Source: Patescibacteria group bacterium (lineage in GTDB: Bacteria; Patescibacteriota; Patescibacteriia; UBA1558; GWA2-36-10). Taken from it: a DNA stretch of 64,000 bases. The notes beneath the pieces are model-generated. The model made no database searches and was not told the DNA's origin. It saw only the letters and a list, made by a program, of their open reading frames with translations. The DNA is taken from NCBI GenBank assembly GCA_041650755.1, contig JBAZKN010000002.1, positions 69,030-133,029 of the forward strand. Direction: 5' to 3'. Numbering within the stretch: the first letter of the stretch is position 1; every line of letters begins with the position of its first letter. Below are positions 1 to 64,000 of the stretch, one piece after another. The translations under genes and the position numbers were made by a program.

Positions 1-15
1 TGGAAAATAGGGGAT

Positions 16-285
16 TTGTATGGTATGGAGCTGGGCGGTTATTATTATTTAGCTAATCAGCCCAGTTTATTGGAGAAAACCATTGCTAGCCAGATAAAAT
101 TAGCTAATATTACACAAAATTGTTTATCCAGTCAGAATTTACAGGTTAAAGACATTATTAAGCTGCAAGCTAAATTTTTGACCGATGGTCAGATCAAACA
201 AACTTTACTAGATAGGGGTATAGAAGAGTTGCTGGTGTTTTCTTATGAGAATAACCAAATAAAGGGCTGGCAAGCTTGTTTTTAG
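16..285 (+). CDS. Hypothetical protein; a C-terminal fragment, if the gene begins upstream of the window
   Basis: ORF at the window edge with no recognisable motif. Confidence 0.25.
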   Translation: MYGMELGGYYYLANQPSLLEKTIASQIKLANITQNCLSSQNLQVKDIIKLQAKFLTDGQIKQTLLDRGIEELLVFSYENNQIKGWQACF

Positions 286-964
286 GGTAAAATCAACTTC
301 TACACTAGCGTAGAAGTTTAAAATTTATATAAACTTGCCTGCACTGTTAAACAGGCTGCTTAGCGGCATTTAATGGTGTGGATAACTTGTTGATAATTGT
401 GAACTTTTCTTAAAAAAATTGTCAACTATTGTGGAAAAACATAAAAATTTTGGCTAATATTAGCGTTAATATATAGTTGACGCCTTTTTGATTATATGAT
501 ATAATTAAGATGTTGATAAATAAGATCTTTAAAATAATAAGGAATTGCGCATAAGTATATATTTGTGCCCAGTTCCTTCCGCTATTCTATCCTTCAATTC
601 AGCCAATGCCCTGACCATTGGCACCAAAAAAAACAAAAATAGAAATATAAATAGGTTCACCCTTCTATTGGGACTAAAATCCCGGAGAGGTCGATACCGT
701 AGGACGGTGTAGCGGCTAAATAGACCTTGAGTCAGATAGGTCACATGATGTCTTTACAAAATAATATCCCAGCCAATTTAAACTTACAAAAAGTATCTGA
801 GCAACATATGCTCGGAAATGGGTATTTCTAAAGACACCAAGGGCGCATTACAGCCCACAAAATTTTTTGAAAATGTTTGGGGTGTATGGATGCGCCTTTT
901 GCAATTGATCGAAATCTTGATTTTTTGCGGCTGATTTGCTATCCTATGTGGGTATAAAAACTAT

Positions 965-1327
965 ATGAAAATGGACGCTAAATTTATAGCCGCCCGAAAG
1001 CATGACCTAGAACAGCGCCGGGAAGAGCTTTTAAAAGAGTTAAGTGCCGATGCCGTGCAAGTGTCTGATAATGATTATAATGCCAAATTTGTTGATTATG
1101 GCGATAAAGAGGATGAAAATGCCGCCGAAGTGGCTGATTTTGAGAAAAATTTGTCACTGGAAAAGACCCTAGAGGTATCTTTGTATAATGTCAATAAGGC
1201 CATCAAGAAGATTGAGGAAGGTAACTATGGCTTGTGTGAAAAATGCGGTCAGCCCATAAACCCCAAGCGTTTAGAGGCCTTTCCTTCAGCTACTTCTTGT
1301 ATGGTTTGCAAGCAAAAGTCTCTATGA
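965..1327 (+). CDS. DksA/TraR-family C4-type zinc-finger protein
   Basis: 120 aa with a coiled-coil N-terminus and a C-terminal CxxC-x17-CxxC motif (CEKCGQ...CMVCKQ), typical of DksA/TraR. Confidence 0.7.
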   Translation: MKMDAKFIAARKHDLEQRREELLKELSADAVQVSDNDYNAKFVDYGDKEDENAAEVADFEKNLSLEKTLEVSLYNVNKAIKKIEEGNYGLCEKCGQPINPKRLEAFPSATSCMVCKQKSL

Positions 1328-1749
1328 GGCGTTATTATTATCTTGTTTTGTTTGGGTTATTTTTACTTGATCGCTTTACCAAAATATATTTTATCAAACA
1401 ACCACTTGAGTCCCAAGCTTTAGGTGGTTTTTTGCAATTGCAGTTGAATAAAAACATTGCTTTTTCCTGGCCCTTGCCGGAGCTTGTTTTGTATCCATTA
1501 TTAATTATTATAATTGTAGTGATTTTTTGGTTTTGGCTGGACAGTCTACAAAAGGAGAGTCGTTTGGTATGGTCTTGGGGCTTGCTGATTATTGGCGCGG
1601 TCAGCAATCTACTGGATCGGCTCAATTTTGGATCAGTCATAGATTTTATACATATTCCCTATTTTTCGGTTTTAAATATCAGCGATATTTATATTAGCTT
1701 GGGAGTGGTGTGGTTGTTGTGGTCAGAGCTTGGGCGAAAAAAAACCTAA
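1324..1749 (+). CDS. lspA: Lipoprotein signal peptidase II
   Basis: Starts at ATG 1324, a 4-nt overlap (ATGA) with the DksA stop. Multi-TM protein with LDRxTK, NxGxAF and VIDF(I) signal-peptidase II motifs. Confidence 0.8.
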   Translation: MRRYYYLVLFGLFLLDRFTKIYFIKQPLESQALGGFLQLQLNKNIAFSWPLPELVLYPLLIIIIVVIFWFWLDSLQKESRLVWSWGLLIIGAVSNLLDRLNFGSVIDFIHIPYFSVLNISDIYISLGVVWLLWSELGRKKT

Positions 1750-1937
1750 TATTATTTTTTTATATTCTTGACAAATTCTTTGGCATAATTTAAGATATTG
1801 GCAACAAGAAAAGCGATTGATGAGGCGTCCCATTATATTGGGGACGGGGCATGGGTTAGTTTTTTTTATTATCATTAGTAATAAAAAATAAATTGTCAAT
1901 CGCTTTTCTTGCTTGCAATAAAAAGAGAGGCGGTTTT

Positions 1938-3455
1938 ATGTCAGAAAAAATTTATACTATTGCTACCTTGGGCCTGAAAGGTGTTTTGGTGGAAGTAGAA
2001 GCCAATTTGTCCAGGCATTTGCCAAAGATTATTATTGTTGGTTTGCCTGATGCGGCTGTCCAAGAGGCCAAAGAGCGGGTTTGGGCAGCTATTGATAATA
2101 GCGGCACCAGATTCCCCAGACAAAAGGTAGTGATAAATTTAGCGCCAGCTCAAATTCGCAAAGAAGGTGGCAGCTATGATCTGCCCATGGCGATTGCCGT
2201 ATTACAGGCTAGTGGTGAAATAGATTTAGCAGGCGAGAGAGTTGCTTTTATTGGCGAGCTATCCTTGAGCGGTGAGATAAAATCTGTGCCAGGAGTTTTG
2301 GTCATGGCATCAAGCCTAAAAGAACACGGCTTTTCTAAAGTTTTTGTGCCAGCCGGTAATGTCAGAGAAGCCAGCCTTATTCAGGGCATAGATGTCTATC
2401 CGGTAAAAAATTTGCGGCAGGTGATAGACCACCTGAAGAATTTTTCTTTATTGGAGATTTACCCGCCGGCCGCCTGGGAGGAAAAAAAGATTGTGACTGG
2501 GTTTGATTTGGCTGACATCAGGGGCCAGCTGGTGACCAAGCGCGCTTTAGAGATAGCGGCGGCCGGCGGGCATAATATTTTTTTGGTTGGTCCGCCGGGG
2601 GCTGGTAAAACCATGCTAGCTAAAAGTTTTTTATCTATCTTGCCGCCGCTCAATGCAGCTGAGGCCTTAGAAATCAGCAAGGTCTATAGTCTGGCAGGGC
2701 TTTTGTCAGAAGAAAATTATTTTATTAACCAGCGTATTTTGCGCAGCCCGCATCATTCAGCCTCAGTGTCGGCTATTATCGGTGGTGGCTCTTGGCCAAA
2801 GCCCGGTGAAATATCTTTGGCCCACCGCAATGTCTTGTTTTTGGATGAAATTTTGGAATTTCCTCGGCGGGTGTTGGAAGCTCTGCGCCAGCCTTTGGAG
2901 GATGGGGTGATCACTGTGTCGCGAGTCAAAGGTAGTTTGGATTTTCCAGCCAATTTTATACTTTTGGCTACAGCCAACCCTTGCCCTTGCGGCTATTTGA
3001 CAGATCCGGACAAGGAATGCCATTGCAGCCAGAATGATATCAAACGTTATCAAAAGAGATTATCTGGTCCGGTCTTAGACAGGATAGATTTGCATGTTTT
3101 GGTAGACAAAGTAAAAAGTCAGGATTTGCAAGGCATTGATTTAATCAGTGAAAATTCGGCCATAGTACAACAGCGAGTAATTTTGGCGCGTAGCAGACAA
3201 ATAGAGCGCCCTAGTCAGAGATGTTTAAATTCCGAGATGGCTATAGCAGCCATAAAAAAATATTGTCGTTTGGATGATGTGAGTCAGCAGATTTTAAATC
3301 AGGCTATTGATTCTCTAGGCTTGACAGCCAGAGGATATTTCAAGGTTTTGAAGGTGGCGCGGACAATTGCCGATTTGGCTGACAGCCCGAGCATCAGAAA
3401 AGATCATATTTTAGAGGCCCTGCAGTACAGAAATAAAATTTTGGGGGCACTGTAA
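1938..3455 (+). CDS. comM: YifB/ComM-family Mg-chelatase-like AAA+ ATPase
   Basis: N-terminal Lon-protease-like domain, Walker A GPPGAGKT, and a C-terminal ChlI-like domain. AGAGAGG lies upstream of ATG 1938. Confidence 0.85.
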   Translation: MSEKIYTIATLGLKGVLVEVEANLSRHLPKIIIVGLPDAAVQEAKERVWAAIDNSGTRFPRQKVVINLAPAQIRKEGGSYDLPMAIAVLQASGEIDLAGERVAFIGELSLSGEIKSVPGVLVMASSLKEHGFSKVFVPAGNVREASLIQGIDVYPVKNLRQVIDHLKNFSLLEIYPPAAWEEKKIVTGFDLADIRGQLVTKRALEIAAAGGHNIFLVGPPGAGKTMLAKSFLSILPPLNAAEALEISKVYSLAGLLSEENYFINQRILRSPHHSASVSAIIGGGSWPKPGEISLAHRNVLFLDEILEFPRRVLEALRQPLEDGVITVSRVKGSLDFPANFILLATANPCPCGYLTDPDKECHCSQNDIKRYQKRLSGPVLDRIDLHVLVDKVKSQDLQGIDLISENSAIVQQRVILARSRQIERPSQRCLNSEMAIAAIKKYCRLDDVSQQILNQAIDSLGLTARGYFKVLKVARTIADLADSPSIRKDHILEALQYRNKILGAL

Positions 3456-3904
3456 TAATATTGACAAATTTGACGTCATATTATATATATAAGGGTCAAA
3501 GTTCTTTTATATTTTTGGGCTATTCTCTTCAGGCAAGTGTCTTTAAAGGCATTTTTGAGGGTATTTTACCTGAAGAGAATATGCTTGGACAGTAAAGTGT
3601 CTTAGGATGAGTGTCGACCCATCCTAATATTCTCTAGTCAGGCCTTGCAAGTAACGATAATTATATGTTTCGTGCCTTGTATGCCTTTTTCCAGATGATC
3701 ATTCTGGTTGTGCTGTTCAAGTTATTCGCTCCAGGAGTCTATTCGCTCCTTGTCGAAATGTTGACTCAAGTTTTGACCATCGCCAATGCGGTGCTCAATC
3801 ACTTGGCCAACCAAACGCCCACTCTCTAGCCTCAAGCTCCAAAGAGCTTGATGCCAGAGGAAAACCAGAAAGGAGGATCGGTTCACGCCGGTCCTTTTCT
3901 TTTG

Positions 3905-3932
3905 AATAAAAAAAGACCCACCGAAGTGGGTC
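3905..3932 (-). terminator. Rho-independent terminator for the minus-strand small gene
   Basis: The minus strand reads GACCCAC-TTCG-GTGGGTC followed by a T-run; the hairpin overlaps the stop codon. Confidence 0.5.
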
Positions 3933-4242
3933 AGTCCTGCTGAGGGCAGTGCCGATGGGCGTAGTGTGCGTTGAGGTTGCATACCAGAGAGCTGGCTAAC
4001 ATGCAGCCGATCAATTTCTCGCACAGCCCTAGGCCGAGAGAGGTGTTGGCCATGTTAAAGCCATGAAACGCCAGGGCCCCGCCCATGATGATGAAGAACC
4101 ACGGCACAGGGGCAGCCAAGCCCAGAGCCAGGAAAAAGTAGGGGCAGCTAGCCCAGTTCGTCGGGGATTTGAGAAGCGCATCCCAACTCTTGTAGAAGAC
4201 GTAGAGCGAAGCGATGAAGGGAACCCAGATCAGGTTTTCCAT
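3931..4242 (-). CDS. Small hydrophobic protein (~104 aa) in GC-rich islet 1
   Basis: Local GC is ~55% against ~38% elsewhere. A strong SD (AAGGAGGGAGAGGG) sits 2 nt before the ATG. Two to three predicted TM segments, followed by a terminator. Confidence 0.45.
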   Translation of the reverse strand: MENLIWVPFIASLYVFYKSWDALLKSPTNWASCPYFFLALGLAAPVPWFFIIMGGALAFHGFNMANTSLGLGLCEKLIGCMLASSLVCNLNAHYAHRHCPQQD

Positions 4243-4365
4243 GGCCCTCTCCCTCCTTGAAGTCAGGGATGGCATCCAGCAAGCTCAAAGAGCGAGGTAG
4301 TCAATATAAATCATATCGCTTTATTGTTTTTTGTCAATAAATGATTTTATTGCTATGATAAGAAC

Positions 4366-5163
4366 ATGAAAAAATACCTCGTTTTATTATTAGCATTTAT
4401 TTTGTTGGTTGGCTTTGGTGTTTGGCAATATGCCAAGCGCAATAATCCTGATTTGGTTATAAATTTGCCGCCAGCGCAGAATTTTCAGGAGTTTGTAGAG
4501 CAGACTAGTACCCCAATAATTAGTGACGAAGCAGTTGAGTCAACAACTACTAGCGCTGAGCCCGAGGCTACTCTTCCTGCTACAGTGGATTTACCCAATA
4601 AAATTAATTTAAATATTCCTTTTACTTCGCAGGCGCCGACTGCCAATTGGAATCAGCCCTTTCAGGACGCTTGCGAGGAAGCCAGCGTTTTGATGGCAGT
4701 ATATTATTATGAAAATAGAAAGTTTCCTTCTAGCGCAGATGTAGAAAAGATTATTTTAGATTTGGTTCAGTGGCAAATTGATCACTGGGGAGTCCATAAA
4801 AATATGCCAGTGGCAGAAGTGGCTGATTTTGCGCAAAACTACTATGGTTATCAAACAGAAATAGTGAATGATTTGACAATTGATAAGATAAAGCAATATT
4901 TACAGGCTGGCCGGCCGGTGATTGTGCCGGCTAACGGCAAGAAACTGGCTAACCCTAATTTTCGTAATGGCGGGCCGCTTTATCACATGCTAGTTATTAA
5001 GGGGTTTGCTGATGATAAATTCATCACCAATGATCCTGGCACCAGAAAAGGAGCGGATTTTATTTATACTCAGGCAAATTTGATGGGGGCAATCGCTGAT
5101 TGGGGCGAGGATCAGAATGCTGCTATGGGCCCAAGACGCGCCCTGATATTATTACCAAAATAA
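4366..5163 (+). CDS. Secreted or membrane-anchored C39-like (papain-fold) peptidase-family protein
   Basis: N-terminal signal/TM segment. Q...C(EEAS) followed by H(MLVIKGF) and NDPG, resembling the Peptidase_C39_2 catalytic arrangement. Confidence 0.55.
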   Translation: MKKYLVLLLAFILLVGFGVWQYAKRNNPDLVINLPPAQNFQEFVEQTSTPIISDEAVESTTTSAEPEATLPATVDLPNKINLNIPFTSQAPTANWNQPFQDACEEASVLMAVYYYENRKFPSSADVEKIILDLVQWQIDHWGVHKNMPVAEVADFAQNYYGYQTEIVNDLTIDKIKQYLQAGRPVIVPANGKKLANPNFRNGGPLYHMLVIKGFADDKFITNDPGTRKGADFIYTQANLMGAIADWGEDQNAAMGPRRALILLPK

Positions 5164-5196
5164 AAAACAAGCCCTTACTTTAGGGCTTATTTTTAT
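5163..5196. terminator. Bidirectional rho-independent terminator between convergent genes
   Basis: AAGCCC-ttacttta-GGGCTT hairpin with an A-run on its 5' side and a T-run on its 3' side. Confidence 0.5.
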
Positions 5197-5198
5197 AT

Positions 5199-5477
5199 CT
5201 ATTTTTTAAGAGAATCTTTGAGAGTTTTGCCGGCCTTAAATTTTGGTACCATAACTTCAGGTATGGTAATGGTTTCTTTGGGGTTTTGCGGGTTGACTCC
5301 TCGGCGAGAAGTCCGACGGCGGGCAGAGAAAGTGCCAAAGCCGGTCAGGGTAATTTCTTTGCCAGCTTTTAAATTTTCAATAATCAGATCCTCTAAAGCC
5401 TGGAGGATATTTTCTGCTTCTTTTTTGCTGACGCCAGCTTTGATGGCTAGGCTTTCAATAAGTTGGGCTTTGTGCAT
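5199..5477 (-). CDS. hup: HU-family DNA-binding protein
   Basis: 92 aa with the HU/IHF signature (GFGTF...R..R.GRNP.T.E.I.I). Confidence 0.9.
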   Translation of the reverse strand: MHKAQLIESLAIKAGVSKKEAENILQALEDLIIENLKAGKEITLTGFGTFSARRRTSRRGVNPQNPKETITIPEVMVPKFKAGKTLKDSLKK

Positions 5478-5488
5478 ATATTTATTGG

Positions 5489-6301
5489 TTAGTTTCCACT
5501 GGGGGCGGAAATTATTTCTCTTAGCAGTTTTATATCATTGGCATTTTTTGACTGCCTATCTATTGATAATAATACTGCATTTATTTCAATTTGACCAGCT
5601 TCGGGTAATTCATGGCGGATATGGCTGCCGGTCAAGAATTTTTCGATAATCACTTCTTTCTTTATGCCCAAGACAGAAGAAAAAGATCCAGCCATGCCTA
5701 CATCGGTGATATAAGCTGTGCCGGGCGGTAAAATCTGGGCGTCAGCCGTGGGCACGTGGGTATGGGTGCCAATAACAGCTGCTACTTTGCCGGCCAAAAA
5801 GAAACCCATAGCTCTTTTTTCACTGGTAAGCTCAGCGTGCATATCGACAATAATAATATCTGAAGCTAAGTTTGGCAGTAATTCCTGGATAGCTAGAAAT
5901 GGATTATTGATCGTATCGCTATTCATCAGGCTTTGGCCCAAAAGATTGATTATGGCGATTTTTTGGCCGCCTAAAGAAATTTCTTGATAGCGGTGTACGG
6001 GTAGTGTGCGCACATCATTTAAGGGTGTAGCGATTTTCAAATCGGTAAAATCACTTAAATCTTGTTTGCGCCAAGTATGATTACCACCGGTGAAGACATC
6101 GATGCCAATACCGCTGATGTCAGCTACTGTTTTGCTGGTCAGGCCCTTGCCGTGTGCCAGATTTTCTATGTTGGCGATAATTAGATCTGGCTGATATTTT
6201 TTTTGCCAACGCGGCAAAATCTCTTTGACGCCTTGTCGCCCCAGGGCACCCTCTATGTCGCCGATAAATAAAATTTTTAAATTATTAGCGGGCATATTCA
6301 A
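5489..6301 (-). CDS. ymdB: TIGR00282/YmdB-family metallophosphoesterase
   Basis: GDIxG, GNH and GTHTHV calcineurin-like motifs. Sits in the conserved pairing downstream of rny. Confidence 0.85.
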   Translation of the reverse strand: MNMPANNLKILFIGDIEGALGRQGVKEILPRWQKKYQPDLIIANIENLAHGKGLTSKTVADISGIGIDVFTGGNHTWRKQDLSDFTDLKIATPLNDVRTLPVHRYQEISLGGQKIAIINLLGQSLMNSDTINNPFLAIQELLPNLASDIIIVDMHAELTSEKRAMGFFLAGKVAAVIGTHTHVPTADAQILPPGTAYITDVGMAGSFSSVLGIKKEVIIEKFLTGSHIRHELPEAGQIEINAVLLSIDRQSKNANDIKLLREIISAPSGN

Positions 6302-7799
6302 TGACTCTTTTTTCTCTAATGACGGTGACTTTTATTTCACCGGGATACTTGAGCTCATTTTCAATTTTATTGGCGATATCGCGAGCCAACGTAGTAGCCT
6401 TATAATCGTCAATTTCTTCTGGAGAGACAAAAACACGGATTTCTCGGCCAGCTTGGATAGCATAGGCCTTATCTACGCCAGGGAAGGTTTTGGCTGTGTC
6501 TTCTAGCTCGGTTAATCTCTGAATATAGTCTTCAAAAGAGTCGCGTCTGGCGCCTGGCCGAGAGCCAGAAATGGCATCGGCGATTTTGACTATGACGCCT
6601 TCCAAGGTCTTGGGCTGGTCTTCATGGTGGGCAAGCGACATATAGGCCACTTCTTCGGGCAAACCGAATTTTTTCAGTAAATCATAGCCAATCTCTGGGT
6701 GCGGACCTTGAATTTCGTGATCCAGAGCCTTGCCAATGTCATGTAGTAGTCCACCTTTTTTACAGATGCTAATATCAGCTTTTAGTTCAGCGGCCAAAAG
6801 TCCAGCCAAGTGCGATACTTCTAGGGCATGCTGTAATTGATTCTGGCCGTAGCTGGTACGGTATTTTAAACGACCCAATATCTGAATCAGTTTAGTGTCT
6901 AAACCCACAACTCCGACTTGGTAAGCAGCCTCTTCACCAGCTTTTTTGATATCGAGAGCTAAGTCTTTTTTGGCAGCTTGGATAGCTTCTTCGATGCGGC
7001 CGGGGTGAATCCGACCATCAGCCATTAGTTTTTCTAGAGAGCGCTTGGCTAGCTGGCGGCGGATGGGGTTAAAAGCCGAAATTAATATGGACTGGGGCGT
7101 GTCATCGATAATAATTTCTACGCCGGTCAACTGTTCGATAGTTTTTATGTTACGGCCCTCGCGGCCAATGATGCGGCCTTTCATTTCTTCGTTGGGGAGA
7201 TCAACAGCAGTAGTAGTGGTTTCAACAGTGTGGGGGGCAGCCACTCTTTCTATGACTGAAGTCAAAAGTTTTTTGGCTTTTGACTCTAATTCTTCGCTGG
7301 CTTCGGCCTCCAGTTTACGGATGCGATGTAAGAGTTCATCTTTCATGCGCATTTCTGTGTTGTTAAGCAGAACCTCCTTGGCTTCTTCTTGAGATAGGGC
7401 AGCGATTTTTTCAAGTTTAGCCAGCTGCTCTTCTTTGATTTGTTTGACTTCTTCTTTATTTTTTTCTAATTGTTTTTGCGACTGCTCTAAGCGCTGTTTG
7501 TTGTCCTCGAATTCTAATATTTTACGATCAAACAAGCTCTCACGCTTGCTCAAGCGAGTTTCCAGGTCTTGCAATTGGTGGCGGCGTTCCCGCTCCTCAG
7601 CTTTAGCTTCTTCGATTAAGGCTAGAGATTTGTCCTTGGCTTCCAAAAGCAAATCTTTTTGTTTTTGTTTAGCATCGGCTAGCATGCTTTCAGCCTTGCG
7701 TTCGGCTGATTGGACATTTTGCTGGGTTAAGAATTTCTTGATCAAGAAACCAAAAAATAGGCCGAATATCAAGGCGGCAAATAACCAGATTAATTCCAT
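6285..7799 (-). CDS. rny: Ribonuclease Y
   Basis: N-terminal TM segment, long coiled coil, KH domain (GREGRNI), and an HD domain (HxxDIGK...H). Confidence 0.9.
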   Translation of the reverse strand: MELIWLFAALIFGLFFGFLIKKFLTQQNVQSAERKAESMLADAKQKQKDLLLEAKDKSLALIEEAKAEERERRHQLQDLETRLSKRESLFDRKILEFEDNKQRLEQSQKQLEKNKEEVKQIKEEQLAKLEKIAALSQEEAKEVLLNNTEMRMKDELLHRIRKLEAEASEELESKAKKLLTSVIERVAAPHTVETTTTAVDLPNEEMKGRIIGREGRNIKTIEQLTGVEIIIDDTPQSILISAFNPIRRQLAKRSLEKLMADGRIHPGRIEEAIQAAKKDLALDIKKAGEEAAYQVGVVGLDTKLIQILGRLKYRTSYGQNQLQHALEVSHLAGLLAAELKADISICKKGGLLHDIGKALDHEIQGPHPEIGYDLLKKFGLPEEVAYMSLAHHEDQPKTLEGVIVKIADAISGSRPGARRDSFEDYIQRLTELEDTAKTFPGVDKAYAIQAGREIRVFVSPEEIDDYKATTLARDIANKIENELKYPGEIKVTVIREKRVIEYAR

Positions 7800-8099
7800 C
7801 TTATAGATCTTTCCGGTTTACTGTTTTAGTTTTGTATAGACAAATTTAAAAAACCCAAGCCAGTCAAGTGGAGAAATAATTTTTGGATTGATTAATTGAA
7901 TAGATGAAAATTTCATGAATTAATTTTACCAGTATGGGTATTTGCTATTATTTTTATAATCAGTCAAAGAAGACAAGATTTAGCCAAAACAGTAAATTAA
8001 GCTAATAAAAATAATAAAGGTTGAGAATAAAATAATTCTCAAGCGCATTTTACCTAATTTTAGGGTAAAAGTCAACCCCCAATGGTTGGGCTTTATTTT

Positions 8100-8182
8100 A
8101 TAATAAAAAGACCATCGGCGTGAGCCTAACATCATCCAAAGTCTTTCGGCTATGAGTGGTGTCAGGCACCGATGGTCTTGAG
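8100..8182 (-). terminator. Long hairpin with a T-run; likely clpP terminator or a structured RNA
   Basis: 9-bp perfect stem GACCATCGG/CCGATGGTC with nested pairing, followed on the minus strand by TTTTTATTAT. Confidence 0.35.
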
Positions 8183-8279
8183 GCTGAGATTTTTATCTTG
8201 AGGGTGTTTTGCATCCTCAAAAACTCACCTTGCAAAAATATTAGCACAAATTAAAAAAATATAAAAGGGGGTGCTTGGA

Positions 8280-8852
8280 TTATTTGATAATCTTGTCTAT
8301 TAAGCCGTAGTTTAAGGCTTCTTCGGGAGCCATATAGTAGTCGCGGTCAGTGTCAGCTTCAATTCTTTTTAAGGGCTGGCCAGCATGGTTGTGTAAGATT
8401 TTATTGAGGCGGTCTTTGAGCTTCAAGATCTGTTCGGCTTTTATTTTTATATCGCTAGCTTGTCCGGTAGCGCCGCCCATGATCTGATGGATTAGTATTT
8501 CGGAGTTAGGCAAAGCAAATCTCTGGCCCTTGGTCCCGCTAGCCAGAAGTAAGGCGGCCATAGAGGCAGCCAGACCCACGCAAATAGTAGACACCGGGCT
8601 TTTTACATGTTGCATGGTGTCATAGATGGCTAGTCCGTCAGTGACTGATCCGCCCGGAGAGTTGATATACATCTTGATTGGTTTAGTATTATCTTGAGCA
8701 TCCAGGAATAATAGTTGAGCAATCACCAGATTGGCTACTCGATCATCAATCACATCGCCTAAAAAGATAATTCTATCTTTCAAAAGGCGGGAGTAGATGT
8801 CGTAAGCCCGTTCGCCGCCGGGGGCTTTTTCAATGACAGTAGGTATTAGCAT
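8280..8852 (-). CDS. clpP: ATP-dependent Clp protease proteolytic subunit
   Basis: Ser-His-Asp triad context ([13 protein letters not shown]) with full-length ClpP similarity. Confidence 0.9.
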
Positions 8853-8926
8853 ATGTTTGTGGTTAATTATTGCTGGGGCATTATTATTGTGAGACCCCGG
8901 AACAAGTCCGGGGTGCTCGTCATCTT

Positions 8927-9892
8927 TCAGATGACTCGCAATTTATTATTATCATAGACCAGCTTTCCTGGCAAGGAAAAGCCAGAAGCTTTTTTGTGGC
9001 CGCCACCACCCAAGAGGGTGGCAATCTTTGCCAAATCTATGTCAGTGGTAGTGCGCATAGATCCTTTGATCATATTATCAGCGTCTTCTTTGAGGACCAA
9101 AATTATTTTCCCTTCATTGAGAATGTGTAGAAAATTAGCAATGCCTTCAATATTGCCGTCGCTTATTTCACATTCCAAGAAGTCTTGTTGCGTGACAAAG
9201 GTATAGACCAGTTGATATTGGTCAACGTGCTGTAGTCTTTCCAAGGTCCGACCCCATAATTTTAGATGTTTTAGCTCCCGGTTGTTTAAAGTTTGATTCA
9301 TGATTTGTTGTAGGTTGGCGCCTTGTCTATAGAGATCAGCCGCAGCTGATAAGCTAAGGTGGCCAGTAGCATTGTTTCTAAAGCCGCCAGTATCAGTAAT
9401 AATCCCGGTGCTTAAATGAGTAGCCATTTCTTTGTCCAGGGTGACCTGCCAGTCTTTTAATAATCTATAAATAACCTCGCAAGTAGAGGAGGCATCATGA
9501 ATGACCAGATTGATGTGGCCATAGTGATCATTTGAAGCATGATGGTCAATGTTTATCAGGGTATAATTTATCGGCAAGGCCGTTAGCAAATATCTGACGC
9601 CTGCATAATCCAAACTGCCAGAGTCCAGGGCTATTATCAGGTCGTATTTTTTGGTAAATACTAGGTGGTCTTGAGTAAGACAATGGCTATCGGGTAAAAA
9701 CTGGAGACCAAGAGGCAGTGGGTCTATACAAAAACTGGTGACATTTTTGTTGAGATTTTTCAAAAACCTAGTCAAAGCCAAATTAGCCCCCAAAGTGTCG
9801 CCATCGGGTTTTTGGTGGGAAAAAATCAGGACGTCTTTAGCTCGATTTATGGCTTGCCAGATCGCTTGACTAATGGTTCGGTGACTTTTCAT
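8927..9892 (-). CDS. nrnA: DHH/DHHA1 phosphoesterase (NrnA-like oligoribonuclease / pAp phosphatase)
   Basis: DHH motif (NIDHH) and a DHHA1 GGGGH motif. Confidence 0.8.
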
Positions 9893-9961
9893 AACTTATT
9901 ATTGTAAGTAAAAAACGAGGTTTAGTCAACCCCTTTATTTTGTAAGAGAAATTTAAATTTT

Positions 9962-11653
9962 TTAGTTGTTATCCGGTAGGTAATAAATTTTCATGACCAC
10001 CTGATCAGCATAATTTTTTATTTCATATTTTGGTTTTAGGCCAGTTGATTCTAACTGTTTTTGGTAGTTGGCCATTTTGGCAGCATAGCCCTTGTCAGCT
10101 TGATTGGCTACTGCTCCCTGATCAGTAGAAAAGACAAACCAAATGCCTTGAGCGCCGACGTCTCGTAGGTATTGTACCATGCTAAGATTACTACTGGCCG
10201 TGGCGGTTAGTACATCGTTAAAATAAAAAAGAGGAGAGTGATAATAAAAAATATATTTATTGATGTACCAAAGTCGAGAAAACCAATCAAGCCTTTCATC
10301 CACCAAGACAACATCTTGGCTTTCCAGGTAGAATTCCTGCACATCCTTTAGGTTGCTGATTTTTCTTTTGGCTGGTAATTTGCCCAGCACATCTTGACGC
10401 AAAAATTTATCTAAATCATTGAAGCCATTATTATAAAAACGATCAGGCGAGTAGAATAAATTATTATTGATTAGCGGTTTGGCCAAGATGTTGGTGTTGA
10501 GAGAAAAGAATAATTCAAAAGCAGCCACCAGAGTCAAAATCGCAATAAAGATTTTTTGTTTATTTTTAGTGACGGCAAAACACTCCCACCAGTATAAGAT
10601 AGCCTGGCTAGATAGAATTGCCAAGAAGGGCGTGATAATCAATAAGAATCTGGCCGTGCCGCCGGAAAAGGTGAACATTAACAATATTAAAACAATATTC
10701 ACCCGCAAAAAATTGTTAAGAGGAGTGCTTTGTTTTTTGATTGCCCGCCAAAAAGAATGCACCAGGGCAGACAGATAGAGGATACTCAAGGGCAGCGATA
10801 TGGAGTCCATCAAGGAGCGCAGAACGTCCACTAGGTTGGTAAATAAATTAGCATTTAGGCCACGTCCGGACAGAGTAGAAAAATCCGCTGGCTTCATGCC
10901 CAGCATGGAAGATAGGGCGGCATCAAAATGGCCTCTGGCTTTGAAGACCATGATGTTGTAAATAATCACTGGTGTCAGAATGATGGCTATCAGTAAGCAG
11001 GACAGCCAAAAATGTTTATTTTTGAGAGTTGGTCTTTGCCAAATTAGCAAGTAAAAAAATGTCGTTGGTATAATGAATATAGCCGTGTATTTGGACAATA
11101 AAGCCAAGCCGACAGCTAGGCCCCAAAAATATAAATAGCGCGTTTTTTGGTTTTGTAAAAAAATCAAGAAAGCATAAATACTTAAAGTAATAAACAAGGT
11201 TTCCATGCCTTCTAAGTAGCCGGTCCGAGACATCCAGATAGTATATGAAGAAATAGCGAAAATGCCAGCAGCGATTAGGCCCATTTTTTCTTGGCCTATT
11301 TTTTTTAATAATAAATAAAGCAGATAAATTATGACTAAATTAGCTAAGATATAGGGTAGTAGGGCGGCGATGATATTATTACCAAAGATTAAAAAAGAAA
11401 TATGTTGGATGACAAAAGTCAGCGGTGGGGCGTCATGAAAAGATAATTGCGCCCACCAAGGTAAAGTCTTAAACCAAACCAGAGGCGATGTTTGGCCTAC
11501 GCCAGATAGATAGTCCAGCCAGCCAAAGGATCTAAAAGCATAAGCGGCTGGATCATTTTGCAGGTCAAATTTTGTCAGATTTAAAAAACGCAAACCAATT
11601 GCGCTGACAAGGATGGCCAGAAAAATATAGCCATTTCTTTTTTGTGGAGTCAT
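9962..11653 (-). CDS. GT39/ArnT-like integral-membrane glycosyltransferase (PMT family)
   Basis: 563 aa with ~12 TM segments. The N-terminal loop and overall topology match dolichyl-phosphate-mannose / ArnT-type transferases. Confidence 0.6.
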   Translation of the reverse strand: MTPQKRNGYIFLAILVSAIGLRFLNLTKFDLQNDPAAYAFRSFGWLDYLSGVGQTSPLVWFKTLPWWAQLSFHDAPPLTFVIQHISFLIFGNNIIAALLPYILANLVIIYLLYLLLKKIGQEKMGLIAAGIFAISSYTIWMSRTGYLEGMETLFITLSIYAFLIFLQNQKTRYLYFWGLAVGLALLSKYTAIFIIPTTFFYLLIWQRPTLKNKHFWLSCLLIAIILTPVIIYNIMVFKARGHFDAALSSMLGMKPADFSTLSGRGLNANLFTNLVDVLRSLMDSISLPLSILYLSALVHSFWRAIKKQSTPLNNFLRVNIVLILLMFTFSGGTARFLLIITPFLAILSSQAILYWWECFAVTKNKQKIFIAILTLVAAFELFFSLNTNILAKPLINNNLFYSPDRFYNNGFNDLDKFLRQDVLGKLPAKRKISNLKDVQEFYLESQDVVLVDERLDWFSRLWYINKYIFYYHSPLFYFNDVLTATASSNLSMVQYLRDVGAQGIWFVFSTDQGAVANQADKGYAAKMANYQKQLESTGLKPKYEIKNYADQVVMKIYYLPDNN

Positions 11654-11658
11654 GGGGC

Positions 11659-11988
11659 TTATGATTGCCTTAGGGCATCGTCAATTTTTTTGTATTTAAA
11701 ATCTCGTTCGTCCAATTGCCAATGTAAGCGCGGCAATGAACGCATAATGATTTTATTTTTTAATTCTCGCTGGATGTGAGAAGAAAATTTATTGATGGCG
11801 TTCAGGCCGCTGCCCCAATGGCTATCAGGGATGACGCTAATATAAACAGTAGCATTTTTGAGATCAGGGGCAATGGTCACTTGGGATACGCTTATCAAGG
11901 TGCCGCGCGGAGCCTCAAAATCACGTACAATAATATCATTGATGGCTTGTTGGAGCAGGGAGGCTACTTGTTCGGTGCGCTTACTCAT
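11659..11988 (-). CDS. rbfA: Ribosome-binding factor A
   Basis: 109-aa RbfA-like protein immediately downstream of infB, with an 8-nt overlap. Confidence 0.85.
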   Translation of the reverse strand: MSKRTEQVASLLQQAINDIIVRDFEAPRGTLISVSQVTIAPDLKNATVYISVIPDSHWGSGLNAINKFSSHIQRELKNKIIMRSLPRLHWQLDERDFKYKKIDDALRQS

Positions 11989-13981
11989 CTATTTCTTCAA
12001 AAAATTCTAGCGTGTCGCCTACGGCCACAATTGGCTCGCCCCTGTACTCTATGCCCGCCTCATTGCCGGTCACTACTTCATTGACATTTTCTCGAGCCGA
12101 TTGGAGGTTGGCGATGGTGCCAATGGCTTCCAGCTCGCCCTTTTTAATCACTTTGATTTTGCATTTTTTGGTGACCTTGCCCTCTATCACTTTACCGCCA
12201 AAAATCATGCTATTTTTGTCAGTTTTGAAAATAGCCAAGACCTCAAGCTTACCCAAAATTTTGTGGATTATTTTTTTGGCGCGGATGGTTTCAAGCCTCC
12301 TGGCCACATCTTCTAGCAGCTTATATATGATATCAAAATAGAGAATGTTGACATTTTTTTCGGCCGCCAGACTTTGGACATTTTTATTTTCCTTGATATG
12401 AAAACCAATGAGCAGGGCATTGGTGGCGGCAGCATTCAAAACATCGGTCTCGGTGATTAGCCCCAAACCCTTTTTTAAAACCTTTATTCTGGTGCCGGGC
12501 ACTGATATTTTTTGCAGAGATTCTTCAATGGCTTCAGCCGAGCCCAAGACATCGGATTTTATGATAAGGTTCAATATATTGACATCACTGTCGCTGTTTT
12601 CCTCTTTGGAATTATTGACCTCTAGTCTATGGCTGGGTAAATTATTTAGATTTTTTAGCTTTTCTTTGTAGAGTTTTTTGTCATTGATAACTTCCAAAAT
12701 TTCTCCGATTTGCGGCAGCTGCTTTAAGCCCAGGATTTTTACGGGCATAGCCGGAGTGGCGGCTGTGACGCTGCGTCCCTGCCAATCCTTGAGAGTTTTT
12801 ATTTTTCCCGGTACTTGACCGACGATAAAAGTATCGCCGATTTTCAGAGTACCAGCTTGGACCAAGACGGTGGCTACCGGCCCCTCATTTTTATTGATGT
12901 TGGATTCAATGATAGTGCCCACGGCCGGACCATGCTCGTCGGCTTTCAGGTTTTCCATATCAGCAATCAAGAGGATCATGTCCAAGAGTTCGCTGATGCC
13001 CTCCTTTTTTAGGGCTGAGATCGGCTGGCAGATAGTTTTGCCGCCCCAATCTTCGGGGATGAGGTTGATTTCCGAGAGGCCTTGTTTGACCCGATCAATA
13101 TCCGCGCCAGCCTTGTCGATTTTATTGATGGCGACAATGAAAGGCAAGCTTTCTTTTTGTATGACCGAAATACTCTCCAGTGTTTGCGGCTGCAGCCCAT
13201 CGTCAGCCGCTACGACCAATATGGCCACGTCAGCAATTTGTCCACCGCGAGAGCGCATGGCTTTGAAAGCTTCGTGCCCGGGGGTATCCAGAAAAGTGAT
13301 AGTGCGGTTGTGAGTTTTTACTTGGTAGGCGCCGATATGTTGGGTGATACCGCCTGCCTCCTGATCCACAACATTAGCTTGACGTATGGCATCAAGTAAT
13401 TTTGTCTTGCCGTGATCGACGTGGCCCATGACTACTACGACGGGTGGCTTGGCGTGTTTAGCAGACCGAGCAGACAATAGTTCTGTCAGTCTTTCTTTGC
13501 TGCTGACTTCAGCCTGCTGTTCGTCGCTTATTTTTTTGGTCACTTTGAAGCCCAAGTCTTCGGCGATTATGGTGGCGGTATCAAAATCTATTTTTTCATT
13601 GAGCGAAACCATGATGCCATTTTTCATCAGCTCAGCCATAAGTTTAGCTACCGGCAAGTTCATGCTAGCAGCCATGTCTTTGACTATGACAGTATCTCCA
13701 ATGGCAACTTCTTTTGTATCAGCCTTGCTTTCGCTTTTTTCTTTGACGCTAATTTCCGTGACTTTAGCGAATTCTTTTTTCCAAGCCTCTTTACTTTCAG
13801 ATTTTTTCCAAGCCTCAATTATTTTTGGCACCAGCTTGTCATCTACTTTGATAGCCTTGACACCAATATCAAAACCCAAGGAAGGTAATTTTTCCAAAAG
13901 TTCAGCCGTAGTCACTTTTAATTGTCTAGCCAAAACCGATGTGTTCATTAGCAGATAAATTAGGCCCTTATTTTGGGCCAT
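11981..13981 (-). CDS. infB: Translation initiation factor IF-2
   Basis: GTPase G1-G4 motifs (GHVDHGKT, DTPGH, NKID) and the IF-2 C-terminal domains. Confidence 0.95.
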   Translation of the reverse strand: MAQNKGLIYLLMNTSVLARQLKVTTAELLEKLPSLGFDIGVKAIKVDDKLVPKIIEAWKKSESKEAWKKEFAKVTEISVKEKSESKADTKEVAIGDTVIVKDMAASMNLPVAKLMAELMKNGIMVSLNEKIDFDTATIIAEDLGFKVTKKISDEQQAEVSSKERLTELLSARSAKHAKPPVVVVMGHVDHGKTKLLDAIRQANVVDQEAGGITQHIGAYQVKTHNRTITFLDTPGHEAFKAMRSRGGQIADVAILVVAADDGLQPQTLESISVIQKESLPFIVAINKIDKAGADIDRVKQGLSEINLIPEDWGGKTICQPISALKKEGISELLDMILLIADMENLKADEHGPAVGTIIESNINKNEGPVATVLVQAGTLKIGDTFIVGQVPGKIKTLKDWQGRSVTAATPAMPVKILGLKQLPQIGEILEVINDKKLYKEKLKNLNNLPSHRLEVNNSKEENSDSDVNILNLIIKSDVLGSAEAIEESLQKISVPGTRIKVLKKGLGLITETDVLNAAATNALLIGFHIKENKNVQSLAAEKNVNILYFDIIYKLLEDVARRLETIRAKKIIHKILGKLEVLAIFKTDKNSMIFGGKVIEGKVTKKCKIKVIKKGELEAIGTIANLQSARENVNEVVTGNEAGIEYRGEPIVAVGDTLEFFEEIDE

Positions 13982-14070
13982 TTTTTATAAATTTTGCCCT
14001 AACTTTACTAAATTTTGTCGAAAAAGTCAACGCCTTGCTTGTTTTTGTCTGGATAGACAATTTGTAAATA

Positions 14071-15234
14071 TTGACAAAGGAGGCGTGTTATTATAAATTT
14101 AAGGGTCAATTTGCTTTAGTAAGTATGGAATTACCATTAAAAGAATTAACCAATCTACTGAAATCAAGCCAGCGCATCTTGCTCACCGGGCCACAAGATC
14201 CGAGCATTGATGTTATTTGCAGTGCGGCTGCTTGGCAAATTTTTTTATGGTCACAAAATAAGCAAGCTGATATAGTCCTGGCTGGCAGCCTGACTCCGCT
14301 GAAGTTTTTGCCCGGCCGGGTGCAAATCTCTTCCGGCATTAGTGACTTGAATAAGTTTAAAATTTCGGTTGATATTTCTAAAACCAAAGTCAAACAACTA
14401 AGTTATGATGTACTTGATGATTTTTTGGTGATTGATATTCTGCCATTGGGCGGCAACTTTAGAGAAAGCGATATTAAGTTTAGCCAGGGAGATTATAAAT
14501 ACGATCTGGTGATTGTTTTGGGAGCAATCAACCATGATGCCTTGGGTCAAATCAACAGCGGACATCGTCATTTTTTCCAAAATGTGCCAGTCATCAATAT
14601 TGATCGCCAGGTGCTCAATGAAAATTATGGCCAATTGAATATCGTGGAGTCGACCGCTACCTCACTATCCGAGATTTCTTATTATGCTTTGCAAACTGGT
14701 ATTGATAAAGAGATGGCCACTTGTCTATTGGCGGGTCTGATGGCAGCCACCAATAGTTTTCAGTCGGCTCAAGTGACGCCGCAGGTCTTGGAACTGGCTA
14801 GCCAGTTGATAGTCAAAGGGGCTGATCAGCCACAAATTGTAGAAACTTTGTATCGAACCAAAGATTTAAAGACGTTAAAAAATTGGGGTAGGATACTTTC
14901 CCGTTTGCAGAAAAAAGAAAACATCCTTAGCTCATATTTGCAGCACGATGAAGTAGAAAAATTGCCCTTGGATTTCTCGGAGCTGGTCAGAGACCTGATA
15001 TTATCCACCCCTCAGGCCCAGGTGGCGATGATATTTTATCAGATGGATTTTGATACTACTGAAGTGTGGCTTTATGCTATTAGTAATATCAATGCCTTGG
15101 ATCTAACCAGGGGTTTAGGTGGCCTGGGCCAGCGACATTTTGCTAAGTTTGCTGTCCACAAACCGCTAGATGAATCTCGTCAGTTGGTCATAGAGCGCAT
15201 CCAGGAAAAGCTAAAAATAATAAATAGTTTTTAG
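14071..15234 (+). CDS. Degenerate DHH/DHHA1-family paralogue, probably catalytically inactive
   Basis: NrnA-like architecture, but the DHH motif reads DRQ and the GGGH motif reads GGLGQRH. An alternative start lies at M 14126. Confidence 0.45.
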   Translation: MTKEACYYKFKGQFALVSMELPLKELTNLLKSSQRILLTGPQDPSIDVICSAAAWQIFLWSQNKQADIVLAGSLTPLKFLPGRVQISSGISDLNKFKISVDISKTKVKQLSYDVLDDFLVIDILPLGGNFRESDIKFSQGDYKYDLVIVLGAINHDALGQINSGHRHFFQNVPVINIDRQVLNENYGQLNIVESTATSLSEISYYALQTGIDKEMATCLLAGLMAATNSFQSAQVTPQVLELASQLIVKGADQPQIVETLYRTKDLKTLKNWGRILSRLQKKENILSSYLQHDEVEKLPLDFSELVRDLILSTPQAQVAMIFYQMDFDTTEVWLYAISNINALDLTRGLGGLGQRHFAKFAVHKPLDESRQLVIERIQEKLKIINSF

Positions 15235-15464
15235 TTGGCTTCACAAAAAGTGATAGTTTATCTATAATTAGTTTAATAGATTTTTGTTCGTTGTTGGTGG
15301 GTACACCCTTTTTCGTTGCACTATGGAGGGTAGGTAGCTTTGGTCAAAGATGGACAGGCAGTTGGTTCCTCGCCTTTAGTGGAATCGCCCTCTGGGCGAA
15401 GAGCATCACTCTTACTCACCTGCCTAAGCCGAACCACCGAAATTTAATTTTATATTTTTGTATG

Positions 15465-15541
15465 GGTATATAGCTCAGTTGGTTAGAGCACGACTCTTAT
15501 AAAGTCGGGGTCCCTGGTTCAAGTCCAGGTATACCCACCAT
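15465..15541 (+). tRNA. tRNA-Ile, anticodon UAU, with encoded CCA
   Basis: Manual cloverleaf fold: acceptor GGGTATA/TATACCC, D-arm GCTC-AGTTGGTTA-GAGC, anticodon stem CGACT/AGTCG, loop CTTATAA, T-arm CCTGG-TTCAAGT-CCAGG, discriminator A. Confidence 0.75.
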
Positions 15542-15720
15542 ACTTTTTTAGATTATATAATCCGCGGTATTTAGTCCGGCGGGCAGGTAAAGTGGGGGTC
15601 GATGGTTTCCCGCTCGCCCCGCGAAGCGGGACAGACGGGACCCTGCCAAAGGCGGTGGCAAGTATCAATTATTTGTATCTACTAGCGGCGCATAATAAAA
15701 TATTTAGCACGACTCTTACC

Positions 15721-17355
15721 ATGTCTGTTCTAAAATTTATTTACCAAAATTTAGACAATTTTAAAACCAGATTTAATTTAGTTTTGTTATCGGGGCTGGC
15801 CAATGGCTTTGCTTCTTTTTTTATACCCGTAACTTTGGCCGAGTTTACTAAAAGTCAATTTACTACGGCCGGTTTTTATAGATTGATCTGGCTCATTGTT
15901 TTGCTTTATGCGGCAACTCTTTTTCTGCAATGGATTATCAGAAAATACGGCGAGTCGTTGGGTTTTCAATTTGCCAATCATATCAGATTAAAATATTTTG
16001 CCGATCTAGCTAAATTATCAGTCAGAGATTTGACCAATCATCATTCCGGCTATGTTTTGTCTCTGATAAATAGGGTGGCCGATGGTTTGACGCCGATCTT
16101 TTTTGACATGTTTTGGGCTTTGTCGGGTAGTTTGGCCAGTCTGATATTATTTTTTTATTTCACGGCCAAAGAATCTGGTTTGATGGCCCTCATCAATCTG
16201 GTTATTTTATCTATTTTTGTCGTAGTGAGCACTTGGTTATCTAGAAAGACCGTATACATAGCCGATGAACTGAATATTAAACGAGCTTCTATGCTGGGCG
16301 CATATGCTGATTTTATGGCCAATATTTTGACAGTCAAAAGACTGGGGGTTTATTCTTTTGCTGCGAAAAATCTCAGCGAAAAAACAGATGATAATTACGA
16401 GAAGATTCACCAGCTGCAAAGATTTCATGCTGGCCGTTGGTTTTGGCTGCACTTTTTGTATGGCTCGACTTATTTATCGACGATTGGCTTTATTTTGTGG
16501 CAAGTAGCTTTGGGACGCATTTCCGTGGCTGTATTGATTTTGTTCGTGGCTGCTTATACTAGTATTAGACATGGCATTGAGCGTTTATCAGAGAATCTAA
16601 AGACCTTTATGCAGATGAAAGCCTATATTGACAGCTTGGCGGATATCATCTCTCCTGCTAAGCATCAACGATCTGGTCGTCAGATAAAGAATTGGCAGAG
16701 TATCAATTTTAAAAGCGTATTTTTTCGCTATCCGGGCACAGAAAAACAAGTTAATATCCCAGAATTTCATTTCAGCAAAGGAGAAAAGGTTTGCATTATC
16801 GGTAAATCCGGCGAAGGCAAAACAACTTTTTTGAATCTGCTAGCTAATTTTTGGCAGCCAAACAAAGGGCATTGTTTTTTGGATGAAGTGGATTATAAGA
16901 AGGTTAGTCCGGATTTTTGGCAAGACAATGTCGCCATGATTTCCCAAGAGATTGAGTTGTTTAATATTTCTCTGCATGATAATATTTGTCTGGGCAAGAA
17001 TATCCCCATCTCTGAAATTTGGTCAATCTTGGAAAAGTTTGATTTATCTCATTGGGCCAAAACTTTGCCCGATGGCTTGGATACGATTGTTGGTGAAAAG
17101 GGGATTAAGTTGTCAGCCGGGCAAAAGCAGCGTATCAACCTCATCCGAGGAGTTTTGCTTGGCAGGGAGATATTACTATTGGATGAGCCGGGTTCGCATT
17201 TGGATGCGGCCACCGAAGCTAAAGTGATCAATTTTTTTGATCAACATCTGACAGATAAAACAGCTGTGATCGTTTCTCATAATCCAGCTTGGAAATCTAT
17301 TTGTGATCGGTGTTATACTATTAAAGATAATACTTTAGTTGACTCGCAGGTGTAG
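15721..17355 (+). CDS. ABC exporter with fused permease and ATPase
   Basis: Six N-terminal TM helices; Walker A GKSGEGKT, signature LSAGQKQR, Walker B LLLDEPGSHLD. The start is taken at M 15721, because the upstream part of the listed ORF is GC-rich non-coding sequence. Confidence 0.8.
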   Translation: MSVLKFIYQNLDNFKTRFNLVLLSGLANGFASFFIPVTLAEFTKSQFTTAGFYRLIWLIVLLYAATLFLQWIIRKYGESLGFQFANHIRLKYFADLAKLSVRDLTNHHSGYVLSLINRVADGLTPIFFDMFWALSGSLASLILFFYFTAKESGLMALINLVILSIFVVVSTWLSRKTVYIADELNIKRASMLGAYADFMANILTVKRLGVYSFAAKNLSEKTDDNYEKIHQLQRFHAGRWFWLHFLYGSTYLSTIGFILWQVALGRISVAVLILFVAAYTSIRHGIERLSENLKTFMQMKAYIDSLADIISPAKHQRSGRQIKNWQSINFKSVFFRYPGTEKQVNIPEFHFSKGEKVCIIGKSGEGKTTFLNLLANFWQPNKGHCFLDEVDYKKVSPDFWQDNVAMISQEIELFNISLHDNICLGKNIPISEIWSILEKFDLSHWAKTLPDGLDTIVGEKGIKLSAGQKQRINLIRGVLLGREILLLDEPGSHLDAATEAKVINFFDQHLTDKTAVIVSHNPAWKSICDRCYTIKDNTLVDSQV

Positions 17356-17421
17356 TTTAGTTGGTAGAACATTTCCTTCCCAAGGAAAAGGCCGCGGGTT
17401 CGAGTCCCGTCACCTGCTCCA
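17346..17421 (+). tRNA. tRNA-Gly, anticodon CCC, with encoded CCA
   Basis: Acceptor GCAGGTG/CACCTGC, anticodon loop TTCCCAA, T-arm CGGGTTCGAGTCCCG. Overlaps the ABC exporter stop codon by ~10 nt. Confidence 0.85.
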
Positions 17422-17446
17422 GCCCTCACCAATTATTTTTAATAAT

Positions 17447-18496
17447 ATGCCAGAAATTAATTTAGAAAAAATTTCATTACTAATTTCTCAAAAACTGAAA
17501 GAAAAAATTGAAATTGTTGATATAGAGAAAATTGGCAGCGGTTATCATTCAGATGGTTTCAAGCTAACCAGCAAAGAAAATAGAAACTTCTTTTTGAAAA
17601 GAGTGAAATCGCATGATTATGGATTTGAAATACCGGAACGCAAGTTGAATTCTTTATTAGTCAGTAATGGCATGTATCGCCGTTCTGGCATGTCGCCACG
17701 GGCTATTGGTGTGGTTATTAATAACCAAAATGAGGCGGTAATCATGCCCGAGCTTGATGAAAATAGTGAAATTTATCATATCCAGGAATATAAAACCAAT
17801 GGTGCCAGCTATTGGTCACAACTTGAAAGCAGAAAAGCGAAAAACAGATTGGATCAGCAAGACTTGGAGGACTTGGAAAAAATTACTGACTATATTTGTC
17901 GTTTGCACAAGGTTAAATATCCTTCACAGGACATAGAACAATTAAAAATTGTATATAACGATGGTCTGAGAAGCGTTATTACTAATCCAGAACTGACCAT
18001 AATGCTCTTACATGATTTTGATGATAGACATCCAATTTTGCCAGCCCGTGAGCATGGTAAATATGTTGGTTTGATGCTTAATCTAATGCATCTTTGGAAA
18101 GACAGATATGATCGTTTATCTGCTTTGCATGGTGATTTTTGGGGGGCAAATTTGTTTTTTGATCAAGATGGATCAATTTGGGTGATTGATTATTCGCGTA
18201 TTCCTTGGGGCGACCCCGGTTTGGACGTTGGTTGGTGGTTGGCCCAGTATTTATGGCTCTATCATGAAACCAATAATGAATATTTCAAAGAATCGGGAGA
18301 AAAATTTTTGGAGATTTATATAAGAAAAACCGGAGATAAAGAAATTCGTCAAGCGGTTAGCCTAGTTATGGGTTTGTGTGGCATTATTTATATTGCTCCC
18401 AAATTTTACCCTCAACTCAACCTCAAGCCAGCCAAAACGTATTATAAAAATATTTTGGCGATTTTAAAAAATAATCAGTTTATATGGAAAAAATAA
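17447..18496 (+). CDS. APH/choline-kinase-family phosphotransferase
   Basis: HGDFWGAN catalytic loop and IDYS metal-binding motif (PF01636-like). The start is taken at M 17447, downstream of the tRNA. Confidence 0.7.
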   Translation: MPEINLEKISLLISQKLKEKIEIVDIEKIGSGYHSDGFKLTSKENRNFFLKRVKSHDYGFEIPERKLNSLLVSNGMYRRSGMSPRAIGVVINNQNEAVIMPELDENSEIYHIQEYKTNGASYWSQLESRKAKNRLDQQDLEDLEKITDYICRLHKVKYPSQDIEQLKIVYNDGLRSVITNPELTIMLLHDFDDRHPILPAREHGKYVGLMLNLMHLWKDRYDRLSALHGDFWGANLFFDQDGSIWVIDYSRIPWGDPGLDVGWWLAQYLWLYHETNNEYFKESGEKFLEIYIRKTGDKEIRQAVSLVMGLCGIIYIAPKFYPQLNLKPAKTYYKNILAILKNNQFIWKK

Positions 18497-19293
18497 ATCA
18501 TCCAAAAATTGATATAGTGCGTCATGGGCAAGCCAAATATGGTCAAGAAAAAGTTTCCCTCGCTGAAGCTCAGGATCTGACTCCAGAAGGGGAGGAGCAG
18601 GTCAGGGCTAGTGCAGAAGCTCTAACGGAGCTTATTGGTCCTGATGAAGAGGTGGTGATTTGGTCATCGCCCATAGGACGAACTTTGCAGACAGCTAAAA
18701 TTATTGCCGAAACATTGGAGCAGAAAGGTATTCATTTGCGCGACAAGGCCAAATCAGACAGACCCGGTATTCAGACACATGAACAGCTGATAGAAGTAAA
18801 AGATTTTTCTTGGCAACTTTTTAAACCATTGATTGAAGGCGGTGATCTTACTTTTGCTGGACATAAATTTTTTATTGACAAAAAACTTAGCAACCCAAAC
18901 AATTTAGCTTACCCTGAATATTTTACTGAAGATTGTATTAGCAAGATTAGCCCAGAAGCCAAGACCCAATGGCCGGTTGAATACGTGCAAATAATTGACG
19001 GTATGGAAAAATTTATCGAAGTTACGAGGCGTATGATGGGTACATTAGATAGGCTAAAAAAGCTGCAAGATAAGCCTTACCGTATTATTATAGTGACTCA
19101 CGATGCTTTGATGGGTTTTATTGCTAATATTTTTTCCGCCGGAGAAAAAAGTGGTGTTGATAGTGGTGAGTTTATCAATCTGGAGATAAAAGATGATAAA
19201 TTGGTGGCCACCAGGGTTGGCACTATCACCGAAGGAGATTATAATACAGACATTATTGAAGAATTTAATCAGCGCCACGGCCAAAAAAATTAA
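18484..19293 (+). CDS. Histidine phosphatase (phosphoglycerate-mutase-like) family protein
   Basis: N-terminal RHG motif (VRHGQ), a later H in IIVTHDA, and a 13-nt overlap with the upstream kinase gene. Confidence 0.65.
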   Translation: MEKINHPKIDIVRHGQAKYGQEKVSLAEAQDLTPEGEEQVRASAEALTELIGPDEEVVIWSSPIGRTLQTAKIIAETLEQKGIHLRDKAKSDRPGIQTHEQLIEVKDFSWQLFKPLIEGGDLTFAGHKFFIDKKLSNPNNLAYPEYFTEDCISKISPEAKTQWPVEYVQIIDGMEKFIEVTRRMMGTLDRLKKLQDKPYRIIIVTHDALMGFIANIFSAGEKSGVDSGEFINLEIKDDKLVATRVGTITEGDYNTDIIEEFNQRHGQKN

Positions 19294-19329
19294 TTTTTAT
19301 TTTTTCCAAAAATTTGCTATAATGTATAT

Positions 19330-19752
19330 ATGCCAATTTGGATTTTGTATGCATTGTTATCAGCCGTCTTTGCGGCCCTAGTGGCGATTTTTGGCAAGAT
19401 CGGCATAAAAGATTTAGACACTACTCTGGCTACGACCGTGCGGTCATTTATTATGGCTGCTTTTTTATTCTTAGTTTCTTTATCTTTGGGCAAATTGCCA
19501 CTACTGCGCACTATTCAGCACAAAGCATTGCTATTTATTATTCTGGCTGGTATAGCCGGCGCCCTATCATGGTTGTTCTATTTTTATGCACTGAAGTACG
19601 GTAAAGCTTCTGGTGTAGCGGCCGTTGATCGCTTGAGCGTGGTGTTTGTCTTGATCTTGTCAATTTTGTTTTTGAGTGAAAAATTGACTTGGCAAACAGG
19701 AGTAGGAGCATTACTAGTCACTGCTGGGGCAATTTTGTTTGCTGTCAAATAA
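19330..19752 (+). CDS. EamA-like half-size DMT transporter (four TM)
   Basis: 140 aa with four TM helices and an EamA-domain pattern. Confidence 0.65.
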   Translation: MPIWILYALLSAVFAALVAIFGKIGIKDLDTTLATTVRSFIMAAFLFLVSLSLGKLPLLRTIQHKALLFIILAGIAGALSWLFYFYALKYGKASGVAAVDRLSVVFVLILSILFLSEKLTWQTGVGALLVTAGAILFAVK

Positions 19753-19799
19753 ATTAATTTTATATATTTAAGTAATTTAATTATTAAAGAGAAACAACT

Positions 19800-20006
19800 A
19801 TGAAAAATTTAAATGGGTTGGATTGGCTACTATTAATCCTTTTGATTATCGGCGGTTTGAATTGGGGTTTGGTTGGCCTATTTGACTTTAATTTGGTTGA
19901 AGCTCTTTTTGGCAGCGTCATGATTATTGCCAAAATCATCTATATTGTGGTGGGCGTTTCAGCTGTCTATATTTTGGCGATTTCCGGTAAATTAGCCAAG
20001 AAATAG
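19800..20006 (+). CDS. DUF378-family small membrane protein
   Basis: 68 aa with two TM segments and a GLNWGLVG motif. Confidence 0.55.
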   Translation: MKNLNGLDWLLLILLIIGGLNWGLVGLFDFNLVEALFGSVMIIAKIIYIVVGVSAVYILAISGKLAKK

Positions 20007-20174
20007 GGCTTCGGGGTAGTTTTTCTTGTCCAGTAGTCTTTAGAATTGACTTTTTAAACAGCTAGCTATAAACTTGTCTGTTAGCTGATTTTTTTGTTAG
20101 AATTAACCCCGTGAAACCTCGCGGGGCAAGACTGCCGTTAAATCTTAGGTGTTTCACGGTGGTAAGTTAGTTTA

Positions 20175-20252
20175 TCGGGGTGTAGCGCAGTTGGCTAGCG
20201 CGCAGCGTTCGGGACGCTGAGGTCGTGGGTTCGAGCCCCACCACTCCGACCA
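20175..20252 (+). tRNA. tRNA-Pro, anticodon CGG, with encoded CCA
   Basis: Acceptor CGGGGTG/CACTCCG with one G-U pair, anticodon loop TTCGGGA, T-arm GTGGGTTCGAGCCCCAC. Confidence 0.85.
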
Positions 20253-20254
20253 CT

Positions 20255-20395
20255 CGATTCGCCTCTCGACTTCGCTCGAGGCTCACTCGTGGTCTACGGC
20301 GCCCATAGCGCCTTCGACCAGTAATGTTTAATATGCGAATCGAGTGTCCTGAGCGACTCTGAGTGTAGCGAAGAGGAGTCGAAGGGCGATCAAAG
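20255..20395 (+). ncRNA. GC-rich ~140-nt imperfect long hairpin of unknown function, immediately 3' of tRNA-Pro
   Basis: ~58% GC in an AT-rich background. Nested inverted repeats: TCGATTCGCCTCTCGACTTCGCTCGAGG pairs with GCGAAGAGGAGTCGAAGGGCGATC, and GGCGC-CCATA-GCGCC sits centrally. No ORF is present. Confidence 0.3.
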
Positions 20396-20424
20396 TTAAA
20401 TAATAATGAACGAAGAAAAGCAAC

Positions 20425-20685
20425 ATGACAAAATATTATTTTTATTTAGCCCGTTGTAATGACAATACTTTATACTCCGGCTATACTAATAATATAAAGA
20501 GGCGTGAGCATCGGCATAATCTTGGTGAAGGCGCAAAATATACCAGACGCAGATTGCCCATTAAAATAATTTATTGGGAAAAATATGATACGAGAATTGA
20601 AGCAATGCGCAGAGAGACTCAAGTCAAACGATGGAGCAAAATAAAAAAAGAAAATTTAATTAAATATAAAAAACCATTAAAATAA
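20425..20685 (+). CDS. GIY-YIG nuclease-family protein (UPF0213/YhbQ-like)
   Basis: 86 aa with YYFYLARCNDNTLYSGYTNN...R..EH and a GIY-YIG core. Confidence 0.7.
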   Translation: MTKYYFYLARCNDNTLYSGYTNNIKRREHRHNLGEGAKYTRRRLPIKIIYWEKYDTRIEAMRRETQVKRWSKIKKENLIKYKKPLK

Positions 20686-20692
20686 ATTTTCC

Positions 20693-22348
20693 ATGACAAA
20701 CAAGAAAATACTTATTGCTGCTGCTTGGCCATATGCCAATGGATCATTGCATCTGGGGCATGTAGCCGGACTTTTGGGGTCAGATATACTGGCTCGGTAT
20801 TTTCGTTTGTCCGGGAATCAAGTTTTGTTTGTCTCGGGCAGTGATTGTCACGGCACGCCAATTTCTGTAGAGGCTGATCGTCAAGGCATTGCTCCGGAAA
20901 AAATTGCCGCTAAGTATCATCAAGAATTTGTCGAAAACCTGATTGGGGGCTTGGGTTTTTCTTATGATTTATATTCAAAAACCACTTCGCCATTCCACCA
21001 AAAGATTGTGCAGGATATTTTTTTGCAGCTTTATAAAAGAGGTGACATATATACCAAGACCGAGGATTTACCATATTGTATAAATTGCAAAAGATTTTTA
21101 CCGGATAGATATATAGAGGGTGAGTGTCCGGTTTGCCATTTTAATCCAGCTCGCGGTGATCAGTGTGATAATTGCGGCACCTTGCTTGACCCCAAAGATC
21201 TGATAGGTCCCAAGTGTAAGATTTGCGGAGGCACGCCCGAGTGGCGCCCATCGGAACATTTTTATTTGAAATTATCTCGCTATCAAGACAAGCTGACATC
21301 CTGGGCAAAAAAATCTACTGGTTGGCGGGCCAATGCTATTAATTTTACTATTAATTTTTTGGAGCAGGGTTTGCACGACCGGGCTATTACCCGCGACACT
21401 GACTGGGGTATCCCGGTGCCCTTAGATGGTTATGAGGGTAAAAGAATTTATGTTTGGTTTGAGGCTATTTGTGGCTATCTGACAACTAGCCAGGAGTGGG
21501 CAGCCAATAATAAAAAATCCTGGCAAGATTGGTGGCAAAAAAAAGATGCCCTGCATTATTATGTGCATGGCAAAGATAACATTCCTTTTCACGCTATTAT
21601 TTGGCCAGCGATTTTACTCGGTTGTGGTGATTTGCACTTGCCGGATAGGATCATTTCTTCAGAATACTTGACCATAGAAAGTAAACAATTTTCCAAAAGC
21701 CGCCACTGGGCAGTTTGGTTGCCGGATTTTTTATCCAGCTTTGACGGCGAAACTATCCGCTATTATCTGGTAGCCAACGGTCCAGAGACTTCGGATGCGG
21801 ATTTTTCCTGGTCAGAATATCAAGCACGCACCAATAAAGAATTGATTGGGAATTTTGGTAATTTGATTTATCGCGTTTTGTCTTTTATAAAAAATAATTT
21901 TCCGGAAGGGGTAGATTTCCCTCAAAAATTATCAGCCGAGCAGGCAGAATTTTTGCAGTTGGCTGAAGCTACCTTTCCGTCCACGGCTAAGGCGCTAGAA
22001 GCCGCTAAATTCAGAGAAGCTTTGCGCGAGGTTTTTAAATTAATAGAGGCCGGCAATCGTTTTTTGGATGCGGCTGCTCCGTGGACAAAGATAAAAAGTG
22101 ATCAAGCTCAGGCAGCTGCTGATTTGGCAGTTGTCGGGCAAGCGATCAAAGCTTTGGCTATTTTAATCAATCCATTTTTGCCGCGCAGCAGTGAAAAAAT
22201 TGCCGCCCAAATTGGTCTGTCTAATAAAGATCTTCAGTGGCAATATCCCAAAACCGGCAAATTGATGCTTGTCGATCCTAAGCCTTTGTATAAGCACATA
22301 GAGGACAGTGAAGTAGAGGCGCAGAGAAATAAATTAGGTAAAGCATAA
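20693..22348 (+). CDS. metG: Methionyl-tRNA synthetase, short form without a C-terminal tRNA-binding domain
   Basis: HLGH (HIGH-type) motif, Zn knuckles CPVC...CDNC and CKIC, and KFSKS (KMSKS-type) motif. Confidence 0.95.
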   Translation: MTNKKILIAAAWPYANGSLHLGHVAGLLGSDILARYFRLSGNQVLFVSGSDCHGTPISVEADRQGIAPEKIAAKYHQEFVENLIGGLGFSYDLYSKTTSPFHQKIVQDIFLQLYKRGDIYTKTEDLPYCINCKRFLPDRYIEGECPVCHFNPARGDQCDNCGTLLDPKDLIGPKCKICGGTPEWRPSEHFYLKLSRYQDKLTSWAKKSTGWRANAINFTINFLEQGLHDRAITRDTDWGIPVPLDGYEGKRIYVWFEAICGYLTTSQEWAANNKKSWQDWWQKKDALHYYVHGKDNIPFHAIIWPAILLGCGDLHLPDRIISSEYLTIESKQFSKSRHWAVWLPDFLSSFDGETIRYYLVANGPETSDADFSWSEYQARTNKELIGNFGNLIYRVLSFIKNNFPEGVDFPQKLSAEQAEFLQLAEATFPSTAKALEAAKFREALREVFKLIEAGNRFLDAAAPWTKIKSDQAQAAADLAVVGQAIKALAILINPFLPRSSEKIAAQIGLSNKDLQWQYPKTGKLMLVDPKPLYKHIEDSEVEAQRNKLGKA

Positions 22349-22355
22349 ATATCTT

Positions 22356-22432
22356 GGGCCAATAGCTCAGCTGGCTAGAGCGCTGCATTCGCATTGCAGA
22401 GGTGGTGGGTTCGAATCCCACTTGGTCCACCA
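22356..22432 (+). tRNA. tRNA-Ala, anticodon CGC, with encoded CCA
   Basis: Acceptor GGGCCAA/TTGGTCC with the G3:U70 Ala identity pair; anticodon loop TTCGCAT. Confidence 0.85.
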
Positions 22433-22441
22433 ATAAAATTT

Positions 22442-23473
22442 ATGTTAGATGAATACGATGTAATTATTGTTGGAGGGGGACCGGCGGGATTAAGTTGTGC
22501 CATTGAATTGCAAAAAGCAGACCTAAGCGTTCTTTTGTTGGAAAAGAATGGAGCGATTGGTCCCAAAGTCTGCGCTGGCGGCATAACCACCAAAATTAAA
22601 GATGTTGATATACCCTTGGATACTGCCGAGGTTTTATTTTCTTCCATTAATGTATCTTTTCTGGATAAAAAAGTATCAATTTCTCAAGAAAACATTCCTT
22701 TTGTTGGCACGATTGATCGGGAGAAATTAGGAGAATTTTTGTTGAAAAGAATATCTGATAAAGTTACTGTCAAAACAAACTGTAATGTGTCTCAAGTGGG
22801 GGATGATTTTATTGTAGCCGATGGCCAAAGAATAAGATATAAGTATCTAGTTGGAGCCGATGGCAGTCATTCTATAGTGAGAAAATTTTTAGGTTTAAAA
22901 AATAATAAATTTATTACCGCTATTCAATATTTAGTATCAAGTAACCATAAAAATTTAGAATTTTTTATCGACATTGATTTATTCGGGTCCGGCTATGCTT
23001 GGATTTTTCCTCACCAGAGCTATACTTCGATTGGCTGCGGCCAAGGAATACGAAATAATCAACCTTCAGATTTATCAAAGAATTTTGTTTCATGGCTAGA
23101 GAAAAAAAAGATATCAGTCGCAGGTCTTAAATTGCAAGGCTGGACAATAAACATTGATTATCGGGGGTTTGAGTTTGGCAATAAATTTTTAGTTGGTGAT
23201 GCTGGCGGCTTTGCATCTGGTTTGACCGGCGAGGGCATTTATTTTGCCTTAGTTTCCGGCAGGGAGGTAGCCAGAAAAATACTTGATCCAAAATATAAAT
23301 GTAGAAAAATAATAGAAATATTGAGAATAAAGCGCCATCACGAAAGAGCCATTTCATTTATTTCTTTTTTAATTAAATTTAATAAAATATTAGCCAGCAG
23401 CTTTATTAAATTTTCTCTTAACTTAGCCAGACACAGGTGGTTTGCAAAGAAGCTAATTAATAATTACGGGTAA
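22442..23473 (+). CDS. FAD-dependent oxidoreductase of the geranylgeranyl-reductase family
   Basis: N-terminal GxGxxG FAD fold (VIIVGGGPAGLSCA), KVCAGGI motif, and GDAGGF near the C-terminus. Confidence 0.65.
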   Translation: MLDEYDVIIVGGGPAGLSCAIELQKADLSVLLLEKNGAIGPKVCAGGITTKIKDVDIPLDTAEVLFSSINVSFLDKKVSISQENIPFVGTIDREKLGEFLLKRISDKVTVKTNCNVSQVGDDFIVADGQRIRYKYLVGADGSHSIVRKFLGLKNNKFITAIQYLVSSNHKNLEFFIDIDLFGSGYAWIFPHQSYTSIGCGQGIRNNQPSDLSKNFVSWLEKKKISVAGLKLQGWTINIDYRGFEFGNKFLVGDAGGFASGLTGEGIYFALVSGREVARKILDPKYKCRKIIEILRIKRHHERAISFISFLIKFNKILASSFIKFSLNLARHRWFAKKLINNYG

Positions 23474-23477
23474 TTTT

Positions 23478-24446
23478 ATGTTAAGCAAGCAATACTTATC
23501 TTCAGATATTTTGGATAATATTTTACAGCCCTTTACGTTGGCAGAAATAACCAAAATTGAACCAGTGGCAACCAGCGGTAATATTGCCTATAAAATAGAG
23601 ACCAAAAATGGCGCTTATTTTTTTCGTCTTTGTCCAACTGGCCCACGCTGGCGAAGTAGTGAGGAGATCGCTGCTGAAATAGAATTATTAGATTATTTAT
23701 ATCAGCACAAATTACCGGTATTGCCAGCTCTGTCTGATAAAAATGGTCAGCGGATTATTTCTTGGCAAGGGCAATATGGCTATTTGCGGAAGTTTGTGGA
23801 TGCGCAAGAAAAATTAGATACCGGTATAGGAGAAATAGAAAAATTTGGGTCAATGATTGGCAGCTTACATGAGCTATTACAAAATTTTAAAACAATAAAC
23901 AAACGAGAACATATTTTTAATCCCGCACACACCAAAGAATATTTTTTTACCAATAAAAATAAGATTCTGCAGAGCGACTTTCCAGACTCAAAAAAATTTG
24001 TGGATAAATTTGAACAAGAAATTTGTTCACTAGAATTTCCCGATGATTTGCCAGCTGGTTTGATCCATGAAGACTTAGGCAGGCGTCATGTGCTTTGGTG
24101 CAATGACGAAATTACGGCAGTGATTGATTTTGACCGTTGTTATTTTGGCAAATTTATTTGGGATTTAGGTCAGGCAGCCAGAGGCTGGTGCTTTAGTCGC
24201 GATTGGCACTCATGGCAAGCAGAAAATTTTATCGCTTTACTCAAAGGTTATCAGACAAAAAGAGTTTTAACTGATTTGGAAAAAGAATATTTACCCATGG
24301 CAATTAGATTTGCTATTTTAGAAAGAGCCCTATCTTTTTGTTTACGTTTTATAGATGTGACTCAAGACGAGGAGGATGCTAGATTTGCCAAACAAAGTTT
24401 ATTTTCTCAACTAGAAATAATTAAACAAATAAAAACAGCCGCCTAG
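23478..24446 (+). CDS. APH/homoserine-kinase-II-family phosphotransferase
   Basis: LIHEDLGRRHVLW (HxDxxxxN-like) and IDFD motifs, in a ~320-aa protein. Confidence 0.6.
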   Translation: MLSKQYLSSDILDNILQPFTLAEITKIEPVATSGNIAYKIETKNGAYFFRLCPTGPRWRSSEEIAAEIELLDYLYQHKLPVLPALSDKNGQRIISWQGQYGYLRKFVDAQEKLDTGIGEIEKFGSMIGSLHELLQNFKTINKREHIFNPAHTKEYFFTNKNKILQSDFPDSKKFVDKFEQEICSLEFPDDLPAGLIHEDLGRRHVLWCNDEITAVIDFDRCYFGKFIWDLGQAARGWCFSRDWHSWQAENFIALLKGYQTKRVLTDLEKEYLPMAIRFAILERALSFCLRFIDVTQDEEDARFAKQSLFSQLEIIKQIKTAA

Positions 24447-24468
24447 TCCTCCCGAACTAGACGGTTGT

Positions 24469-25023
24469 TTAGCCGGACGGCCAGATGAACTTTGGGCCGT
24501 TTTTGCTCCACCGCGATTTCACGATGCAGACACTGACGCCTGACGCACGCAGGGCAATCATGTCCTCACATAGCCATTTTCGGCGCAAACGCATGTTGCG
24601 CCATAGTTGCTTGGCAATGCTCCGGAGGTTCCTCTTGTCGCGAGGCTTGCCCGAGCCCCGCCAACCCAGCTCTGCTTCCCAGCTGTGGTGTCCAGACCGA
24701 TACCAGTGTGGTATACGGTTGAGCCAGAACATGAGCTGAGAGAAGAAGGAGGGGTAGAGGTAGATGATGAAGTCATAGGACTTTAGGGGTAGGACGGCAT
24801 CTTTCAGCGTGGCGTGTACATCTTCAATGATATACGAGGTGTCGGTCCGGAATTCGGCGGGTAGCTCGGTGAGGATGTCGGCGTCGCGTTGGTCGCGCAG
24901 TTCGGGGAAGTGATCGGCGTCAAAATGTAACACCAGACAGCCCCTGCTCTTCAGACCCTGTACGATACTTCGGCGCAATGTGCTTTTGCCCGTGATCCCA
25001 ATGCCAGTGATTAGCATTTTCAT
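24469..25023 (-). CDS. P-loop NTPase, putative small-molecule or nucleoside kinase, in GC-rich islet 2
   Basis: Walker A GITGKST at residue 8. Strong SD GGAGGTGA 6 nt before the ATG. Local GC is ~55%. Confidence 0.5.
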   Translation of the reverse strand: MKMLITGIGITGKSTLRRSIVQGLKSRGCLVLHFDADHFPELRDQRDADILTELPAEFRTDTSYIIEDVHATLKDAVLPLKSYDFIIYLYPSFFSQLMFWLNRIPHWYRSGHHSWEAELGWRGSGKPRDKRNLRSIAKQLWRNMRLRRKWLCEDMIALRASGVSVCIVKSRWSKNGPKFIWPSG

Positions 25024-25203
25024 GATCTCACCTCCTTTATGGGTGATTTCGCGGTGGATTGTGGAATGTTCGGAAAATAATAATATAGCAAAAATAGACA
25101 CTTTTGTCAATAGTAGATAATTTCCAATAAAATGTCCTTGATATTATGGGCTGTTTATATTAAAGTATATAAGCATAAGATTAATTTAAATATTTAATTA
25201 AGC

Positions 25204-27549
25204 ATGTCGGAGCGATATAATTTTACAGATCGAGAAGAGCACTGGCGCAAGTTTTGGGAAAGCGAGGAGATTTTTAAATTTAATCCTCATACCAAAAAAC
25301 CAATTTATTCGGTTGATACACCGCCACCCTATGTTTCGGCTGACCACTTGCACCCCGGGCACATCATGAGCTATTCGCAGGCCGAATTTGTGGTACGTTA
25401 CAAAAGAATGGCTGGTTGTGAGGTTTATTATCCCATGGGATTTGATGATAATGGCCTGCCTACCGAAAGGTATGTGGAAAAAAAATATAATCTTGATAAA
25501 AATAAAATTTCCCGAGCGGATTTTATTGCCAAATGTCTGGCGGAAACTAAGATTGGTGTTCAGACTTACCGTAGCTTGTGGCGACTCCTGGGCATTTCAG
25601 TTGATTGGAGTAAGACCTATAGCACCATTGATGCTCATTGCCAGCGGATTTCCCAATGGTCATTTCTTGATTTGTATAAAAAGGGAAAATTAGAGCGTCG
25701 TGATGAGCCGACTAGTTGGTGTCCGGCTTGTCAGACGGCAGTGTCGCAAGCTGACCTTGAGGATAAAGAAGAAGACAGTAATTTAAATTATATTAATTTC
25801 TCAGGCTCCAGTGGCCAGGATTTATTGATTGCCACTACCAGGCCAGAGCTACTTCCGGCCTGTGTGGCTCTATTTGTCAATCCGCAAGACAAAAGATATC
25901 TTGGTTTAATTAGCCAAAAAGTCACGGTGCCAATTTTTGGCCAAACAGTCCCAATTTTGACCGATGAAAGCGTGGATATAAATTTTGGTACAGGCTTAAT
26001 GATGGTTTGCACCTGGGGAGATACCGAAGATGTGCGTAAATATCGGCTCAACAATTTGCCGTCCAGAGCAGTGATTAATCCAAATGGGACTTTGGGCGAA
26101 TTGGCCGGTGAGTTTTCTGGTCTGTCGATAAATAAAGCCCGAGCCGCTATTTTAGAAAAATTGCAAGCCAGTGGTAAGCTAGTCAAGCAAGAGAAAATAA
26201 AACATGTCCTTAATGTGCACGAGCGCTGCGGCACGCCGGTAGAGCTTATTCAGACTAAACAGTGGTTTATAAAAGTTCTGAATATAAAAGACCAACTGAT
26301 CAAGCAAGCCGATAAGATGAAGTGGTATCCGCAATATATGAAACAGCGTTATTTAGATTGGACTAAATCTTTGCAATGGGACTGGTGCATTTCGCGGCAG
26401 CGATATTATGGTGTGCCATTTCCAGTCTGGTATTGTGCGGATTGCGGCGAAGAGATTTTGCCGGCCGTTGAAGATTTGCCGGTTGACCCGACTGTCCAGG
26501 CACCAAAAATAAAGGCTTGCCCAAAGTGTAAGTCCACAACATTTGTGCCCGAAAAAGACGTGATGGATACTTGGATGACTTCGTCAATGACACCCAATAT
26601 TGGCGCAGAATTGTTTGAAGAAAAAGTTGCCAAAAAATTATATCCAGCCACTTTACGGCCGCAAGCTTATGATATTATCCGTACCTGGTTGTTTTATGCG
26701 GTAGTCAAGTCTTTTTATCATTTCCAGAGTATACCTTTCAGAGACATTATGATTTCCGGGCACGGCCAGGATTCAAAGGGCCAAAAGTTTTCCAAGCGCT
26801 TGGGTAATTTTGTTTCGCCGGATAAAGTGATAAGCCAATTTGGTGCTGATGCTATGCGCTACTGGACCACGGGAGCAAATTTGGGAGAAAATTTGCGCTA
26901 CAATGAAGATGAGATTAAGCGCGGTAGTCGGGCAGTGACCAAAATTTTTAATGTAGCCAAATTTTGTTTAGGGCACTTTGTCTTTAAAGATTATTCCAAA
27001 ATGCCCAGTAAACTGGAGCCGGAAGATGTTTGGATTTTATCTAACTTAAATCATACTATCCTAGCCGTAACCAAACATTTTGAGGAGTATCAATATGCCA
27101 AAGCGGTCAGCCAAATAGACGATTTTTTCTGGAATCAGCTGTGTGATAATTATATTGAATTTGTCAAACCGCGGCTTTATGCTGATACTTCGGACGAGAC
27201 CGCCAAGGCTGTTTTGTATCGGGTGCTTTTAAGCGTGATAAGGCTCTATGCTCCGATTCTACCTTTTATTACCGAGGAAGTCTATCAACAATATTTTGTA
27301 AAATTTGAAAAAGTAAAAAGTATACATTTGAGTAGCTGGCCAAAAAATTTGACTGATATAAAATTTGACAAAGATACATTAGCTTCATTTGGCCTAGCCG
27401 TAGAAGCAGTTGCGGAAATCAGGAAATATAAATCCGAGCAAAAAATTTCTTTAGGGAAAGAGATAGAGGATTATAAATTGCAAACCAAAGTTGATAAAAA
27501 ATATCTAAAGTTTATCGGGCAAGTTATCAAAGTAAAAAATCTGCAATAA
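25204..27549 (+). CDS. valS: Valyl-tRNA synthetase, compact form
   Basis: PPPYVS...HLHPGH (HIGH-type) motif, editing-domain TTRPE motif, and KFSKR (KMSKS-type) motif. At 781 aa it lacks the C-terminal coiled coil. Confidence 0.8.
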   Translation: MSERYNFTDREEHWRKFWESEEIFKFNPHTKKPIYSVDTPPPYVSADHLHPGHIMSYSQAEFVVRYKRMAGCEVYYPMGFDDNGLPTERYVEKKYNLDKNKISRADFIAKCLAETKIGVQTYRSLWRLLGISVDWSKTYSTIDAHCQRISQWSFLDLYKKGKLERRDEPTSWCPACQTAVSQADLEDKEEDSNLNYINFSGSSGQDLLIATTRPELLPACVALFVNPQDKRYLGLISQKVTVPIFGQTVPILTDESVDINFGTGLMMVCTWGDTEDVRKYRLNNLPSRAVINPNGTLGELAGEFSGLSINKARAAILEKLQASGKLVKQEKIKHVLNVHERCGTPVELIQTKQWFIKVLNIKDQLIKQADKMKWYPQYMKQRYLDWTKSLQWDWCISRQRYYGVPFPVWYCADCGEEILPAVEDLPVDPTVQAPKIKACPKCKSTTFVPEKDVMDTWMTSSMTPNIGAELFEEKVAKKLYPATLRPQAYDIIRTWLFYAVVKSFYHFQSIPFRDIMISGHGQDSKGQKFSKRLGNFVSPDKVISQFGADAMRYWTTGANLGENLRYNEDEIKRGSRAVTKIFNVAKFCLGHFVFKDYSKMPSKLEPEDVWILSNLNHTILAVTKHFEEYQYAKAVSQIDDFFWNQLCDNYIEFVKPRLYADTSDETAKAVLYRVLLSVIRLYAPILPFITEEVYQQYFVKFEKVKSIHLSSWPKNLTDIKFDKDTLASFGLAVEAVAEIRKYKSEQKISLGKEIEDYKLQTKVDKKYLKFIGQVIKVKNLQ

Positions 27550-27585
27550 TCTTGAATACCTTTATTTTGGCGGTAATTTACCTAC

Positions 27586-27614
27586 TTGCCTTTTTATTAT
27601 AATAGTATTATATT
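27586..27614 (+). promoter_or_regulatory. Candidate sigma70-type promoter for tRNA-Leu
   Basis: TTGCCT, 17 nt, TATATT, ending ~16 nt before the tRNA 5' end. Confidence 0.3.
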
Positions 27615-27630
27615 TCCAGCGGACTTATTT

Positions 27631-27718
27631 GCCGAAGTGGCGAAACTTGGTAGACGCGCATGGTTCAGGGCCATGTGATCGCAAGGTCGTGAGGGTTCAA
27701 ATCCCTCCTTCGGCACCA
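27631..27718 (+). tRNA. tRNA-Leu, anticodon CAG, with long variable arm and encoded CCA
   Basis: Acceptor GCCGAAG/CTTCGGC, anticodon loop TTCAGGG, long variable arm, T-arm GAGGGTTCAAATCCCTC. Confidence 0.85.
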
Positions 27719-27835
27719 AATATTATATGAGCACTAGTAAACTAGTGTTTTTTGTTGCTTGACTTATCGGATTAATTGGCCTATATTATTAGGCGGTTTA
27801 GATGTTCCTTGGTTTTCTGCCGAAGGGAGTGAGCT

Positions 27836-28213
27836 ATGAAGAAGCTTAGCAAAGTTATGCTGGTTGCTCGTGGTGCCGAGGCTTTGAAGAGCTTACAGGG
27901 CATGTGGGGTCGCGCTCAGGTAGATCAGCTGGCTGAGCTAATCCCAGCTATGAGTTTCCGTTCGGTGCGGGCAACTCAGCGGCTGGTGCGGAAGAATCAG
28001 CCGTCAGTGGTGGTCATTGGTCATGGCTTTGCTGATCAGCCGTTCTTCGGCGACGAGCTTATTCAAGCCATCAGGGCTGCTTGCCCCAGCTGTCTCGTCA
28101 TCTGCATCAACGGCGGTTTATTTTTGACTGCTGTTCACAGCCAGGTCGACTTTCGTATTAAGGGTAGTCCAGAAAATCTGCGGACAACCCTTTTGGCTAT
28201 CCGTGCTCGGTAG
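27836..28213 (+). CDS. Hypothetical protein in GC-rich islet 3, possibly a degenerate receiver-like fold
   Basis: SD AAGGGAG before the ATG, ~58% GC, and a terminator directly downstream. Confidence 0.4.
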   Translation: MKKLSKVMLVARGAEALKSLQGMWGRAQVDQLAELIPAMSFRSVRATQRLVRKNQPSVVVIGHGFADQPFFGDELIQAIRAACPSCLVICINGGLFLTAVHSQVDFRIKGSPENLRTTLLAIRAR

Positions 28214-28229
28214 ATCAAGATCTAGGGTG

Positions 28230-28284
28230 GGTGCTGGCGTCAGCACCTTTTTATATAAAAAAATGCCGTCCAGGATGGACGGCA
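28230..28284. terminator. Pair of back-to-back rho-independent terminators between convergent islet genes
   Basis: On the + strand, GGTGCTG-gcgt-CAGCACC followed by TTTTT. On the minus strand, TGCCGTCC-tcct-GGACGGCA followed by TTTTTTT. Confidence 0.55.
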
Positions 28285-28298
28285 CGCAGAAGGAGTTT

Positions 28299-28811
28299 TC
28301 AAGCCTCCAGGCGCCTGGCAGAGGCGGGGTTTTGCCATCTTCTCCGCGGCACGCGGAGAGGTACGATAGGCGCCAGGCGGGGCGGTTTGCTTCGGGTCGC
28401 CCGCGAAGTAGGCATGAAACGCGCATGTGAGGGGAAAGATGCAATGATGCGACTACGAGCAGCAGATGGCCTGTCGTTAGCAACTGCCGTAACCTTAGCA
28501 ACTACTGCTTCGGGGATTTCCTCAATATCCATGTACATATCAGCCAAGTCGCCAAAAAGGCCGCGACGTAGGCCATAAAACATCAGCGCCTCATAGCCCA
28601 TGCCAACAATAGCTTCTTGGTCGAGGTCGAGCTTGACCAGATCGTCTGGGCTCAAGACTGCCCAATTGCCCCTGTGTCGAGGCATAGGATTCGGGATAGA
28701 CAGAAAGAGATATTCGCCGGGCGGCAAAGTGAAGCTAGCTTCTTGGTAGGGATCAGTGCTCAATACGTGGTATAGCACCCGAGGGAATTCTGTGACCACG
28801 CGTAGTGGCAT
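28299..28811 (-). CDS. Hypothetical protein in GC-rich islet 3
   Basis: Start chosen at MPLRV because of the strong SD GAAGGAGAGGG 2 nt upstream. The C-terminal third is R/P/S/A-rich low-complexity sequence. Confidence 0.35.
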   Translation of the reverse strand: MPLRVVTEFPRVLYHVLSTDPYQEASFTLPPGEYLFLSIPNPMPRHRGNWAVLSPDDLVKLDLDQEAIVGMGYEALMFYGLRRGLFGDLADMYMDIEEIPEAVVAKVTAVANDRPSAARSRIIASFPSHARFMPTSRATRSKPPRLAPIVPLRVPRRRWQNPASARRLEA

Positions 28812-28907
28812 GACCCTCTCCTTCGAGATGTTGAGGTACAGAAATCGGCTGCCACCGTTTTGCGTGAAGATAGTGGCAACCTCCATTTAAATTATAGAAT
28901 ATGCAAG

Positions 28908-28936
28908 TTGACTTTACAAGCTAAATAAAATATTCT
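28908..28936 (+). promoter_or_regulatory. Candidate sigma70-type promoter for tRNA-Ser
   Basis: TTGACT, 17 nt, TATTCT, ending ~20 nt upstream of the tRNA. Confidence 0.3.
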
Positions 28937-28956
28937 AAAGTATGAGGTTGAATTGA

Positions 28957-29047
28957 GGTGGGATGGCCGAGTGGTTGAAGGCGCCGCACTCGAAATGCGG
29001 TATACTCAAAAAGGGTATCGGGGGTTCGAATCCCTCTCCCACCGCCA
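28957..29047 (+). tRNA. tRNA-Ser, anticodon CGA, with long variable arm and encoded CCA
   Basis: Anticodon loop CTCGAAA, long variable arm TATACTCAAAAAGGGTATC, T-arm GGGGGTTCGAATCCCTC. Confidence 0.85.
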
Positions 29048-29151
29048 AGTTATATAAAGGTGAGAATCTTTACCCGCCGAAGCTTTAGCGCAGGTGGGCT
29101 TCCGCCTCCGCCAGATCTTAAATTAGTATTTTTAGATAGACATTATTTTAT

Positions 29152-30084
29152 ATGACTAAGACCAAGAAAATAAAATTTGTTTTTTGGAGAAAGATATCGG
29201 GCGATCCAGTGGATGATTATTTTTCTGATAAGCCCCAATATCATGCATTTTTTATGAAATGCAGTGAAATATTTGATTTTCGTATAGCCAATAATCCAGA
29301 TTCATATGTTGGTGGCGGAATTTTTGGTAATGTTTACAAATATCAAAATTGGAAATTTGTACCGGCTGAAAAAATATTTAAAGCAGATGTGGTTTATCAG
29401 CGCAAAAGACTCACGGATGAATCGTTTGATTATGCGGTACCGATCATTGATACTCCTGAGTTCAAAAAGTGGTGCCCCGACAAATGGAATCAATATCAGC
29501 TGCTCTCTCGGTATATGCCAAAAACCTTCTTGGTGCAAAGCCAGGAAGAATTTATTAAAAAATTGAGGCATATTACAACCAAAAAAGCGGTTGTGAAGCC
29601 ACGACGTGGTGAAAAGGGAGAAAACGTTATTGTGTTTGGGAAAAATAACCCACCCTTCCTAGATAAAGAAATTTTAAATGAGAAAGGGTACCTTTTGCAA
29701 GAATTTGCAGATACAAATATTAAAGTAGGAGGTATGATCAATAGTCTCCACGACATAAAACTTATTACTATTGGAGATAAATTTTTTGCTAATCTGCGCA
29801 TACCAGAGCAAGGAAAAGAGTATTGCACATACAATTCTCCATATTTTGAAATTTCAAAAAATGTTTTGCCTGAAAACGTTGTAAATTTTTACTGGGAAAT
29901 CAGAGAGACCATAAATAAAGCATATCCTAATAATTTTTACACTATTGACATGGGGATAACAAAAAAGGGGCCGGTTCTTTTTGAGCTTAATAGTCATACC
30001 GTTTTTCCTTATATGCATTTTAGCTGTGCTAATGAGTTTTTTGATGCGTTCATAAAAACCATTCAATTGCTCGTAAGAAATTAA
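29152..30084 (+). CDS. ATP-grasp-fold protein, RimK/GshB-like ligase
   Basis: The central KAVVKPRRGEKGENV and E...N motifs are typical of the ATP-grasp nucleotide-binding loop. Confidence 0.55.
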   Translation: MTKTKKIKFVFWRKISGDPVDDYFSDKPQYHAFFMKCSEIFDFRIANNPDSYVGGGIFGNVYKYQNWKFVPAEKIFKADVVYQRKRLTDESFDYAVPIIDTPEFKKWCPDKWNQYQLLSRYMPKTFLVQSQEEFIKKLRHITTKKAVVKPRRGEKGENVIVFGKNNPPFLDKEILNEKGYLLQEFADTNIKVGGMINSLHDIKLITIGDKFFANLRIPEQGKEYCTYNSPYFEISKNVLPENVVNFYWEIRETINKAYPNNFYTIDMGITKKGPVLFELNSHTVFPYMHFSCANEFFDAFIKTIQLLVRN

Positions 30085-30212
30085 CATGGAAAAGACTCCT
30101 TTTTAAGGAGCCTTTTATATTATTCTATACAACAATCAATTGCTTTTTACTAACTCGTCCAATTTACCCACAAAGACTTTTGGTTTTTTATAATAAATTT
30201 GGTATAATATAA

Positions 30213-30806
30213 ATGATGATAATAAAAGATAAGGGTTATTATCTTTCCGAGTTGCAAATAGATGTTTCAGTTTTGTCATTCATGACAGCTGTGACAGTTT
30301 TTTTAGCTGGTTTATTACTGACTAGATTTGATTCTTTTAGTGACTCCATAAAAGTGCCCATCTCTTTTTTGATTATTAGCACGCTTGGATTTTTGTTTTC
30401 CAGTCTTATTATTGCTAATTCATGCGAGAGCGTTGCTAAAAATAAGTTTAAAAAAGTTGAGAAGCATATTCTTTATGGTTATGCGATCTCTGAATATATT
30501 GGAATTTATCTTTTCGTATTATCGATTCCATTGACAGTAAACGTAATTACTAGTGACTTATATTTGCGTATCGTCACTCTTTGCGCAACAATCGGTGGTA
30601 TGGCTCTCTATCAATTTATGGGCTTTTCCATTCTAGAGAGGCATTTTCCCAAAAGTTATCGTCTTTTTTCATTTTTATTCCTGCTTTTCGGTGTCATTTT
30701 GTATTTGTCGCAAGTTTATAGTTGGTACTTTATGATAGTTGCGATTGTTTTTATCCTATTTATTTCAACAGTCACATTTTTAGCACCAAGAAAAGATATC
30801 TTATAA
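30213..30806 (+). CDS. Polytopic membrane protein (~5 TM), possibly the sensor remnant of a decayed histidine kinase
   Basis: Hydrophobic throughout. The stop TAA 30804-30806 is followed in the same frame by a histidine-kinase C-terminal fragment. Confidence 0.45.
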   Translation: MMIIKDKGYYLSELQIDVSVLSFMTAVTVFLAGLLLTRFDSFSDSIKVPISFLIISTLGFLFSSLIIANSCESVAKNKFKKVEKHILYGYAISEYIGIYLFVLSIPLTVNVITSDLYLRIVTLCATIGGMALYQFMGFSILERHFPKSYRLFSFLFLLFGVILYLSQVYSWYFMIVAIVFILFISTVTFLAPRKDIL

Positions 30807-31040
30807 TATCTTGGTCACAAAGATCAGTCGAGGATATTTGAGAAATTATTTAGGGCTGATAATATACGCATTAAAGACGCAGAGGGCACGGGCTTGGGTT
30901 TATATTTAGTTAAATCAATTGTCGAGCATTCCAAAGGCAAGGTTTGGTTTGAGTCAAAAGAGAATAAAGGAACTACTTTTTATGTAAAATTACCTTTGGC
31001 CGGCATGATAAAAAGAATCGGCACTAAGACCATAGATTAA
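30807..31040 (+). pseudogene. Histidine-kinase HATPase_c C-terminal remnant (F-box and G2-box only)
   Basis: In-frame translation gives DQSRIFEKLFRAD...GTGLGLYLVKSIVEHSKGKVWFESKENKGTTFYVKLP. No H-box, N-box or G1-box is present, and no start codon or ORF of 60 aa or more. Confidence 0.6.
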
Positions 31041-31050
31041 ATTTTTTATA

Positions 31051-32358
31051 ATGTCTAATCATAAAAATAAGCAAGTTAATAATAGAAAGATTAGCCGTTG
31101 GCTAAAAATTTTTGGCCCGGGCATTATCACTGGTGCGGCTGATGATGATCCATCGGGGATTGCCACTTATTCTCAAACCGGCGCTCAGTTTGGCCTAGGC
31201 ATGCTTTGGGCGGCTCTTTATCAGCTGCCCTTGGTTATAGCCATCCAAGAGGCTTGTGCGCGCATTGGTGCCGTTACCGGCAAGGGCTTAGCTGGCGTGA
31301 TAAAAGCCAATTACTCCAAAAAGTTATTGGTGGCAGTTGTTTCACTAGTGGTTTTGGCCAATATTATAAATATTGGGGCTGACATTGGCGCAGTAGCTAG
31401 CTCGGCGCAATTAATTTGGGACCTGCCTTTTATTTTTTATGCAATAGCTTTTGCTATTTTGGTGATAGTTTTGGAAGTTTTTGTCAGCTACAAAAAATAT
31501 GTAAAATTTTTGAAATGGCTTACTCTGGCTTTATTGGTTTATATTTTGACAGCCTTGATCGTAGGAGGTGATTGGTGGCAATTCCTTAAAAGAACTTTAG
31601 TGCCGCATATAGAATTTAGTTTTGCTTATTTATTTATAATTACAGGCGTTTTTGGCGCCACCATTACGCCGTATATGTTTTTCTGGCAGGCTTCAGAGGA
31701 GGTGGAAGAAGAAATCGCTCATCATAATTTACCGCAAAAAGGTGGCCAGCCTAGGGGTTTGCCCAAATTTTTGCGCAATATGAGGATTGATACAGTGGTA
31801 GGCATGACTTTTTCTGAATTGGGCCAGTGGTTTATTATTGTGACTACGGCCAGTGTGCTTTTTAATAATGGCATTAACGATATAGCCTCCGCGGCTGATG
31901 CTGCCAGAGCTCTTGAACCATTGGTTCAGGCCTTTCCAAATTCTGGGCAGATAGCCAAAGACCTTTTTGCAGTCGGTATTATTGGTTTGGGGCTTTTAGG
32001 AATCCCAGTTTTGGCTGGTTCGGCAGCTTATGCTCTGTCAGAAGCTTTTGGCTGGCCAGAGGGCCTGTATCGCAAGCTTAGGCAGGCCAAGGGATTTTAT
32101 AGCGTAATTATTATTTCTACTTTGGTTGGTTTATTGATCAATTTTATAGGCATCAATCCATTTAAGGCCTTGATTTTTACAGCCGTGTTCAATGGTATAG
32201 CAGCTGTGCCATTGCTGTTTGTGATTGCTAAAATAAATGCTAATAGTAAAATTTTGGGGGAATACAAGGGCGGTAAATTGTCCAGCGGTTTGATTTGGCT
32301 GACATTTATGGTCATGGCTCTGGCCGCTTTATCCCTATTTTATACTTTATTAATTTAG
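31051..32358 (+). CDS. mntH: Nramp-family divalent metal (Mn2+/Fe2+) transporter
   Basis: GPGIITGAADDDPSGIATYSQ signature and 11-12 TM helices. Confidence 0.9.
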   Translation: MSNHKNKQVNNRKISRWLKIFGPGIITGAADDDPSGIATYSQTGAQFGLGMLWAALYQLPLVIAIQEACARIGAVTGKGLAGVIKANYSKKLLVAVVSLVVLANIINIGADIGAVASSAQLIWDLPFIFYAIAFAILVIVLEVFVSYKKYVKFLKWLTLALLVYILTALIVGGDWWQFLKRTLVPHIEFSFAYLFIITGVFGATITPYMFFWQASEEVEEEIAHHNLPQKGGQPRGLPKFLRNMRIDTVVGMTFSELGQWFIIVTTASVLFNNGINDIASAADAARALEPLVQAFPNSGQIAKDLFAVGIIGLGLLGIPVLAGSAAYALSEAFGWPEGLYRKLRQAKGFYSVIIISTLVGLLINFIGINPFKALIFTAVFNGIAAVPLLFVIAKINANSKILGEYKGGKLSSGLIWLTFMVMALAALSLFYTLLI

Positions 32359-32399
32359 TAATTATCGACTAATTTGTGCTATAATATATTAGCAATTTT

Positions 32400-32879
32400 A
32401 TGAGCAAACAAAACTTTGTTAAATTGATCATCAGTATAGCATTATGTTTATTGGCTGGTGTTTTGGGGTCTATTTTTACTACGCCGCAGATAAACACCTG
32501 GTATGCTACCCTGATAAAACCAATTTGGAGCCCGGCCAATAATTGGTTTGGCCCAGTTTGGACATTATTATTTATTTTGATGGGCGTGGCGGCCTATTAT
32601 ATTTGGGAAGAAATTCCCAATCGAGCCAAGGCAGCCAAGTCAGCTCTGCTGATTTTTTATATTCACTTGCTGGCCAACACGCTTTGGTCGTTTCTATTTT
32701 TTGGCCTCAATAATCCAGGCTTGGGATTCATCTGGATTATTATTTTATGGTTGTTGATTTTGATAACGATGATCAAGTTTTGGCAAGTCAAAAAATTGGC
32801 AGCCTTGATATTATTACCGTATTTATTTTGGGTGAGTTTTGCCGCCTATTTAAATTTTGTTATTTGGAGATTAAATTAA
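32400..32879 (+). CDS. tspO: TspO/MBR tryptophan-rich sensory protein
   Basis: 159 aa with five TM helices; W/Y-rich LIKPxWSP...FGPVW...LY motifs. Confidence 0.85.
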   Translation: MSKQNFVKLIISIALCLLAGVLGSIFTTPQINTWYATLIKPIWSPANNWFGPVWTLLFILMGVAAYYIWEEIPNRAKAAKSALLIFYIHLLANTLWSFLFFGLNNPGLGFIWIIILWLLILITMIKFWQVKKLAALILLPYLFWVSFAAYLNFVIWRLN

Positions 32880-32887
32880 AATTTTAG

Positions 32888-33364
32888 ATGGCTATGTTCG
32901 GTCAGGGATTATTTTTGGACTTAGTGGCAAATTATTCTAGTTATGGATTGTTTATTTTAGGGGCTTTAGTTATTAGCTTAATTTTATATTTTATTGTCGG
33001 GTCATTGTTGGAGTTGATTTATGATAGCCTGGTGAAACACAATGTAGATAATTCCAACATTTATGCGATTTTTTTAAACTCTTTTGTCGGTCTAGGTTTT
33101 TTGTATATTATCAGGACCTGGGGGGACTGGATCATGCAGCGTCAAGAAGTCAAGCCCACTGTCATATTATTTCTATCTTTGGCCTGGTGTTTGTCGATAG
33201 TTACCATCAATGAAAAATTTACTTCTACTGAAAAATTTCAACTAATAGTAATGTTTGCTTGTTTGTTTGGTTTCTTGGTTTGGTGGCTGTGGGGTTGGCT
33301 ACCAGCTTTGTATATGTGGGCTCTGGTTACTTTCTTCTTTTATATACGTGAAAAACATAAATAA
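32888..33364 (+). CDS. Hypothetical membrane protein (four TM)
   Basis: Hydrophobic ORF with no recognisable motif. Confidence 0.35.
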   Translation: MAMFGQGLFLDLVANYSSYGLFILGALVISLILYFIVGSLLELIYDSLVKHNVDNSNIYAIFLNSFVGLGFLYIIRTWGDWIMQRQEVKPTVILFLSLAWCLSIVTINEKFTSTEKFQLIVMFACLFGFLVWWLWGWLPALYMWALVTFFFYIREKHK

Positions 33365-33413
33365 TATTCAAAAAATCCGCTTATTTAGTTACGTTTGAAG
33401 CGGATTTTTTGTT

Positions 33414-34754
33414 TTATTTAATGTAATTGATGGGATTTTTCCGTACTCCGCCAACTCTGACCTCAAGGTGGAGATGAGGGCCAGTAGAACGACCAGTTGA
33501 TCCCACTAGGGCTATCATCTGACCGCGAGAAACACTGTCTCCGGCCGAAACTAATACTTTGCTAGCGTGGCCATAGAGCGTTTGAATGCCATTGCCGTGG
33601 TTGATGATTACATAGTTGCCATAACCGCCACTGTTCCAGCCGGCAGTTTGCACCTTGCCATCTTCGGCTGCATAGATTGGGTTGCCGACCGAATCGCCAA
33701 TATCCAAGCCAGTGTGTCGCCAACTAAAATATTGGGTAATACGATGGCTTAAAACCGGCCATAATAATTTAGTGCCAGTATTAATATTGGCAGCATATGG
33801 TGTGGCTTCACCATTATAGTAATCATCATCAGTGTTGGGCGTCACCACAGCAACCTTTTTGGGCGGCTTATATGAAGATACTACCTGGGTTGGTTTTACT
33901 CCGTCTGGTAAAAATAATAAGTCACCAACTTGTATACTGGTAGCAGAAGCTAATTCATTAGCGGCTATGATTTTATCGACATTACTTTGATATTTATTGG
34001 CGATAGAAGCCAAGGTATCACCTCTTTGGACTTCATAGTCTATGCCAGAACCGGGCGGGATGGTCAGTTTTTGTCCCGGCCTTATAGTGCTGTTCCAGGT
34101 CAAGTTGTTTGCCCAAAGCACAGTATTTACCGTGACGCCAAATTTTTCCGCGATCGATCCCAAAACATCGCCATTTTGTACAACATAGACCACATCACTG
34201 GTTCGGGTTGTTTTTGTTGGTTCATTATCTTGGGGGCCAAGGATCACCAAGCTGCTGTCGTCAGGGGAAATGGCCACATTGTCGGCGCTATCATAATCTA
34301 TGTCTTGATGATTGAAGACCAGCTCTTGTAAATTTCCTGCTTGTTCCAGATAGCTAGTGACTCGAGGAGCGGTGTTGGCTGGTCCAGTATCCTCGATAAT
34401 TTCGCTCCATTGTGATTCATTGGATTTGACCAGACTAGATAATAGCGTGTAGTTGGCGTATTCATCAGCGTTGCCATTTTGGGCAAAAATGTTATTGGTG
34501 CTAGCGACAAAAATAATAATTGCAATCGTGATACCCGGCAGATATTTTTTTATAAAAAGTAAATAATTTAATTTTCTGAAATCCAGTATTTTTAGCTTTA
34601 TTTTAATTAGAACTATATTTTTGTAAATTAAAACAACAATCGGCAGAATGGTGAATTTACCGATAGTTAAGAGTATTTTGACTAGCGGTCTAAAAAATTT
34701 GGGCAAAGCACGATTTTTCGCCCAAATAAAGAAATCGGCAATTTTTAGAGCCAA
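33414..34754 (-). CDS. LysM-domain M23 metalloendopeptidase, membrane-anchored
   Basis: N-terminal TM segment and two LysM repeats (VQNGDVLGSIAEKFGV; VQRGDTLASIANKY). The C-terminal M23 motifs are HTGLDIG and GSTGRSTGPHLHLEV. Confidence 0.85.
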   Translation of the reverse strand: MALKIADFFIWAKNRALPKFFRPLVKILLTIGKFTILPIVVLIYKNIVLIKIKLKILDFRKLNYLLFIKKYLPGITIAIIIFVASTNNIFAQNGNADEYANYTLLSSLVKSNESQWSEIIEDTGPANTAPRVTSYLEQAGNLQELVFNHQDIDYDSADNVAISPDDSSLVILGPQDNEPTKTTRTSDVVYVVQNGDVLGSIAEKFGVTVNTVLWANNLTWNSTIRPGQKLTIPPGSGIDYEVQRGDTLASIANKYQSNVDKIIAANELASATSIQVGDLLFLPDGVKPTQVVSSYKPPKKVAVVTPNTDDDYYNGEATPYAANINTGTKLLWPVLSHRITQYFSWRHTGLDIGDSVGNPIYAAEDGKVQTAGWNSGGYGNYVIINHGNGIQTLYGHASKVLVSAGDSVSRGQMIALVGSTGRSTGPHLHLEVRVGGVRKNPINYIK

Positions 34755-34934
34755 TTTATTGATTATTTTTTTGAGAAATATACTAATATAACCTAAATTA
34801 ATAGTAAACTATCTGAGTAAAGCATTAGTTATCATAACAAAATAGATGCCTCTGGTCAAGGTATTTAAGTGTTGAAAACAGATTGATTTTTAAGTTCCAA
34901 GATGTTAAAATTAGTTTATATTTTTGAAAATTTT

Positions 34935-37796
34935 ATGGTGAAAATAGGCAAATACAATCACGAGAAAATTGAGGCGGTTTGGCAAAAGAGATGGCAAGAT
35001 AGCCGAGCTTTTGTCGTTCCAGATTCTGGCAAGGATAAATTTTATGGCTTAGTGGAGTTTCCTTATCCCTCCGGCGAGGGTTTGCATACTGGGCATTTGC
35101 GTTCTTATACAGCCCTGGATGTGATTTGCCGCTATCAACGTTTGCAAGGTAAGAATGTTTTGTACCCCATGGGCATGGACGCTTTTGGTTTGCCAGCCGA
35201 AAACTATGCAGTCAAAAAAAATATTCCGCCCCAGGAGACCACTAAGAAGAATATAGCTAATTATATTCGCCAGCTGACTAGCACCGGCTGCAGTTTTGAT
35301 TGGTCCAGATTTTTGGCGACCACTGATCCGGATTATTATCATTGGACACAATGGATTTTTATTCAGCTTTGGGAAAATGGGTTGGCTTATAAGGCTAAAA
35401 AAAATATAAATTGGTGCCCGGCTTGCCAGATTGGTCTGGCTAACGAAGAGGTGATTAACGGCCACTGTGAGCGTTGCGGTAGCCAGGTCACTAAAAAAGA
35501 AAAAGAGCAGTGGCTTTTGAAGATTACCAAATACGCTGATCGTCTGATAGAGGGTTTGGATGGGGTTGATTTTTTGGAGCAAATAAAATTACAGCAAAAA
35601 AATTGGATTGGCAGATCAGAGGGTGCAGAAATTGATTTTGTTATATCAGACAGCCAGGAAAAATTAAAAGTTTTTACTACCAGGCCAGATACTTTGTTTG
35701 GTGTGACTTTTATGGTGGTAGCGCCGGAGCACCCTGTTATTTATAAGCTGGAAGATAAAATAAAAAACTTGGGTGAAGTCAAAAAATATATTGTGGCCAG
35801 CCGCAAAAAAAGTGATTTGGAAAGAGCTGACTTGGCTCGTGAAAAAACCGGTATAGAGCTAAAGGGCTGGCGGGCCATAAATCCTATTAATCAGGAAAAA
35901 ATTCCTATTTTTGTGGCTGATTATGTGACTATGGGTTATGGCACGGGGGCCATCATGGCTGTGCCGGCTCATGACCAGCGAGATTGGGAATTTGCCAAGA
36001 AGTATAAATTACCTATCAGGGAAGTGATCGTGCCATTGCGCATAGATAAGAAAAACCCGCCAGTCAAGGGTAAGCGGAGTGTAATTCGCCGCACAGTGCA
36101 TGCCTTGGTATTTAATCCTAAAAACGGCCAAGTTTTGTGCCTGAAATGGAAGCAGCATCCTTGGACGGGTTTCATAGTTGGCGGCGTAGATGATGAAGAA
36201 GATATAGTCGCAGCGGCTCGCCGTGAAGTTTATGAAGAGACTGGCTACAAAGATTTGAAATTTGTCAAAAGCCTGGATGGCCAGGTAAGGGGGGAATATT
36301 TTGCCGCCCATAAGGATGAGAATAGAATAGCCTATACTACGGCTGTAGTTTTTGAGCTAAGCAAAGATAAGCCAGACGATATTTCTCCGGTTGAGCAAGC
36401 CAAGCATGAGCCTATTTGGCTTGACCTAAAAAATATTACTCCAGAAAATTTTACTTGCGCTGAACTTGATTTATGGATGGAGCGCCTGCAACAAACCAAA
36501 AACAGTGTTTATAGCGGTGATGGCGTTTTGATTAATTCTGGAAAATATGATGGCTTGGATACCAAAGCAGGAGCAGATGCAATCAGCCGAGACATCAAGG
36601 CCAAGCAGACTGTCAATTATCGCCTGCATGATTGGATTTTTTCGCGGCAAAGATATTGGGGTGAACCCATACCCATGGTTTTTTGTGAAAAATGCGATTG
36701 GCAGCCGATAGCCGAGAAAGATTTGCCGGTGGTTTTGCCGGATATAAAAGATTTTAAGCCCGGTCCCGATGGCCAGTCGCCTTTATCAAAAGTAGGGGCC
36801 TGGGTAAATACTACCTGTCCCAAGTGCGGTGGTCCAGCCAAGCGCGAGACTGACACCATGCCCAACTGGGCAGGCTCAAATTGGTATTTTATCCGCTATA
36901 CTGATCCTAAAAATAAAAAACAATTATCTGACCCTAAAAAAATAAAATATTGGCTGCCGGTTGATTGGTATAATGGCGGCATGGAACACAATACTTTGCA
37001 TTTATTGTATTCCCGTTTTATTTTCAAATTTTTATATGATATCGGCGTCATCCCCAAAGAGGTCGGCGATGAACCATATAGAAAACGCACTGCCCAAGGA
37101 ATGATTTTGGGCGAGGGCAATGTCAAAATGTCCAAATCCCGCGGTAATGTGGTCAACCCCGATGATTATGTGAAAAAATACGGGGCTGATACCCTGCGGC
37201 TCTATATAATGTTTATGGGCCCGTTTGATCAGGCTATTGCCTGGGATGATAAAGGAGTTTTGGGCGTGCATCGTTTTGTCAATAAAATTTGGAATTTACA
37301 AGCCAAAGTGGTTAAAAATCATGAGTCTGCCCCTGAAGTTTTACAGTTATTTAACCAAAGTATAAAAAAAATCGGTGACGATATTTTGAGCATGCACTTC
37401 AATACAGCTGTTTCCCAGTTGATGATATTGGCCAACTTTTTGGATAAACAGTCGGCTATTGATCAAGGGCTTTGGGCCAAGTTGTTAGTGTTGATGTCGC
37501 CCTTTGCTCCTCATCTGGCCGAAGAATTGTGGTCGTTTTTGGGCAATAAAGAAGGTCTGAGTTTTGCCCATTGGCCAGAGTACGATAAAAATTTAGTGAA
37601 GAAACAAATGGTCACAGTAGCTATTCAGATAAATGGTAAGCTGCGCGATACCATTGAACTACCTTTAGATACAGCTGATAGCCAGGCATTGCAGCAGCAG
37701 ATTTTACAGCGTGAGAAAGTCCTCAAAGCTATACTAAATAGACCAGTCAAAAAATTTATCTACGTAAAGAATAAAATTATAAGCATTGTGGTTTAG
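34935..37796 (+). CDS. leuS: Leucyl-tRNA synthetase carrying an inserted Nudix hydrolase domain
   Basis: PYPSGEGLHTGH (HIGH-type) motif, CP1 editing TTRPDT, VKMSKS (KMSKS-type) motif and C-terminal anticodon-binding domain. A ~160-aa insert after the editing domain has a perfect Nudix box, GGVDDEEDIVAAARREVYEETGY. The start may alternatively be ATG 34902. Confidence 0.9.
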   Translation: MVKIGKYNHEKIEAVWQKRWQDSRAFVVPDSGKDKFYGLVEFPYPSGEGLHTGHLRSYTALDVICRYQRLQGKNVLYPMGMDAFGLPAENYAVKKNIPPQETTKKNIANYIRQLTSTGCSFDWSRFLATTDPDYYHWTQWIFIQLWENGLAYKAKKNINWCPACQIGLANEEVINGHCERCGSQVTKKEKEQWLLKITKYADRLIEGLDGVDFLEQIKLQQKNWIGRSEGAEIDFVISDSQEKLKVFTTRPDTLFGVTFMVVAPEHPVIYKLEDKIKNLGEVKKYIVASRKKSDLERADLAREKTGIELKGWRAINPINQEKIPIFVADYVTMGYGTGAIMAVPAHDQRDWEFAKKYKLPIREVIVPLRIDKKNPPVKGKRSVIRRTVHALVFNPKNGQVLCLKWKQHPWTGFIVGGVDDEEDIVAAARREVYEETGYKDLKFVKSLDGQVRGEYFAAHKDENRIAYTTAVVFELSKDKPDDISPVEQAKHEPIWLDLKNITPENFTCAELDLWMERLQQTKNSVYSGDGVLINSGKYDGLDTKAGADAISRDIKAKQTVNYRLHDWIFSRQRYWGEPIPMVFCEKCDWQPIAEKDLPVVLPDIKDFKPGPDGQSPLSKVGAWVNTTCPKCGGPAKRETDTMPNWAGSNWYFIRYTDPKNKKQLSDPKKIKYWLPVDWYNGGMEHNTLHLLYSRFIFKFLYDIGVIPKEVGDEPYRKRTAQGMILGEGNVKMSKSRGNVVNPDDYVKKYGADTLRLYIMFMGPFDQAIAWDDKGVLGVHRFVNKIWNLQAKVVKNHESAPEVLQLFNQSIKKIGDDILSMHFNTAVSQLMILANFLDKQSAIDQGLWAKLLVLMSPFAPHLAEELWSFLGNKEGLSFAHWPEYDKNLVKKQMVTVAIQINGKLRDTIELPLDTADSQALQQQILQREKVLKAILNRPVKKFIYVKNKIISIVV

Positions 37797-37800
37797 ATAA

Positions 37801-38421
37801 ATGAAGGAAATCATTCTGACCAATAAAAACAGAATAGAAGTTTTGCAGGCCGCTTTGGGCGTTCTGCAAAATGACGGCGTGATTATTTATCCCACGGAAA
37901 CATCTTATGGTCTGGGAGCGGATTTTTTCAGCCCCACGGCAGTTAAAAAAGTATATCAAGTCAAAGGACGGGATAAAGACAAGCCTTTGTCGGTGATTGT
38001 GTCAGATTTTGTTTATGCCAGCTCTCTGGTGGATTTTAATCATATAGCCAGAAGTCTGGCCACACAGTATTGGCCTGGTCCCTTGACCTTGGTTTTACCC
38101 TTCAAACACCATCATTGGCAGGATTATTTTGATAAATTTTTGGCTTTGCGGGTTTCTAGCTTAGCTCTAGCCCAGACCATAGCGGCATTGCTTGCTTGTC
38201 CATTGGTAGCTACCTCTGCCAATATTTCTGGCAACTCTCCTAGCTATCGAGTTGACGATATCAGGCAGCAATTTGCTAAAGCAAAATATCAGCCAGATTT
38301 ATTTATCAACGCGGGTGATCTAGAAGTTAATCAGCCTTCCACCATGATAAAATGCGAGAGGGATAGCGCCACTATTTTGCGGCAAGGCGCGCTGCAGGTC
38401 AATCTTAATTTATTTAAATAA
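37801..38421 (+). CDS. tsaC: L-threonylcarbamoyladenylate synthase (YrdC/Sua5 family)
   Basis: YPTETSYGLGA...KGR..DKPLSV motifs with a 206-aa YrdC fold. Confidence 0.85.
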   Translation: MKEIILTNKNRIEVLQAALGVLQNDGVIIYPTETSYGLGADFFSPTAVKKVYQVKGRDKDKPLSVIVSDFVYASSLVDFNHIARSLATQYWPGPLTLVLPFKHHHWQDYFDKFLALRVSSLALAQTIAALLACPLVATSANISGNSPSYRVDDIRQQFAKAKYQPDLFINAGDLEVNQPSTMIKCERDSATILRQGALQVNLNLFK

Positions 38422-38427
38422 AAACAA

Positions 38428-39609
38428 ATGTTACATCTGGGTTTTTTTCAGACTCTTTTCCCGGAGCGCATGCAGCGCCAAGTGAAAGAGCTTTTTATTT
38501 CATCTGTCTTGGTTAATTTTGCTTTAGCCCTAGTCATGCTTTGGGAGCCGGTTTATTTATATCAGATAAATTATCCCTTACAAAAAATAATTTTGTTTTA
38601 TTTATTGACTTACCTTGGCTACATGCTCACCATGCCTCTGGGAGCCAAATTTGCCAAGCGTTATGGCTATGAACCTAGCATTGCCATAGGCGTCTGCCTG
38701 TTTGCTTTTTATTATTTAGGGTTATATCTGATAAAGGATTATCCTTTCCTGTTTTACGTTGTGCCGTTTATCTTTACCTGGCAAAAGACTTTTTATTGGC
38801 CGGCTTATCATGCCAATTTTGCCCGTTTTTCTGAAGCAAAAGAGGAGGGTAGAGAAGTCGGGGTTATGACAGTCATTACTTCGGTGGTATATATCATTGG
38901 GCCGGCTCTGGCTGGTTTTATCATTGCCCAGTTCGGCTATGCGGCCTTGTTTATTTTTGCTGCTGTGGTATTTTTCGCTTCCAATATACCCATGATGATT
39001 ACCAAAGAATCTTTTACTCCCGAAGGTTTTTCTTTTACCATTGTTTATAAGCAGCTGGTTAGTAAAATTAACCGAAAGTCATTGTTAGCTTATTTGGGTT
39101 TTGGTGAAGAGTTTATCGTCTTGGCAATTTGGCCTATTTTTATTTCTTTGATTATCACTAATGTTTTTGATATGGGCGTGGTGGTGGCTCTGGCTACTTT
39201 GGTCACCACTGTTATTACTTTGTATGTCGGTAAATTATCTGATCGCGGTCAAGATCACCGCATCCTTTCTTTGAGCAGCGCTTTTTATAGCCTGTCTTGG
39301 TTTATCAGGATTTTTGTAAACAGCGCGACTGGAGTTTTTTTCTTAGATACCTTATCGCGCCTAGGGAAAAATACTATTTCTGTGCCATTGACAGCCATCA
39401 CTTATGAGCGGGCCAAAAGCGTCAAGCCGGATCAGCACCGCCATATCATGAGCAATGTTTTATTTTTTGAGATGAGCTTGGTGGTGGGCAAGCTCTTGGC
39501 TATTATCTTGATTTATCTGGCGTTATTTTTTGTCGCTGATAATATTTTGGCTTTTAAAATCACGTTTATCTTAGCTGGAGCCATGTCATTGCTTTATATG
39601 TTGTTATAG
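38428..39609 (+). CDS. MFS-like polytopic transporter (~12 TM)
   Basis: 393 aa with 11-12 TM helices arranged as two six-helix halves. Confidence 0.45.
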   Translation: MLHLGFFQTLFPERMQRQVKELFISSVLVNFALALVMLWEPVYLYQINYPLQKIILFYLLTYLGYMLTMPLGAKFAKRYGYEPSIAIGVCLFAFYYLGLYLIKDYPFLFYVVPFIFTWQKTFYWPAYHANFARFSEAKEEGREVGVMTVITSVVYIIGPALAGFIIAQFGYAALFIFAAVVFFASNIPMMITKESFTPEGFSFTIVYKQLVSKINRKSLLAYLGFGEEFIVLAIWPIFISLIITNVFDMGVVVALATLVTTVITLYVGKLSDRGQDHRILSLSSAFYSLSWFIRIFVNSATGVFFLDTLSRLGKNTISVPLTAITYERAKSVKPDQHRHIMSNVLFFEMSLVVGKLLAIILIYLALFFVADNILAFKITFILAGAMSLLYMLL

Positions 39610-39613
39610 TCTT

Positions 39614-40447
39614 ATGACTTCGGCTGAGCTAAAATTCCTATTAAATCGATACAAATTGAGCCCTAATAAGCTGCGGGGGCAGAATTTTTTGGTTGATGAT
39701 GCTATTCTTGATCAAATTATTTATACAGCTCAAAAAAGAGAAGCGGATCTCATTTTGGAGGTCGGTCCAGGCATGGGCGCCCTTACCCAGCGGCTGATAC
39801 TTTTGGGCAAACCGGTAGTTGCTTTGGAAATAGAAAATAATTTTAAACCGCTCCTAGATAAATTGGCGGTAGCCACAGGTAATCTAGAAATTATTTGGCA
39901 GGACATAATGCGCTTGAGCCCTAGACAATGGCAGGATATTTTGGCCAGATATAAAGTTGGGACTTATCAAGTGGTGGCCAATATACCATACTATCTGACC
40001 GGTAAATTTATTCAAAAGTTTATGACTATGCACCCGGCTCCTAGCAGTCTGACCCTGTTGTTGCAAAAAGAAGTAGCGGAGCGCTTAGTCGGCCAGGATA
40101 AAAAAAACAGCTTATTATCTTTGGCGGTTGGATTTTATGGCCAAGCAGAAATAATTTGTCTGGTGGATAAAAAAAGTTTTTATCCCGCGCCGCAAGTTGA
40201 TTCTGCTTTGGTATATATTTATAATGTCAAAGTATGGTCACATCAAGTGGATGAAAAAAAAGTTTGGCAATTGGTCAAACGCGGCTTTGCTCAAAAAAGA
40301 AAAAAACTTTTTAATAATTTATTGACTGACACGCGCCTTGATAGAGAAAAACTGATTGGTGCTTTTGCTGCGATTGGCTTAGATCAAAATGTGCGGGCAG
40401 AAGATTTATCTGTAGAAAATTGGCTAATATTAGCAAAAAAGTTGTAG
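39614..40447 (+). CDS. rsmA: 16S rRNA (adenine1518/1519-N6)-dimethyltransferase
   Basis: GQNFL, EVGPGMGALT (SAM motif I) and NIPY motifs. Confidence 0.9.
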   Translation: MTSAELKFLLNRYKLSPNKLRGQNFLVDDAILDQIIYTAQKREADLILEVGPGMGALTQRLILLGKPVVALEIENNFKPLLDKLAVATGNLEIIWQDIMRLSPRQWQDILARYKVGTYQVVANIPYYLTGKFIQKFMTMHPAPSSLTLLLQKEVAERLVGQDKKNSLLSLAVGFYGQAEIICLVDKKSFYPAPQVDSALVYIYNVKVWSHQVDEKKVWQLVKRGFAQKRKKLFNNLLTDTRLDREKLIGAFAAIGLDQNVRAEDLSVENWLILAKKL

Positions 40448-40479
40448 TGTTTAATTTTAGGATAACTTTTTTTTGTTTT

Positions 40480-40506
40480 AGCGGGCTGTGGCCCGCTTTA
40501 TGTTTT
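40480..40506 (+). terminator. Rho-independent terminator after rsmA
   Basis: AGCGGGC-tgtg-GCCCGCT followed by TTATGTTTT. Confidence 0.5.
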
Positions 40507-40555
40507 GGAAATTTATTGAATTTATGTTATAATAAAGCTAAATCAAAATGATTTT

Positions 40556-41353
40556 ATGGCTAAAAAATTATACCAGATTGACACTGGCGAAGAAGTTGAT
40601 ATTAAAGATTTGATTAATCAGGATGAGTTGTCCATGCGTGGCGGTGGTCGGCGTAAATTAAGCAAGCAACAGCATCGCGTGCTGTGGCCTTTTTTAATTT
40701 TGAGTTTAGTTTTAGTGATATTTGTCGGTAGCTATTGGTATGGCAATATCAGGCAGTCGGTGCGCTATACTTTGCCGGATTTTATCAAAGAGCAATTGAC
40801 ATCCGACAAGACTGAAGAACAGCAAATCGCCGAATTAAAAAATAAAGACACTGATCACGATAGCCTGACGGATTATGCTGAGCTATATCAATACAATACC
40901 AGCATGTTTTTGGAAGATACCGATAGCGATGGGATATCTGATTACGATGAGGTGACCAAGGGCATGGATCCACTCTGCCCAGAGGGGCAAAGTTGTAGTT
41001 TATTAAAATTGATTACCCCCGAAAGCCACTTGGCTGATGTCTTGCGCGATGTCAGCGTTGATCAAAATCTGACTTTGCAGCAAGCCGCTTTAAATGAGTT
41101 CCGTAAATTTTTGATAGATAATGGCATGAGCAAAGAAGAGGTTGATTCTTTGAGCGATGATGATTTACTATCTATCATTCAGCTGGCCGATGAAGAGAAT
41201 ATATTGCCGGCCGAATCAATGAACGCCTCTACTACTCCCGAGCAAGTGCGAGAATTTTTGCTCAGTCAGCCAGACGCCGATCAAACCAGGATTAAGGAGC
41301 TAAGTAATGAAGAGCTGCTAACCATCAAAGACCAATTATTGAGTGGGCAATAA
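40556..41353 (+). CDS. Membrane-anchored acidic protein with thrombospondin-type-3-like Ca-binding repeats
   Basis: One TM segment near the N-terminus, then DTDHDSLTDYAE and DTDSDGISDYDE (DxDxDG-type) repeats and an acidic C-terminus. Confidence 0.4.
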   Translation: MAKKLYQIDTGEEVDIKDLINQDELSMRGGGRRKLSKQQHRVLWPFLILSLVLVIFVGSYWYGNIRQSVRYTLPDFIKEQLTSDKTEEQQIAELKNKDTDHDSLTDYAELYQYNTSMFLEDTDSDGISDYDEVTKGMDPLCPEGQSCSLLKLITPESHLADVLRDVSVDQNLTLQQAALNEFRKFLIDNGMSKEEVDSLSDDDLLSIIQLADEENILPAESMNASTTPEQVREFLLSQPDADQTRIKELSNEELLTIKDQLLSGQ

Positions 41354-41420
41354 TAAAATAAATCATTATAAAAAACGAAAATTAATCACCAGATATATTA
41401 TTAAGTAAATTTTTAACGGG

Positions 41421-44400
41421 ATGAGAGCTTATCAAAAAATATTATTAGGCGTCTTAGTGGCGGTGGTCGCTGCTACTATGATTTTTAGCATCCCAAAACC
41501 TCAGTCAGCTCAAGCTTTGGGTCCATCTTTGCCAAACTTTGTCGAGATAGCTACTTGGGTTTGGACACGTGCTAAATACGCATATCATAAAGTGGAAAGC
41601 GCTTTGACTAGCCAGCTCTTGGTACGCACTGTTGAAACTTATGTTAATAATCTGGCCTATAATATGGCGACCAGTATTGCCACTAATGGTGCAGGCGGTA
41701 AGCCATTATTTGAGACCAAAAGTGTAAAAAATGCCCTAAAACAGGCCCAAGAGGCAGCCGCCGGAGAGTTTATCGGCCAATTGAGCGCTAGCAGCTTTAG
41801 CCAATTGGGCTTTAACCTTTGCGAACCATCTTTGAACGTCAGATTATCTATTACCTTAGGCTTAATAGATTCTACTGCACCGCCAACGCCAAAGTGTAAT
41901 TGGCAAGATGTAAAATCCAAATGGGAGAGATTCGGTAATTTGACTATTTCTGATATGGTCAAATTTCAACTGGATACTGCTCCTAGTAAATATACTAGTC
42001 TTACTCCACTGGAGGGCAGCAGCAGCCGCATAAATGTATGGCAGAATTATGATGATTTTTTCAAGAGTTTTTCCTTGGAACAAAGTGATTGGGGTGTTTT
42101 TGGTAAATTGAATGAGGCTTATGAAAAAGCTCAACAAGATGCTGTGGCTGCCAAAGACACCTATCTTAAAATCTGCAATGGCTATCTAAATAATGAGACT
42201 ACTGTTAGTGAAGATGTCAAAACCACCTGTAAAGCAATAGTGGATTCACAAGGCGCGGCTTTGGCAACTTTGGCAGTGTCTGATATAGAAAAGATAAAAT
42301 TACCATCTCAGGTCAGCTCGCCCAACCCGAATTTGAGTCAGGTCATGAAGAATGCCGGCAAGTATTTTATCAGTACTCTAGCTTCCAAGTCACAGCCTAT
42401 TTTCTTGAAGCTGGTAAATAAATGGCTAAAAGAAGGCATGGCCTCTTTTGTGTCTTTATTTAAAAGTAATCAATCTTTGCGCGATGATCTTTTGGCTCAA
42501 TTGCGGGGAGGGGCAGATCTCTATCAGCCGCGCGGTGTAGATTTTTATTCTGAATTTAAAAAGATAGAATTTGACACCGTGGAGTCCTATGGTTTACTGG
42601 ATGATTTTGCCGTTTGTCCAGAAGATACGCAGTATCGTAAACCGGACAATTGTGTCATCTCGGCTGATTTTTTACAGGCTGTCAACAGCAAAGTCACCGT
42701 GCAGGAAGCGATCGATAGTGGCTATATCAATGGCGGCTTGCCTTTGGTAGGGCGCGACGATGCTTTGCGTGATAGTAATAGCCAGTGTTATCGGGATGGC
42801 TTGTGTTATAGTAATTTAGTCAAATTACGCAAAGCTAATATTATACCGGTAGGTTGGGAAATGGCCGCTCTCAAGAGCCCCAGTACCAAGCCAGCGACTT
42901 TGCAGCAGGCCATTGATTGTTTTGAAGATGACGCTAGTAAATGTAGCGTGCCGGCTACTGGCCATAATCCATATTATCATTTGATTGACCCTAATTGGAT
43001 TTTGAAAGCGCCAGCTGCTATTTGCAGCGCCTATGTCTACGCCCCAGTTTTGGAAGCACCAGATTCAAGCAATCGGCAGCAATATTGTGCCGACACCAAA
43101 GTATGTTTGCGCGAAGATGATAAAGGTAATTGTCTAGATGGCCAATATGGCTATTGTACCAAGAGTGAAAACATTTGGCGTTTTCAGGGTGATATTTGCC
43201 AAGATGGAGATATCTATAGCGGTTGTTTGACTTTTTCTGGCGCCAGCCGGCCGATACAATCATATTTAGAACAATCCTTAAGTTATTGTACGGCCGATCA
43301 GGTAGGCTGCCAGCGCTATTCCCAAGAGAAGAATGATGATGGCGAGTGGGTATTCCAAAGTATCGGTGCTGATGACAATGATTTATTTTTAAATAAACAG
43401 GCTCAAACTTGTTCAGCAGCTGAAAATGGTTGTTCGGAATTTATTATAATGGCGGCAGACAGTGGAGCAAATTTATTTGCCAACGGTGATTTTGAGATGG
43501 ATAGCGACAGCGACTTGTTGCCAGATGGATATGCAGTTTTTGACGTTGCTTCTGTGCCATTATTTGCGCCATATTTAGTATCTGGTCAAGGGGTGGATAA
43601 TTCCAACGCCGCGTTATCTAGAATCGGAGCGGGTAATGCTTGCCGCCGCATAGATGTTTTCCCCAATACTTTATATAATTTTTCCGCCTCCTTTAAGCAA
43701 TCAAGCATAGTTTCTCAAGCAGAAATATTATTACAATCTTGCACTAGCGCGAATAGTCAGCCTGGTAATATCAGCTCACCCGATGGGTCTTTTACAGTAT
43801 TTAATGATGGGGGCAGTACTTTCCCACCAAATAAAGGTTATGTCAGGTTGGAATCCACTGAGTATAATAATACTGGTTATACCCGTGTTGCCGGTACTAT
43901 CAATTCCGGTGATTCAGTTTCTTGTTGGGTATGCGCCGGCGGCGTAAATGAATATCAGTATGTGGATAATTTAAAAGTAGAAATAGTCAGTCAGCCGAAA
44001 GCAGAAGCGAATTATTCTGCTTATGGTGCCGGTGCCAAGATAGTTTTAAATGGCTCTCGCAGCATGTGCACTGCCCAAGAAGTTGGTTGTCAAGGATATA
44101 CTCCTAGTAATGGTGATCCAATGATTCCGGCTGTCATCAATCAGACAGATCTATGTCCGTCACAATGCGTCGGCTATGCTAGTTTTGCTCAGCAGACAGA
44201 TATTTTTGATGCCGTCGATCCTTTGAGCAGCAATGAAGTAGAATATTATAATTTTATTCCTAAAGATAAAAACACCAAGACTTGCCCAGCCCAAGCAGTT
44301 GGCTGCGAGGAGTTCACTAATCTTGATGAAGTAGCTAAGGGAGGAGAGGGCAAAGAATATTATACTTATCTCCGTCAATGCGTGGCGGAAGATCTGGGGC

Positions 44401-47400
44401 ATACTTATTATACTTGGGAGGGTTCTGATGTAGCCGGCTATCAGATTAAGACTTGGCTGGCTTTGTCTAGCAATAGCGGTGGCCCCTGTACCAATGTCGC
44501 CCCAGCTGGTGATGTCTGTCTGGATGACTCTAGCCCGAGTACAGCAGCAGCGATTTGTACAGCTACTGAAGCGGCTACTGACCCAAATTGTCGGCAGTTC
44601 TTTGATTCGGACGGGACATCCTATTATCGTTATCAAAATAGAATAATTTTTGCTAGCGGCGATTGTCACGATTATCGCCGCACGGCCACAGGCAGCACCT
44701 TTAGAGCCATTCCTTCATTGAGCACGCAGTGTGAGGCCCAGTACAAGGATTGTCGCTCTTATTATGGCAATACAGCCAATAATGTTTACCAGATTCTTAG
44801 CGATAACTTTGAACAGAATGTCTACTCACCTTGGCAAGCATATCTAGCCACGATTGACTTGTCTCCAGAGTCTTTGGAAAATAATGGCCATTCTTTGAAG
44901 ATAGTCAAGAGCGGTAATTGGGCAGACATATATCGCCCCTTAGGCATAGCTCCGGAAAATAATAAACAATATCAGGTCTCTTGGTGGATGAAAAATGATG
45001 CGCCGCTAAATTATGTCAGGGTGCGCCTAGTGCCATCATATAATGGCGGCGGTTATGTCAGATTTAGAGTCAAGGACTCATCTGTTATTACTGATGGATT
45101 TTTGGTGAATATTTTAAATGATAGTACTTTAAGCAATGTCAGTGCGGCTACTTGGCATCGGTTTGAAGCCAGCAATACGCTTGATTTCAATGATATCGTC
45201 TTAGATGCTGGCCGTACCCTAGCTGATATTAATTGGAATAATACGCTTTTGGTCATTGATGCTTCTAACTCTACTAGTAACGATCAATTATTTTTTGATA
45301 ATATAATTTTTAAAGAAGTCAATAGCAGCATTTCTGTTATTAAGAATTCTTGGCAAACACCAATAGCTTGCGACACTCCTTATACTGGTTATTACTTGGG
45401 TTGTCAGACCTACACCGATACCAATAATAATCAATACAATTTACACTCCTTTTCTAGCCTGTGTCGCGTAGAAGCTATTGGTTGTATGCCGGCTATTGAT
45501 ACACATAATTCCAGTAATCCATTTGCCGAGACTTTCAATGCTGGCGATAACTCTGAAATCACAGTACCGGCTGATAATACAACTTATTTGGTGCCGGATA
45601 ATACTAAATATTGCGCTAGCCAATATAAAGGTTGTATGGCCTTGGGTGTGCCAGACCTTACGCAGCCCAGCTATTTGACAACGGTATATAAGATAAATAA
45701 TCCTGATTATTATGGTACGACTTTGTGCCCCAGCACGGCCTTGGGTTGTGATGAATATATTTCCAGTAAGGGCACATATTATTTCCGTGATCCAGGCACA
45801 GAAACTTGTACCTACAAGAAAAATATATCAGTCGATGGCAGTATCGTGTCCGGCTGGTTTAAGACCAGCACCATAAATACCAACTCGCCGATAGCCTGCA
45901 ATGATTACAATAATGACGGATCAATAAATTTGAGCGATTCAGTATTGTATATGCAAGGGGAGCGTCAGGGCGCCCAGGTCTGTTCAATTGATAAAAATTT
46001 ATGCACGGCCTTCGTTGACCCATCGGATCCGCAGAGTTGCACTTTTGGTTATTGTGCCAATCTTTCTGGCACGCCAGAGTCTGGGTATGCCAGCCAGTAT
46101 GCCTGTGAATCCAATCCATCAATGAGATGGGTGCCGGGCACTTGCCAGACTTATTACTATTATAATAATGATAACATTGATAAGGATTCTTGTGCCGGCG
46201 AGGTAGATAAAAATAGTGGCTGCGCTTTGTTTTATGAGGCAAATGATTGGAACGCCGATCACAGTGCCGTCAATGTGACTTATGACTCTACTAAGACTTA
46301 TGATAGCAATGTGTCTACTGGTAAGCCGGTTAGTCCGGTAATTTGCAATAGTAGCCAGGATCCAACCTGCGAATTAGATGCTAATATTCTTCTGAAGGTA
46401 AAGAAAGATCGCCAGTGCGGGGAATGGCTGGCTTGTCGCTCTTCATCAGTGGTTTGGGATAGTGATAATAATAAATATAAAGTAGTTTGCGCTGACTTGA
46501 GTTTATGCAATGAGTTTGATCCGGATAATAATATCACTAAATGCGGCAATTGGGTTGATCCGGGGAACTTGCCGCTGACTGAGGACCTATATCAGAGCCG
46601 CACTACGGGAGCCAATAATCATTTGCAATGGGGCGACATGGACTATACTGGTTTTTCAATACCAGATTTCATGCCGGTTGCTGCTCTGACAGTGGTCAAT
46701 TTTGGCACAGCGGCTAGTCCAAATCCTCGCTTGGTTTACGCTGTCAGCAGCCCGACTTGTCTGCCAAATGGCCGCTCTTGTGATGTGGTTTTGGATGGCA
46801 CGACGTATACCGGCGTTTGTCAGGATCGCCAATGCACCATCAACCCAGATTTATCAAATAATAATTTATTGGTTGATACCCGCGGCTTCACTAGCGCCGA
46901 TGCTCCTTTTCCCATCAGTATTGCTCCTGACCAAAATCAGCTCGATAGGCTGGCAGCTTATGCGGGAGCCAACATGTGCCAATCGATCAATAGTTCTGGC
47001 GTTTCGACGCCAAACGGCTGTGAACTTTCTTATGTAAAATTAACTTATGGCAGTAGCGGTGAAGTGCGCTATTATCCAAAGAATTCACCCACGCCGAATG
47101 GTATCTGCACTTCTGGCGATTTAGATAGCAAGATCGATTGTGTAGATAGCAGTGGTGCGGTCAGAAATAATTTGTGCGACACCTATAATGATGATGGTAC
47201 TTCTCGGGCTGATGGTATGTGCTCCAAAAAAACAAAAGCTGAGACAGTCTATAATTGGCCGGGCATTTGTTTGGAAAAAGATTATAACGCTAAGTTAGTC
47301 AATGATACTGGCGGCAATTTTTATTGCAATCAATGGTATCCAGCCGAACAAATCAACGGCATGAATAGTCTGTATGACAATTATCGTGAGGCCGGGTATT

Positions 47401-49724
47401 ATAATCCGACCGGCCAAGATGCTCTATTTTGTTCAGTGGCCGAGCCCTTCCAATTGCAAACCGAAAGGATATATTGCGGTCGTCGTGGTGGGTCCGATCC
47501 AAATCACTGTAATCTACTTTTGCGCGTGCCGGCAGGCTCAAAAGTTTTAGTAAGTAATATGGCCGGCAATAATAATTTAATAAATTACGGCTATTTGCGT
47601 TCCAGTGCTTTCAATTTTGTAGAAGGCAACATGACCACTGGTCCTTATTATATGTTTGACCGCATAGAGAAAGTCGGTATAGATGTTGGTGTCTCTTACG
47701 AAGAGGCCAAGTTTTCCGTGGATGATTTCGTCATCGCCCCGGGCACCGATAAGGCCAACGTACCAGTGGTTGATAGAGCTGTGTTAGCTAAATTTTTTGA
47801 CACTGGCACAAACAAGATAGAGCTGTATTTTTATGATGAAGATATAAATAGAAACGGCGACGGTAACCCTGACGCTAGAATCTTGGTGCGCGATATTACT
47901 GCGCCAGCTTCACCCTTTGATTGTCAGGGAGTGATGAGCGATAGTGAGCCGAATGACGTCAGCAGTGTTTGTAATTGTGGTGTTGATATTCCGGGCCTGA
48001 CCGACAGAGGCTGTCACGAGGTCTGGCGTGGCCTATATAATCCTTTACCGTATAATTATTACGTTAAAGCAGAAACGCCGCCATTAGAGATAGTTACTGA
48101 GACCGATTGCAGCGATGCTGCTAGCGGTTATGCTTCCCCTCCGGGCAAGGGTATTGCTTGTTTAAATTCTCGCTCAACAACCTTTGCTAATTATTGGACG
48201 CAAATTACAAATGGCACGATTGCCAGCGAAGATGATTGTCGTGGTAACGCTAATTGTGAATTCGCTTGGTGTTTGTCGGGGCAAGTTACAGATAATGACA
48301 GCGCGACTGCGGGGTATCAATTGTATTGTTCAGAATTCGGCGGCATGTCCATTAGTGGTCGGGTATTTAACAGTATCTTTTTATCTAGTTCGTCTGGTAT
48401 TACCAGCTGTATGGACAGATTATTTTCAGTTGGCGCTTTGACGCAATATGGCTATTCAGTGAATGTTATAACATCAGTTGATCAGGGTCTACTAAGAGCT
48501 TTGTTCAATGATTCTAGTGCCACTTTTGAAATGACAGACATTTATGATTCTGATGACGGCTGCATAGAGTCTAATACTTCAGCCGCTACCAGCACCACTC
48601 CCAATGTGTATTTTGTCGATCGGCCATGTGGAATTGCTAGTAGTATTCAAAGCTGCATTACCTTTGGCCAATATTATACCGCTGAAATGTCAGGCAGCCC
48701 TTGTACTGGATTAGCTTGTTATCAGCAGTGTCGTTTGGTAGCTCAGTTGGATCCGGAAGGCGACAAATCTTGGGTGAGGACAGATATTTGGTGGCGCAAT
48801 GAAAACAATAGCCGCAATAATTATCCGGGAAATAATACTTGGTTATCGTACTATTATAAATCCAGCTTTTTGCAGAATAGCAACGTGAATTATAAGACTA
48901 TTACCGGCGAAACCGTGTCCTTTACTCATTTTGGGGCGGCTTTGGGTTATGTTGGCAAGGACGTAGTTAATGTTCGGGCGCCATTTAATGCCACGGCTTT
49001 TTCGCCATTGTCTACGGCTACATTCTTCTATCATTGGCCGGGCGGTCCCGCCAATTTATCCCTTACCCAAGCCTGGGGTACGGCCAGCGGGCAGTTAGAT
49101 TATTTATTCGTCAGGTCTTTTAATTTGCAGTGGAACAACACCAGCCAGACCTATGAGATTTTTGGCAGCCCAGTGGATATTTATGAAGGTAGTGATTTTA
49201 CCAACAAATATAATATTAAAGCTGGTCCAGATTATAATCCGGCGATTTTACAAGTTTGCGGTAACAATACTTGTGATAATGCCAGCGGTGTGACGGTCGA
49301 TGATCGTGGTTCTGGTGAAGTCAAAGCCAAAGAATCTCTGATGGTAGCCTTGAAGTTTTATTATTATGCTCATCCTGATCATATGCCGGTATCCAATATT
49401 ACGGTAAATTGGGGTGATGGTTCCAGTACGGTTTCTGCTCCGGGTAAGTACAAAAACAACATTCCTGATTGTAATCAAGACATACCAATGCCGGGCAAGG
49501 CAGCGGATACTTTGCAGGGCTTTGGCGGCACTGATAGAGCTTGCCGCGAAGGCTACAAGACTTTCTATCATGATTATCAGTTATCTTCCCCAGTCCATAA
49601 TGCCACTTGTAGTGCTACCGCGGCCGTTGGATCCGTCTGTTTTCAGCCGACCGTGACCGTTACTGACCATTGGGGAAATTCGACGACAGCCAACTTTGGC
49701 GGTCAAGTAGTGATAGAGCCTTAA
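41421..49724 (+). CDS. Giant (2767 aa) secreted Cys-rich surface protein with jelly-roll carbohydrate-binding-like domains
   Basis: Uninterrupted 8.3-kb ORF with a signal peptide (cleavage after AQA). About 100 Cys in recurring (V/L)GC(Q/E/M/D)x(Y/F) modules. Two CBM4/9-like regions (ANGDFE...DNLKVEIV; NFEQN...LFFDNIIF). Confidence 0.7.
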   Translation: MRAYQKILLGVLVAVVAATMIFSIPKPQSAQALGPSLPNFVEIATWVWTRAKYAYHKVESALTSQLLVRTVETYVNNLAYNMATSIATNGAGGKPLFETKSVKNALKQAQEAAAGEFIGQLSASSFSQLGFNLCEPSLNVRLSITLGLIDSTAPPTPKCNWQDVKSKWERFGNLTISDMVKFQLDTAPSKYTSLTPLEGSSSRINVWQNYDDFFKSFSLEQSDWGVFGKLNEAYEKAQQDAVAAKDTYLKICNGYLNNETTVSEDVKTTCKAIVDSQGAALATLAVSDIEKIKLPSQVSSPNPNLSQVMKNAGKYFISTLASKSQPIFLKLVNKWLKEGMASFVSLFKSNQSLRDDLLAQLRGGADLYQPRGVDFYSEFKKIEFDTVESYGLLDDFAVCPEDTQYRKPDNCVISADFLQAVNSKVTVQEAIDSGYINGGLPLVGRDDALRDSNSQCYRDGLCYSNLVKLRKANIIPVGWEMAALKSPSTKPATLQQAIDCFEDDASKCSVPATGHNPYYHLIDPNWILKAPAAICSAYVYAPVLEAPDSSNRQQYCADTKVCLREDDKGNCLDGQYGYCTKSENIWRFQGDICQDGDIYSGCLTFSGASRPIQSYLEQSLSYCTADQVGCQRYSQEKNDDGEWVFQSIGADDNDLFLNKQAQTCSAAENGCSEFIIMAADSGANLFANGDFEMDSDSDLLPDGYAVFDVASVPLFAPYLVSGQGVDNSNAALSRIGAGNACRRIDVFPNTLYNFSASFKQSSIVSQAEILLQSCTSANSQPGNISSPDGSFTVFNDGGSTFPPNKGYVRLESTEYNNTGYTRVAGTINSGDSVSCWVCAGGVNEYQYVDNLKVEIVSQPKAEANYSAYGAGAKIVLNGSRSMCTAQEVGCQGYTPSNGDPMIPAVINQTDLCPSQCVGYASFAQQTDIFDAVDPLSSNEVEYYNFIPKDKNTKTCPAQAVGCEEFTNLDEVAKGGEGKEYYTYLRQCVAEDLGHTYYTWEGSDVAGYQIKTWLALSSNSGGPCTNVAPAGDVCLDDSSPSTAAAICTATEAATDPNCRQFFDSDGTSYYRYQNRIIFASGDCHDYRRTATGSTFRAIPSLSTQCEAQYKDCRSYYGNTANNVYQILSDNFEQNVYSPWQAYLATIDLSPESLENNGHSLKIVKSGNWADIYRPLGIAPENNKQYQVSWWMKNDAPLNYVRVRLVPSYNGGGYVRFRVKDSSVITDGFLVNILNDSTLSNVSAATWHRFEASNTLDFNDIVLDAGRTLADINWNNTLLVIDASNSTSNDQLFFDNIIFKEVNSSISVIKNSWQTPIACDTPYTGYYLGCQTYTDTNNNQYNLHSFSSLCRVEAIGCMPAIDTHNSSNPFAETFNAGDNSEITVPADNTTYLVPDNTKYCASQYKGCMALGVPDLTQPSYLTTVYKINNPDYYGTTLCPSTALGCDEYISSKGTYYFRDPGTETCTYKKNISVDGSIVSGWFKTSTINTNSPIACNDYNNDGSINLSDSVLYMQGERQGAQVCSIDKNLCTAFVDPSDPQSCTFGYCANLSGTPESGYASQYACESNPSMRWVPGTCQTYYYYNNDNIDKDSCAGEVDKNSGCALFYEANDWNADHSAVNVTYDSTKTYDSNVSTGKPVSPVICNSSQDPTCELDANILLKVKKDRQCGEWLACRSSSVVWDSDNNKYKVVCADLSLCNEFDPDNNITKCGNWVDPGNLPLTEDLYQSRTTGANNHLQWGDMDYTGFSIPDFMPVAALTVVNFGTAASPNPRLVYAVSSPTCLPNGRSCDVVLDGTTYTGVCQDRQCTINPDLSNNNLLVDTRGFTSADAPFPISIAPDQNQLDRLAAYAGANMCQSINSSGVSTPNGCELSYVKLTYGSSGEVRYYPKNSPTPNGICTSGDLDSKIDCVDSSGAVRNNLCDTYNDDGTSRADGMCSKKTKAETVYNWPGICLEKDYNAKLVNDTGGNFYCNQWYPAEQINGMNSLYDNYREAGYYNPTGQDALFCSVAEPFQLQTERIYCGRRGGSDPNHCNLLLRVPAGSKVLVSNMAGNNNLINYGYLRSSAFNFVEGNMTTGPYYMFDRIEKVGIDVGVSYEEAKFSVDDFVIAPGTDKANVPVVDRAVLAKFFDTGTNKIELYFYDEDINRNGDGNPDARILVRDITAPASPFDCQGVMSDSEPNDVSSVCNCGVDIPGLTDRGCHEVWRGLYNPLPYNYYVKAETPPLEIVTETDCSDAASGYASPPGKGIACLNSRSTTFANYWTQITNGTIASEDDCRGNANCEFAWCLSGQVTDNDSATAGYQLYCSEFGGMSISGRVFNSIFLSSSSGITSCMDRLFSVGALTQYGYSVNVITSVDQGLLRALFNDSSATFEMTDIYDSDDGCIESNTSAATSTTPNVYFVDRPCGIASSIQSCITFGQYYTAEMSGSPCTGLACYQQCRLVAQLDPEGDKSWVRTDIWWRNENNSRNNYPGNNTWLSYYYKSSFLQNSNVNYKTITGETVSFTHFGAALGYVGKDVVNVRAPFNATAFSPLSTATFFYHWPGGPANLSLTQAWGTASGQLDYLFVRSFNLQWNNTSQTYEIFGSPVDIYEGSDFTNKYNIKAGPDYNPAILQVCGNNTCDNASGVTVDDRGSGEVKAKESLMVALKFYYYAHPDHMPVSNITVNWGDGSSTVSAPGKYKNNIPDCNQDIPMPGKAADTLQGFGGTDRACREGYKTFYHDYQLSSPVHNATCSATAAVGSVCFQPTVTVTDHWGNSTTANFGGQVVIEP

Positions 49725-49751
49725 ATTTAGTATAAAAAATTAAAATATTTT

Positions 49752-52385
49752 ATGGTCAAAATTTCATTTTCAGCCTCAAAAAAATGGTTTGTGCTTCTGA
49801 CTATCCCTGCTGTATTTTTATTTTTCCCCAACTTGGCTTTTGCTGAAGTTAGTGCCCTAGCAAAATTTTTAGGCGAGGTCATACACTATCTTTTTATTGA
49901 GCTGCCGGCCTTTTTATTGAAAAAGGAAATGATTTTACTGCCAATTATTGCTCAATACAACAATATTACCAATCAGCCTGGTGTGATCACTGCTTGGAGG
50001 ACTTTGCGAGATTTAGCTAATATGTTTTTTATTGTGATTTTGTTGATCATGTCATTTGCCACCATTCTGCAAGTCAGGAGCTATGGCTATAAAGCGCTGC
50101 TTAGAGATCTGATCCTTTACGCGATTCTTATTAATTTCAGCAGGACGATTGTCTCGGTTTTGGTGGATGCGTCTCAAATTGTGATGCTGACTTTTGTGGC
50201 CCCCATAAAAGACGTGGTGGGCAGTAATGTCATGGCTGCCTTGGGTCTTTATCAGATTATGCAGATGACCAATAATCCGGAAGTTACCAGCAATTCTTTT
50301 CTGATGGCTATGGGCCTGGGTGCTATTATGTGTATAATAGCCGTGGTGGTGATTGCTGTATTTATCGCTATGCTGGTTGCCCGCATTGTGTTTTTGTGGA
50401 TTTTGACAGTGACTGCCCCGATGGCATTTTTAGCCAATGCTTTTCCCAAGACAGCTTATTTATATAAAGATTGGGAAAATGACTTAAGCAAATATTTGAT
50501 TACCGGTCCGGCAATCGCTTTCTTTTTATGGCTGGCTTTTACTGTGGTAGGCAATGCCAATATTTCAGATTCTTTTAACGTGCCGGCTGAATTGAAAGAG
50601 GATCCGCAAGTGACGGAAACTGGTGCGCCCTCAGAGGTGAGCCAAGCTGCTCAAGTCCCAAATCTTATAAATTATGTCATAGCTATTGCTATGCTTTTGG
50701 GCGGCTTGAACTATGCAGCCAAAGCCGGCGTAGCTGGTTCTGGGTTGGCTGGCAAGGCGCGAGGTAAGATAAATGATGTCGTAAGTAAAGCCGGCAGAAA
50801 AGTAGAAAGGGGTGTTACTGGCGCTGTCAGTGGCACTGCTCGAGGAGCTGTCAGGCTGGCTTGGCAGGGCACTAGCGGCGAAGGCGGAGCCAAAGAAGTT
50901 TTGAGTAAAATGCGCGCCAGTATAGGCACAACTCTAGCTGATGATAATACGCAAAGATTATTGCGCAGGACTGGTTTGGCGGGTACTGCCTTGCGGGCCG
51001 GCAGGCGCATGGAGGCTAAAGAGAATTTGCGTCGCGGTCGTAAGACTGCTTATTTTGAAAAACAGATGGAAGGCATTACTGACGATGAACAGAGATTGCA
51101 ATATGCACAATCAGTCGGGAGAGGGTGGGGCAGACGCGAAGCAGCAGCAGTTTTTTATAAGACCAATGTAGATAATAATAATGAACTGCATGATATCGAT
51201 CCTACGCGCATGACTAAGGAGCAATTGCGAGAGATATATGGGGTTGATAGTGTTGACCAAGTGGATCAGAACCTAGTAAGTTCTCGTACAGCTCAAAGAT
51301 ATAAGGATATGAATGCGGCTTTTCAAGCTGCTGGTGATACTGCTTCTGTAGAAAAATTGCGCACCAGAAGCGTGGCTGTCCATACTAATGAAAGTCTAGG
51401 TAGATTAATCCAAGAAAAGGGCGTTGGCGTTTTGAGTAGAATGGATATGAGCGGTTTGGATAACGAAGAGTTGAGGGCCGTTATGCAGCGCATCATGAGT
51501 CAAGATCAAAAAGCCTTAAGCAAGACGGTTGATGATATGGAAAAAAGAAAGCGCGAGATATTTATGCATGCTTTGGGCAATGTAAAAAGCGCAGGCCACC
51601 TGGAAGGCAGCTTAACTAAAGATGATAGTGATTCTGCTTTCTATAAGGCAGCTATGCTGCAAGCCAGATTTGATGGTAAGAACTCCGACACCAATGGTTT
51701 GGCCGACCAATATAAAGATCTCGATGAAGAAGATCAAAAAGGATTTATATCAAACTTGCGCAAGATTATTAGCGGTGATGAGATATTAAAAATTAACAAT
51801 AGTACCAGCTTATTTAAAGATATGTCCGGTCAGGCCAATGCTGGTCAGCGCACGCAAATGAAAGACAAGGCTACTGATGAGCAAATGCAAGCCGTAGTTC
51901 AGAACCAAATCAGGCTTGGTAATATCCAGATGATAATGAAAGATCCGGTTTTTGGCCCGATAGCTCAGAAGAATAATGCGGATGATGTTGATGCGTACTT
52001 CAAGGTTTTGCGTGATGCAGCCGGGACATTGGCGGATAAGATTAAGGCCGCCAATCAGAACATAGAATATGGCCACAAGATTTTTGCAGGCGATAAGGAC
52101 GGCTTATATGCCTGGGCCAGAACTTTGAAACCAGCCGATCTCATCAAAATAGATGATAAACTAACACTTGACGATATTGTTGACAATGGCAAATTGCCGG
52201 AAAATATGGTTGAGGCTATGGCAAAACTCGGCTATGGTAGTATCAAACCCTCTGCTGGTGGATCGAGCGCTGGTGCGGCCAGACCAGCTCAAGCTATTCC
52301 AACAGCTGCCCCCAGTAATCAAGCTCCAGGATCAGGCGGCGGCGTGCAGGCAGTAATCAACAAAAGATTTGGTAAGAATAAATAA
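49752..52385 (+). CDS. Polytopic membrane protein with VirB6/TrbL-like topology and a ~550-aa hydrophilic tail
   Basis: Signal peptide, 6-7 TM helices in the first ~330 aa, then an A/G/K/R/E/Q-rich low-complexity C-terminus. The call rests on architecture only. Confidence 0.35.
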   Translation: MVKISFSASKKWFVLLTIPAVFLFFPNLAFAEVSALAKFLGEVIHYLFIELPAFLLKKEMILLPIIAQYNNITNQPGVITAWRTLRDLANMFFIVILLIMSFATILQVRSYGYKALLRDLILYAILINFSRTIVSVLVDASQIVMLTFVAPIKDVVGSNVMAALGLYQIMQMTNNPEVTSNSFLMAMGLGAIMCIIAVVVIAVFIAMLVARIVFLWILTVTAPMAFLANAFPKTAYLYKDWENDLSKYLITGPAIAFFLWLAFTVVGNANISDSFNVPAELKEDPQVTETGAPSEVSQAAQVPNLINYVIAIAMLLGGLNYAAKAGVAGSGLAGKARGKINDVVSKAGRKVERGVTGAVSGTARGAVRLAWQGTSGEGGAKEVLSKMRASIGTTLADDNTQRLLRRTGLAGTALRAGRRMEAKENLRRGRKTAYFEKQMEGITDDEQRLQYAQSVGRGWGRREAAAVFYKTNVDNNNELHDIDPTRMTKEQLREIYGVDSVDQVDQNLVSSRTAQRYKDMNAAFQAAGDTASVEKLRTRSVAVHTNESLGRLIQEKGVGVLSRMDMSGLDNEELRAVMQRIMSQDQKALSKTVDDMEKRKREIFMHALGNVKSAGHLEGSLTKDDSDSAFYKAAMLQARFDGKNSDTNGLADQYKDLDEEDQKGFISNLRKIISGDEILKINNSTSLFKDMSGQANAGQRTQMKDKATDEQMQAVVQNQIRLGNIQMIMKDPVFGPIAQKNNADDVDAYFKVLRDAAGTLADKIKAANQNIEYGHKIFAGDKDGLYAWARTLKPADLIKIDDKLTLDDIVDNGKLPENMVEAMAKLGYGSIKPSAGGSSAGAARPAQAIPTAAPSNQAPGSGGGVQAVINKRFGKNK

Positions 52386-52394
52386 TAATTTTTA

Positions 52395-53642
52395 ATGACA
52401 ATATTATCCGAATTGCAACAATTACCAACCGAGGTAAAAGATATTATTTTTAGCAATGATTTAGTAGAAAAAAATCAAGCTTTGGCAGATAAATTTTTAT
52501 TAAACCAAAGCCAAATCAATTTAATTTTAGATTTGGAAAATTTATTATTTTTGAAGAAATTATCACCATTAGATTTGCCGACTCGCTTGGAAAGCATGGA
52601 GCGAGCCAGCTACTATGATTTGCGGGCGATTACTTTGGATATTGCCCAAAACATCCTTTGGCCGCTACAAGATTATCTGCAAAATGTCGATCGCCTGATT
52701 TTGCGTTTGGGTGGCAAAGTGCCGAGGGCCCAGCATCTAAAAAGCGTGACTTTGCAAAAAAGGCTGTTTCCCAGTTCAGCCTCTGGCACGGTCAAGCAAT
52801 TTTTGTCTAGCTTTGATGATTTTAAAGAGCTGAGACTAACTGCCAAAAAAATTACGGATAATAATGGCCGGCTGATTACCCCTTCGGTAGATAATTGGCT
52901 TAAAGATTATAATCATTTTTTAGGAGCAGGCTATCATAACTCTTTGCAGCGAGCCCAGTATCTAGCCAAAGGGCCAAATTGCGTGCCTTTGGAGCTTGGG
53001 GAAAAAGAGTCGTTGCGCAATTTTCTTTTGTCTTATGATGATGATCTTGGCATGCAGTGGGAGAATAATGAGGGCATGCTCAAGGTCCAGCTGCCCGTTT
53101 CTGCCCCAAAATCAGATAAGCCAGTCAAAGTAGATTTAGACAAGGCTGTAGCCGAGCTGCAGCAGAACATAAAGAAGATAGAGCAGATAGCTTTACCGGC
53201 CGATTTTATTTTATCAGAGGCGGGAAATGATCTGTTTAAAGTCAGGGATATTTTGTGGCAGGCTGTCGGTACTGAAGATAAAGAAAAAGCCTTGAGTTGC
53301 CTCAAGGTCCTGGTCGAAAAGAAATCTTTAGATAGTTTGATCGCCGAGGATAATCGTTTTCGCAGTATTTTGAAAAGATTTATCGGCATTCGCTATGGTT
53401 CAGGTTTCAATAATTGGCTGGAGGGGAACTCTGATAAATTATTGGCCCGTCGTCTATTTTTAGAAATGATTTTGGCAGATAAATTGCGCTGGCCAGAGGC
53501 AGAGGCTGCCACCATAGCTTTTTATTTGACCAATCTTTGGCCGCAATCTGGTCAGGTGGTTTATCTGGATGCTACTGACGGCAATCTCAAATGGCGTATC
53601 ATGCAAGTGATGAAAGATAATCAGCTGGCTTGGCGAGATTAA
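52395..53642 (+). CDS. Hypothetical soluble protein
   Basis: 415-aa ORF with no recognisable motif; 10-nt gap from the upstream gene. Confidence 0.35.
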   Translation: MTILSELQQLPTEVKDIIFSNDLVEKNQALADKFLLNQSQINLILDLENLLFLKKLSPLDLPTRLESMERASYYDLRAITLDIAQNILWPLQDYLQNVDRLILRLGGKVPRAQHLKSVTLQKRLFPSSASGTVKQFLSSFDDFKELRLTAKKITDNNGRLITPSVDNWLKDYNHFLGAGYHNSLQRAQYLAKGPNCVPLELGEKESLRNFLLSYDDDLGMQWENNEGMLKVQLPVSAPKSDKPVKVDLDKAVAELQQNIKKIEQIALPADFILSEAGNDLFKVRDILWQAVGTEDKEKALSCLKVLVEKKSLDSLIAEDNRFRSILKRFIGIRYGSGFNNWLEGNSDKLLARRLFLEMILADKLRWPEAEAATIAFYLTNLWPQSGQVVYLDATDGNLKWRIMQVMKDNQLAWRD

Positions 53643-53648
53643 GAATTT

Positions 53649-54812
53649 TTATATTTTCCAGGCAGTGATTTGCCGCTGGACTTTTTGATCTGGCCGGCTA
53701 TAGATCAGAAAAGAGTCGGCGCCGAGAATTAATTTGGGTACAAAACCCAATTTTTTTATAGCTGATAAATTTAAAGTAGAGATTGGCTGCTGGCCGAGCT
53801 GAAAAATCGGAAAAATAAAAATAACCTGTCCGCCTGATCGCAATATTTTTTTGAATTCAGTAAAAGCGGATAAGTATAATCTTTGTAGATTTTGGCTAAT
53901 ATTAGACAAAATTTTTGGGTCGTCAGTATTTTTTATTTGTCTTGAATCACCCATGAATGGCTCAGTCACGATCAGGTCAATTGAAGCACGAGGGATAACC
54001 TGGCTCAATTTTTCTACGGTTGTTTGTTTTAGTTGGTATTGAGTTTTGAATTTAAACTGCTTATTAAACCAGCTTAGATTTTTTTGGCAAGACACAATAG
54101 CCTCACGGCTGATATCAGTGCCATAAATTTTTTTAAAGTCCAGTATAGCTGCTTCTTGCAAGACAGTGCCTGACCCGCAAAATGGGTCAAGTAAAGTTTT
54201 ATTTCTGTCTGGCCCAGCCAGATTGATCATTATTTTGGCTAGCTTGGGTGGCAGCAAGCCGGATTTATCATCGCGTTCCGGTCGGCCAATGTCGCGCTGG
54301 CTATAGCGATCAAAATCTTGGATCGCCTGCGTAATGCCAAGTAAATATTTTGTCTGGTGGCGGATGATAATTAGTTCATTGTTCAGGAGTTTATTTTTAG
54401 CGACAATCACCGAAGATAATTGCGCCTGTCGGCCAGTGACTAGGCGGACACTTGCTTTAAAGGATAGATTTTTTTTGACCGACAAGGCTATTTTTTTTAT
54501 TTTGGCAAAATTGGCTGGCGTATCATTATATAAACTGAAAGCAAAATTTATTTTTTTACTGGTATTTTGCGGCATTATATTTTGCCACCAATCGGCGGTC
54601 AGCTGATCAAGCGAGTCAATATTTTTTAGAAATTGGGCGATTTTTATAGTTCCGCCCAGAGAGCTGATTAGTTTTTCAGGAGTTTCAGAACTATTACCCA
54701 AAACAAAATCAGCACCCTGGATTTCGATTTGGTTTTTTTGTCCCAATAAGCTAAAAATTTCAGCCTGGCTAATTTTTGGGATTCTGCCCAAAATAAAAAT
54801 GTATTTTGCCAT
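53649..54812 (-). CDS. Class I SAM-dependent methyltransferase with an N-terminal THUMP-like domain (Trm11/RlmL-like)
   Basis: Motif I DPFCGSGTVLQEAA and a variant motif IV VTEPFMGD, with an N-terminal ~150-aa THUMP-like region. Confidence 0.5.
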   Translation of the reverse strand: MAKYIFILGRIPKISQAEIFSLLGQKNQIEIQGADFVLGNSSETPEKLISSLGGTIKIAQFLKNIDSLDQLTADWWQNIMPQNTSKKINFAFSLYNDTPANFAKIKKIALSVKKNLSFKASVRLVTGRQAQLSSVIVAKNKLLNNELIIIRHQTKYLLGITQAIQDFDRYSQRDIGRPERDDKSGLLPPKLAKIMINLAGPDRNKTLLDPFCGSGTVLQEAAILDFKKIYGTDISREAIVSCQKNLSWFNKQFKFKTQYQLKQTTVEKLSQVIPRASIDLIVTEPFMGDSRQIKNTDDPKILSNISQNLQRLYLSAFTEFKKILRSGGQVIFIFPIFQLGQQPISTLNLSAIKKLGFVPKLILGADSFLIYSRPDQKVQRQITAWKI

Positions 54813-54996
54813 GGCTTTATCATAGTAAAAAATAGTCTTTTAGGCAAACAATATCAGCCTTGACTAATGTCACCAACTATGGTAGAGTGTCGGGGTCAAA
54901 TTATTTGGCGAATTAATTAACCACGGCCCTTAAACAATTCTATTTTTTGGGGTCCCTGGCAGGCAAAAGCCCGTTCCAGGTAATTGAAAAACCAAG

Positions 54997-55515
54997 ATGT
55001 ACTACGAATTACTTTTTATTATTAGTCCGGTGGTGCCCGAGACTGAGCAGGCTCGAGTTACCCAAGCTGTTGGCCAATATCTAAAAACAATTGGTGCTAG
55101 CGTGGCTAATGATTTTTATCCTCTGGGTCGTCGCAAATTAGCTTACCCAATAAAAAAACAAAAGCATGGGTTTTATGTTTTTGTCGATTTTAGCTTGGCA
55201 GAGGACAAGGGTGGTCTAAAGCAACTGGAAACCAGCTTGAAGCATAATAATGATATTTTGCGTCATTTGGTGATTGCTAAATCCAAACCGGCCGCTAGCG
55301 CTGATTTAGCCAGACTGCAGGCCGCCAATAAGCCGGAGGCGGTTGTCCGCAGCCGAACTATTAGAAAGCCTATTTCTAGAGTGAGTCGCCCTAGAGCCAC
55401 TATGAAGCCGGTAGCCGCTCCAGTGAGCGAGATTAGCCACAGGCCGGCTATTAGTTTAGACGATATTGATAAAAAGCTGGATGAGATTTTAACCAACGAT
55501 CCAAAATTAGAATAA
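54997..55515 (+). CDS. rpsF: 30S ribosomal protein S6 with a C-terminal extension
   Basis: MYYELLFII... S6 fold plus ~70 extra residues; sits in the conserved rpsF-ssb-rpsR block. Confidence 0.85.
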
Positions 55516-55525
55516 TTTTAATTAT

Positions 55526-55993
55526 ATGAATCTGAACAAAGCAATGATTATTGGCAATGTAGTTCGCGATCCAGAAATGCGCACTACGCCCAATGGTCAA
55601 AATGTCACTTCTTTTTCGGTGGCCACCAACTTTACTTGGAAAGATGCCAGCGGTAATCGTCAGGAAAAAGCCGAATTTCACAATGTAGTAGCCTGGCGTC
55701 GATTGGCCGAGATTACCAATCAGTATCTCAAGAAAGGCAGCAAGGTCTATATCGAAGGCCGTTTGCAAACCAGATCTTGGGATGATCCCAATGGCATCAA
55801 GCGCTATCGCACAGAAATCATGGCTGAAAACATGATTATGCTCGATAGAGCTGGTAATGCTGGCGAAAGCTACACTAATTCTGCGTCGACTACCAGACGG
55901 CAAAATACTCCAGCTGATGATTTTAATATTGAACAGCCAGAGCCAAAATCGGCAGGCGAAGAAGAAATTAGCATCGAGGATATCCCTTTTTAA
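55526..55993 (+). CDS. ssb: Single-stranded DNA-binding protein
   Basis: OB-fold [12 protein letters not shown]...TPNG signature with an acidic DIPF C-terminal tail. Confidence 0.9.
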
Positions 55994-56012
55994 AAATATA
56001 ATTTAGACTTTT

Positions 56013-56231
56013 ATGCACAATAGAGTTGAAAACAAGCATTGTCATTTTTGCGTCAACAATAAATTGGTGATTGACTATAAAGATTGGCAGCAACTGCAAA
56101 AATTCATTTCTTCTTATGGTAAGATTACCCCCAAGCGAAGAAATGGGGTTTGCTCCAAGCATCAAAGAAAACTAGCTCAAGCCATAAAAAGGGCCAGATT
56201 TATGGCACTATTGCCGTATGTAGCCAAATAA
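56013..56231 (+). CDS. rpsR: 30S ribosomal protein S18
   Basis: 72 aa with a CxFC...ITPKR...C..HQR..A.AIKRAR signature. Confidence 0.9.
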
Positions 56232-56235
56232 TCTT

Positions 56236-56793
56236 ATGGGATCTTTTAGTGATTTGAAGCTTGGCCGTGTTTTGGTATTTAATGCCGAGCCATATCAGGT
56301 AGTGTTTAACCAGCATATCAAGCAAGCTCGAGGCGGAGCAGTTGTAAAGACTAAATTGAAAAATTTGGTCAATGGCAATACTCTGGAAAAGACTTTTTCT
56401 GGGTCTGATAATATTGAACTAGCTGACTTAGCTCACCGGCAAGCAAATTTTCTTTATGTCCAAGATGCGAATTATTTTTTTATGGACACTCAGGATTTTG
56501 AACAATTTCAATTTGATAAAGAATCTTTGGGCGAGGCAGTCAAATATTTGAAAGATGGTCAAGAGGTAGATGTATTATTTTTTAACAACAAGCCAGTGGC
56601 CGTAGATATGCCAGCTAAGATTACTTTGACAGTAGCCTCTGCGCCAGAAGGCGTCAAAGGCAATAGCGCTGGTGCAGTGACAAAGGTAGTCACTTTGGAA
56701 ACCGGCTGTGAGGTGCGCACGCCATTATTTATAAAGACTGGCGATCAGATAATCATTAATACAGAAACCGGCGAATACGTCTCGCGCGCTTAA
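56236..56793 (+). CDS. efp: Elongation factor P
   Basis: 185 aa with three OB/KOW domains and a KPGKG-equivalent loop (VKTKLKNLVNGN). Confidence 0.9.
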   Translation: MGSFSDLKLGRVLVFNAEPYQVVFNQHIKQARGGAVVKTKLKNLVNGNTLEKTFSGSDNIELADLAHRQANFLYVQDANYFFMDTQDFEQFQFDKESLGEAVKYLKDGQEVDVLFFNNKPVAVDMPAKITLTVASAPEGVKGNSAGAVTKVVTLETGCEVRTPLFIKTGDQIIINTETGEYVSRA

Positions 56794-56818
56794 AAATAAG
56801 ATATTTTAAAAAACCAAT

Positions 56819-56852
56819 AAACCCTGCACCGTATGGTGCAGGGTTTATTATT
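56819..56852 (+). terminator. Rho-independent terminator after efp
   Basis: CCCTGCACC-gtat-GGTGCAGGG followed by TTTATTATT. Confidence 0.55.
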
Positions 56853-56904
56853 GGCGAGCGATGGCAAAATATGTTATAATATAGGAAATAACAGACACAA
56901 AATA

Positions 56905-58128
56905 ATGGCTGATTTTAATCAAGCTAATGCTCAGGTAATAGATCGGGATTGGTTGGATGATTTGTTGATCAAAGAACCAAGCGGTCGCTTGCATTCCTTT
57001 CGACAAAGTAGCCCCAGCGACGAATTTAAGGTGGCTTTCCCCAAAGGTTCAGCTGCTGTGAAGCCATTGCAGGATTTTGATGTGCCGATGCCGCCAAGTA
57101 TTTATGTTGCTCCGGCTGACGATAGCTTCAATTGGCAGACGATAGTGGGGCACCCGCAGGCAAAAGCTAGTTTGGTGTTTCATCCTGATGACGAAGAACA
57201 CCTTTCTCAAATAATGCCCAATGTGCCGATTGATGAAAGTAAAAAATATAGCCTTGATAAGATAGTTGCTCGTTTGATAGCCAAACAACAATTGAGCCTG
57301 GACCAGGCAAATAAAGAATTATTGACCAATGTTTTGTTTGACTTTTTTCGTAACCGCAAAAACAGTCAAACTGCCAGAGAATATCTGGCCGGCAAATTAC
57401 TTTTGGCTGGTCAACCTATCAGCGTTGGCGATTTAGACACAATTTTATCTGTAGTCAAAAGCATTAAGGCCAATATTGAAGCGGTGGGTGGCTTAGTGGT
57501 CAAGGACGATTTTTTGACCTCGTCCTCTCAATTTAAGCCAGTGGAGCCGGTAGCTAAGACGGATTTACCTACCGTACCAGAGCCTCCCAAGATAGAACCG
57601 GCAGAGTTATCACCTCAGAAGACTATTGAGCCAGAGCCAAAATTATCACCCAAAGTTGAAGCCCCGACTCTAGCTGTAAAAATAGAAGCAGATTTACCCA
57701 AAGTTAATCGTCCGCCAGTTGATCAAGAGGTAAAACCAAAAATTTCTGATGTAAAGAATAAGCCAATTGCCACTGCTGCTAGGTCAGCGCCTGCTAGCAA
57801 AGTTTTGGTCGGACCGGTGCAGGAACTGGAGAGTATGACCTTGGCTAATTTTAGGCGACTAGGAGCAAGCGCAGTCGATCGGGCAGAAAAAATTCACAGC
57901 AAGATATCAATTTTAGAAAAAGATTCTATTACCAAAAAATCTTTGGGGATTGCTGCTTGGCGCAAAAGCCCGGTTTATAGGCTATATTTGGATTTGGGCG
58001 CGGCTAGCCTAGTGCAAAACAAAGAGATTGCTACCCTGGTTCAAGAGCAGGCCAACCAGGGCGTAGCTACTTTAAGTTGGGAAGAGTTTAATGCCATTGG
58101 TGATTTAAATAAATTATTACGTTTTTAA
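56905..58128 (+). CDS. Hypothetical protein with a central Pro/Glu/Lys-rich linker
   Basis: PEPPKIEPAELSPQKTIEPEPKLSPKVEAP repeats. Start chosen at MADFNQ (56905). Confidence 0.35.
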   Translation: MADFNQANAQVIDRDWLDDLLIKEPSGRLHSFRQSSPSDEFKVAFPKGSAAVKPLQDFDVPMPPSIYVAPADDSFNWQTIVGHPQAKASLVFHPDDEEHLSQIMPNVPIDESKKYSLDKIVARLIAKQQLSLDQANKELLTNVLFDFFRNRKNSQTAREYLAGKLLLAGQPISVGDLDTILSVVKSIKANIEAVGGLVVKDDFLTSSSQFKPVEPVAKTDLPTVPEPPKIEPAELSPQKTIEPEPKLSPKVEAPTLAVKIEADLPKVNRPPVDQEVKPKISDVKNKPIATAARSAPASKVLVGPVQELESMTLANFRRLGASAVDRAEKIHSKISILEKDSITKKSLGIAAWRKSPVYRLYLDLGAASLVQNKEIATLVQEQANQGVATLSWEEFNAIGDLNKLLRF

Positions 58129-58131
58129 TAT

Positions 58132-58596
58132 ATGCAAAATAGGTTTATTGTACCGCAATTTATTGATGCTGAAGACAAGATCTGGGGGCCCTTGACCGTC
58201 AGGCAGTTTGTGATCATGATTTTAGGCGGTTTATTCATATTCTTGAGCTACAAGTTGTCTGATTTTACTTTATTTTTATTCCAAACGGTAGTTATTATTT
58301 TGTTGGTTGTGGTGCTGGCCTTTTTGAAAATAAATGGCGCCCCTTTTCACATGTTTTTATTGAATGTTATTCAAACAATCAAGCGTCCTTGGGTCAGAAT
58401 TTGGCACAAAGAATATATTAAAGTGGAAGACTTTCGGGATAAAGGGGAGCTAATAAAAGAAGAGCCAATCCCCCAAAAAACTTTTTTACCCAATAAAAAA
58501 TTATCAGAATTATCTTTAATTATTGACACTGGCGGCGTATACAAAGGCGAGTCAGAAGCCAATATTATAAATAGCACCACAGCGATTAAAAAATAA
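58132..58596 (+). CDS. PrgI/VirB3-like small membrane protein of a type IV secretion apparatus
   Basis: N-terminal IVPQFIDAEDKIWGPLTVRQFVIMILGG motif followed by two TM helices, matching the PrgI-family pattern. Lies immediately upstream of VirB4. Confidence 0.5.
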   Translation: MQNRFIVPQFIDAEDKIWGPLTVRQFVIMILGGLFIFLSYKLSDFTLFLFQTVVIILLVVVLAFLKINGAPFHMFLLNVIQTIKRPWVRIWHKEYIKVEDFRDKGELIKEEPIPQKTFLPNKKLSELSLIIDTGGVYKGESEANIINSTTAIKK

Positions 58597-58599
58597 TAT

Positions 58600-59286
58600 A
58601 TGAAGAACAAAAAATTAGCTGGCAATCGGCCATCCACTTCGACGCAGAGATTTTTGGATATTGCTGAAATTAGAGACGATATGGTTGTTTTAAATGACGG
58701 CACAGTCCGGGGAGTTTTATTGGTCTCTTCTATCAATTTTGATTTGAAATCAGAGGATGAACAAGCAGCTATTATTAGTGGCTATGTCAGCTTTTTAAAT
58801 ACTTTAGACTACCCTTTACAGATTGTGATCCAATCGCGCCCTTTAAATATTGATGATTATTTTGGCCGTTTGAAAAAAGTGGAAAAGGAGCAAACCAACG
58901 AATTGCTGCGTATGCAAACAGCTGATTATCGACAATTTGTGGAAGAGCTTTTGACCTTGGAAAAGATTATGAGCAAGCGTTTTTATATTGTAGTGCCATA
59001 TAATTCAGCTGGCGATAAGAGTAGAAAGTTTACCAATCGTTTTGCCGCGGTTTTTTCTACTGCTAAAGTAGTGCGTTTGAGCCGCAAGCGTTTTACTGAA
59101 TTTAGCAACCAGCTGACCAAGCGCTGCAATTTTATTCAGGCAGGTTTAAACTCATTGGGTCTGCGCAGCCAACGCTTAAATACCCAGGCCTTGATTGAAT
59201 TATATTACAACAGCTATAACCCGAATATTTTCCAAAAACAACCGCTAGAAGATATAAATAAGCTAAATTTAGAAACCAATGTTTGA
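58600..59286 (+). CDS. N-terminal segment of a VirB4/TrbE-family protein, encoded separately
   Basis: DIAEIRDDMVVLNDGTVRGVLLVSSINFDLKSEDEQAAIISGYVSFLN matches the first conserved block of VirB4 N-domains. An 8-nt overlap (ATGTTTGA) links it to the next ORF in the +1 frame. Confidence 0.5.
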   Translation: MKNKKLAGNRPSTSTQRFLDIAEIRDDMVVLNDGTVRGVLLVSSINFDLKSEDEQAAIISGYVSFLNTLDYPLQIVIQSRPLNIDDYFGRLKKVEKEQTNELLRMQTADYRQFVEELLTLEKIMSKRFYIVVPYNSAGDKSRKFTNRFAAVFSTAKVVRLSRKRFTEFSNQLTKRCNFIQAGLNSLGLRSQRLNTQALIELYYNSYNPNIFQKQPLEDINKLNLETNV

Positions 59287-61186
59287 AGCTAATAAAATCA
59301 AGCAAGCGACAGCTACCCCTAATCAAAATGATCAGATAGAGGCTAGATTGGCGGCTTATAAAAATCAAAGCGCCAAGACTAATGCCGTTGAGGGGGAAAA
59401 GGAGCTTTTGGAGGCGGAGAAAGTTTTTCGCGAGGGCATAGTATCGGTGCGCGACATTATTGCCCCGGCAGCTTTTAAGGTGGACAGCGGCTTTTTGCAG
59501 CTCAATGATTGGTTTGTGCGCAGTATGTTTGTGGTGACTTATCCGCGCTATGTGACTATCGGTTGGTTTGCACCCATTATTAATGAAAGCATGACTCTGG
59601 ATATTGCCATGTTTTTCTACCCCATGGATATTAAGATTGTTTTAAAGCAATTGCGTAATAAAGTGGGTACCATGGAAGCCCAAATAATTTCTGATAATCA
59701 AAAAGGCGCACCGCGCGATCCGATTGCTGAAACCGCTCTTCGAGATATTGAGGCCCTGCGTGATTCCTTGAGTCAGGGCACAGAAAAGTTTTTTCAATTC
59801 GCCCTATATATTACTTTATATGCCAAAGATAAAGCAGAGCTAGATTTGGCTTCGGACAGGATAGAAAATTTATTGGGCACACAGCTGATTTATTCGCGAC
59901 GGGCGTTTTTTCAGGCAGAGCAGGGCTTCAACTCCACCTTGCCGTTAGGCAATGATGAGCTGTCTGTATCCACCAATATGAACAGCTCACCAATTGCTTC
60001 ATCTTTCCCCTTTGTATCTTCAGAGTTGACCTCAGATGAAGGTATTTTGTACGGTATAAATCGACACAACAACAGCTTGATATTATTTGATCGTTTTAGC
60101 TTGCAGAATGCCAATATGGTGGTGTTTGCTACTTCCGGAGCCGGCAAAAGCTATGCTATCAAACTGGAGATTTTACGCTCTTTGATGTTGGGGACAGACG
60201 TCATCGTGGTTGATCCGGAAAATGAATATCAGCATTTGTCGGAAGCTGTTAATGGTGCTTATATCAATGTTTCCCTCAACTCGGAAAGCAAATTGAATCC
60301 ATTTGATTTGCCGCGCGGTGTGGGTGGCGATGCTAAGCCCGAAGATATTTTGCGCAGCGCAGTGATCACTATTAAGGGTTTGGTAAGATTAATGATTGGC
60401 GATATCACTAATGTCGAAGATTCTCTGCTCGATAGGGCCTTGCTTGAGACTTATGCCAAAAAAGATATTACCCCGGCCAGCGATCTGAATAATATTGAGC
60501 CGCCCTTAATGTCCGATCTGGAGACAGTGCTGCTGAGCATGGAAGGTGGCGAAGATATGGCTTTGCGCTTAAAGAAATATACAGAAGGCACTTTTTCCGG
60601 GCTGTTCAATAGTCCGACCAACGTCAAAGTCAATAATCAATTGATAGTTTTTTGTATTCGTGATCTGGAAGATGAGCTGCGGCCGATCGCCATGTATGTC
60701 ATTATGAATTATATTTGGAATATTATCCGCAGTGAGATGAAAAAGAGGATTTTGGTGGTAGATGAGGCGTGGATTATGATGCGTCATGAGGATAGTGCCA
60801 AATTTATGTTTGCTCTGGTTAAACGTTGCCGCAAATATTATCTGGGTGTTACTACTATTACTCAAGATGTTAACGACTTTTTGACTTCGCCTTTTGGCAA
60901 TGCCATAGTAACCAATTCATCTATGCAGCTTTTGCTCAAACAATCGCCGGCCGCTATCAATTTAGTGCAGAAGACATTTATATTGACCGAGGGTGAAAAA
61001 TATCTCCTGTTGGAATCTGGCGTGGGCGAAGGCATATTTTTTGCTGGTGCCAAGCACGCGGCTATCAAGGTGCAGGCTTCTTATGCAGAACATCAGATCA
61101 TTACCTCTGACCCACGGCAATTATTGGAGATTGAGGAGGCTAAAAAAGAATTTGAAGAGGCAATGCTGGCTGAAGCCGAAAGGTAG
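59279..61186 (+). CDS. VirB4/TrbE/CagE-family type IV secretion ATPase (main part)
   Basis: IIAPAAFKVDSGFLQLNDWFVRSMFVVTYPRYVTIGWF second N-domain block; Walker A ATSGAGKSY; Walker B ILVVDEAW. Confidence 0.8.
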   Translation: MFEANKIKQATATPNQNDQIEARLAAYKNQSAKTNAVEGEKELLEAEKVFREGIVSVRDIIAPAAFKVDSGFLQLNDWFVRSMFVVTYPRYVTIGWFAPIINESMTLDIAMFFYPMDIKIVLKQLRNKVGTMEAQIISDNQKGAPRDPIAETALRDIEALRDSLSQGTEKFFQFALYITLYAKDKAELDLASDRIENLLGTQLIYSRRAFFQAEQGFNSTLPLGNDELSVSTNMNSSPIASSFPFVSSELTSDEGILYGINRHNNSLILFDRFSLQNANMVVFATSGAGKSYAIKLEILRSLMLGTDVIVVDPENEYQHLSEAVNGAYINVSLNSESKLNPFDLPRGVGGDAKPEDILRSAVITIKGLVRLMIGDITNVEDSLLDRALLETYAKKDITPASDLNNIEPPLMSDLETVLLSMEGGEDMALRLKKYTEGTFSGLFNSPTNVKVNNQLIVFCIRDLEDELRPIAMYVIMNYIWNIIRSEMKKRILVVDEAWIMMRHEDSAKFMFALVKRCRKYYLGVTTITQDVNDFLTSPFGNAIVTNSSMQLLLKQSPAAINLVQKTFILTEGEKYLLLESGVGEGIFFAGAKHAAIKVQASYAEHQIITSDPRQLLEIEEAKKEFEEAMLAEAER

Positions 61187-61220
61187 TCCATTAATAATTT
61201 TATAAAATAGAGATAAATTT

Positions 61221-61793
61221 ATGACTGCACAAAACAGAAAAAGGATCATTATTATTTCCATAATTATTTTGGTTTTGGTCGGCATCTTTTTAATAATTTG
61301 GAGACTGACAAATTTTGGCAATCCGAGGATAGAGGATAAGACTAATGAAGCGCCAAAATTTGTGGCCCCTAGTGCCAAGCTTGAGTACAAGGATGTGCCA
61401 CCAGCTGTAAATAATACTGAATTTACCGTAATGAATTTAGCTCGTAATTATGCCGAGCGCTTTGGTAGCTGGTCGACCGATCAGCCCGGACATAATTTGG
61501 AGGAGCTTTATCCTTTGAGCACCACTAAGATGATCAAATATTTAAAAACTCTCAACACCGATACGAGCCAGAGCCAATTTTCTGGCGTTAGCACCAAAAC
61601 CATAACGGCAGAAATAGAAAATTTAAACAGTCAGACAGCTGAGGTTTTTGTGAAAACACAACGCCTAGAGACCAAAACCAGCGGTCCGGCATTAGTTGAA
61701 GACACGATTTATCAGGATATAAAAGTTAGCCTAGTAAAATCTGGTGAAGATTGGCTGGTAGACGGGGCGTATTGGCAGGAAATAAATCCATAA
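61221..61793 (+). CDS. Bitopic membrane protein, candidate VirB8-like T4SS component
   Basis: One N-terminal TM segment plus a ~150-aa extracytoplasmic domain, positioned directly after VirB4. Assignment rests on size, topology and position only. Confidence 0.3.
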   Translation: MTAQNRKRIIIISIIILVLVGIFLIIWRLTNFGNPRIEDKTNEAPKFVAPSAKLEYKDVPPAVNNTEFTVMNLARNYAERFGSWSTDQPGHNLEELYPLSTTKMIKYLKTLNTDTSQSQFSGVSTKTITAEIENLNSQTAEVFVKTQRLETKTSGPALVEDTIYQDIKVSLVKSGEDWLVDGAYWQEINP

Positions 61794-61796
61794 ATT

Positions 61797-62345
61797 ATGG
61801 CAGAAGTCTTAGCCAATCAAAGAAGGCAGTTTTTAGCAGATCAGAGAGAACCGGAGAGGTCAGAGCAGGGTCAGGCCGAGGGCGATGCAGTCGAGCAAGA
61901 TTTGGCTGCCGGTGAGGATGCCCGCTCGCAAGCCAGGGTTCTGCAGAGGCAACAGAAAGCTGACAAGCAGAAGTCAGCCGCCAGTCAAGTAGAGGGCCAA
62001 GTTGAGCAAGCGGTTCAGGAGCAGGCCAAGGCTGTTGCTAAGCAAAGTGTTTTGCGCTGGGTAAATGTAGCTCTGGGTTCAACTATATTATTGTTCGTTG
62101 TCACAGTCTTGATTTGGACTTTCCAGTTTATAGTTGGCAATGTATTGGAATCAAAAATCGTGCCACCACTGAAGTTGTGGGAAATCATATTGTGGCTGGC
62201 TTCACTTTTATTATTAATGGGGGTGACTTTATTGATAGTCGCCATGATCAGCTTTATGGTCAAAATCACTCATTTCGATTGGGATGCCATAAAAATTTTA
62301 GGCGAATCTCTGTGGTCTGCCTTTAAAGACGCCTTTCATTTGTAG
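61797..62345 (+). CDS. Hypothetical membrane protein (two to three C-terminal TM) with a Q/A/E-rich N-terminus
   Basis: ORF only; the N-terminal 90 aa are low-complexity. Confidence 0.3.
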   Translation: MAEVLANQRRQFLADQREPERSEQGQAEGDAVEQDLAAGEDARSQARVLQRQQKADKQKSAASQVEGQVEQAVQEQAKAVAKQSVLRWVNVALGSTILLFVVTVLIWTFQFIVGNVLESKIVPPLKLWEIILWLASLLLLMGVTLLIVAMISFMVKITHFDWDAIKILGESLWSAFKDAFHL

Positions 62346-62375
62346 TAGTTTTTCAAAAGGTATTATTTTAAATTT

Positions 62376-63593
62376 ATGGATAGAAAAAAAATGCTTATTG
62401 TGCTGGGTTTTATCTTGCTAGTTTTAGTTTTGGGCTTTGCCTTGTATTGGGTATTTTTTAGGACAGCACCAACTACCGTCACCAATGAAAATTTTCAGCC
62501 AGGCAATTTGACCAATGCCGGCCCAGGCAATGTGAGCACGATTACCAATACCAACCTTAATACGGTATTGCCTTGGCAACAGTATATCAAAGATAAAGTT
62601 TCACCAGTGGCCAACGGTGGCTTGACCGAAGTCAATAAGCTGACCGATAGTACAGCTTTGGGCTTGGGCAGTGCGCCACAGGGTCTGCAGTACTACGATG
62701 CCGATAAACAGCAATTTTTCAGGATTGATGAGAATGGTCAGGTAGTTGTCTTGACTGATAAAAAGTTTTATCAAGTAAAGGATGTCACTTGGAGTAATTT
62801 GGGTGATAAGGCAATTATTGAATATCCAGATGGCGTCAAAATTCTTTATAACTTTAAGACCAATAAACAGGTTACTTTGCCCACAGAGCTGCAAAATTTT
62901 TCTTTTAATACCGCTGGTAGCCAGATTGTCGCCCAGTGGATAGGGGACAACCCAGATAATAATTGGCTGGTGACAGCCAATGAGGATGGATCTGGTATGC
63001 GGCTTCTTGAGGCTTTGGGCGATAAGGCTTATAGTACACAGATGATTTTTTCTCCGGATAGCCAAGTGGCTGCCTTGCATACAAAATATATAGATGGCGA
63101 GAGGCAGGAGGTATATCCCATTGGCTTGAATGGAGAAAATTTTAAGGCCTTTGAGGTAGCTGGCGGAGGCTTTACTGCCAAGTGGTCGCCGCAGGGCAAT
63201 AGCATGCTGTATAGTGTTTATAATAAAAATAGCGATTATATGCCTACTTTATGGATTACCAAGGGTCGGACAAATGAATTGGGCGATATCAAAGTTTCTC
63301 TTAATGTGACGACTTGGCCGGACAAGTGTACTTTCGCTGATGAGACATCTGTTTTGTGCGCTGTGCCTCAAGGCCTGCCTCGTGGAGCCGGCATATATCC
63401 GGAGATAGCCAATCAATATCCTGATGTTTTTTATCGCATAGATCTGAATAATGGCATCAAGACTCTGTTAGCCAGTCCGGTGGGCGAATCTGGCAGCTAC
63501 TCGGCGCATAATCTTTTTACTTCAGCTGATGGCTCGATTCTTTATTTTACTGATATTAATACTGGTCGCCTACAAAGCATCAAACTGAAATAA
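62376..63593 (+). CDS. Membrane-anchored beta-propeller protein (TolB/PD40-like repeats)
   Basis: N-terminal TM segment, then repeated FSPD/WSPQG/FTSADGS blade-like motifs. Confidence 0.45.
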   Translation: MDRKKMLIVLGFILLVLVLGFALYWVFFRTAPTTVTNENFQPGNLTNAGPGNVSTITNTNLNTVLPWQQYIKDKVSPVANGGLTEVNKLTDSTALGLGSAPQGLQYYDADKQQFFRIDENGQVVVLTDKKFYQVKDVTWSNLGDKAIIEYPDGVKILYNFKTNKQVTLPTELQNFSFNTAGSQIVAQWIGDNPDNNWLVTANEDGSGMRLLEALGDKAYSTQMIFSPDSQVAALHTKYIDGERQEVYPIGLNGENFKAFEVAGGGFTAKWSPQGNSMLYSVYNKNSDYMPTLWITKGRTNELGDIKVSLNVTTWPDKCTFADETSVLCAVPQGLPRGAGIYPEIANQYPDVFYRIDLNNGIKTLLASPVGESGSYSAHNLFTSADGSILYFTDINTGRLQSIKLK

Positions 63594-63602
63594 ATATCAT
63601 TC

Positions 63603-64000
63603 ATGGTTTCAAAAAAGGGAAAATTATTGTTTTATTTCTGGGTCAACCTACTTTTTTGGTTGCCGCGTCTAGTTGGAGCGCAAGCTAGTTCAGCACCTTC
63701 TACTGACTCAGCGGCCGGTATTTTATTTAAACCCAGCATAGGCATACCCTTAGAAAATACACCATTTTCCGGAGCCACTACTACCATTACCGCTGACTCA
63801 ATAGGTCAATATATCAATGCTATCTATAGATATGGCGGTATTTTGGCCGGCGCAGTGGCTTTATTTATGCTGGTCTATGCTGGCTGGCAATGGCTGTTTG
63901 CTGCCGGTAATAGCGGCAAGATAAATCAGGCTCAAGAGACTATCCGTATGACTTTGATAGGCTTAGCCTTTTTATTTGGCGGCTATTTGTTGCTTTCTTT
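63603..64000 (+). CDS. Partial ORF (runs off the window): candidate VirB2/TrbC-like pilin
   Basis: Signal peptide, then GGILAGAVALFMLVYAGWQWLFAAG, a short polar loop, and a second hydrophobic helix LIGLAFLFGGYLLL, the typical two-helix T4SS pilin layout. Confidence 0.3.
   Translation, partial: MVSKKGKLLFYFWVNLLFWLPRLVGAQASSAPSTDSAAGILFKPSIGIPLENTPFSGATTTITADSIGQYINAIYRYGGILAGAVALFMLVYAGWQWLFAAGNSGKINQAQETIRMTLIGLAFLFGGYLLLS

Follow-up and report, generated by a model that had tools for sequence, protein, structure and literature searches.

GC-rich islets with Shine–Dalgarno-led genes in an AT-rich Patescibacteria genome

We analysed a window of 64 kb from a Patescibacteria/CPR genome, with a GC content of 41.4%. 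A 50-bp GC profile revealed three GC-rich islets at approximately 3700–4300 (islet 1), 24450–25000 (islet 2), and 27800–28850 (islet 3), all with abrupt borders. They contain five small open reading frames (ORFs) with GC3 values of 0.56–0.76, corresponding to z = 3.3–7.1 against 50 background ORFs (mean 0.406, sd 0.050, range 0.26–0.50). The GC profile and the z-scores thus confirm the original prediction of GC-rich islets in an AT-rich genome. One or two small genes had been assigned to each islet. Islet 1, credited with a single gene, comprises two small convergent hydrophobic ORFs, one of which, small54, was missing from the earlier list. The features are as follows.

3665–3829, plus strand: small54, hydrophobic ORF of 54 aa, GC3 0.64, without Shine–Dalgarno sequence (SD), convergent with memb103
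3871–3898, plus strand: terminator-like hairpin and T-run after small54
3915–3932, minus strand: memb103 terminator, GACCCACTTCGGTGGGTC followed by T7
3931–4242, minus strand: memb103, hydrophobic ORFan of 103 aa, GC 0.56, GC3 0.76, z = 7.1
4243–4258, minus strand: memb103 SD region, AAGGAGGGAGAGGGCC immediately 5' of the ATG, duplex energy −11.9 kcal/mol
4310–4337, minus strand: memb103 promoter-like site, TTGACA-N16-TATGAT, 11/12 matches
23478–24446, plus strand: APH-family kinase gene (APH), homoserine-kinase-II-like, native and AT-rich, GC 0.36, without SD, conserved convergent partner of the P-loop gene
24439–24464, minus strand (the strand scored): hairpin terminator between APH and the P-loop gene; the surrounding 90-bp alignment block is 88% identical in the sister contig L049
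24469–25023, minus strand: P-loop kinase-like gene, 184 aa, Walker A GIGITGKST, Walker B-like YIIEDVH, GC 0.55, GC3 0.70, z = 5.9
25024–25038, minus strand: P-loop SD, AAAGGAGGTGAGATC, duplex energy −15.9 kcal/mol, AGGAGGT core kept in contigs L049, L048, L096, and L044
25082–25110, minus strand: P-loop promoter-like site, TTGACA-N17-TATATT with TG extension, 11/12 matches, kept in L049
27631–27718, plus strand: tRNA-Leu(CAG), left border of islet 3
27759–27787, plus strand: rec125 promoter-like site, TTGACT-N17-TATATT, alignable with the promoter of the homologue on contig L095
27836–28213, plus strand: rec125, 125 aa, CheY-like/flavodoxin-like fold (predicted), without phospho-acceptor Asp, GC 0.54, GC3 0.57, z = 3.3, SD GAAGGGAG
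28229–28248, plus strand: rec125 terminator
28263–28285, minus strand: RP170 terminator
28299–28811, minus strand: RP170, ORFan of 170 aa with Arg/Pro-rich C-terminal tail, GC 0.56, GC3 0.56 (z = 3.5 was computed on GC3 0.58 of the 195-aa ORF from an upstream ATG)
28812–28824, minus strand: RP170 SD, GAAGGAGAGGGTC 5' of the ATG, duplex energy −9.6 kcal/mol
28891–28919, minus strand: RP170 promoter-like site, TTGTAA-N17-TATAAT
28957–29047, plus strand: tRNA-Ser(CGA), right border of islet 3

In each islet, the GC-rich span covers the coding sequence, part of the leader, and the terminator, and the promoters lie in AT-rich DNA. The islet ORFs follow the order GC3 ≥ GC1 > GC2, the pattern of true coding sequence. 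Their GC3 excess is codon-position-specific, as in coding sequence of a genome with at least 55% GC, which bears out the foreign composition that had been proposed. The proteins are Arg-rich, not Lys-rich, and their amino acid composition is shifted toward Arg, Ala, Gly, and Pro; of the four that have homologue data, three show an R/(R+K) of 0.60–0.86. In nucleotide and codon composition, the islets have the character of horizontally acquired DNA.

The translation starts of the islet genes set them apart as well. For nearly every native first-start codon, those of valS, rpsF, ssb, and rpsR among them, the anti-SD duplex energy was between approximately +2 and −4 kcal/mol, compared with −8.5 to −15.9 kcal/mol at four islet genes. 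A motif scan of the 64-kb window located a canonical SD with a start codon at real gene starts only at 4242, 25023, and 28811, and none at a native gene start. Both analyses confirm that the islet genes carry translation signals of a kind not employed by native genes of the host. The earlier label of a weak-SD genome pointed in the right direction but was understated, because native starts in the window have no canonical SD motif at all. Canonical SDs had been ascribed to the islet genes in general. This is correct for memb103, the P-loop gene, and RP170; rec125 has only the weaker motif GAAGGGAG, and small54 has no SD. Two nearly identical start contexts quoted in the original prediction were both recovered exactly as given. 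Detection of the anti-SD motif has been reported for only 48% of Parcubacteria (PMC9297842). Folding predictions pair the SD of each of the four leaders with an anti-SD-like stretch further upstream, and the leaders of the islet genes fold no better than shuffled sequences, except for one RP170 hairpin (z = −2.4). The islet SDs are presumably functional.

Each of the four SD-led genes has its own TTGAC-N16/17-TATNNT promoter, a leader of 50–70 nt, and a hairpin terminator; only the −35 box of RP170 deviates (TTGTAA). The best promoter-like sites of the islet regions are those directly before the four genes, and the predicted hairpins, each with a T-run, were found after all four. The minus-strand islet genes are convergent with the adjacent gene. 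The four genes are autonomous promoter–gene–terminator units of deviant composition.

A search among 5.8 billion proteins returned memb103 and RP170 only as their own matches. The only contig found to contain islet 1 was the one of 191,846 nt present in NCBI and JGI. Islet 3 lies, as predicted, between tRNA-Leu and tRNA-Ser. An exhaustive search with rec125 gave five matches among 1.84 billion representatives. The homologue on L095 shares 47% amino acid identity, has a GC3 of 0.72 between flanks of 33–40% GC, and also adjoins a tRNA-like 5' end. Its promoter and leader are alignable with those of the window copy, indicating that the whole unit is homologous. A distant homologue resides on a contig of 52% GC with CPR-like genes.

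The AlphaFold model of rec125 (pLDDT 86) gave TM-scores of 0.64–0.78 to the TadZ CheY-like protein, Spo0F, and methylmalonyl-CoA mutase B12-binding domains, and of 0.63–0.70 to CheY-like and REC domains. The model thus predicts a CheY-like (βα)5 fold, as found in CheY-like receivers and B12-binding flavodoxin-like domains. Unlike receivers, however, rec125 has VVVIGHG and LVARG at the positions of the phospho-acceptor Asp at the end of β3 and the acidic pair after β1, and unlike B12-binding domains it lacks the DxHxxG motif. The DD after β1 occurs only in distant homologues, and the Pfam Response_reg model gave no score on rec125. The earlier description as receiver-like stands at the level of the fold only.

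The product of the P-loop gene in islet 2 carries a Walker A motif of the GxxxxGK[ST] type and an acidic Walker B strand. We found 38 homologues, none with a Pfam domain; G9, K13, S14, and E67–D68 were invariant among 37 P-loop homologues. No Pfam or NCBIfam family reached its cut-off for the protein, and profile comparison with the PDB matched the PSTK N-terminus only (E = 1.5e-3). Its AlphaFold model (pLDDT 94.7) gave Foldseek TM-scores of 0.45–0.53 to archaeal adenylate kinase and PanK. The protein resembles P-loop kinases (archaeal adenylate kinase, PanK, PRK, PSTK, APS kinase) in the Walker A sequence GxxxxGKS/T and the acidic Walker-B-like strand IIEDVH, but differs from the known ones in its unique, Trp-rich C-terminal half and in its obligate neighbour, the APH-family kinase. 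The latter was covered in the Pfam and PADLOC scans only, matching Pfam APH and giving no match in PADLOC. The P-loop gene is convergent with the APH kinase gene in six other Patescibacteria-like contigs (L042, L044, L048, L050, L096, and L049), each time in another neighbourhood. The idea of the P-loop gene as an insertion fails on this conserved arrangement. P-loop and APH form a conserved pair, an uncharacterised two-kinase module of Patescibacteria that may be relevant to salvage metabolism.

The composition of this pair varies between loci. The GC content of the P-loop gene equals or exceeds that of APH in 7 of 7 loci, and its GC3 is ordinary (0.37) in L042, L044, and L050; thus, high GC is not intrinsic to the P-loop family. 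Most homologues are of AT-type (R/(R+K) of 0.22–0.55). An SD with AGGAGGT is kept before P-loop homologues in distant contigs, whereas the partner APH never has one. Since the homologues in L044 and L048 carry an SD though they are not GC-rich there, SD use is partly a property of the family and not solely a relic of a donor. L096 represents the opposite mosaic, with an APH of 0.39 GC within a contig of 50% GC, so that gene-level GC mosaicism recurs around the pair. The identities of P-loop and APH between loci all fall within 41–56% and are weakly correlated (r = 0.47), which makes vertical inheritance of the two genes together possible; the pairwise pattern is star-like and as such fits vertical inheritance and replacement alike.

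A contig of 1.6 kb from a sister species (L049) has the same order of valS, P-loop, and APH, and its P-loop gene shows a GC3 of 0.79 between AT-richer flanks. Amino acid identities between the window and L049 were equal for the P-loop protein and ValS, at 81–83%. At four-fold sites, the P-loop gene differed at 26 of 67 positions versus 45 of 69 in the adjacent valS (Fisher p = 0.003). This lower divergence is consistent with the allele having come in, or having been exchanged, after the divergence of the flanks, but could equally reflect constraint on synonymous sites. Because the sister species, with a ValS identity of only 83–84%, has a GC-rich P-loop gene at this very site, the recent acquisition that had been proposed fails for islet 2. 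ValS-anchored scans of GTDB genomes and JGI metagenomes, aimed at syntenic relatives that span islets 2 and 3, gave relatives of at most 65% identity over the full-length protein, without synteny. One contig (L092) reached 80% identity over only 104 residues and has tsaD upstream of valS. L049 was the only close relative recovered in the genome and metagenome scans, with no further syntenic one; it contains islet 2.

The abrupt GC borders and the metagenomic origin of the assembly could suggest that GC-rich fragments of another organism were chimerically joined or binned into this genome. Such an artefact is very improbable. Islets 2 and 3 recur with their flanks at 100% identity in a MEGAHIT contig from ENA (236 kb) and in Logan contigs (33 kb and 5.3 kb), the junctions of islet 2 are also present on the independent contig of the sister species, and the promoters in the AT-rich flanks are correctly positioned for the GC-rich genes. 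Chimeric assembly, a concern already raised by the original prediction, is thereby excluded for islets 2 and 3; islet 1 is known from its single NCBI/JGI contig. Structured non-coding RNAs are the typical content of GC islands in AT-rich genomes, and both the two ORFans and the RP170 leader hairpin, which folds better than its shuffles, would suit an interpretation of the islets as such RNAs with spurious ORFs. We give this interpretation hardly any credence. At gathering score, Rfam returned tRNAs only, and in E-value mode the islets gave only weak matches, far below the gathering score and all of them in islet 1. Moreover, GC is periodic by codon position, homologues exist for the P-loop and rec125 proteins, AlphaFold models both of them with confidence, and SD, ATG, and terminator are in the correct register in all four genes.

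According to the original prediction, the islets were brought in by a phage, an integrative element, or a miniature cassette family. We found no integrase, transposase, or phage gene near them, no att site or direct repeat of a tRNA 3' end at them (islet 3 merely adjoins tRNAs), and no border repeats in searches within and between islets. The islets thus bear no signature of mobility, and an integrative element lacks support, with no integrase and no duplicated tRNA end. Cross-comparison of the three islets yielded only the −35 box TATTGACAAAA in common, which together with the missing border repeats counts against a cassette family. Nor do the islets have the attC-like shared borders and promoterless ORFs of integrons or miniature cassettes, each gene having its own promoter. 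For the five islet ORFs, nothing scored above cut-off in Pfam, NCBIfam, PHROGs, or PADLOC. PHROGs gave a single match, marginal and partial, to a family of unknown function (E = 6.7e-4), and PADLOC-DB assigned no islet ORF to a defence system. Phage or plasmid relatives were absent from IMG/VR (single proteins and P-loop alignment), INPHARED (tblastn with RP170 and memb103), PLSDB, and BFVD (P-loop model). A phage origin lacks support, with no relatives in IMG/VR, INPHARED, and BFVD and no significant match in PHROGs; neither a phage-derived location nor phage-protein homology was found.

We favour, at a probability of roughly 0.6, the reading that the islets are accessory transcription units, each autonomous, which were acquired or replaced from donors that are richer in GC and use the SD (probably other Patescibacteria), and that the event at islet 2 was an in-place replacement. 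The islet coding sequences would earlier have resided in a genome of clearly higher GC content (~55% or more) with Shine–Dalgarno-led initiation, most probably that of another member of the Patescibacteria. The present host is an AT-rich Patescibacterium in which native genes have AT-rich leaders and start without an SD. Expression of each GC-rich gene would be independent, from a sigma70-type promoter close to consensus within the AT-rich flank, through a leader of 50–70 nt and a strong SD, to an intrinsic terminator. Islet 2 would hold a GC-rich allele of a P-loop gene that always lies tail-to-tail with APH across Patescibacteria, with no new function inserted; this constant arrangement points to an in-place (xenologous or allelic) replacement, which would date to the split from the sister species or before. 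Islets 1 and 3 contain lineage-restricted genes, namely two ORFans, one tiny family, and one short ORF. The transfer would not be very recent. We infer its direction and source, and likewise the mechanism of replacement.

The higher-GC donor of the original prediction agrees with the foreign GC3, the SD signals, and the two ORFans, but no donor was found, and none of the homologues whose surrounding contig was examined lay outside Patescibacteria-like contigs. No donor lineage with a homologue closer than the vertical relatives was identified. We counted against transfer that the closest P-loop relative outside the genus is only 52–53% identical and, like most, of AT-type, and that the ORFans memb103 and RP170 are not traceable to any source.

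Two other origins deserve weighing. As Hendrix and Juhala reportedly described in 2000, phage 'morons' are autonomous promoter–gene–terminator units of deviant GC content in prophages. The islet units share this anatomy, with their own sigma70 promoter, a single gene, their own terminator, and a composition unlike that of the neighbours. Together with the tRNAs flanking islet 3, the tRNA-like end and the common promoter and leader of the rec125 homologue on L095, and the changing neighbourhood of the P-loop/APH pair, this likeness would fit the origin first proposed, with the islets being what is left of a phage, integrative element, or family of miniature mobile cassettes. Unlike morons, however, the units lie outside any prophage, with no phage gene within reach and no phage homologues by sequence or fold. 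With the negative searches for mobility genes, repeats, and relatives reported above, and with islet 2 being a conserved gene slot and not an insertion site, we regard mobile remnants as unlikely.

Alternatively, no transfer took place, and a minority class of genes is maintained in a GC-rich, SD-led state because GC-rich or structured mRNAs need an SD, with selection on synonymous sites or leader structure opposing AT drift. This would account for the AGGAGGT kept before distant P-loop homologues and never before APH, the P-loop GC content at all seven loci, the low four-fold divergence from the sister species, the predicted SD pairing in four leaders, and the GC-richness, within AT-rich flanks, of both rec125 copies, which are 47% identical. 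On the other hand, P-loop GC3 is ordinary in three contigs, the leaders, bar one hairpin, fold no better than shuffles, and the shift to Arg, Ala, Gly, and Pro suggests that the genes were long exposed to GC mutation pressure, not that selection acted on the mRNA. To our knowledge, no mechanism holds GC3 at 0.7–0.8 in single genes of a bacterium with 41% GC. We therefore consider maintenance without transfer rather improbable. Quite doubtful, too, is a specific form of it, in which a small conserved gene set, such as the P-loop partner of APH, constitutes a separate SD-dependent translation class in a Patescibacteria lineage that has otherwise given up SD-led initiation; selection, for example for conditional translation, would then hold the GC-rich coding sequences and SD-pairing leaders, which would not be relics of transfer. 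If so, the islets would mark a second, regulated initiation regime within a minimal genome.

Our preferred reading, acquisition or replacement from GC-richer Patescibacteria, makes the islets look like the outcome of a rather common type of event, apart from some unusual details. They resemble the 'alien' genes of Lawrence and Ochman in a GC content and GC3 far off the host mean, deviant translation signals, and an ORFan or patchy distribution; moreover, the units are small and expressed singly, and one islet is flanked by tRNAs. They differ in having no mobility genes, att repeats, or identified donor, and in that islet 2 fills a conserved slot beside APH, common to the sister species, and is neither an insertion nor recent. 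If acquisition or replacement is true, the islets provide a clean small-scale case of genes passing between Patescibacteria that differ in base composition, which includes a conserved kinase pair with one partner replaced in place, and imply that foreign genes can retain their own initiation signals in a host with SD-less starts. They make it testable whether a host of this kind can still recognise an SD and how fast amelioration proceeds in ultra-small genomes.

In a study of gene exchange among Patescibacteria, 83% of the detected transfers into these bacteria stemmed from other Patescibacteria and most were not recent, with a mean divergence of 23.7% (Gios et al. 2025, PMC12455944). The SD dichotomy and single-gene GC-rich islets are not described there, and no donor–recipient pair can be named here. 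In line with that study, the contigs that carry the examined homologues are Patescibacteria-like, and the copy in the sister species has diverged by ~20%.

The three GC-rich islets predicted for the window (3700-4300, 3' of comM; 24450-25080, next to valS; 27830-28900, between tRNA-Leu and tRNA-Ser) are real. The 64 kb have a GC content of 41.4% and encode comM, rny, HU, infB, metS, valS, rpsF-ssb-rpsR, efp and many small hypothetical proteins. In a crude gene call, 50 background ORFs showed a mean third-position GC content (GC3) of 0.406 (sd 0.050, range 0.26-0.50), compared with 0.56-0.76 for five islet ORFs:

3665-3829, plus strand: small54, hydrophobic 54-aa ORF absent from the original prediction; GC3 0.64, no SD sequence
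3931-4242, minus strand: memb103, hydrophobic protein; GC3 0.76, z 7.1; promoter-like site TTGACA-N16-TATGAT; folded leader 4222-4306
24469-25023, minus strand: P-loop gene, kinase-like; GC3 0.70, z 5.9; TTGACA-N17-TATATT with TG extension; folded leader 25003-25082
27836-28213, plus strand: rec125, receiver-like; GC3 0.57, z 3.3; TTGACT-N17-TATATT; folded leader 27793-27856
28299-28811, minus strand: RP170, R/P-rich; GC3 0.56 for the 170-aa CDS (z 3.5, derived from GC3 0.58 of a 195-aa ORF); TTGTAA-N17-TATAAT; folded leader 28791-28898

The GC excess was strongest at third codon positions, as expected of coding sequence from a GC-richer genome and not of structured RNA; the Rfam search gave no matches except tRNAs. 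A 50-bp GC profile confined the GC-rich segments to the coding sequences, part of the leaders and the terminators, with the promoters lying in AT-rich DNA.

The contrast in translation signals turned out sharper than claimed. Predicted duplex energies with the anti-SD sequence were -8.5 to -15.9 kcal/mol for the four genes other than small54 and approximately +2 to -4 kcal/mol for almost all native first-start codons, including those of valS and the ribosomal-protein genes. A scan for AGGAG, GGAGG or GAGGT, properly spaced ahead of a start codon, hit real gene starts only at 4242, 25023 and 28811; the remaining matches were gene-internal. Both start contexts quoted in the original prediction are present letter for letter, and all four genes have the hairpin terminator that it described, with a T-run. 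Each also follows a promoter-like site that ranks among the best in the region. The predicted minimum-energy folds of all four leaders pair the SD sequence with CCUC/UCACC/UUCCUU further upstream. In energy these folds did not surpass shuffled sequences; the exception was an additional strong hairpin of the RP170 leader (z = -2.4). The anti-SD motif has been found in only 48% of Parcubacteria (PMC9297842); no 16S rRNA gene lies within the window.

An assembly artefact was ruled out for islets 2 and 3. Together with their flanks, they match a contig of 236 kb from ENA and Logan contigs (5.3 and 33 kb) at 100% identity, and the order valS / P-loop / APH (the convergent kinase gene) recurs on L049, a contig of a sister species from another run. 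Identities to L049 were 83-84% for the ValS N-terminus, 76-77% for the APH C-terminus and 80-81% for the P-loop protein. Islet 1 was found solely on the 191,846-nt contig in NCBI and JGI.

Judged by its homologues, the P-loop gene of islet 2 is a conserved gene rather than an insertion. None of the 38 homologous proteins carries a Pfam domain, and in every sufficiently long contig (L042, L044 and siblings, L048, L050, L096 and L049) the gene stands tail-to-tail with an APH-family kinase gene in a neighbourhood that differs each time. P-loop protein (52/47/47/45/41%) and APH (54/54/50/48/47%) show parallel identities to their window counterparts, and all pairwise values fall within 41-56% in a star-like pattern (r = 0.47). 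The label "P-loop kinase-like" is fair, because the family has an invariant Walker A motif (G9, K13, S14) and an IIEDVH strand, the AlphaFold model (pLDDT 94.7) shows remote fold similarity only, to archaeal adenylate kinases, PanK and PRK (TM 0.45-0.53), and the profile weakly matches PSTK/APS-kinase. On L050 (640-6605), the pair adjoins genes for a His_Phos_1 phosphatase, CobU, CobS, CobD and a periplasmic binding protein. These genes are part of cobamide nucleotide-loop assembly and salvage, and may thus hint at what the kinase module does. The window itself contains a second APH and His_Phos_1 pair (17339-19293).

The P-loop family is not intrinsically GC-rich. GC3 of the gene is 0.37 in L042, L044 and L050, which is ordinary for these contigs, 0.48 in L048, 0.55 in L096 (50% GC) and 0.79 in L049. 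On L096 the AT-rich outlier is APH (1378-2334, GC 0.39), while the P-loop gene, an ABC transporter gene and a 184-aa ORF have values of 0.51-0.61; GC mosaicism at gene level thus recurs around the pair. The window protein has a GARP fraction of 0.26 and an R/(R+K) of 0.60, most homologues being FYMINK- and Lys-rich, and this shift speaks for a long stay under GC pressure. On the simplest reading, an allele was replaced before the two species split: their common ancestor would have taken up a GC-rich P-loop allele that displaced the resident copy and was retained in both lineages. At 4-fold sites, window and L049 differ in 26/67 positions of the P-loop gene and 45/69 of adjacent valS (Fisher p = 0.003), with equal amino-acid identity for both. 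This comparison of only two sequences fits either of two explanations: the allele was exchanged later and is younger than its flanks, or constraint acts on its synonymous sites. Where the copies differ, the window is more AT-rich by 2:1 in both genes, as amelioration in the more AT-rich of two genomes would give.

The rival idea that the islet genes form a maintained SD-dependent class rather than bearing a donor's signals is kept alive by conservation of the SD. L049, L048, L096 and L044 all retain AGGAGGT 5' of the P-loop gene, whereas no SD precedes APH in any contig compared; SD use is thus partly a family trait and not solely a donor relic. The SD core is also conserved between window and L049 in a leader otherwise ~60% identical, with indels, which suggests that it is read. 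A 16-nt inverted repeat (24507-24522 and 25043-25058, 88% complementary, chance expectation ~0.1 by hand estimate) has one arm in the leader of the P-loop gene, where the mRNA reads TCCACCGCGAAATCAC, and the other at the 3' end of the coding sequence; its core, CCACCGC/GCGGTGG, also occurs in L049. It may reflect 5'-3' pairing of the mRNA, or chance.

For memb103 and RP170, no homologues besides themselves were found among 5.8 billion proteins, and no relatives in IMG/VR, INPHARED or PLSDB. An exhaustive search gave five relatives of rec125. This protein was modelled (pLDDT 86) with a CheY-like/flavodoxin-like fold that matches TadZ, Spo0F and methylmalonyl-CoA mutase B12-binding domains (TM 0.64-0.78); however, it lacks the acceptor Asp and acidic pair of CheY-like receivers and the DxHxxG motif of the B12-binding domains. 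PADLOC returned a marginal partial match for rec125 and nothing else. A homologue with 47% identity (GC 0.57, GC3 0.72) lies on L095, a 617-nt contig from a sister sample, between flanks of 33% and 40% GC, adjoining an oppositely oriented tRNA-like 5' end. Its promoter and leader align with those of rec125, so the entire promoter-leader-gene-terminator unit is homologous. A remoter homologue was located on a contig of 52% GC that also carries the CPR-like genes NDK, Nramp and TrmB. In islet 1, small54 converges on memb103 and is followed by a terminator of its own (3871-3898); with GATAAT 6 nt ahead of its ATG, its mRNA may be leaderless. Two long imperfect hairpins (3521-3581 and 3593-3636, 16-nt and 20-nt arms) occupy the AT-rich spacer after comM, upstream of the islet.

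We conclude that the islets are accessory units with autonomous transcription. In composition and initiation signals, their coding sequences bear the stamp of a GC-richer genome that uses SD sequences, and they most probably came from other Patescibacteria. This source is consistent with transfers into Patescibacteria being mostly within-phylum and not recent (PMC12455944). The predicted recent acquisition by a phage, integrative element or cassette family is only partly right: the foreign composition stands, but neither a donor nor a vehicle was found, and islet 2 would date from the sister-species split or before. No integrase, transposase or phage protein is encoded in or near the islets, and no duplicated tRNA 3' end was found. 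Alignment of the islets revealed no shared border repeats beyond the -35 box TATTGACAAAA, and "cassette" is apt solely for the rec125 unit shared with L095. Their acquisition, in islet 2 a swap, would date to the latest speciation event visible here or earlier. Loose ends are the contrast in SD use, the low divergence of the P-loop gene at synonymous sites and the uncharacterised P-loop/APH module.

The nearest GTDB species-level genomes reach only 64-65% ValS identity and show no synteny with the window. Among the GTDB relatives of its ValS (25204-27549) are many MAGs of DPANN and other archaea (44-51% identity) as well as Methanocaldococcus (40%), which suggests an archaeal-type enzyme. The window encodes a tRNA-Ile with anticodon UAU (15464-15540), uncommon in bacteria, where AUA is usually read by a lysidine-modified CAU tRNA. 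An 86-aa GIY-YIG ORF directly upstream of metS (20425-20685) is an AT-rich outlier (GC 0.31, GC3 0.26) and may be the remnant of a homing-endonuclease-like gene. Finally, 41421-49724 is a single 2767-aa ORF of native composition.

What the first reader, a model, noticed from the sequence alone, without database searches (positions are those of the whole stretch)
36044..36517. Complete Nudix hydrolase domain inserted inside leucyl-tRNA synthetase
The leuS ORF is continuous and holds every LeuRS landmark: HIGH-type motif, CP1 editing TTRPDT, AVPAHDQRDWEFA, the KMSKS-type VKMSKS, and the anticodon-binding C-terminus. Between the end of the editing domain (...LPIREVIVPL) and the conserved GVLINSGKYDGL block, E. 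coli LeuRS has ~11 residues. This protein instead has ~160 residues with a perfect Nudix box, GX5EX7REUXEEXGU = GGVDDEEDIVAAARREVYEETGY, and flanking beta-strand segments typical of a full Nudix fold. A Nudix pyrophosphohydrolase module within an aminoacyl-tRNA synthetase is not an architecture I know to be described. It could act on aminoacyl-adenylate, Ap4A or another nucleotide by-product.
Basis: partly seen in the sequence, partly recalled or inferred. Interest (0 to 1): 0.8.

Follow-up and report, generated by a model that had tools for sequence, protein, structure and literature searches.

The report
Nudix hydrolase nested inside leucyl-tRNA synthetase
This Patescibacteria (CPR) leucyl-tRNA synthetase really does carry a complete, apparently active Nudix nucleotide-hydrolase domain inside its proofreading domain; hundreds of related genomes share this conserved architecture, no paper in the searched library describes it, and it links tRNA charging to nucleotide clean-up.

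Summary

It is not an assembly artefact:
- At least 182 GTDB species representatives, plus many metagenome contigs, carry the same nested module.
- A syntenic ortholog lacks it cleanly.

The insert lies inside the CP1 editing domain, not after it. The catalytic box and six further residues are invariant or nearly so across 69 homologs, so the domain is probably active. It passes no curated Nudix subfamily model.

The same Nudix family also occurs in other settings:
- as a separate gene abutting leuS;
- next to argS and ileS;
- as a "CP1-half + Nudix" protein;
- nested in DPANN archaeal ProRS.

Other CPR LeuRSs add Ham1/ITPase, HAD or Ser-hydrolase modules.

Best reading: a bifunctional LeuRS hosting a house-cleaning pyrophosphohydrolase for purine nucleotide by-products, ApnA most likely. 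The substrate is inferred, not shown. No paper in the searched library describes this. I rate it a new variant of known kinds, of moderately high interest.

The parts
34902..37796 (+). leuS, bacterial-type leucyl-tRNA synthetase with a nested Nudix domain. 964 aa from the first ATG; the likely start is at 34935, giving 953 aa.
   Evidence: Continuous ORF. TIGR00396 963 bits. P0001 is a 100% identical 953-aa NCBI protein. AF2 model pLDDT 91.2, pTM 0.83, with residues 1-12 disordered. Foldseek TMt 0.75-0.83 to solved LeuRS structures.
34902..35597 (+). N-terminal half of the catalytic Rossmann fold, with HIGH-type motif HTGH (nt 35085-35096) and a Cys-rich ZN1 module.
   Evidence: PF00133 aa 27-235; motif positions.
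35598..36038 (+). CP1 editing domain, first part (aa 233-379). It contains the T-rich TTRPDT motif (35676-35693), the GTG loop and AVPAHDQRD (35958-35996).
   Evidence: PF13603 aa 233-382, matching profile positions 1-146 of 185. Editing residues are invariant in 90 homologs.
36039..36521 (+). Nested Nudix module (aa 380-540): a basic N-terminal arm, the Nudix fold and a C-terminal helix.
36180..36248 (+). Nudix box G427-x5-E433-x7-R441 E442 V x E445 E446 x G448 Y449, the metal-binding catalytic motif.
   Evidence: G427, G428, R441, E442, E445, E446 and G448 are invariant and E433 is 99% conserved in 69 insert-bearing LeuRSs. The strict box is present in 78 of 80 genome loci.
36294..36326 (+). 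X-loop and family signature EYFAAHKDENR (aa 465-475). Tyr466 lies 17 residues after the box; K471, N474 and R475 are invariant or nearly so.
   Evidence: X-loop concept from PMC5389931.
36522..36626 (+). CP1 editing domain, last part (aa 541-575: GVLINSGKYDGL plus a helix), returning to the catalytic core.
   Evidence: Alignment; the PF13603 profile is split by the insert.
36627..37337 (+). Second half of the catalytic core, including DWIFSRQRYWG, a Cys-rich zinc module and KMSKS (37125-37139).
37338..37793 (+). Anticodon-binding helical domain and C-terminal tRNA-binding domain.
   Evidence: PF08264 aa 813-925; AF2 secondary structure.

Best explanation
The gene encodes a bifunctional protein. 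One part is a fully equipped bacterial LeuRS with intact synthetic and editing sites. The other is an independently folding, catalytically competent Nudix pyrophosphohydrolase nested in a surface loop of the C-terminal part of the CP1 editing domain.

Shown here:
- The architecture is real.
- The Nudix fold is complete.
- The catalytic residues are conserved across hundreds of Patescibacteria.
- The module is repeatedly and cleanly present or absent in orthologous leuS genes.
- The same Nudix family is tied to aminoacyl-tRNA synthetase genes in several independent ways.

Inferred:
- The module is a 'house-cleaning' enzyme for small purine nucleotides. Most likely it cleaves dinucleoside polyphosphates (Ap4A/ApnA, the side product of aminoacyl-adenylate plus ATP) and possibly damaged purine NTPs, in the manner of RppH/NudH and mycobacterial MutT1.
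- It uses the Mg2+-binding REx2EE helix (E442, E445, E446), with E498 as an extra ligand or base and Tyr466 of the X-loop stacking on the base.
- LeuRS serves as an essential, constitutively made scaffold, and possibly as a local source of the substrate, in these gene-poor organisms.
- The module is not needed for leucylation itself.
For: Real and complete.

Conserved and probably catalytic:
- The box residues are invariant apart from E433 (99%); R396, K471 and W506 are invariant and N474, R475 and E498 are 96-99% conserved in 69 homologs. Insert identity is 50% against 59% for the core.
- The box is kept in 78 of 80 genome loci, and in every one of those it sits in a long ORF carrying LeuRS motifs.

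Not required for LeuRS function:
- A syntenic ortholog, P0009, lacks the insert cleanly.
- The core tree needs at least 12 presence/absence changes.
- The editing and synthetic motifs are invariant in both forms.

Link to aaRS genes:
- The standalone homolog P0267 ends 2 nt before an insert-less leuS.
- P0271 lies 13 nt after argS and upstream of an IleRS-like class Ia synthetase that carries a His-phosphatase insert.
- The same family is nested in ProRS of DPANN archaea.
- 110 of the 150 best representatives carry LeuRS segments.

House-cleaning theme:
- Other CPR LeuRSs also host Ham1/ITPase, HAD and Ser-hydrolase modules.
- Standalone homologs sit beside Fpg, dUTPase, ITPase, thymidylate kinase and CYTH/HAD genes.

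Substrate hints:
- Tyr lies 16-18 residues after the box in 70 of 80 sequences, and an aromatic residue in 80 of 80. There is no ADP-ribose-type Pro (rule from PMC5389931).
- The insert is net acidic (mean -5), which is unlike an RNA-backbone binder.
Against: - No biochemical data exist for any family member.
- No curated Nudix subfamily model reaches its cut-off (about 25 bits against 116 for RppH).
- From my own recollection of the literature, LeuRS is not among the strongest Ap4A producers and ArgRS makes none.
- Genomic contexts of standalone homologs are mixed (MarR, another Nudix, Fpg). Only one lineage shows Nudix-leuS adjacency.
- A pure 'passenger' role does not explain why the module is nested in CP1, or why it stays paired with half of CP1 in free-standing proteins.
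Confidence: 0.4

Rival explanations
1. The module acts in cis on RNA. It would be an RppH-like pyrophosphohydrolase or decapping enzyme, or a repair enzyme, that uses LeuRS/CP1 to present the tRNA acceptor end. It could remove 5'-(p)pp, Np4 or NAD caps, or a pyrophosphate placed on the CCA end by toxins. This would give the synthetase a new tRNA-end quality-control step.
For: - The most consistent weak sequence and Foldseek matches are RNA pyrophosphohydrolases: RppH, and YtkD/BsRppH in 31 of 32 members.
- The module sits in CP1, which binds the tRNA 3' end.
- Extra copies are inserted at the other CP1 boundary.
- The Nudix stays fused to the C-terminal half of CP1 even as a free protein.
- The module has a basic N-terminal arm.
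- Phosphoesterase and hydrolase domains are also found in an IleRS-like synthetase (His_Phos_1).
Against: - The insert is net acidic overall.
- In ProRS the same family sits between the anticodon-binding and C-terminal domains, far from any editing site.
- Co-hosted Ham1 and HAD modules and the dUTPase, ITPase and Fpg neighbourhoods point to free nucleotides.
- The module is lost at least about 12 times without visible compensation.
- Mature tRNA 5' ends are monophosphates (established knowledge).
Confidence: 0.2
2. The module is a generic MutT-type sanitising enzyme (8-oxo-(d)GTP, or other damaged or non-canonical NTPs) with no mechanistic tie to leucylation. It would be nested in LeuRS only because a permissive loop in an essential, constantly expressed gene is a convenient home in a tiny genome.
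For: - The standalone homolog P0163 lies 4 nt after Fpg/MutM.
- JGI labels the homologs as MutT.
- Ham1/ITPase is nested in another LeuRS.
- The P0271 neighbourhood contains dUTPase and ITPase.
- The module is lost repeatedly and cleanly.
- MutT1-like structures are among the fold neighbours.
Against: - MutT models are matched weakly, by only 8-10 of 32 members, and well below cut-off.
- The family is specifically associated with aaRS genes: LeuRS at two or more sites, ProRS, and adjacency to leuS, argS and ileS. This is hard to explain by chance.
- The X-loop Tyr pattern fits ApnA hydrolases.
Confidence: 0.2
3. The module hydrolyses aminoacyl-adenylates, either non-cognate ones (Nva-, Ile- or Met-AMP) or adenylate-mimic antibiotics. 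This would add a pre-transfer proofreading or self-protection route.
For: - The module is located within the editing domain.
- It is associated with LeuRS, ProRS and IleRS-like synthetases, all of which need proofreading (the proofreading requirement is from established knowledge).
Against: - Aminoacyl-AMP is a mixed acyl-phosphate anhydride, not a nucleoside diphosphate-X. No Nudix enzyme is known to me with this activity.
- Co-hosted Ham1 and HAD modules and the neighbourhood data point elsewhere.
- Standalone homologs occur far from aaRS genes.
Confidence: 0.07
4. The module is non-catalytic: a structural, nucleotide-sensing or regulatory domain, or one in decay.
For: - Extra site-1 copies in multi-Nudix LeuRSs and some standalone or ProRS copies have degenerate boxes (GQT...AIAEIxEETG).
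- Non-enzymatic Nudix domains are known (PMC5389931 abstract).
Against: - The copy at this site keeps every catalytic residue in nearly all of roughly 150 sequences examined.
- Its conservation is close to that of the LeuRS core.
Confidence: 0.06
5. The architecture is an assembly or annotation artefact that merges a separate Nudix gene into leuS.
For: None found.
Against: - The frame is continuous and both halves of CP1 are in register.
- Composition is uniform.
- The identical protein is in NCBI.
- The same architecture appears in 78 of 80 genome loci and in 52 metagenome loci from independent assemblies.
Confidence: 0.01

Closest known systems
Bacterial-type leucyl-tRNA synthetase (E. coli and T. 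thermophilus LeuRS; TIGR00396)
   Same: All catalytic, editing (CP1), zinc, anticodon-binding and C-terminal elements are present. Identity to solved structures is 32-36% with TMt 0.75-0.83.
   Different: A 161-aa enzymatic domain is nested in the CP1 editing domain, where ordinary LeuRSs have a short loop. A 2026 survey reported PF13603 as never hosting another domain, 0 of 213 events (PMC13114784).
E. coli RppH/NudH and Nudix ApnA hydrolases (Aquifex 3i7u, T. thermophilus Ndx1)
   Same: Same Nudix fold and box. These are the best partial HMM and Foldseek matches. An aromatic residue, usually Tyr, lies ~17 residues after the box.
   Different: Scores are far below the family cut-offs (about 25 against 116 bits). 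The module has its own signature (HK-x-ENR, R396, E498, W506), an N-terminal basic arm and a C-terminal helix. It is net acidic and is nested in a synthetase.
Mycobacterial MutT1 (Rv2985/MSMEG MutT1): Nudix plus histidine-phosphatase, active on 8-oxo-(d)GTP and ApnA
   Same: It is a structural neighbour. The Nudix/His-phosphatase pairing recurs here at locus level: an IleRS-like synthetase with a His_Phos_1 insert is flanked by Nudix genes, one of them from this family.
   Different: MutT1 is a free two-domain enzyme with a terminal fusion. Here the domains are nested in, or adjacent to, aaRS genes.
PDB 2azw, an uncharacterised MutT/Nudix protein of Enterococcus faecalis
   Different: Identity is only 13%. 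Its function is unknown, it stands alone, and the profile search of PDB sequences did not list it among its 60 best of 129 matches.
aaRSs carrying extra enzymatic domains (for example NCBIfam NF040702, IleRS with a GNAT domain) and free-standing editing-domain proteins (AlaX, YbaK, ProX)
   Same: The precedent is a class Ia synthetase that hosts an additional catalytic domain (model listed). There is also precedent for pieces of editing domains living as separate genes; compare the 'CP1-half + Nudix' proteins.
   Different: The domain type (Nudix) and its position (nested within CP1) differ. The free CP1 fragment lacks the T-rich catalytic region, so it is not an editing enzyme.

Membership tests
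Bacterial leucyl-tRNA synthetase (TIGR00396 leuS_bact) | Whole-protein HMM score above the curated cut-off | tested here: met
   963.3 bits against a cut-off of 548.4; the match is split into 3 stretches by the insert.
Bacterial leucyl-tRNA synthetase (TIGR00396 leuS_bact) | Class I signature motifs HIGH and KMSKS | tested here: met
   HTGH at aa 62-65 and KMSKS at aa 742-746. H62, G64, H65, M743, S744 and K745 are invariant in 90 homologs.
Bacterial leucyl-tRNA synthetase (TIGR00396 leuS_bact) | CP1 editing domain with the T-rich region, the GTG loop and the conserved Asp of HDxRD | tested here: met
   PF13603 215 bits. TTRPDT at aa 259-264 and AVPAHDQRD at aa 353-361. T260, R261, D263, T264, G347, G349, H357, D358, R360 and D361 are invariant.
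Bacterial leucyl-tRNA synthetase (TIGR00396 leuS_bact) | Overall fold of solved LeuRS structures | tested here: met
   Foldseek E 1e-80 with TMt 0.75-0.83 to 2bte, 5omw, 4aq7 and 7nu4; model pLDDT 91.2.
Bacterial leucyl-tRNA synthetase (TIGR00396 leuS_bact) | Leucylation of tRNA-Leu and hydrolysis of mischarged tRNA | not testable with these tools
   This needs enzyme assays. A tRNA-Leu(CAG) gene lies in the window at 27631-27718.
Nudix hydrolase superfamily (Pfam PF00293) | HMM score above the gathering threshold | tested here: met
   51.6 bits on the whole protein and 55.2 bits on the insert alone, against a cut-off of 21.1.
Nudix hydrolase superfamily (Pfam PF00293) | Nudix box GX5EX7REUXEEXGU | tested here: met
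   G427...Y449. The last U is Tyr rather than Ile, Leu or Val. The box is conserved across homologs.
Nudix hydrolase superfamily (Pfam PF00293) | Alpha/beta/alpha sandwich Nudix fold | tested here: met
Nudix hydrolase superfamily (Pfam PF00293) | Mg2+/Mn2+-dependent hydrolysis of a nucleoside diphosphate-X | not testable with these tools
   This needs biochemistry.
RNA pyrophosphohydrolase RppH/NudH (NCBIfam NF001934-NF001938) | Whole-protein score above the curated cut-off | tested here: not met
   The best score is 25.6 bits against a cut-off of 116. 31 of 32 family members give only partial matches, covering the box region.
Nudix ApnA (diadenosine polyphosphate) hydrolases | Tyr about 16-18 residues downstream of the Nudix box (X-loop; Dunn et al. 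1999, as cited in PMC5389931) | tested here: met
   Tyr466 lies 17 residues after the box. Tyr is present in 70 of 80 homologs and an aromatic residue in 80 of 80. This is a correlate only, not proof.
Nudix ApnA (diadenosine polyphosphate) hydrolases | Closest sequence or structure relationship to characterised ApnA hydrolases | tested here: inconclusive
   1f3y, 3i7u, Ndx1 and Rv2985 are among the neighbours, but they rank no better than enzymes of other specificities.
MutT 8-oxo-dGTPase (TIGR00586, NF008044) | Score above the curated cut-off | tested here: not met
   Only 8-10 of 32 members give weak hits (best E 1e-5). The window insert itself does not match at E <= 0.01.
ADP-ribose pyrophosphatase and NADH pyrophosphatase subfamilies | Pro ~15-16 residues after the box (ADP-ribose type), or SQPWPFPxS 10-11 residues after the box (NADH type) | tested here: not met
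   None of 80 sequences has Pro at positions +14 to +17. The sequence after the box is KDLKFVKSLDGQVRGEYFAAHK, which lacks the SQPWPFPxS motif.

The most novel reading that the evidence does not exclude
CPR and DPANN aminoacyl-tRNA synthetases may serve as platforms for a previously unrecognised layer of quality control. In this reading the CP1-nested Nudix works in cis on what LeuRS holds. It would either strip pyrophosphate-type or cap-type modifications from the tRNA-Leu acceptor end (5' ppp, Np4 or NAD caps, or toxin-added 3' pyrophosphate) or destroy released non-cognate aminoacyl-adenylates. Either would be a new kind of synthetase proofreading or repair activity. The co-hosted Ser-hydrolase, HAD, Ham1 and His-phosphatase modules would be further steps of the same system.
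Probability: 0.15. Interest if true: 0.9.

Novelty: new variant of a known kind. Interest (0 to 1): 0.66.

Why it matters
If the Nudix module is active, a major branch of bacteria (Patescibacteria/CPR) makes a LeuRS that is also a nucleotide pyrophosphohydrolase. A parallel case exists in the ProRS of DPANN archaea. That would physically link tRNA charging to the removal or recycling of nucleotide by-products such as Ap4A or damaged purine NTPs, in organisms that cannot make nucleotides de novo (my own knowledge of CPR biology, not tested here).

It is also a clear counter-example to the reported rule that the LeuRS editing domain is only ever an insert and never a host (PMC13114784). It shows a doubly nested domain architecture that is evolutionarily stable yet repeatedly removable.

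There are practical consequences:
- NCBI names many of these proteins only 'class I tRNA ligase family protein', so automated reconstructions could miss or under-annotate LeuRS in such genomes.
- The family provides natural with/without pairs for testing how CP1 tolerates large insertions.
- It defines a new, uncharacterised Nudix subfamily with a testable candidate substrate class.

Tried and rejected
- Word-indexed protein search with the insert alone found nothing. This was a sensitivity limit, not absence; the exhaustive HMMER search found 351 representatives.
It was redone with the tighter alignment A3.
- Model coordinates are not exposed. I therefore could not measure how the Nudix domain packs against CP1 or the catalytic core, nor the distances between active sites.
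- I looked for LeuRS core positions that co-vary with presence of the insert. The signal is dominated by phylogeny, apart from the helix just after the insert, so I made no interface claim.
- Flanking repeats that might mark a mobile insertion: only short chance-level matches.
- Assembly artefact, frameshift or merged genes: rejected.
- General adjacency of standalone homologs to leuS: not supported. Only the P0267 lineage (and L150, with a generic Nudix) shows it, and other contexts differ.
- Membership in the RppH, MutT, NudB, NudE, ADP-ribose or NADH pyrophosphatase families: no curated model passes.
- Seven literature searches found no description of a LeuRS-Nudix or any aaRS-Nudix architecture. 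The Nudix-clan review does not mention 'synthetase' or 'tRNA' at all. The library lacks most subscription-journal papers, so prior description elsewhere cannot be excluded.


Full report
**1. The observation**

The window holds one continuous ORF, 34902..37796 on the + strand, encoding 964 aa. The identical NCBI protein P0001 ([quoted passage not shown]) starts at the second ATG (34935) and is 953 aa. The first 12 residues of the longer form are disordered in the model.

- HTGH, aa 62-65
- TTRPDT, aa 259-264
- AVPAHDQRDWEFA, aa 353-365
- LPIREVIVPL, aa 370-379
- Nudix box GGVDDEEDIVAAARREVYEETGY, aa 427-449
- GVLINSGKYDGL, aa 541-552
- KMSKS, aa 742-746

The protein scores 963 bits on TIGR00396 (leuS_bact; cut-off 548) and 51.6 bits on Pfam NUDIX (cut-off 21.1). 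The insert alone scores 55.2 bits.

The editing-domain model PF13603 matches profile positions 1-146 of 185 up to residue 382. The module therefore lies inside CP1, not after it. GC content is even across the region and no meaningful flanking repeats were found.

**2. Delimitation and structure**

I aligned the protein with 89 homologs. The closest insert-less LeuRSs (P0005, P0007, P0009 and others; 72-77% identical in the core) have a 15-17-residue loop such as EGGDLEKEAYPALNG. This protein has residues 380-540 at exactly that place.

AlphaFold2 results:
- Full length: mean pLDDT 91.2, pTM 0.83, with pLDDT 93-97 over the insert.
- Insert alone: pLDDT 93.4.

The LeuRS body superposes on solved bacterial LeuRS structures with TMt 0.75-0.83. 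The insert is a canonical Nudix fold:
- Foldseek ranks E. coli RppH first, including the Ap4A-bound form 7sp3.

**3. Distribution**

The architecture is widespread.
- Among the 120 best LeuRS relatives, about 80 carry PF00293.
- A scan of one genome per GTDB species found 182 species encoding the insert. They span Uhr-, Moran-, Kaiser-, Taylor-, Wildermuth-, Yanofsky- and Kerfeld-bacteria and Paceibacterota.
- In 78 of the 80 loci kept, a strict Nudix box lies in a long ORF with LeuRS motifs. L013 has no strict box, and in L021 the box picked up is a different, generic one.
- A metagenome scan seeded with standalone homologs still returned 52 LeuRS-embedded copies.
- The exhaustive HMMER search found only 351 representatives at E <= 1e-3, so this is a distinct subfamily. 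110 of the best 150 contain LeuRS segments.

**4. Constraint**

Across 69 insert-bearing LeuRSs:
- G427, G428, R441, E442, E445, E446 and G448 of the Nudix box are invariant, and E433 is 99% conserved.
- R396, K471 and W506 are invariant.
- N474, R475 and E498 are 96-99% conserved.
- Mean identity to the window protein is 50% in the insert against 59% in the core.

This pattern argues for retained catalysis. The window contains no other Nudix gene.

**5. Evolution**

The insert-less ortholog P0009 sits in the same gene neighbourhood as the window gene: M23/LysM peptidase on the opposite strand, then leuS, Sua5/YrdC, MFS and KsgA. The module is therefore a clean in-frame presence/absence difference between orthologs.

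A core-only NJ tree reconstructs the insert as ancestral and needs at least 12 state changes. Insert and core similarities are incongruent. For P0006 and its relatives the core is 68% identical but the insert only 37%. For P0021 the whole protein is 59% identical but the insert is 65%. This implies two insert subtypes, lateral swapping of the module, or both.

**6. Links to other synthetases and to nucleotide house-cleaning**

- The standalone homolog P0267 (161 aa) ends 2 nt before a leuS whose editing domain is uninterrupted.
- The standalone homolog P0271 lies 13 nt after argS. It is just upstream of a 1167-aa class Ia synthetase (IleRS-like by its PF19302/DUF5915 C-terminus) with a His_Phos_1 domain nested at aa 506-669, which is followed by another Nudix gene. 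The locus also has thymidylate kinase/dNK, dUTPase and an ITPase.
- P0163 lies 4 nt after Fpg. Other contexts are uninformative.
- Proteins of 275-289 aa (L111, L119, L125, L136) align colinearly with LeuRS residues ~305-553. They consist of the C-terminal half of CP1 plus the Nudix plus the return strand, and are flanked by CYTH and HAD genes.
- P0199 and four relatives are ProRS enzymes with the same Nudix family nested between the anticodon-binding and C-terminal domains. Their nearest named insert-less relatives are Nano- and Woesearchaeota ProRS.
- Other CPR LeuRSs carry two or three Nudix copies, with extra copies at the N-terminal boundary of CP1 that often have a degenerate box.
- Still other CPR LeuRSs add Ser-hydrolase, HAD or Ham1/ITPase modules at further sites.

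**7. Mechanism**

Shown: an intact LeuRS plus a complete, conserved Nudix domain.

Inferred: an active pyrophosphohydrolase for small purine nucleotides.

Support for an ApnA/RppH/MutT1-like specificity:
- The recurrent weak matches are to RppH.
- ApnA hydrolases are among the fold neighbours.
- Tyr lies 16-18 residues after the box in 70 of 80 sequences, without the ADP-ribose or NADH signatures (rule from PMC5389931).
- The family is tied to enzymes that make Ap4A as a side product.
- The module is acidic overall.

Against this, no curated subfamily model is passed and no biochemical data exist for any member. I give this reading 0.4. The rivals are:
- action in cis on tRNA or RNA ends (0.2);
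- a generic MutT-type passenger (0.2);
- aminoacyl-adenylate hydrolysis (0.07);
- a non-catalytic role (0.06);
- an artefact (0.01).

**8. Comparison and novelty**

The protein is a member of bacterial LeuRS and of the Nudix superfamily. It is not a member of RppH, MutT, or the ADP-ribose or NADH pyrophosphatase families as curated.

Seven full-text searches found no paper describing an aaRS-Nudix architecture. The Nudix-clan review never mentions synthetases or tRNA. A 2026 survey states that PF13603 never acts as a host domain. The sequences are, however, already in public databases under automatic names.

Verdict: a real, conserved new variant of known kinds. Interest is moderately high, mainly because of its breadth, the parallel ProRS case and the testable link between tRNA charging and nucleotide clean-up.

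Noticed in passing
P0039, P0052, P0057, P0058, P0072, P0074, P0121-P0125, P0127, P0128 (relatives; not in the window): Some CPR LeuRSs carry two or three copies of this Nudix family. One or two sit at the N-terminal boundary of CP1 (before TTRPDT), in addition to the copy at the window's site. The second upstream copy typically has a degenerate box (GQT...AIAEIxEETG). The same degenerate type also exists as standalone proteins (P0181, P0223, P0246, P0249).
   Followed up: partly
P0185, P0126, P0027, P0188, P0061, P0067 (relatives): Further hydrolase modules are nested in Nudix-bearing LeuRSs:
- Ham1/ITPase (P0185, aa 984-1167, 197 bits) between KMSKS and the anticodon domain
- HAD_2 (P0126, aa 654-808)
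- Ser_hydrolase / alpha-beta hydrolase, either after the Nudix (P0188, P0027) or before the T-rich region (P0061, P0067)
   Followed up: partly
P0199, P0283-P0286 (relatives): These are prolyl-tRNA synthetases whose nearest named relatives are DPANN archaeal (Nano-/Woesearchaeota) ProRS. They have the same Nudix family nested between the HGTP anticodon-binding domain and ProRS-C_1. The box is canonical in P0286, has R->K in P0285, and is partly degenerate in the others.
   Followed up: partly
L082:4279-11317 (also L081, L083, L084): Gene order is argS, then the standalone family Nudix (13 nt gap), a small ORF, a 1167-aa IleRS-like class Ia synthetase with a histidine-phosphatase (PF00300) domain nested at aa 506-669, and a second Nudix gene. 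The block is surrounded by thymidylate kinase/dNK, dUTPase, PNPOx and ITPase genes.
   Followed up: partly
L093:492-3217 and L092:3451-5303: The standalone family Nudix P0267 ends 2 nt before a leuS with an uninterrupted editing domain. This gives a split-gene counterpart of the fused architecture, seen in two NCBI MAGs.
   Followed up: yes
L111:3731-4555, L119:3740-4570, L125:960-1784, L136:1993-2859: Free-standing proteins of 275-289 aa consist of the C-terminal half of the LeuRS CP1 domain (no T-rich region or GTG loop; the Asp of HDxRD is kept), a canonical Nudix and the CP1 return strand. In L111 and L119 they are flanked by CYTH and CYTH+HAD genes.
   Followed up: partly
L110:3009-4860: A standalone family Nudix (161 aa) lies between a GNAT acetyltransferase and a DUF2000 (PF09391) gene. 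The DUF2000 start codon overlaps the Nudix stop codon.
   Followed up: no
window 34902-34935: There are two in-frame ATGs. NCBI's identical protein starts at the second (34935; 953 aa), and residues 1-12 of the long form are disordered in the model.
   Followed up: partly
P0001, P0011, P0021, P0030, P0031, P0045, P0088: NCBI names many Nudix-bearing LeuRSs only 'class I tRNA ligase family protein', whereas the insert-less relatives that carry an NCBI name are called 'leucine--tRNA ligase'. The insert may be degrading automatic annotation, though P0012 and P0019 carry the insert and are still named leucine--tRNA ligase.
   Followed up: no
L121, L124, L140-L142, L146, L147, L150: A second, generic (non-family) Nudix ORF of 165-230 aa lies on the same strand as Nudix-bearing leuS genes. 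It is 0.8-1.4 kb downstream in most of these loci and 35 nt upstream in L150.
   Followed up: no
window 15464-15540: ARAGORN calls a tRNA-Ile with anticodon TAT (UAU). To my knowledge this is uncommon in bacteria, which usually read AUA with a modified CAU tRNA. Five other tRNA genes, including tRNA-Leu(CAG) at 27631-27718, lie upstream of leuS.
   Followed up: no
window 41421-49724: A giant ORF of 2767 aa lies downstream of the leuS block. A 2840-aa counterpart sits at the same position in the syntenic locus L085. Its function was not examined.
   Followed up: no

Follow-up and report, generated by a model that had tools for sequence, protein, structure and literature searches.

What does a giant cysteine-rich secreted protein do beside the genes of a type IV secretion system (T4SS)? 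This question is raised by four genes, here called A, G, M and U, in a stretch of Patescibacteria DNA of 64,000 nucleotides (the window). An open-reading-frame check of the window placed all four on the + strand between positions 40556 and 53642 (Table 1), separated by gaps of 67 nt (A-G), 27 nt (G-M) and 9 nt (M-U), as expected from the original prediction of four co-directional genes with short gaps. The promoter-like site upstream of A suggests a transcription unit beginning at that gene.

Table 1. Features of the window, numbered from its first nucleotide
Feature	Position	Strand	Basis
Terminator-like hairpin AGCGGGC-TGTG-GCCCGCT, then T-rich run, 3' of ksgA	40480..40497	+	Consensus scan, pattern match only
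Promoter-like TTGGAA-17-TATAAT with extended TG, 23 nt 5' of the A start codon	40505..40533	+	Pattern match only
A, 265 aa, single-pass membrane protein	40556..41353	+	ORF; TM residues 39-65
G, 2767 aa, Cys-rich secreted giant	41421..49724	+	ORF
G 1-32, Sec-type signal peptide or uncleaved signal anchor	41421..41516	+	Sequence inspection; hydrophobic segment
G 33-398, Cys-poor N-terminal region, predicted helical	41517..42614	+	Alignment; AF2 helical, pLDDT mostly <50
G 399-683, conserved Cys-rich core 1, two C-x6-C modules	42615..43469	+	Conservation, repeat scan
G 684-860, CBM4/16/22-like beta-jelly-roll 1 (ANGDFE ... YVDNLKVE)	43470..44000	+	
G 861-1120, conserved Cys-rich core 2, three C-x6-C modules	44001..44780	+	Conservation, AF2
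G 1121-1302, CBM_4_9-like jelly-roll 2 (SDNFEQ ... LFFDNIIF)	44781..45326	+	Pfam sub-threshold; hhalign
G 1303-2040, Cys-rich cores 3 and 4 (both conserved), more C-x6-C modules	45327..47540	+	Conservation
G 2041-2600, lineage-variable region	47541..49220	+	Mean identity 0.17
G 2601-2767, conserved C-terminal domain, WGDG motif	49221..49724	+	VDWGDG...DNW kept in alignment
M (877 aa) 1-333, diverged TrbL/VirB6-type polytopic domain, leader ending AFA/E	49752..50750	+	
M 334-877, poorly conserved Ala/Gly/Lys/Asp-rich tail	50751..52385	+	Composition; alignment
U, 415 aa, conserved soluble, mostly helical	52395..53642	+	No TM, no known domain
X431, soluble 431-aa protein, Pro-rich linker, T4SS-locus gene 5' of PrgI	56833..58128	+	No TM
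PrgI (VirB3-like)	58132..58596	+	Pfam PrgI, E 4.5e-10
TraC-like 228-aa protein	58600..59286	+	PF26593 TraC-like, precomputed; position conserved
VirB4-like ATPase	59279..61186	+	P-loop_TraG E 9e-29, AAA_10, CagE_TrbE_VirB
Y190 (1 TM), Y182 (2-3 TM), Y405 (1 TM + beta-rich domain), membrane-anchored locus genes	61221..63593	+	TM scan
VirB2-like T4SS pilin, ORF running off window end	63603..64000	+	Pfam T4SS_pilin PF18895, E 8e-8, 32.7 bits vs 26.6 cutoff

The giant protein G and its partner A

G contains 102 Cys residues (3.7%), close to the roughly 100 first estimated. The spacing C-x6-C occurs in 10 copies, compared with 3.7 +/- 1.9 in shuffled sequences, and nine of them fit the pattern C-[TSPAE]-x4-[GD]-C-x-x-[YFA]. 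Profile-profile self-comparison yielded a short repeat unit of about 20 to 30 aa, with copies near residues 615-633, 651-680, 870-899, 943-969, 1094-1119, 1330-1358, 1386-1408 and 1517-1532. The recurring Cys module that had been proposed is real, but its copies are clustered and irregularly spaced rather than set every 80 to 120 aa. It matched no Pfam or NCBIfam family, consistent with the proposal of an uncharacterized repeat. Cys is the best-conserved residue type of the protein (0.77), with 45 of the 102 invariant, and the conserved positions are mostly Cys, Trp, Tyr and Gly.

By inspection, the N terminus resembles a Sec signal peptide, as had been predicted, with R2, K6, a hydrophobic stretch at residues 7-24 (segment 3-27) and AQA/L at 30-33; the PxPAxA site is kept in the family alignment. 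Inspection of the sequence revealed no LPXTG motif in G. The Cys-poor region that follows had no database match and carries the conserved motifs LAY..A...ATGG.G.KPLF, AAGEFIG and GFNLC.P. In core 1, marked by the motifs NLVKLRKA..PVGWE.AA, HLIDPNWVLK and YGYCT, mean identity is 0.47 and 13 of 17 Cys are conserved at 90% or more; at that level the numbers are 11 of 14 for core 2 and 23 of 40 for cores 3 and 4. The AF2 model of residues 1-1115 was poor overall (mean pLDDT 58), with pLDDT values of 72-91 at residues 390-530 and 70-92 at 960-1115. For core 2, the fold searches listed no match besides the CBM.

Of the carbohydrate-binding-like jelly rolls originally predicted (at least two), two regions were located, bounded by ANGDFE at residue 687 and LFFDNIIF at 1290, and fold searches showed a CBM fold in G. 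Pfam CBM_4_9 aligned with residues 1124-1203 below its 25.9-bit cutoff (E 0.003, 18.4 bits) and matched 12 of 16 G-family members (best E 5.9e-13), and hhalign paired residues 816-859 with 1241-1303. They share the beta-jelly-roll fold and the NGxFE ... DN/DD edge motifs of CBM4, CBM16 and CBM22, but they sit between the Cys-hairpin modules of a non-enzymatic giant, and glycan binding is a putative property. These domains are the least conserved parts of G: identity is 0.40-0.47 in the conserved cores, compared with 0.17-0.26 in the CBMs and tail. Residues 2041-2600 could be aligned in only about one-quarter to one-third of the homologues. The C-terminal domain is possibly PKD-like, PKD_4 having matched only 1 of 16 family members (E 0.01).

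The homologues of G form a coherent family in Patescibacteria, with 1,225 cluster representatives and with members in more than 531 species genomes. Collinear full-length members measure 2,400 to 3,700 aa, and every match was a giant of the same architecture. G is a previously undescribed Cys-rich secreted protein, and from its sequence it looks extracellular and structurally constrained. Peribacteria encode other large Cys-rich extracellular proteins (about 1,650 aa on average, 7% Cys) with signal peptides, in a 14-gene cluster; some resemble FG-GAP or Myxococcus repeats, they were proposed to act in attachment, and a link to a T4SS was not reported for them (Anantharaman et al. 2016, PMC4736985). 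Like G, these are large, Cys-rich CPR proteins with signal peptides, but they come from another lineage and our homology searches detected no relationship between them and G.

A had been described as a membrane-anchored DxDxDG Ca-binding repeat protein, and the data bear this out. Its single TM segment is followed by two TSP3-type DxDxDG motifs and by C-P-x-G-x-x-C, which is conserved; the C terminus is helical and acidic. The match to Pfam TSP3_bac (E 1.7e-4, 21.8 bits) lies under the 25-bit cutoff; the family consensus is DTDxDGLxDydE...DtDsDG..D..E...G.DPnCp.G..C, and a TM segment together with one or more DxDxDG motifs is present in 70 of 75 orthologues. Of 72 loci, 71 have A directly 5' of G.

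M, U and the T4SS genes

M was predicted to have 6 or 7 TM segments and a 550-aa low-complexity tail; we found about 6 to 7 hydrophobic segments within residues 1-325 and a tail of 547 aa. Its predicted TrbL/VirB6 (PF04610) similarity holds at the family level. The window protein itself had no Pfam match, but TrbL was matched by 12 of 40 M-family members, and three orthologues (P0130, P0143 and P0152) scored 30.5-33 bits over the transmembrane domain (profile positions 5-182 of 215), above the Pfam gathering cutoff of 25.9 bits. Judged by these matches, M is, as a family, a diverged TrbL/VirB6. It is also the only polytopic VirB6-type protein of the cluster, since X431 lacks TM segments.

Long-tailed VirB6-like proteins are known among Gram-positive and Rickettsiales TrbL/VirB6 (PF04610). 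M shares with them the N-terminal polytopic domain (TrbL match in orthologues), the long hydrophilic C-terminal extension and the VirB3 and VirB4 genes alongside; it differs in being too diverged for the Pfam model and in a tail that is unconserved even in its own family. The tail is probably cytoplasmic, because the sequence right after the last TM segment is K/R-rich (positive-inside rule). Against the PDB, it returned low-complexity or coiled-coil noise only.

U, listed earlier as an unknown, indeed has no known domain, but its profile matched positional equivalents in three distant loci, and relatives in distant lineages occupy the same slot, between the VirB6 and PrgI/VirB4 genes. On these matches, we regard U as a conserved member of the T4SS locus. 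The T4SS-like module announced 5 kb downstream was found (PrgI, TraC-like and VirB4-like, 58132-61186), although that description understated the relationship: both belong to one locus, of which the four-gene block forms the front half, and in other genomes the two halves are contiguous. X431 had no Pfam match and no similarity to M, and it has positional homologues in other loci. Y190, Y182 and Y405 had no Pfam assignment; Y190 is positionally conserved.

Chromosomal Patescibacteria T4SSs are MPF-FATA-like, often lie near ksgA and comprise VirB4, PrgI/VirB3, VirB6, TrsD and VirB2-like pilins (Quinonero-Coronel et al. 2025, PMC12102498). The window agrees in its PrgI, TraC-like, VirB4, T4SS pilin and TrbL-type VirB6 genes and in the proximity of ksgA; neither a relaxase nor a coupling protein was seen in it. 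That study found no PrgB-like adhesin and left unannotated neighbors grey (PMC12102498), whereas here the giant G, its TSP3 partner A and the soluble U are recurrent locus members, and the locus of the window lineage is split by housekeeping genes. A convergent methyltransferase gene and rpsF-ssb-rpsR-efp stand between the U and VirB4 genes.

The synteny comparison with related genomes linked the block to T4SS genes in other loci as well. Among 52 loci with at least 3.5 kb of flank, M lies 3' of G in 33, within 1.2 kb and often overlapping in 27 of these, and T4SS core genes fall inside the flank in 20. In 21 loci the distance from G to M is -54 to +44 nt, a spacing that suggests co-transcription. 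In 19 of the 52, most of them Uhrbacteria-type, neither M nor a T4SS gene occurs within 4-10 kb 3' of G. L027, L038, L069 (complete genome CP129476) and L077 carry the genes G-M-(U)-X431-PrgI-TraC-like-VirB4 in one contiguous series; the window has the intercalated housekeeping block instead. At L084, a 2,911-aa G homologue precedes M-U-like-X431-like-PrgI-VirB4. At L085, three large proteins, one with 81 Cys, are encoded 5' of a TrbL-positive M: the architecture of G differs, yet here too virB6 comes after genes for large proteins that are Cys-rich or bear CBMs. The T4SS locus L086 has no giant upstream. DsbA-like genes close the T4SS loci L084 to L086. The G-M linkage persists through local rearrangements, among them an inverted rpsF-ssb-efp block and an IS insertion in L084.

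Possible functions of the block

We put at about even the chance that the block is the surface and channel half of a chromosomal monoderm-type (MPF-FATA-like) T4SS locus of Patescibacteria (Komeilibacteria/Uhrbacteria/Falkowbacteria group), forming a T4SS-coupled, disulfide-stabilized surface adhesin module. G would be exported by Sec, fold outside the cell as a disulfide-stapled scaffold and be displayed at the surface. Its C-x6-C hairpin modules and invariant Cys (about 50) would make a rigid conserved stalk, and glycans of the host envelope may be contacted by the CBM-like jelly rolls, which evolve fast, and by the variable last third of the protein. In CPR genomes, enrichment has been found for an MdbA-like oxidoreductase together with VKOR, for extracellular disulfides (bioRxiv 10.1101/335083). 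A, encoded practically always just 5' of G, most likely would tether G or aid its assembly; M would serve as the VirB6/TrbL channel subunit, with U, encoded directly 3' of it, as a conserved cytoplasmic partner.

A and G might thereby be the counterpart of PrgB-type adhesins, attaching to a host cell and holding it at the secretion/uptake machine, and we infer that G is the best candidate for the missing host-contact part of the T4SS. On pCF10, with its Gram-positive conjugative T4SS, the surface adhesin genes prgA, prgB and prgC lie 5' of prgH-prgI-prgJ. In both cases, genes for secreted surface proteins precede, in the same direction, VirB6-like, VirB3-like and VirB4 genes, and a role in cell-cell contact is proposed. 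However, G shows no sequence similarity to those adhesins and lacks both an LPXTG sortase signal and any polymer-adhesin or Ig-like domain; it is twice the size of PrgB, Cys-rich and bears CBM-type jelly rolls, and the window locus lies on the chromosome and is not evidently a conjugative one.

Several observations weigh against the coupled module: the 19 loci with neither M nor a T4SS gene near G, the giant-free T4SS locus L086, the poor AF2 model of residues 1-1115, the split between U and VirB4 in the window, and the VirB2-like pilin of the locus, which could itself mediate contact. In addition, leuS, sua5, an MFS gene and ksgA are syntenic with the block in the same genomes; because housekeeping genes share this synteny, proximity to the T4SS can reflect inherited gene order and not coupling. 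It is possible, if somewhat unlikely, that A and G form an autonomous, T4SS-independent surface structure (an adhesin or an envelope or S-layer-like scaffold) next to virB6 by inherited order near ksgA. The A-G pairing is far steadier than the G-M adjacency (27 to 33 of 52 loci), and the 19 loci with no T4SS gene in the flank, L086 and the Peribacteria proteins (PMC4736985) point the same way. The tight G-M spacing speaks against it, as do the gene order at L085 and a linkage that outlasts the local rearrangements.

It is doubtful that G is a structural extracellular T4SS part, such as a stalk, a conduit or a pilus-tip complex on VirB6 that replaces the outer parts missing in monoderms. G is directly 5' of VirB6, constraint is far stronger on its N-terminal and Cys-core regions than on its binding-type domains, and the family VirB6 has a leader and extracellular segments; a 2026 preprint describes parasite-host tubes of a cultivated parasite, suggested to be T4SS pili (10.64898/2026.06.21.733656). 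Nevertheless, a VirB2-like pilin is encoded in the locus, many T4SS loci have no giant nearby, and PDB sequence and fold searches found no structural similarity between G and T4SS components.

Less probable still is a role for G as a secreted enzyme or toxin that targets glycans and whose unrecognized catalytic or lytic domain would serve to breach the host envelope or feed on it. CBM4/16/22-type modules normally accompany glycoside hydrolases, two family members have dockerin domains, and about 90% of G is without annotation, which leaves room for a novel catalytic domain. Pfam, NCBIfam, PDB sequence and fold searches found none, however, the conserved residues are for the most part Cys, Trp, Tyr and Gly, as is typical for a structural scaffold, and the CBM-like domains are the parts that vary most. 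Finally, next to no weight is left for an artefact of assembly or gene calling behind the 8.3-kb G ORF, an idea whose sole ground is a prior suspicion toward very long ORFs in metagenome bins: the collinearity of G-like proteins, seen throughout the family and in hundreds of independent assemblies, already refutes it, and the identical G protein occurs in NCBI, JGI, ENA and Logan assemblies, the neighboring M is present on three contigs, and the GC content of G matches that of its flanks.

Organisation of the four-gene block

The block formed by genes A, G, M and U is best read as the half of a monoderm-type T4SS locus that carries the surface and channel genes. It includes the product of G, a novel giant Cys-rich protein that is probably displayed at the surface, and two further uncharacterised but conserved partners. 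The original prediction of a same-strand block centred on a giant secreted protein and followed by a T4SS-like module was confirmed in its overall observation, and its interpretation is supported and extended by the analyses below. The source of the window is a 236-kb metagenome contig of Patescibacteria (CPR), in which NCBI annotates the four-gene block as hypothetical proteins (WC465_02660 to WC465_02670). The genes are separated by 67 (A-G), 27 (G-M) and 9 nt (M-U), and the 3' end of the block is closed by a convergent methyltransferase gene. Its GC content is the same as that of the surrounding sequence.

GC skew was positive in almost every 2-kb bin of the window (1-64000), with the cumulative skew climbing monotonically, and the + strand carries nearly all genes. 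Skew and gene orientation are consistent with a long leading-strand stretch. In the literature, the T4SS loci of Patescibacteria have been placed near the origin.

Coordinates of the block, its surroundings and selected features of related loci (L-numbers)
Feature	Sequence	Position	Strand	Size	Remark
Leucyl-tRNA synthetase	window	34902-37796		964 aa	
Terminator-like hairpin after ksgA	window	40480-40497			pattern match only
Promoter-like site TTGGAA-17-TATAAT	window	40505-40533			pattern match only, upstream of A
A	window	40556-41353	+	265 aa	
G	window	41421-49724	+	2767 aa	
Jelly roll CBM1	G	residues 684-860			
Jelly roll CBM2	G	residues 1121-1302			
M	window	49752-52385	+	877 aa	
U	window	52395-53642	+	415 aa	
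Methyltransferase-rpsF-ssb-rpsR-efp	window	53649-56793			between U and X431
Y190, Y182, Y405	window	61221-63593			after virB4; unannotated, membrane-anchored
VirB2-like T4SS pilin	window	63603-64000			PF18895; signal peptide and two hydrophobic helices; runs off window end
Secreted 9-11-Cys protein	L023	23604-25676			upstream of M
Secreted 9-11-Cys protein	L064	21174-23336			upstream of M
Secreted 9-11-Cys protein	L067	17707-19482			upstream of M
Secreted 9-11-Cys protein	L079	21973-23829			upstream of M
Thioredoxin-fold/DsbA-like gene	L084	18802-19515			T4SS locus end
Thioredoxin-fold/DsbA-like gene	L085	22655-23189			T4SS locus end
Thioredoxin-fold/DsbA-like gene	L086	19754-20545			T4SS locus end
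Transposase (IS200/Y1 or rve type)	L002	24301-24876			locus edge
Transposase (IS200/Y1 or rve type)	L003	19523-20110			locus edge
Transposases (IS200/Y1 or rve type)	L084	7820-8869, 21334-22398			locus edges

The giant protein G and its family

Homologues of G, which are 2400-3700 aa in length and align collinearly with it, were found exclusively in Patescibacteria; Komeilibacteria, Uhrbacteria, Falkowbacteria, Nomurabacteria and the 'Parcubacteria group' are among the lineages represented. When residues 390-1115 were used in a word-index-free search, 1225 cluster representatives matched at E <=1e-3 and 1049 at E <=1e-30, almost all of the 1225 being giants matched at the same position, and a scan of species genomes confirmed at least 531 loci. 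An assembly artefact as the origin of the 8.3-kb ORF was ruled out by this number of collinear homologues. Many species-representative contigs with this Patescibacteria-specific locus (among them L006, L010 and L019) bear the public-record title 'uncultured Gammaproteobacteria bacterium', which looks like a mislabel.

Signal peptides and transmembrane topology were judged solely from hydropathy and inspection. The N terminus of G (MRAYQK, a hydrophobic core, then AQA/L) has the n-region, h-region and AxA site of a Sec-type leader, and the PxPAxA site is kept across the family. G is predicted to be exported by Sec, its signal peptide being cleaved or serving as a signal anchor. The protein contains 102 Cys residues (3.7%), 45 of which are invariant and 52 at least 90% conserved in an alignment of 36 sequences with identities down to 27%. 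Cys is the best-conserved residue type of the family (0.77, versus 0.55 for Trp), which together with the invariant positions is the signature of structural disulfides, and G probably forms such bonds.

The Cys residues had been described as belonging to a recurring module spaced about every 80-120 aa. The recurrence was borne out, as C-x6-C occurs 10 times in G versus 3.7 +/- 1.9 times in shuffled sequences, but hhalign comparisons of sub-alignments replaced the regular spacing with a short module of approximately 20-30 residues clustered at five places. Known domains do not account for these repeats: curated arrays (Big, FN3, PKD, Myxococcus Cys-rich repeat) gave no match in the window protein with Pfam or NCBIfam, and the sole basis for a PKD-like C terminus is a weak PKD_4 match (E 0.01) in 1 of 16 family members. 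The module is as uncharacterised as first proposed, representing a new Cys-hairpin family of about 1200 sequence clusters without a Pfam or NCBIfam model.

The two jelly-roll regions noticed initially were also upheld. Pfam CBM_4_9 matches G at residues 1124-1203 with 18.4 bits (E 0.003), under the gathering score of 25.9 bits, and it matches 12 of the 16 family members, with a best E value of 5.9e-13. Among solved structures, a family profile matches the CBM4 of laminarinase 16A (E 4e-6), and the beta-jelly-roll is superposable on solved CBMs in fold comparisons. Both regions are candidate carbohydrate-binding modules. Outside them, G had no match in Pfam, NCBIfam or PDB, and searching PDB with the G sequence returned nothing useful. 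An AF2 model of residues 1-1115, built from an alignment of 33 rows, was poor overall (mean pLDDT 58); confidence was high only in parts of the CBM and in two stretches, approximately residues 390-530 and 960-1115, and a fold search with the model placed the CBM domain only. Mean identity within the family is 0.40-0.47 in the Cys-rich cores, 0.19 and 0.26 in the CBM-like domains and 0.17 in residues 2041-2600, a pattern expected of a constant scaffold with fast-evolving binding surfaces.

Membrane partners and the soluble protein U

Protein A, described initially as a membrane-anchored protein with DxDxDG repeats, has a single TM segment (residues 39-65), beyond which are two Ca-loop motifs of the TSP3 type and a C-P-x-G-x-x-C motif conserved in the family. 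One of its DxDxDGxxDxxE loops is canonical (DTDSDGISDYDE) and the other degenerate (DTDHDSLTDYAE). The description holds for the family, in which 70 of 75 orthologues combine a TM segment with at least one motif (two motifs in 53, one in 17), although the Pfam TSP3 match of A itself (PF18884, TSP3_bac; residues 121-140, 21.8 bits, E 1.7e-4) remains under the 25-bit gathering score. We regard A as a predicted Ca-binding membrane protein.

The VirB6/TrbL-like character proposed for M was found in its family rather than in the window protein, which did not match TrbL/VirB6 (PF04610; gathering score 25.9 bits) even at E values up to 1. TrbL matches were obtained for 12 of 40 aligned homologues, and three orthologues that are 30-35% identical to M (P0130, P0143 and P0152) exceed that score across the membrane domain, with 30.5, 33.0 and 32.0 bits at profile positions 5-182 of 215. 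The absence of TrbL similarity that would have counted against the proposal was therefore not observed at family level. M carries a leader that ends AFA/E, and Kyte-Doolittle hydropathy marks at least five, approximately six to seven, hydrophobic segments within residues 11-323. Its non-conserved tail of 547 aa is K/R-rich at its start and thus probably cytoplasmic. The M-family profile retrieved from PDB only noise from the low-complexity tail and no VirB6, and a tblastn search of 72,556 plasmids with the membrane domain gave no meaningful match. PrgI and VirB4 are encoded 5.7 kb downstream of M. X431, the 431-aa product of the gene upstream of PrgI, was considered as a second VirB6 and ruled out, having neither similarity to M nor a TM segment, which leaves M as the only VirB6 candidate of the locus. 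M is a putative translocation-channel subunit. Among its homologues, P0171 bears the name 'DMT family transporter'.

U is a soluble, well-conserved protein (42-64% identity) with a confident, mostly helical model (pLDDT 89); its profile found nothing in PDB.

Linkage to T4SS genes and proposed function

The T4SS genes of the window begin 3.2 kb after U with X431, PrgI (VirB3-like), a TraC-like protein and the VirB4 ATPase, followed by three membrane-anchored proteins: Y190 (one TM segment and approximately 150 aa), Y182 (two to three TM segments) and Y405 (one TM segment and a beta-rich domain), whose counterpart in L085 has a weak beta-propeller match. The position of Y190 is conserved, and it could be a VirB8 analogue. 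The last ORF passes the T4SS_pilin model PF18895 (32.7 bits; cutoff, 26.6 bits), so that the locus has its own VirB2-like pilin.

Linkage was counted over 82 related loci, 52 of which had enough flank downstream of G. In 71 of 72 loci, the gene directly before G is A. M lies downstream of G in 33 of the 52, at no more than 1.2 kb in 27 of those and often overlapping, and T4SS core genes are inside the flank in 20 of the 52. About a third of the loci have no T4SS gene near G, and proximity alone is weak evidence because housekeeping genes share the same synteny. The order G-M-(U)-X431-PrgI-TraC-like-VirB4 is uninterrupted in L027, L038, L069 (a complete genome) and L077, and M is contiguous with PrgI and VirB4 in L027, L069, L077, L084, L085 and L086. 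The methyltransferase-rpsF-ssb-rpsR-efp genes that separate U from X431 have one orientation in the window and its lineage, are inverted as a unit in L015, L019, L021, L036, L048 and L053 with both T4SS halves unmoved, and are absent from L027, L069 and L077.

The surroundings of distant M homologues widen this picture. L084 encodes a 2911-aa G homologue, followed by an IS element, M, a U-like protein, an X431-like protein, PrgI and VirB4. The Nomurabacteria locus L085 has three large proteins, one bearing a CBM and another with 81 Cys, followed by an M that matches TrbL and by downstream genes in the same order, and L086 keeps the T4SS order without a giant. Each of these three loci ends with a thioredoxin-fold/DsbA-like gene, which fits disulfide-bonded extracellular components; no DsbA or VKOR gene was found within the window. 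MdbA-like and VKOR disulfide machinery is enriched in CPR genomes (10.1101/335083).

The model that we consider most likely, at about even odds, is the following. G, exported via Sec and disulfide-stapled at the surface, would bind host-envelope glycans through the variable parts of the protein, which are the CBM-like domains and the C-terminal region; A, as a membrane protein predicted to bind Ca, would tether G or assemble with it, and G would act with the T4SS as a contact factor. In pCF10, prgA/B/C are located upstream of prgH-I-J, which parallels the placement of G, although there is no homology between G and these proteins. The likeness to sortase-anchored PrgB-type adhesins is similarly one of position and proposed role only, as G has no LPxTG anywhere and no PrgB-type or other adhesin domain in Pfam or NCBIfam searches, in which 16 family members were also scanned with Pfam. 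It is improbable, in our view, that G is the extracellular working part of the T4SS itself, a Ca-dependent, disulfide-stapled stalk mounted on VirB6 with the assistance of A, bridging to the host envelope and guiding nucleic acids or nutrients of the host into the cell. If true, this would give the monoderm T4SS an extracellular architecture without counterpart in described systems.

Three uncharacterised, strongly conserved families (G, A and U) accompany virB6/virB4 in hundreds of species, which makes them concrete candidates for the docking of ultrasmall cells onto hosts and targets for cryo-ET and glycan-binding assays, and the variable domains of G might allow host range to be predicted. 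We found no published description of the G family or of its T4SS linkage in the literature. A survey of Patescibacteria T4SSs described them as MPF-FATA-like and often near ksgA, detected no adhesin, and cites the T4SS as essential for epibiotic growth in the sole genetically tested species (PMC12102498). A perspective considers the T4SS role in Saccharibacteria "completely unknown" and notes that uptake of host material has been proposed (PMC11665869). For Peribacteria, large extracellular proteins rich in Cys have been noted in general terms (PMC4736985), and a transmembrane novel family adjoining virB6 has been mentioned (PMC10849945).

In L023, L064, L067 and L079, a distance of 4.6-6.6 kb separates G from M, and M is directly preceded by a secreted protein of approximately 580-670 aa with 9-11 Cys, itself preceded by small lipoprotein-like genes. 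IS200/Y1-type and rve-type transposases are present at the edges of L002, L003 and L084, the one in L003 sitting where M and U are missing. Upstream of the block, the leucyl-tRNA synthetase of the window has a NUDIX domain inserted after its editing domain (residues 396-512, E 1.3e-13), and in the L004 orthologue the corresponding position is occupied instead by an alpha/beta-hydrolase insertion.
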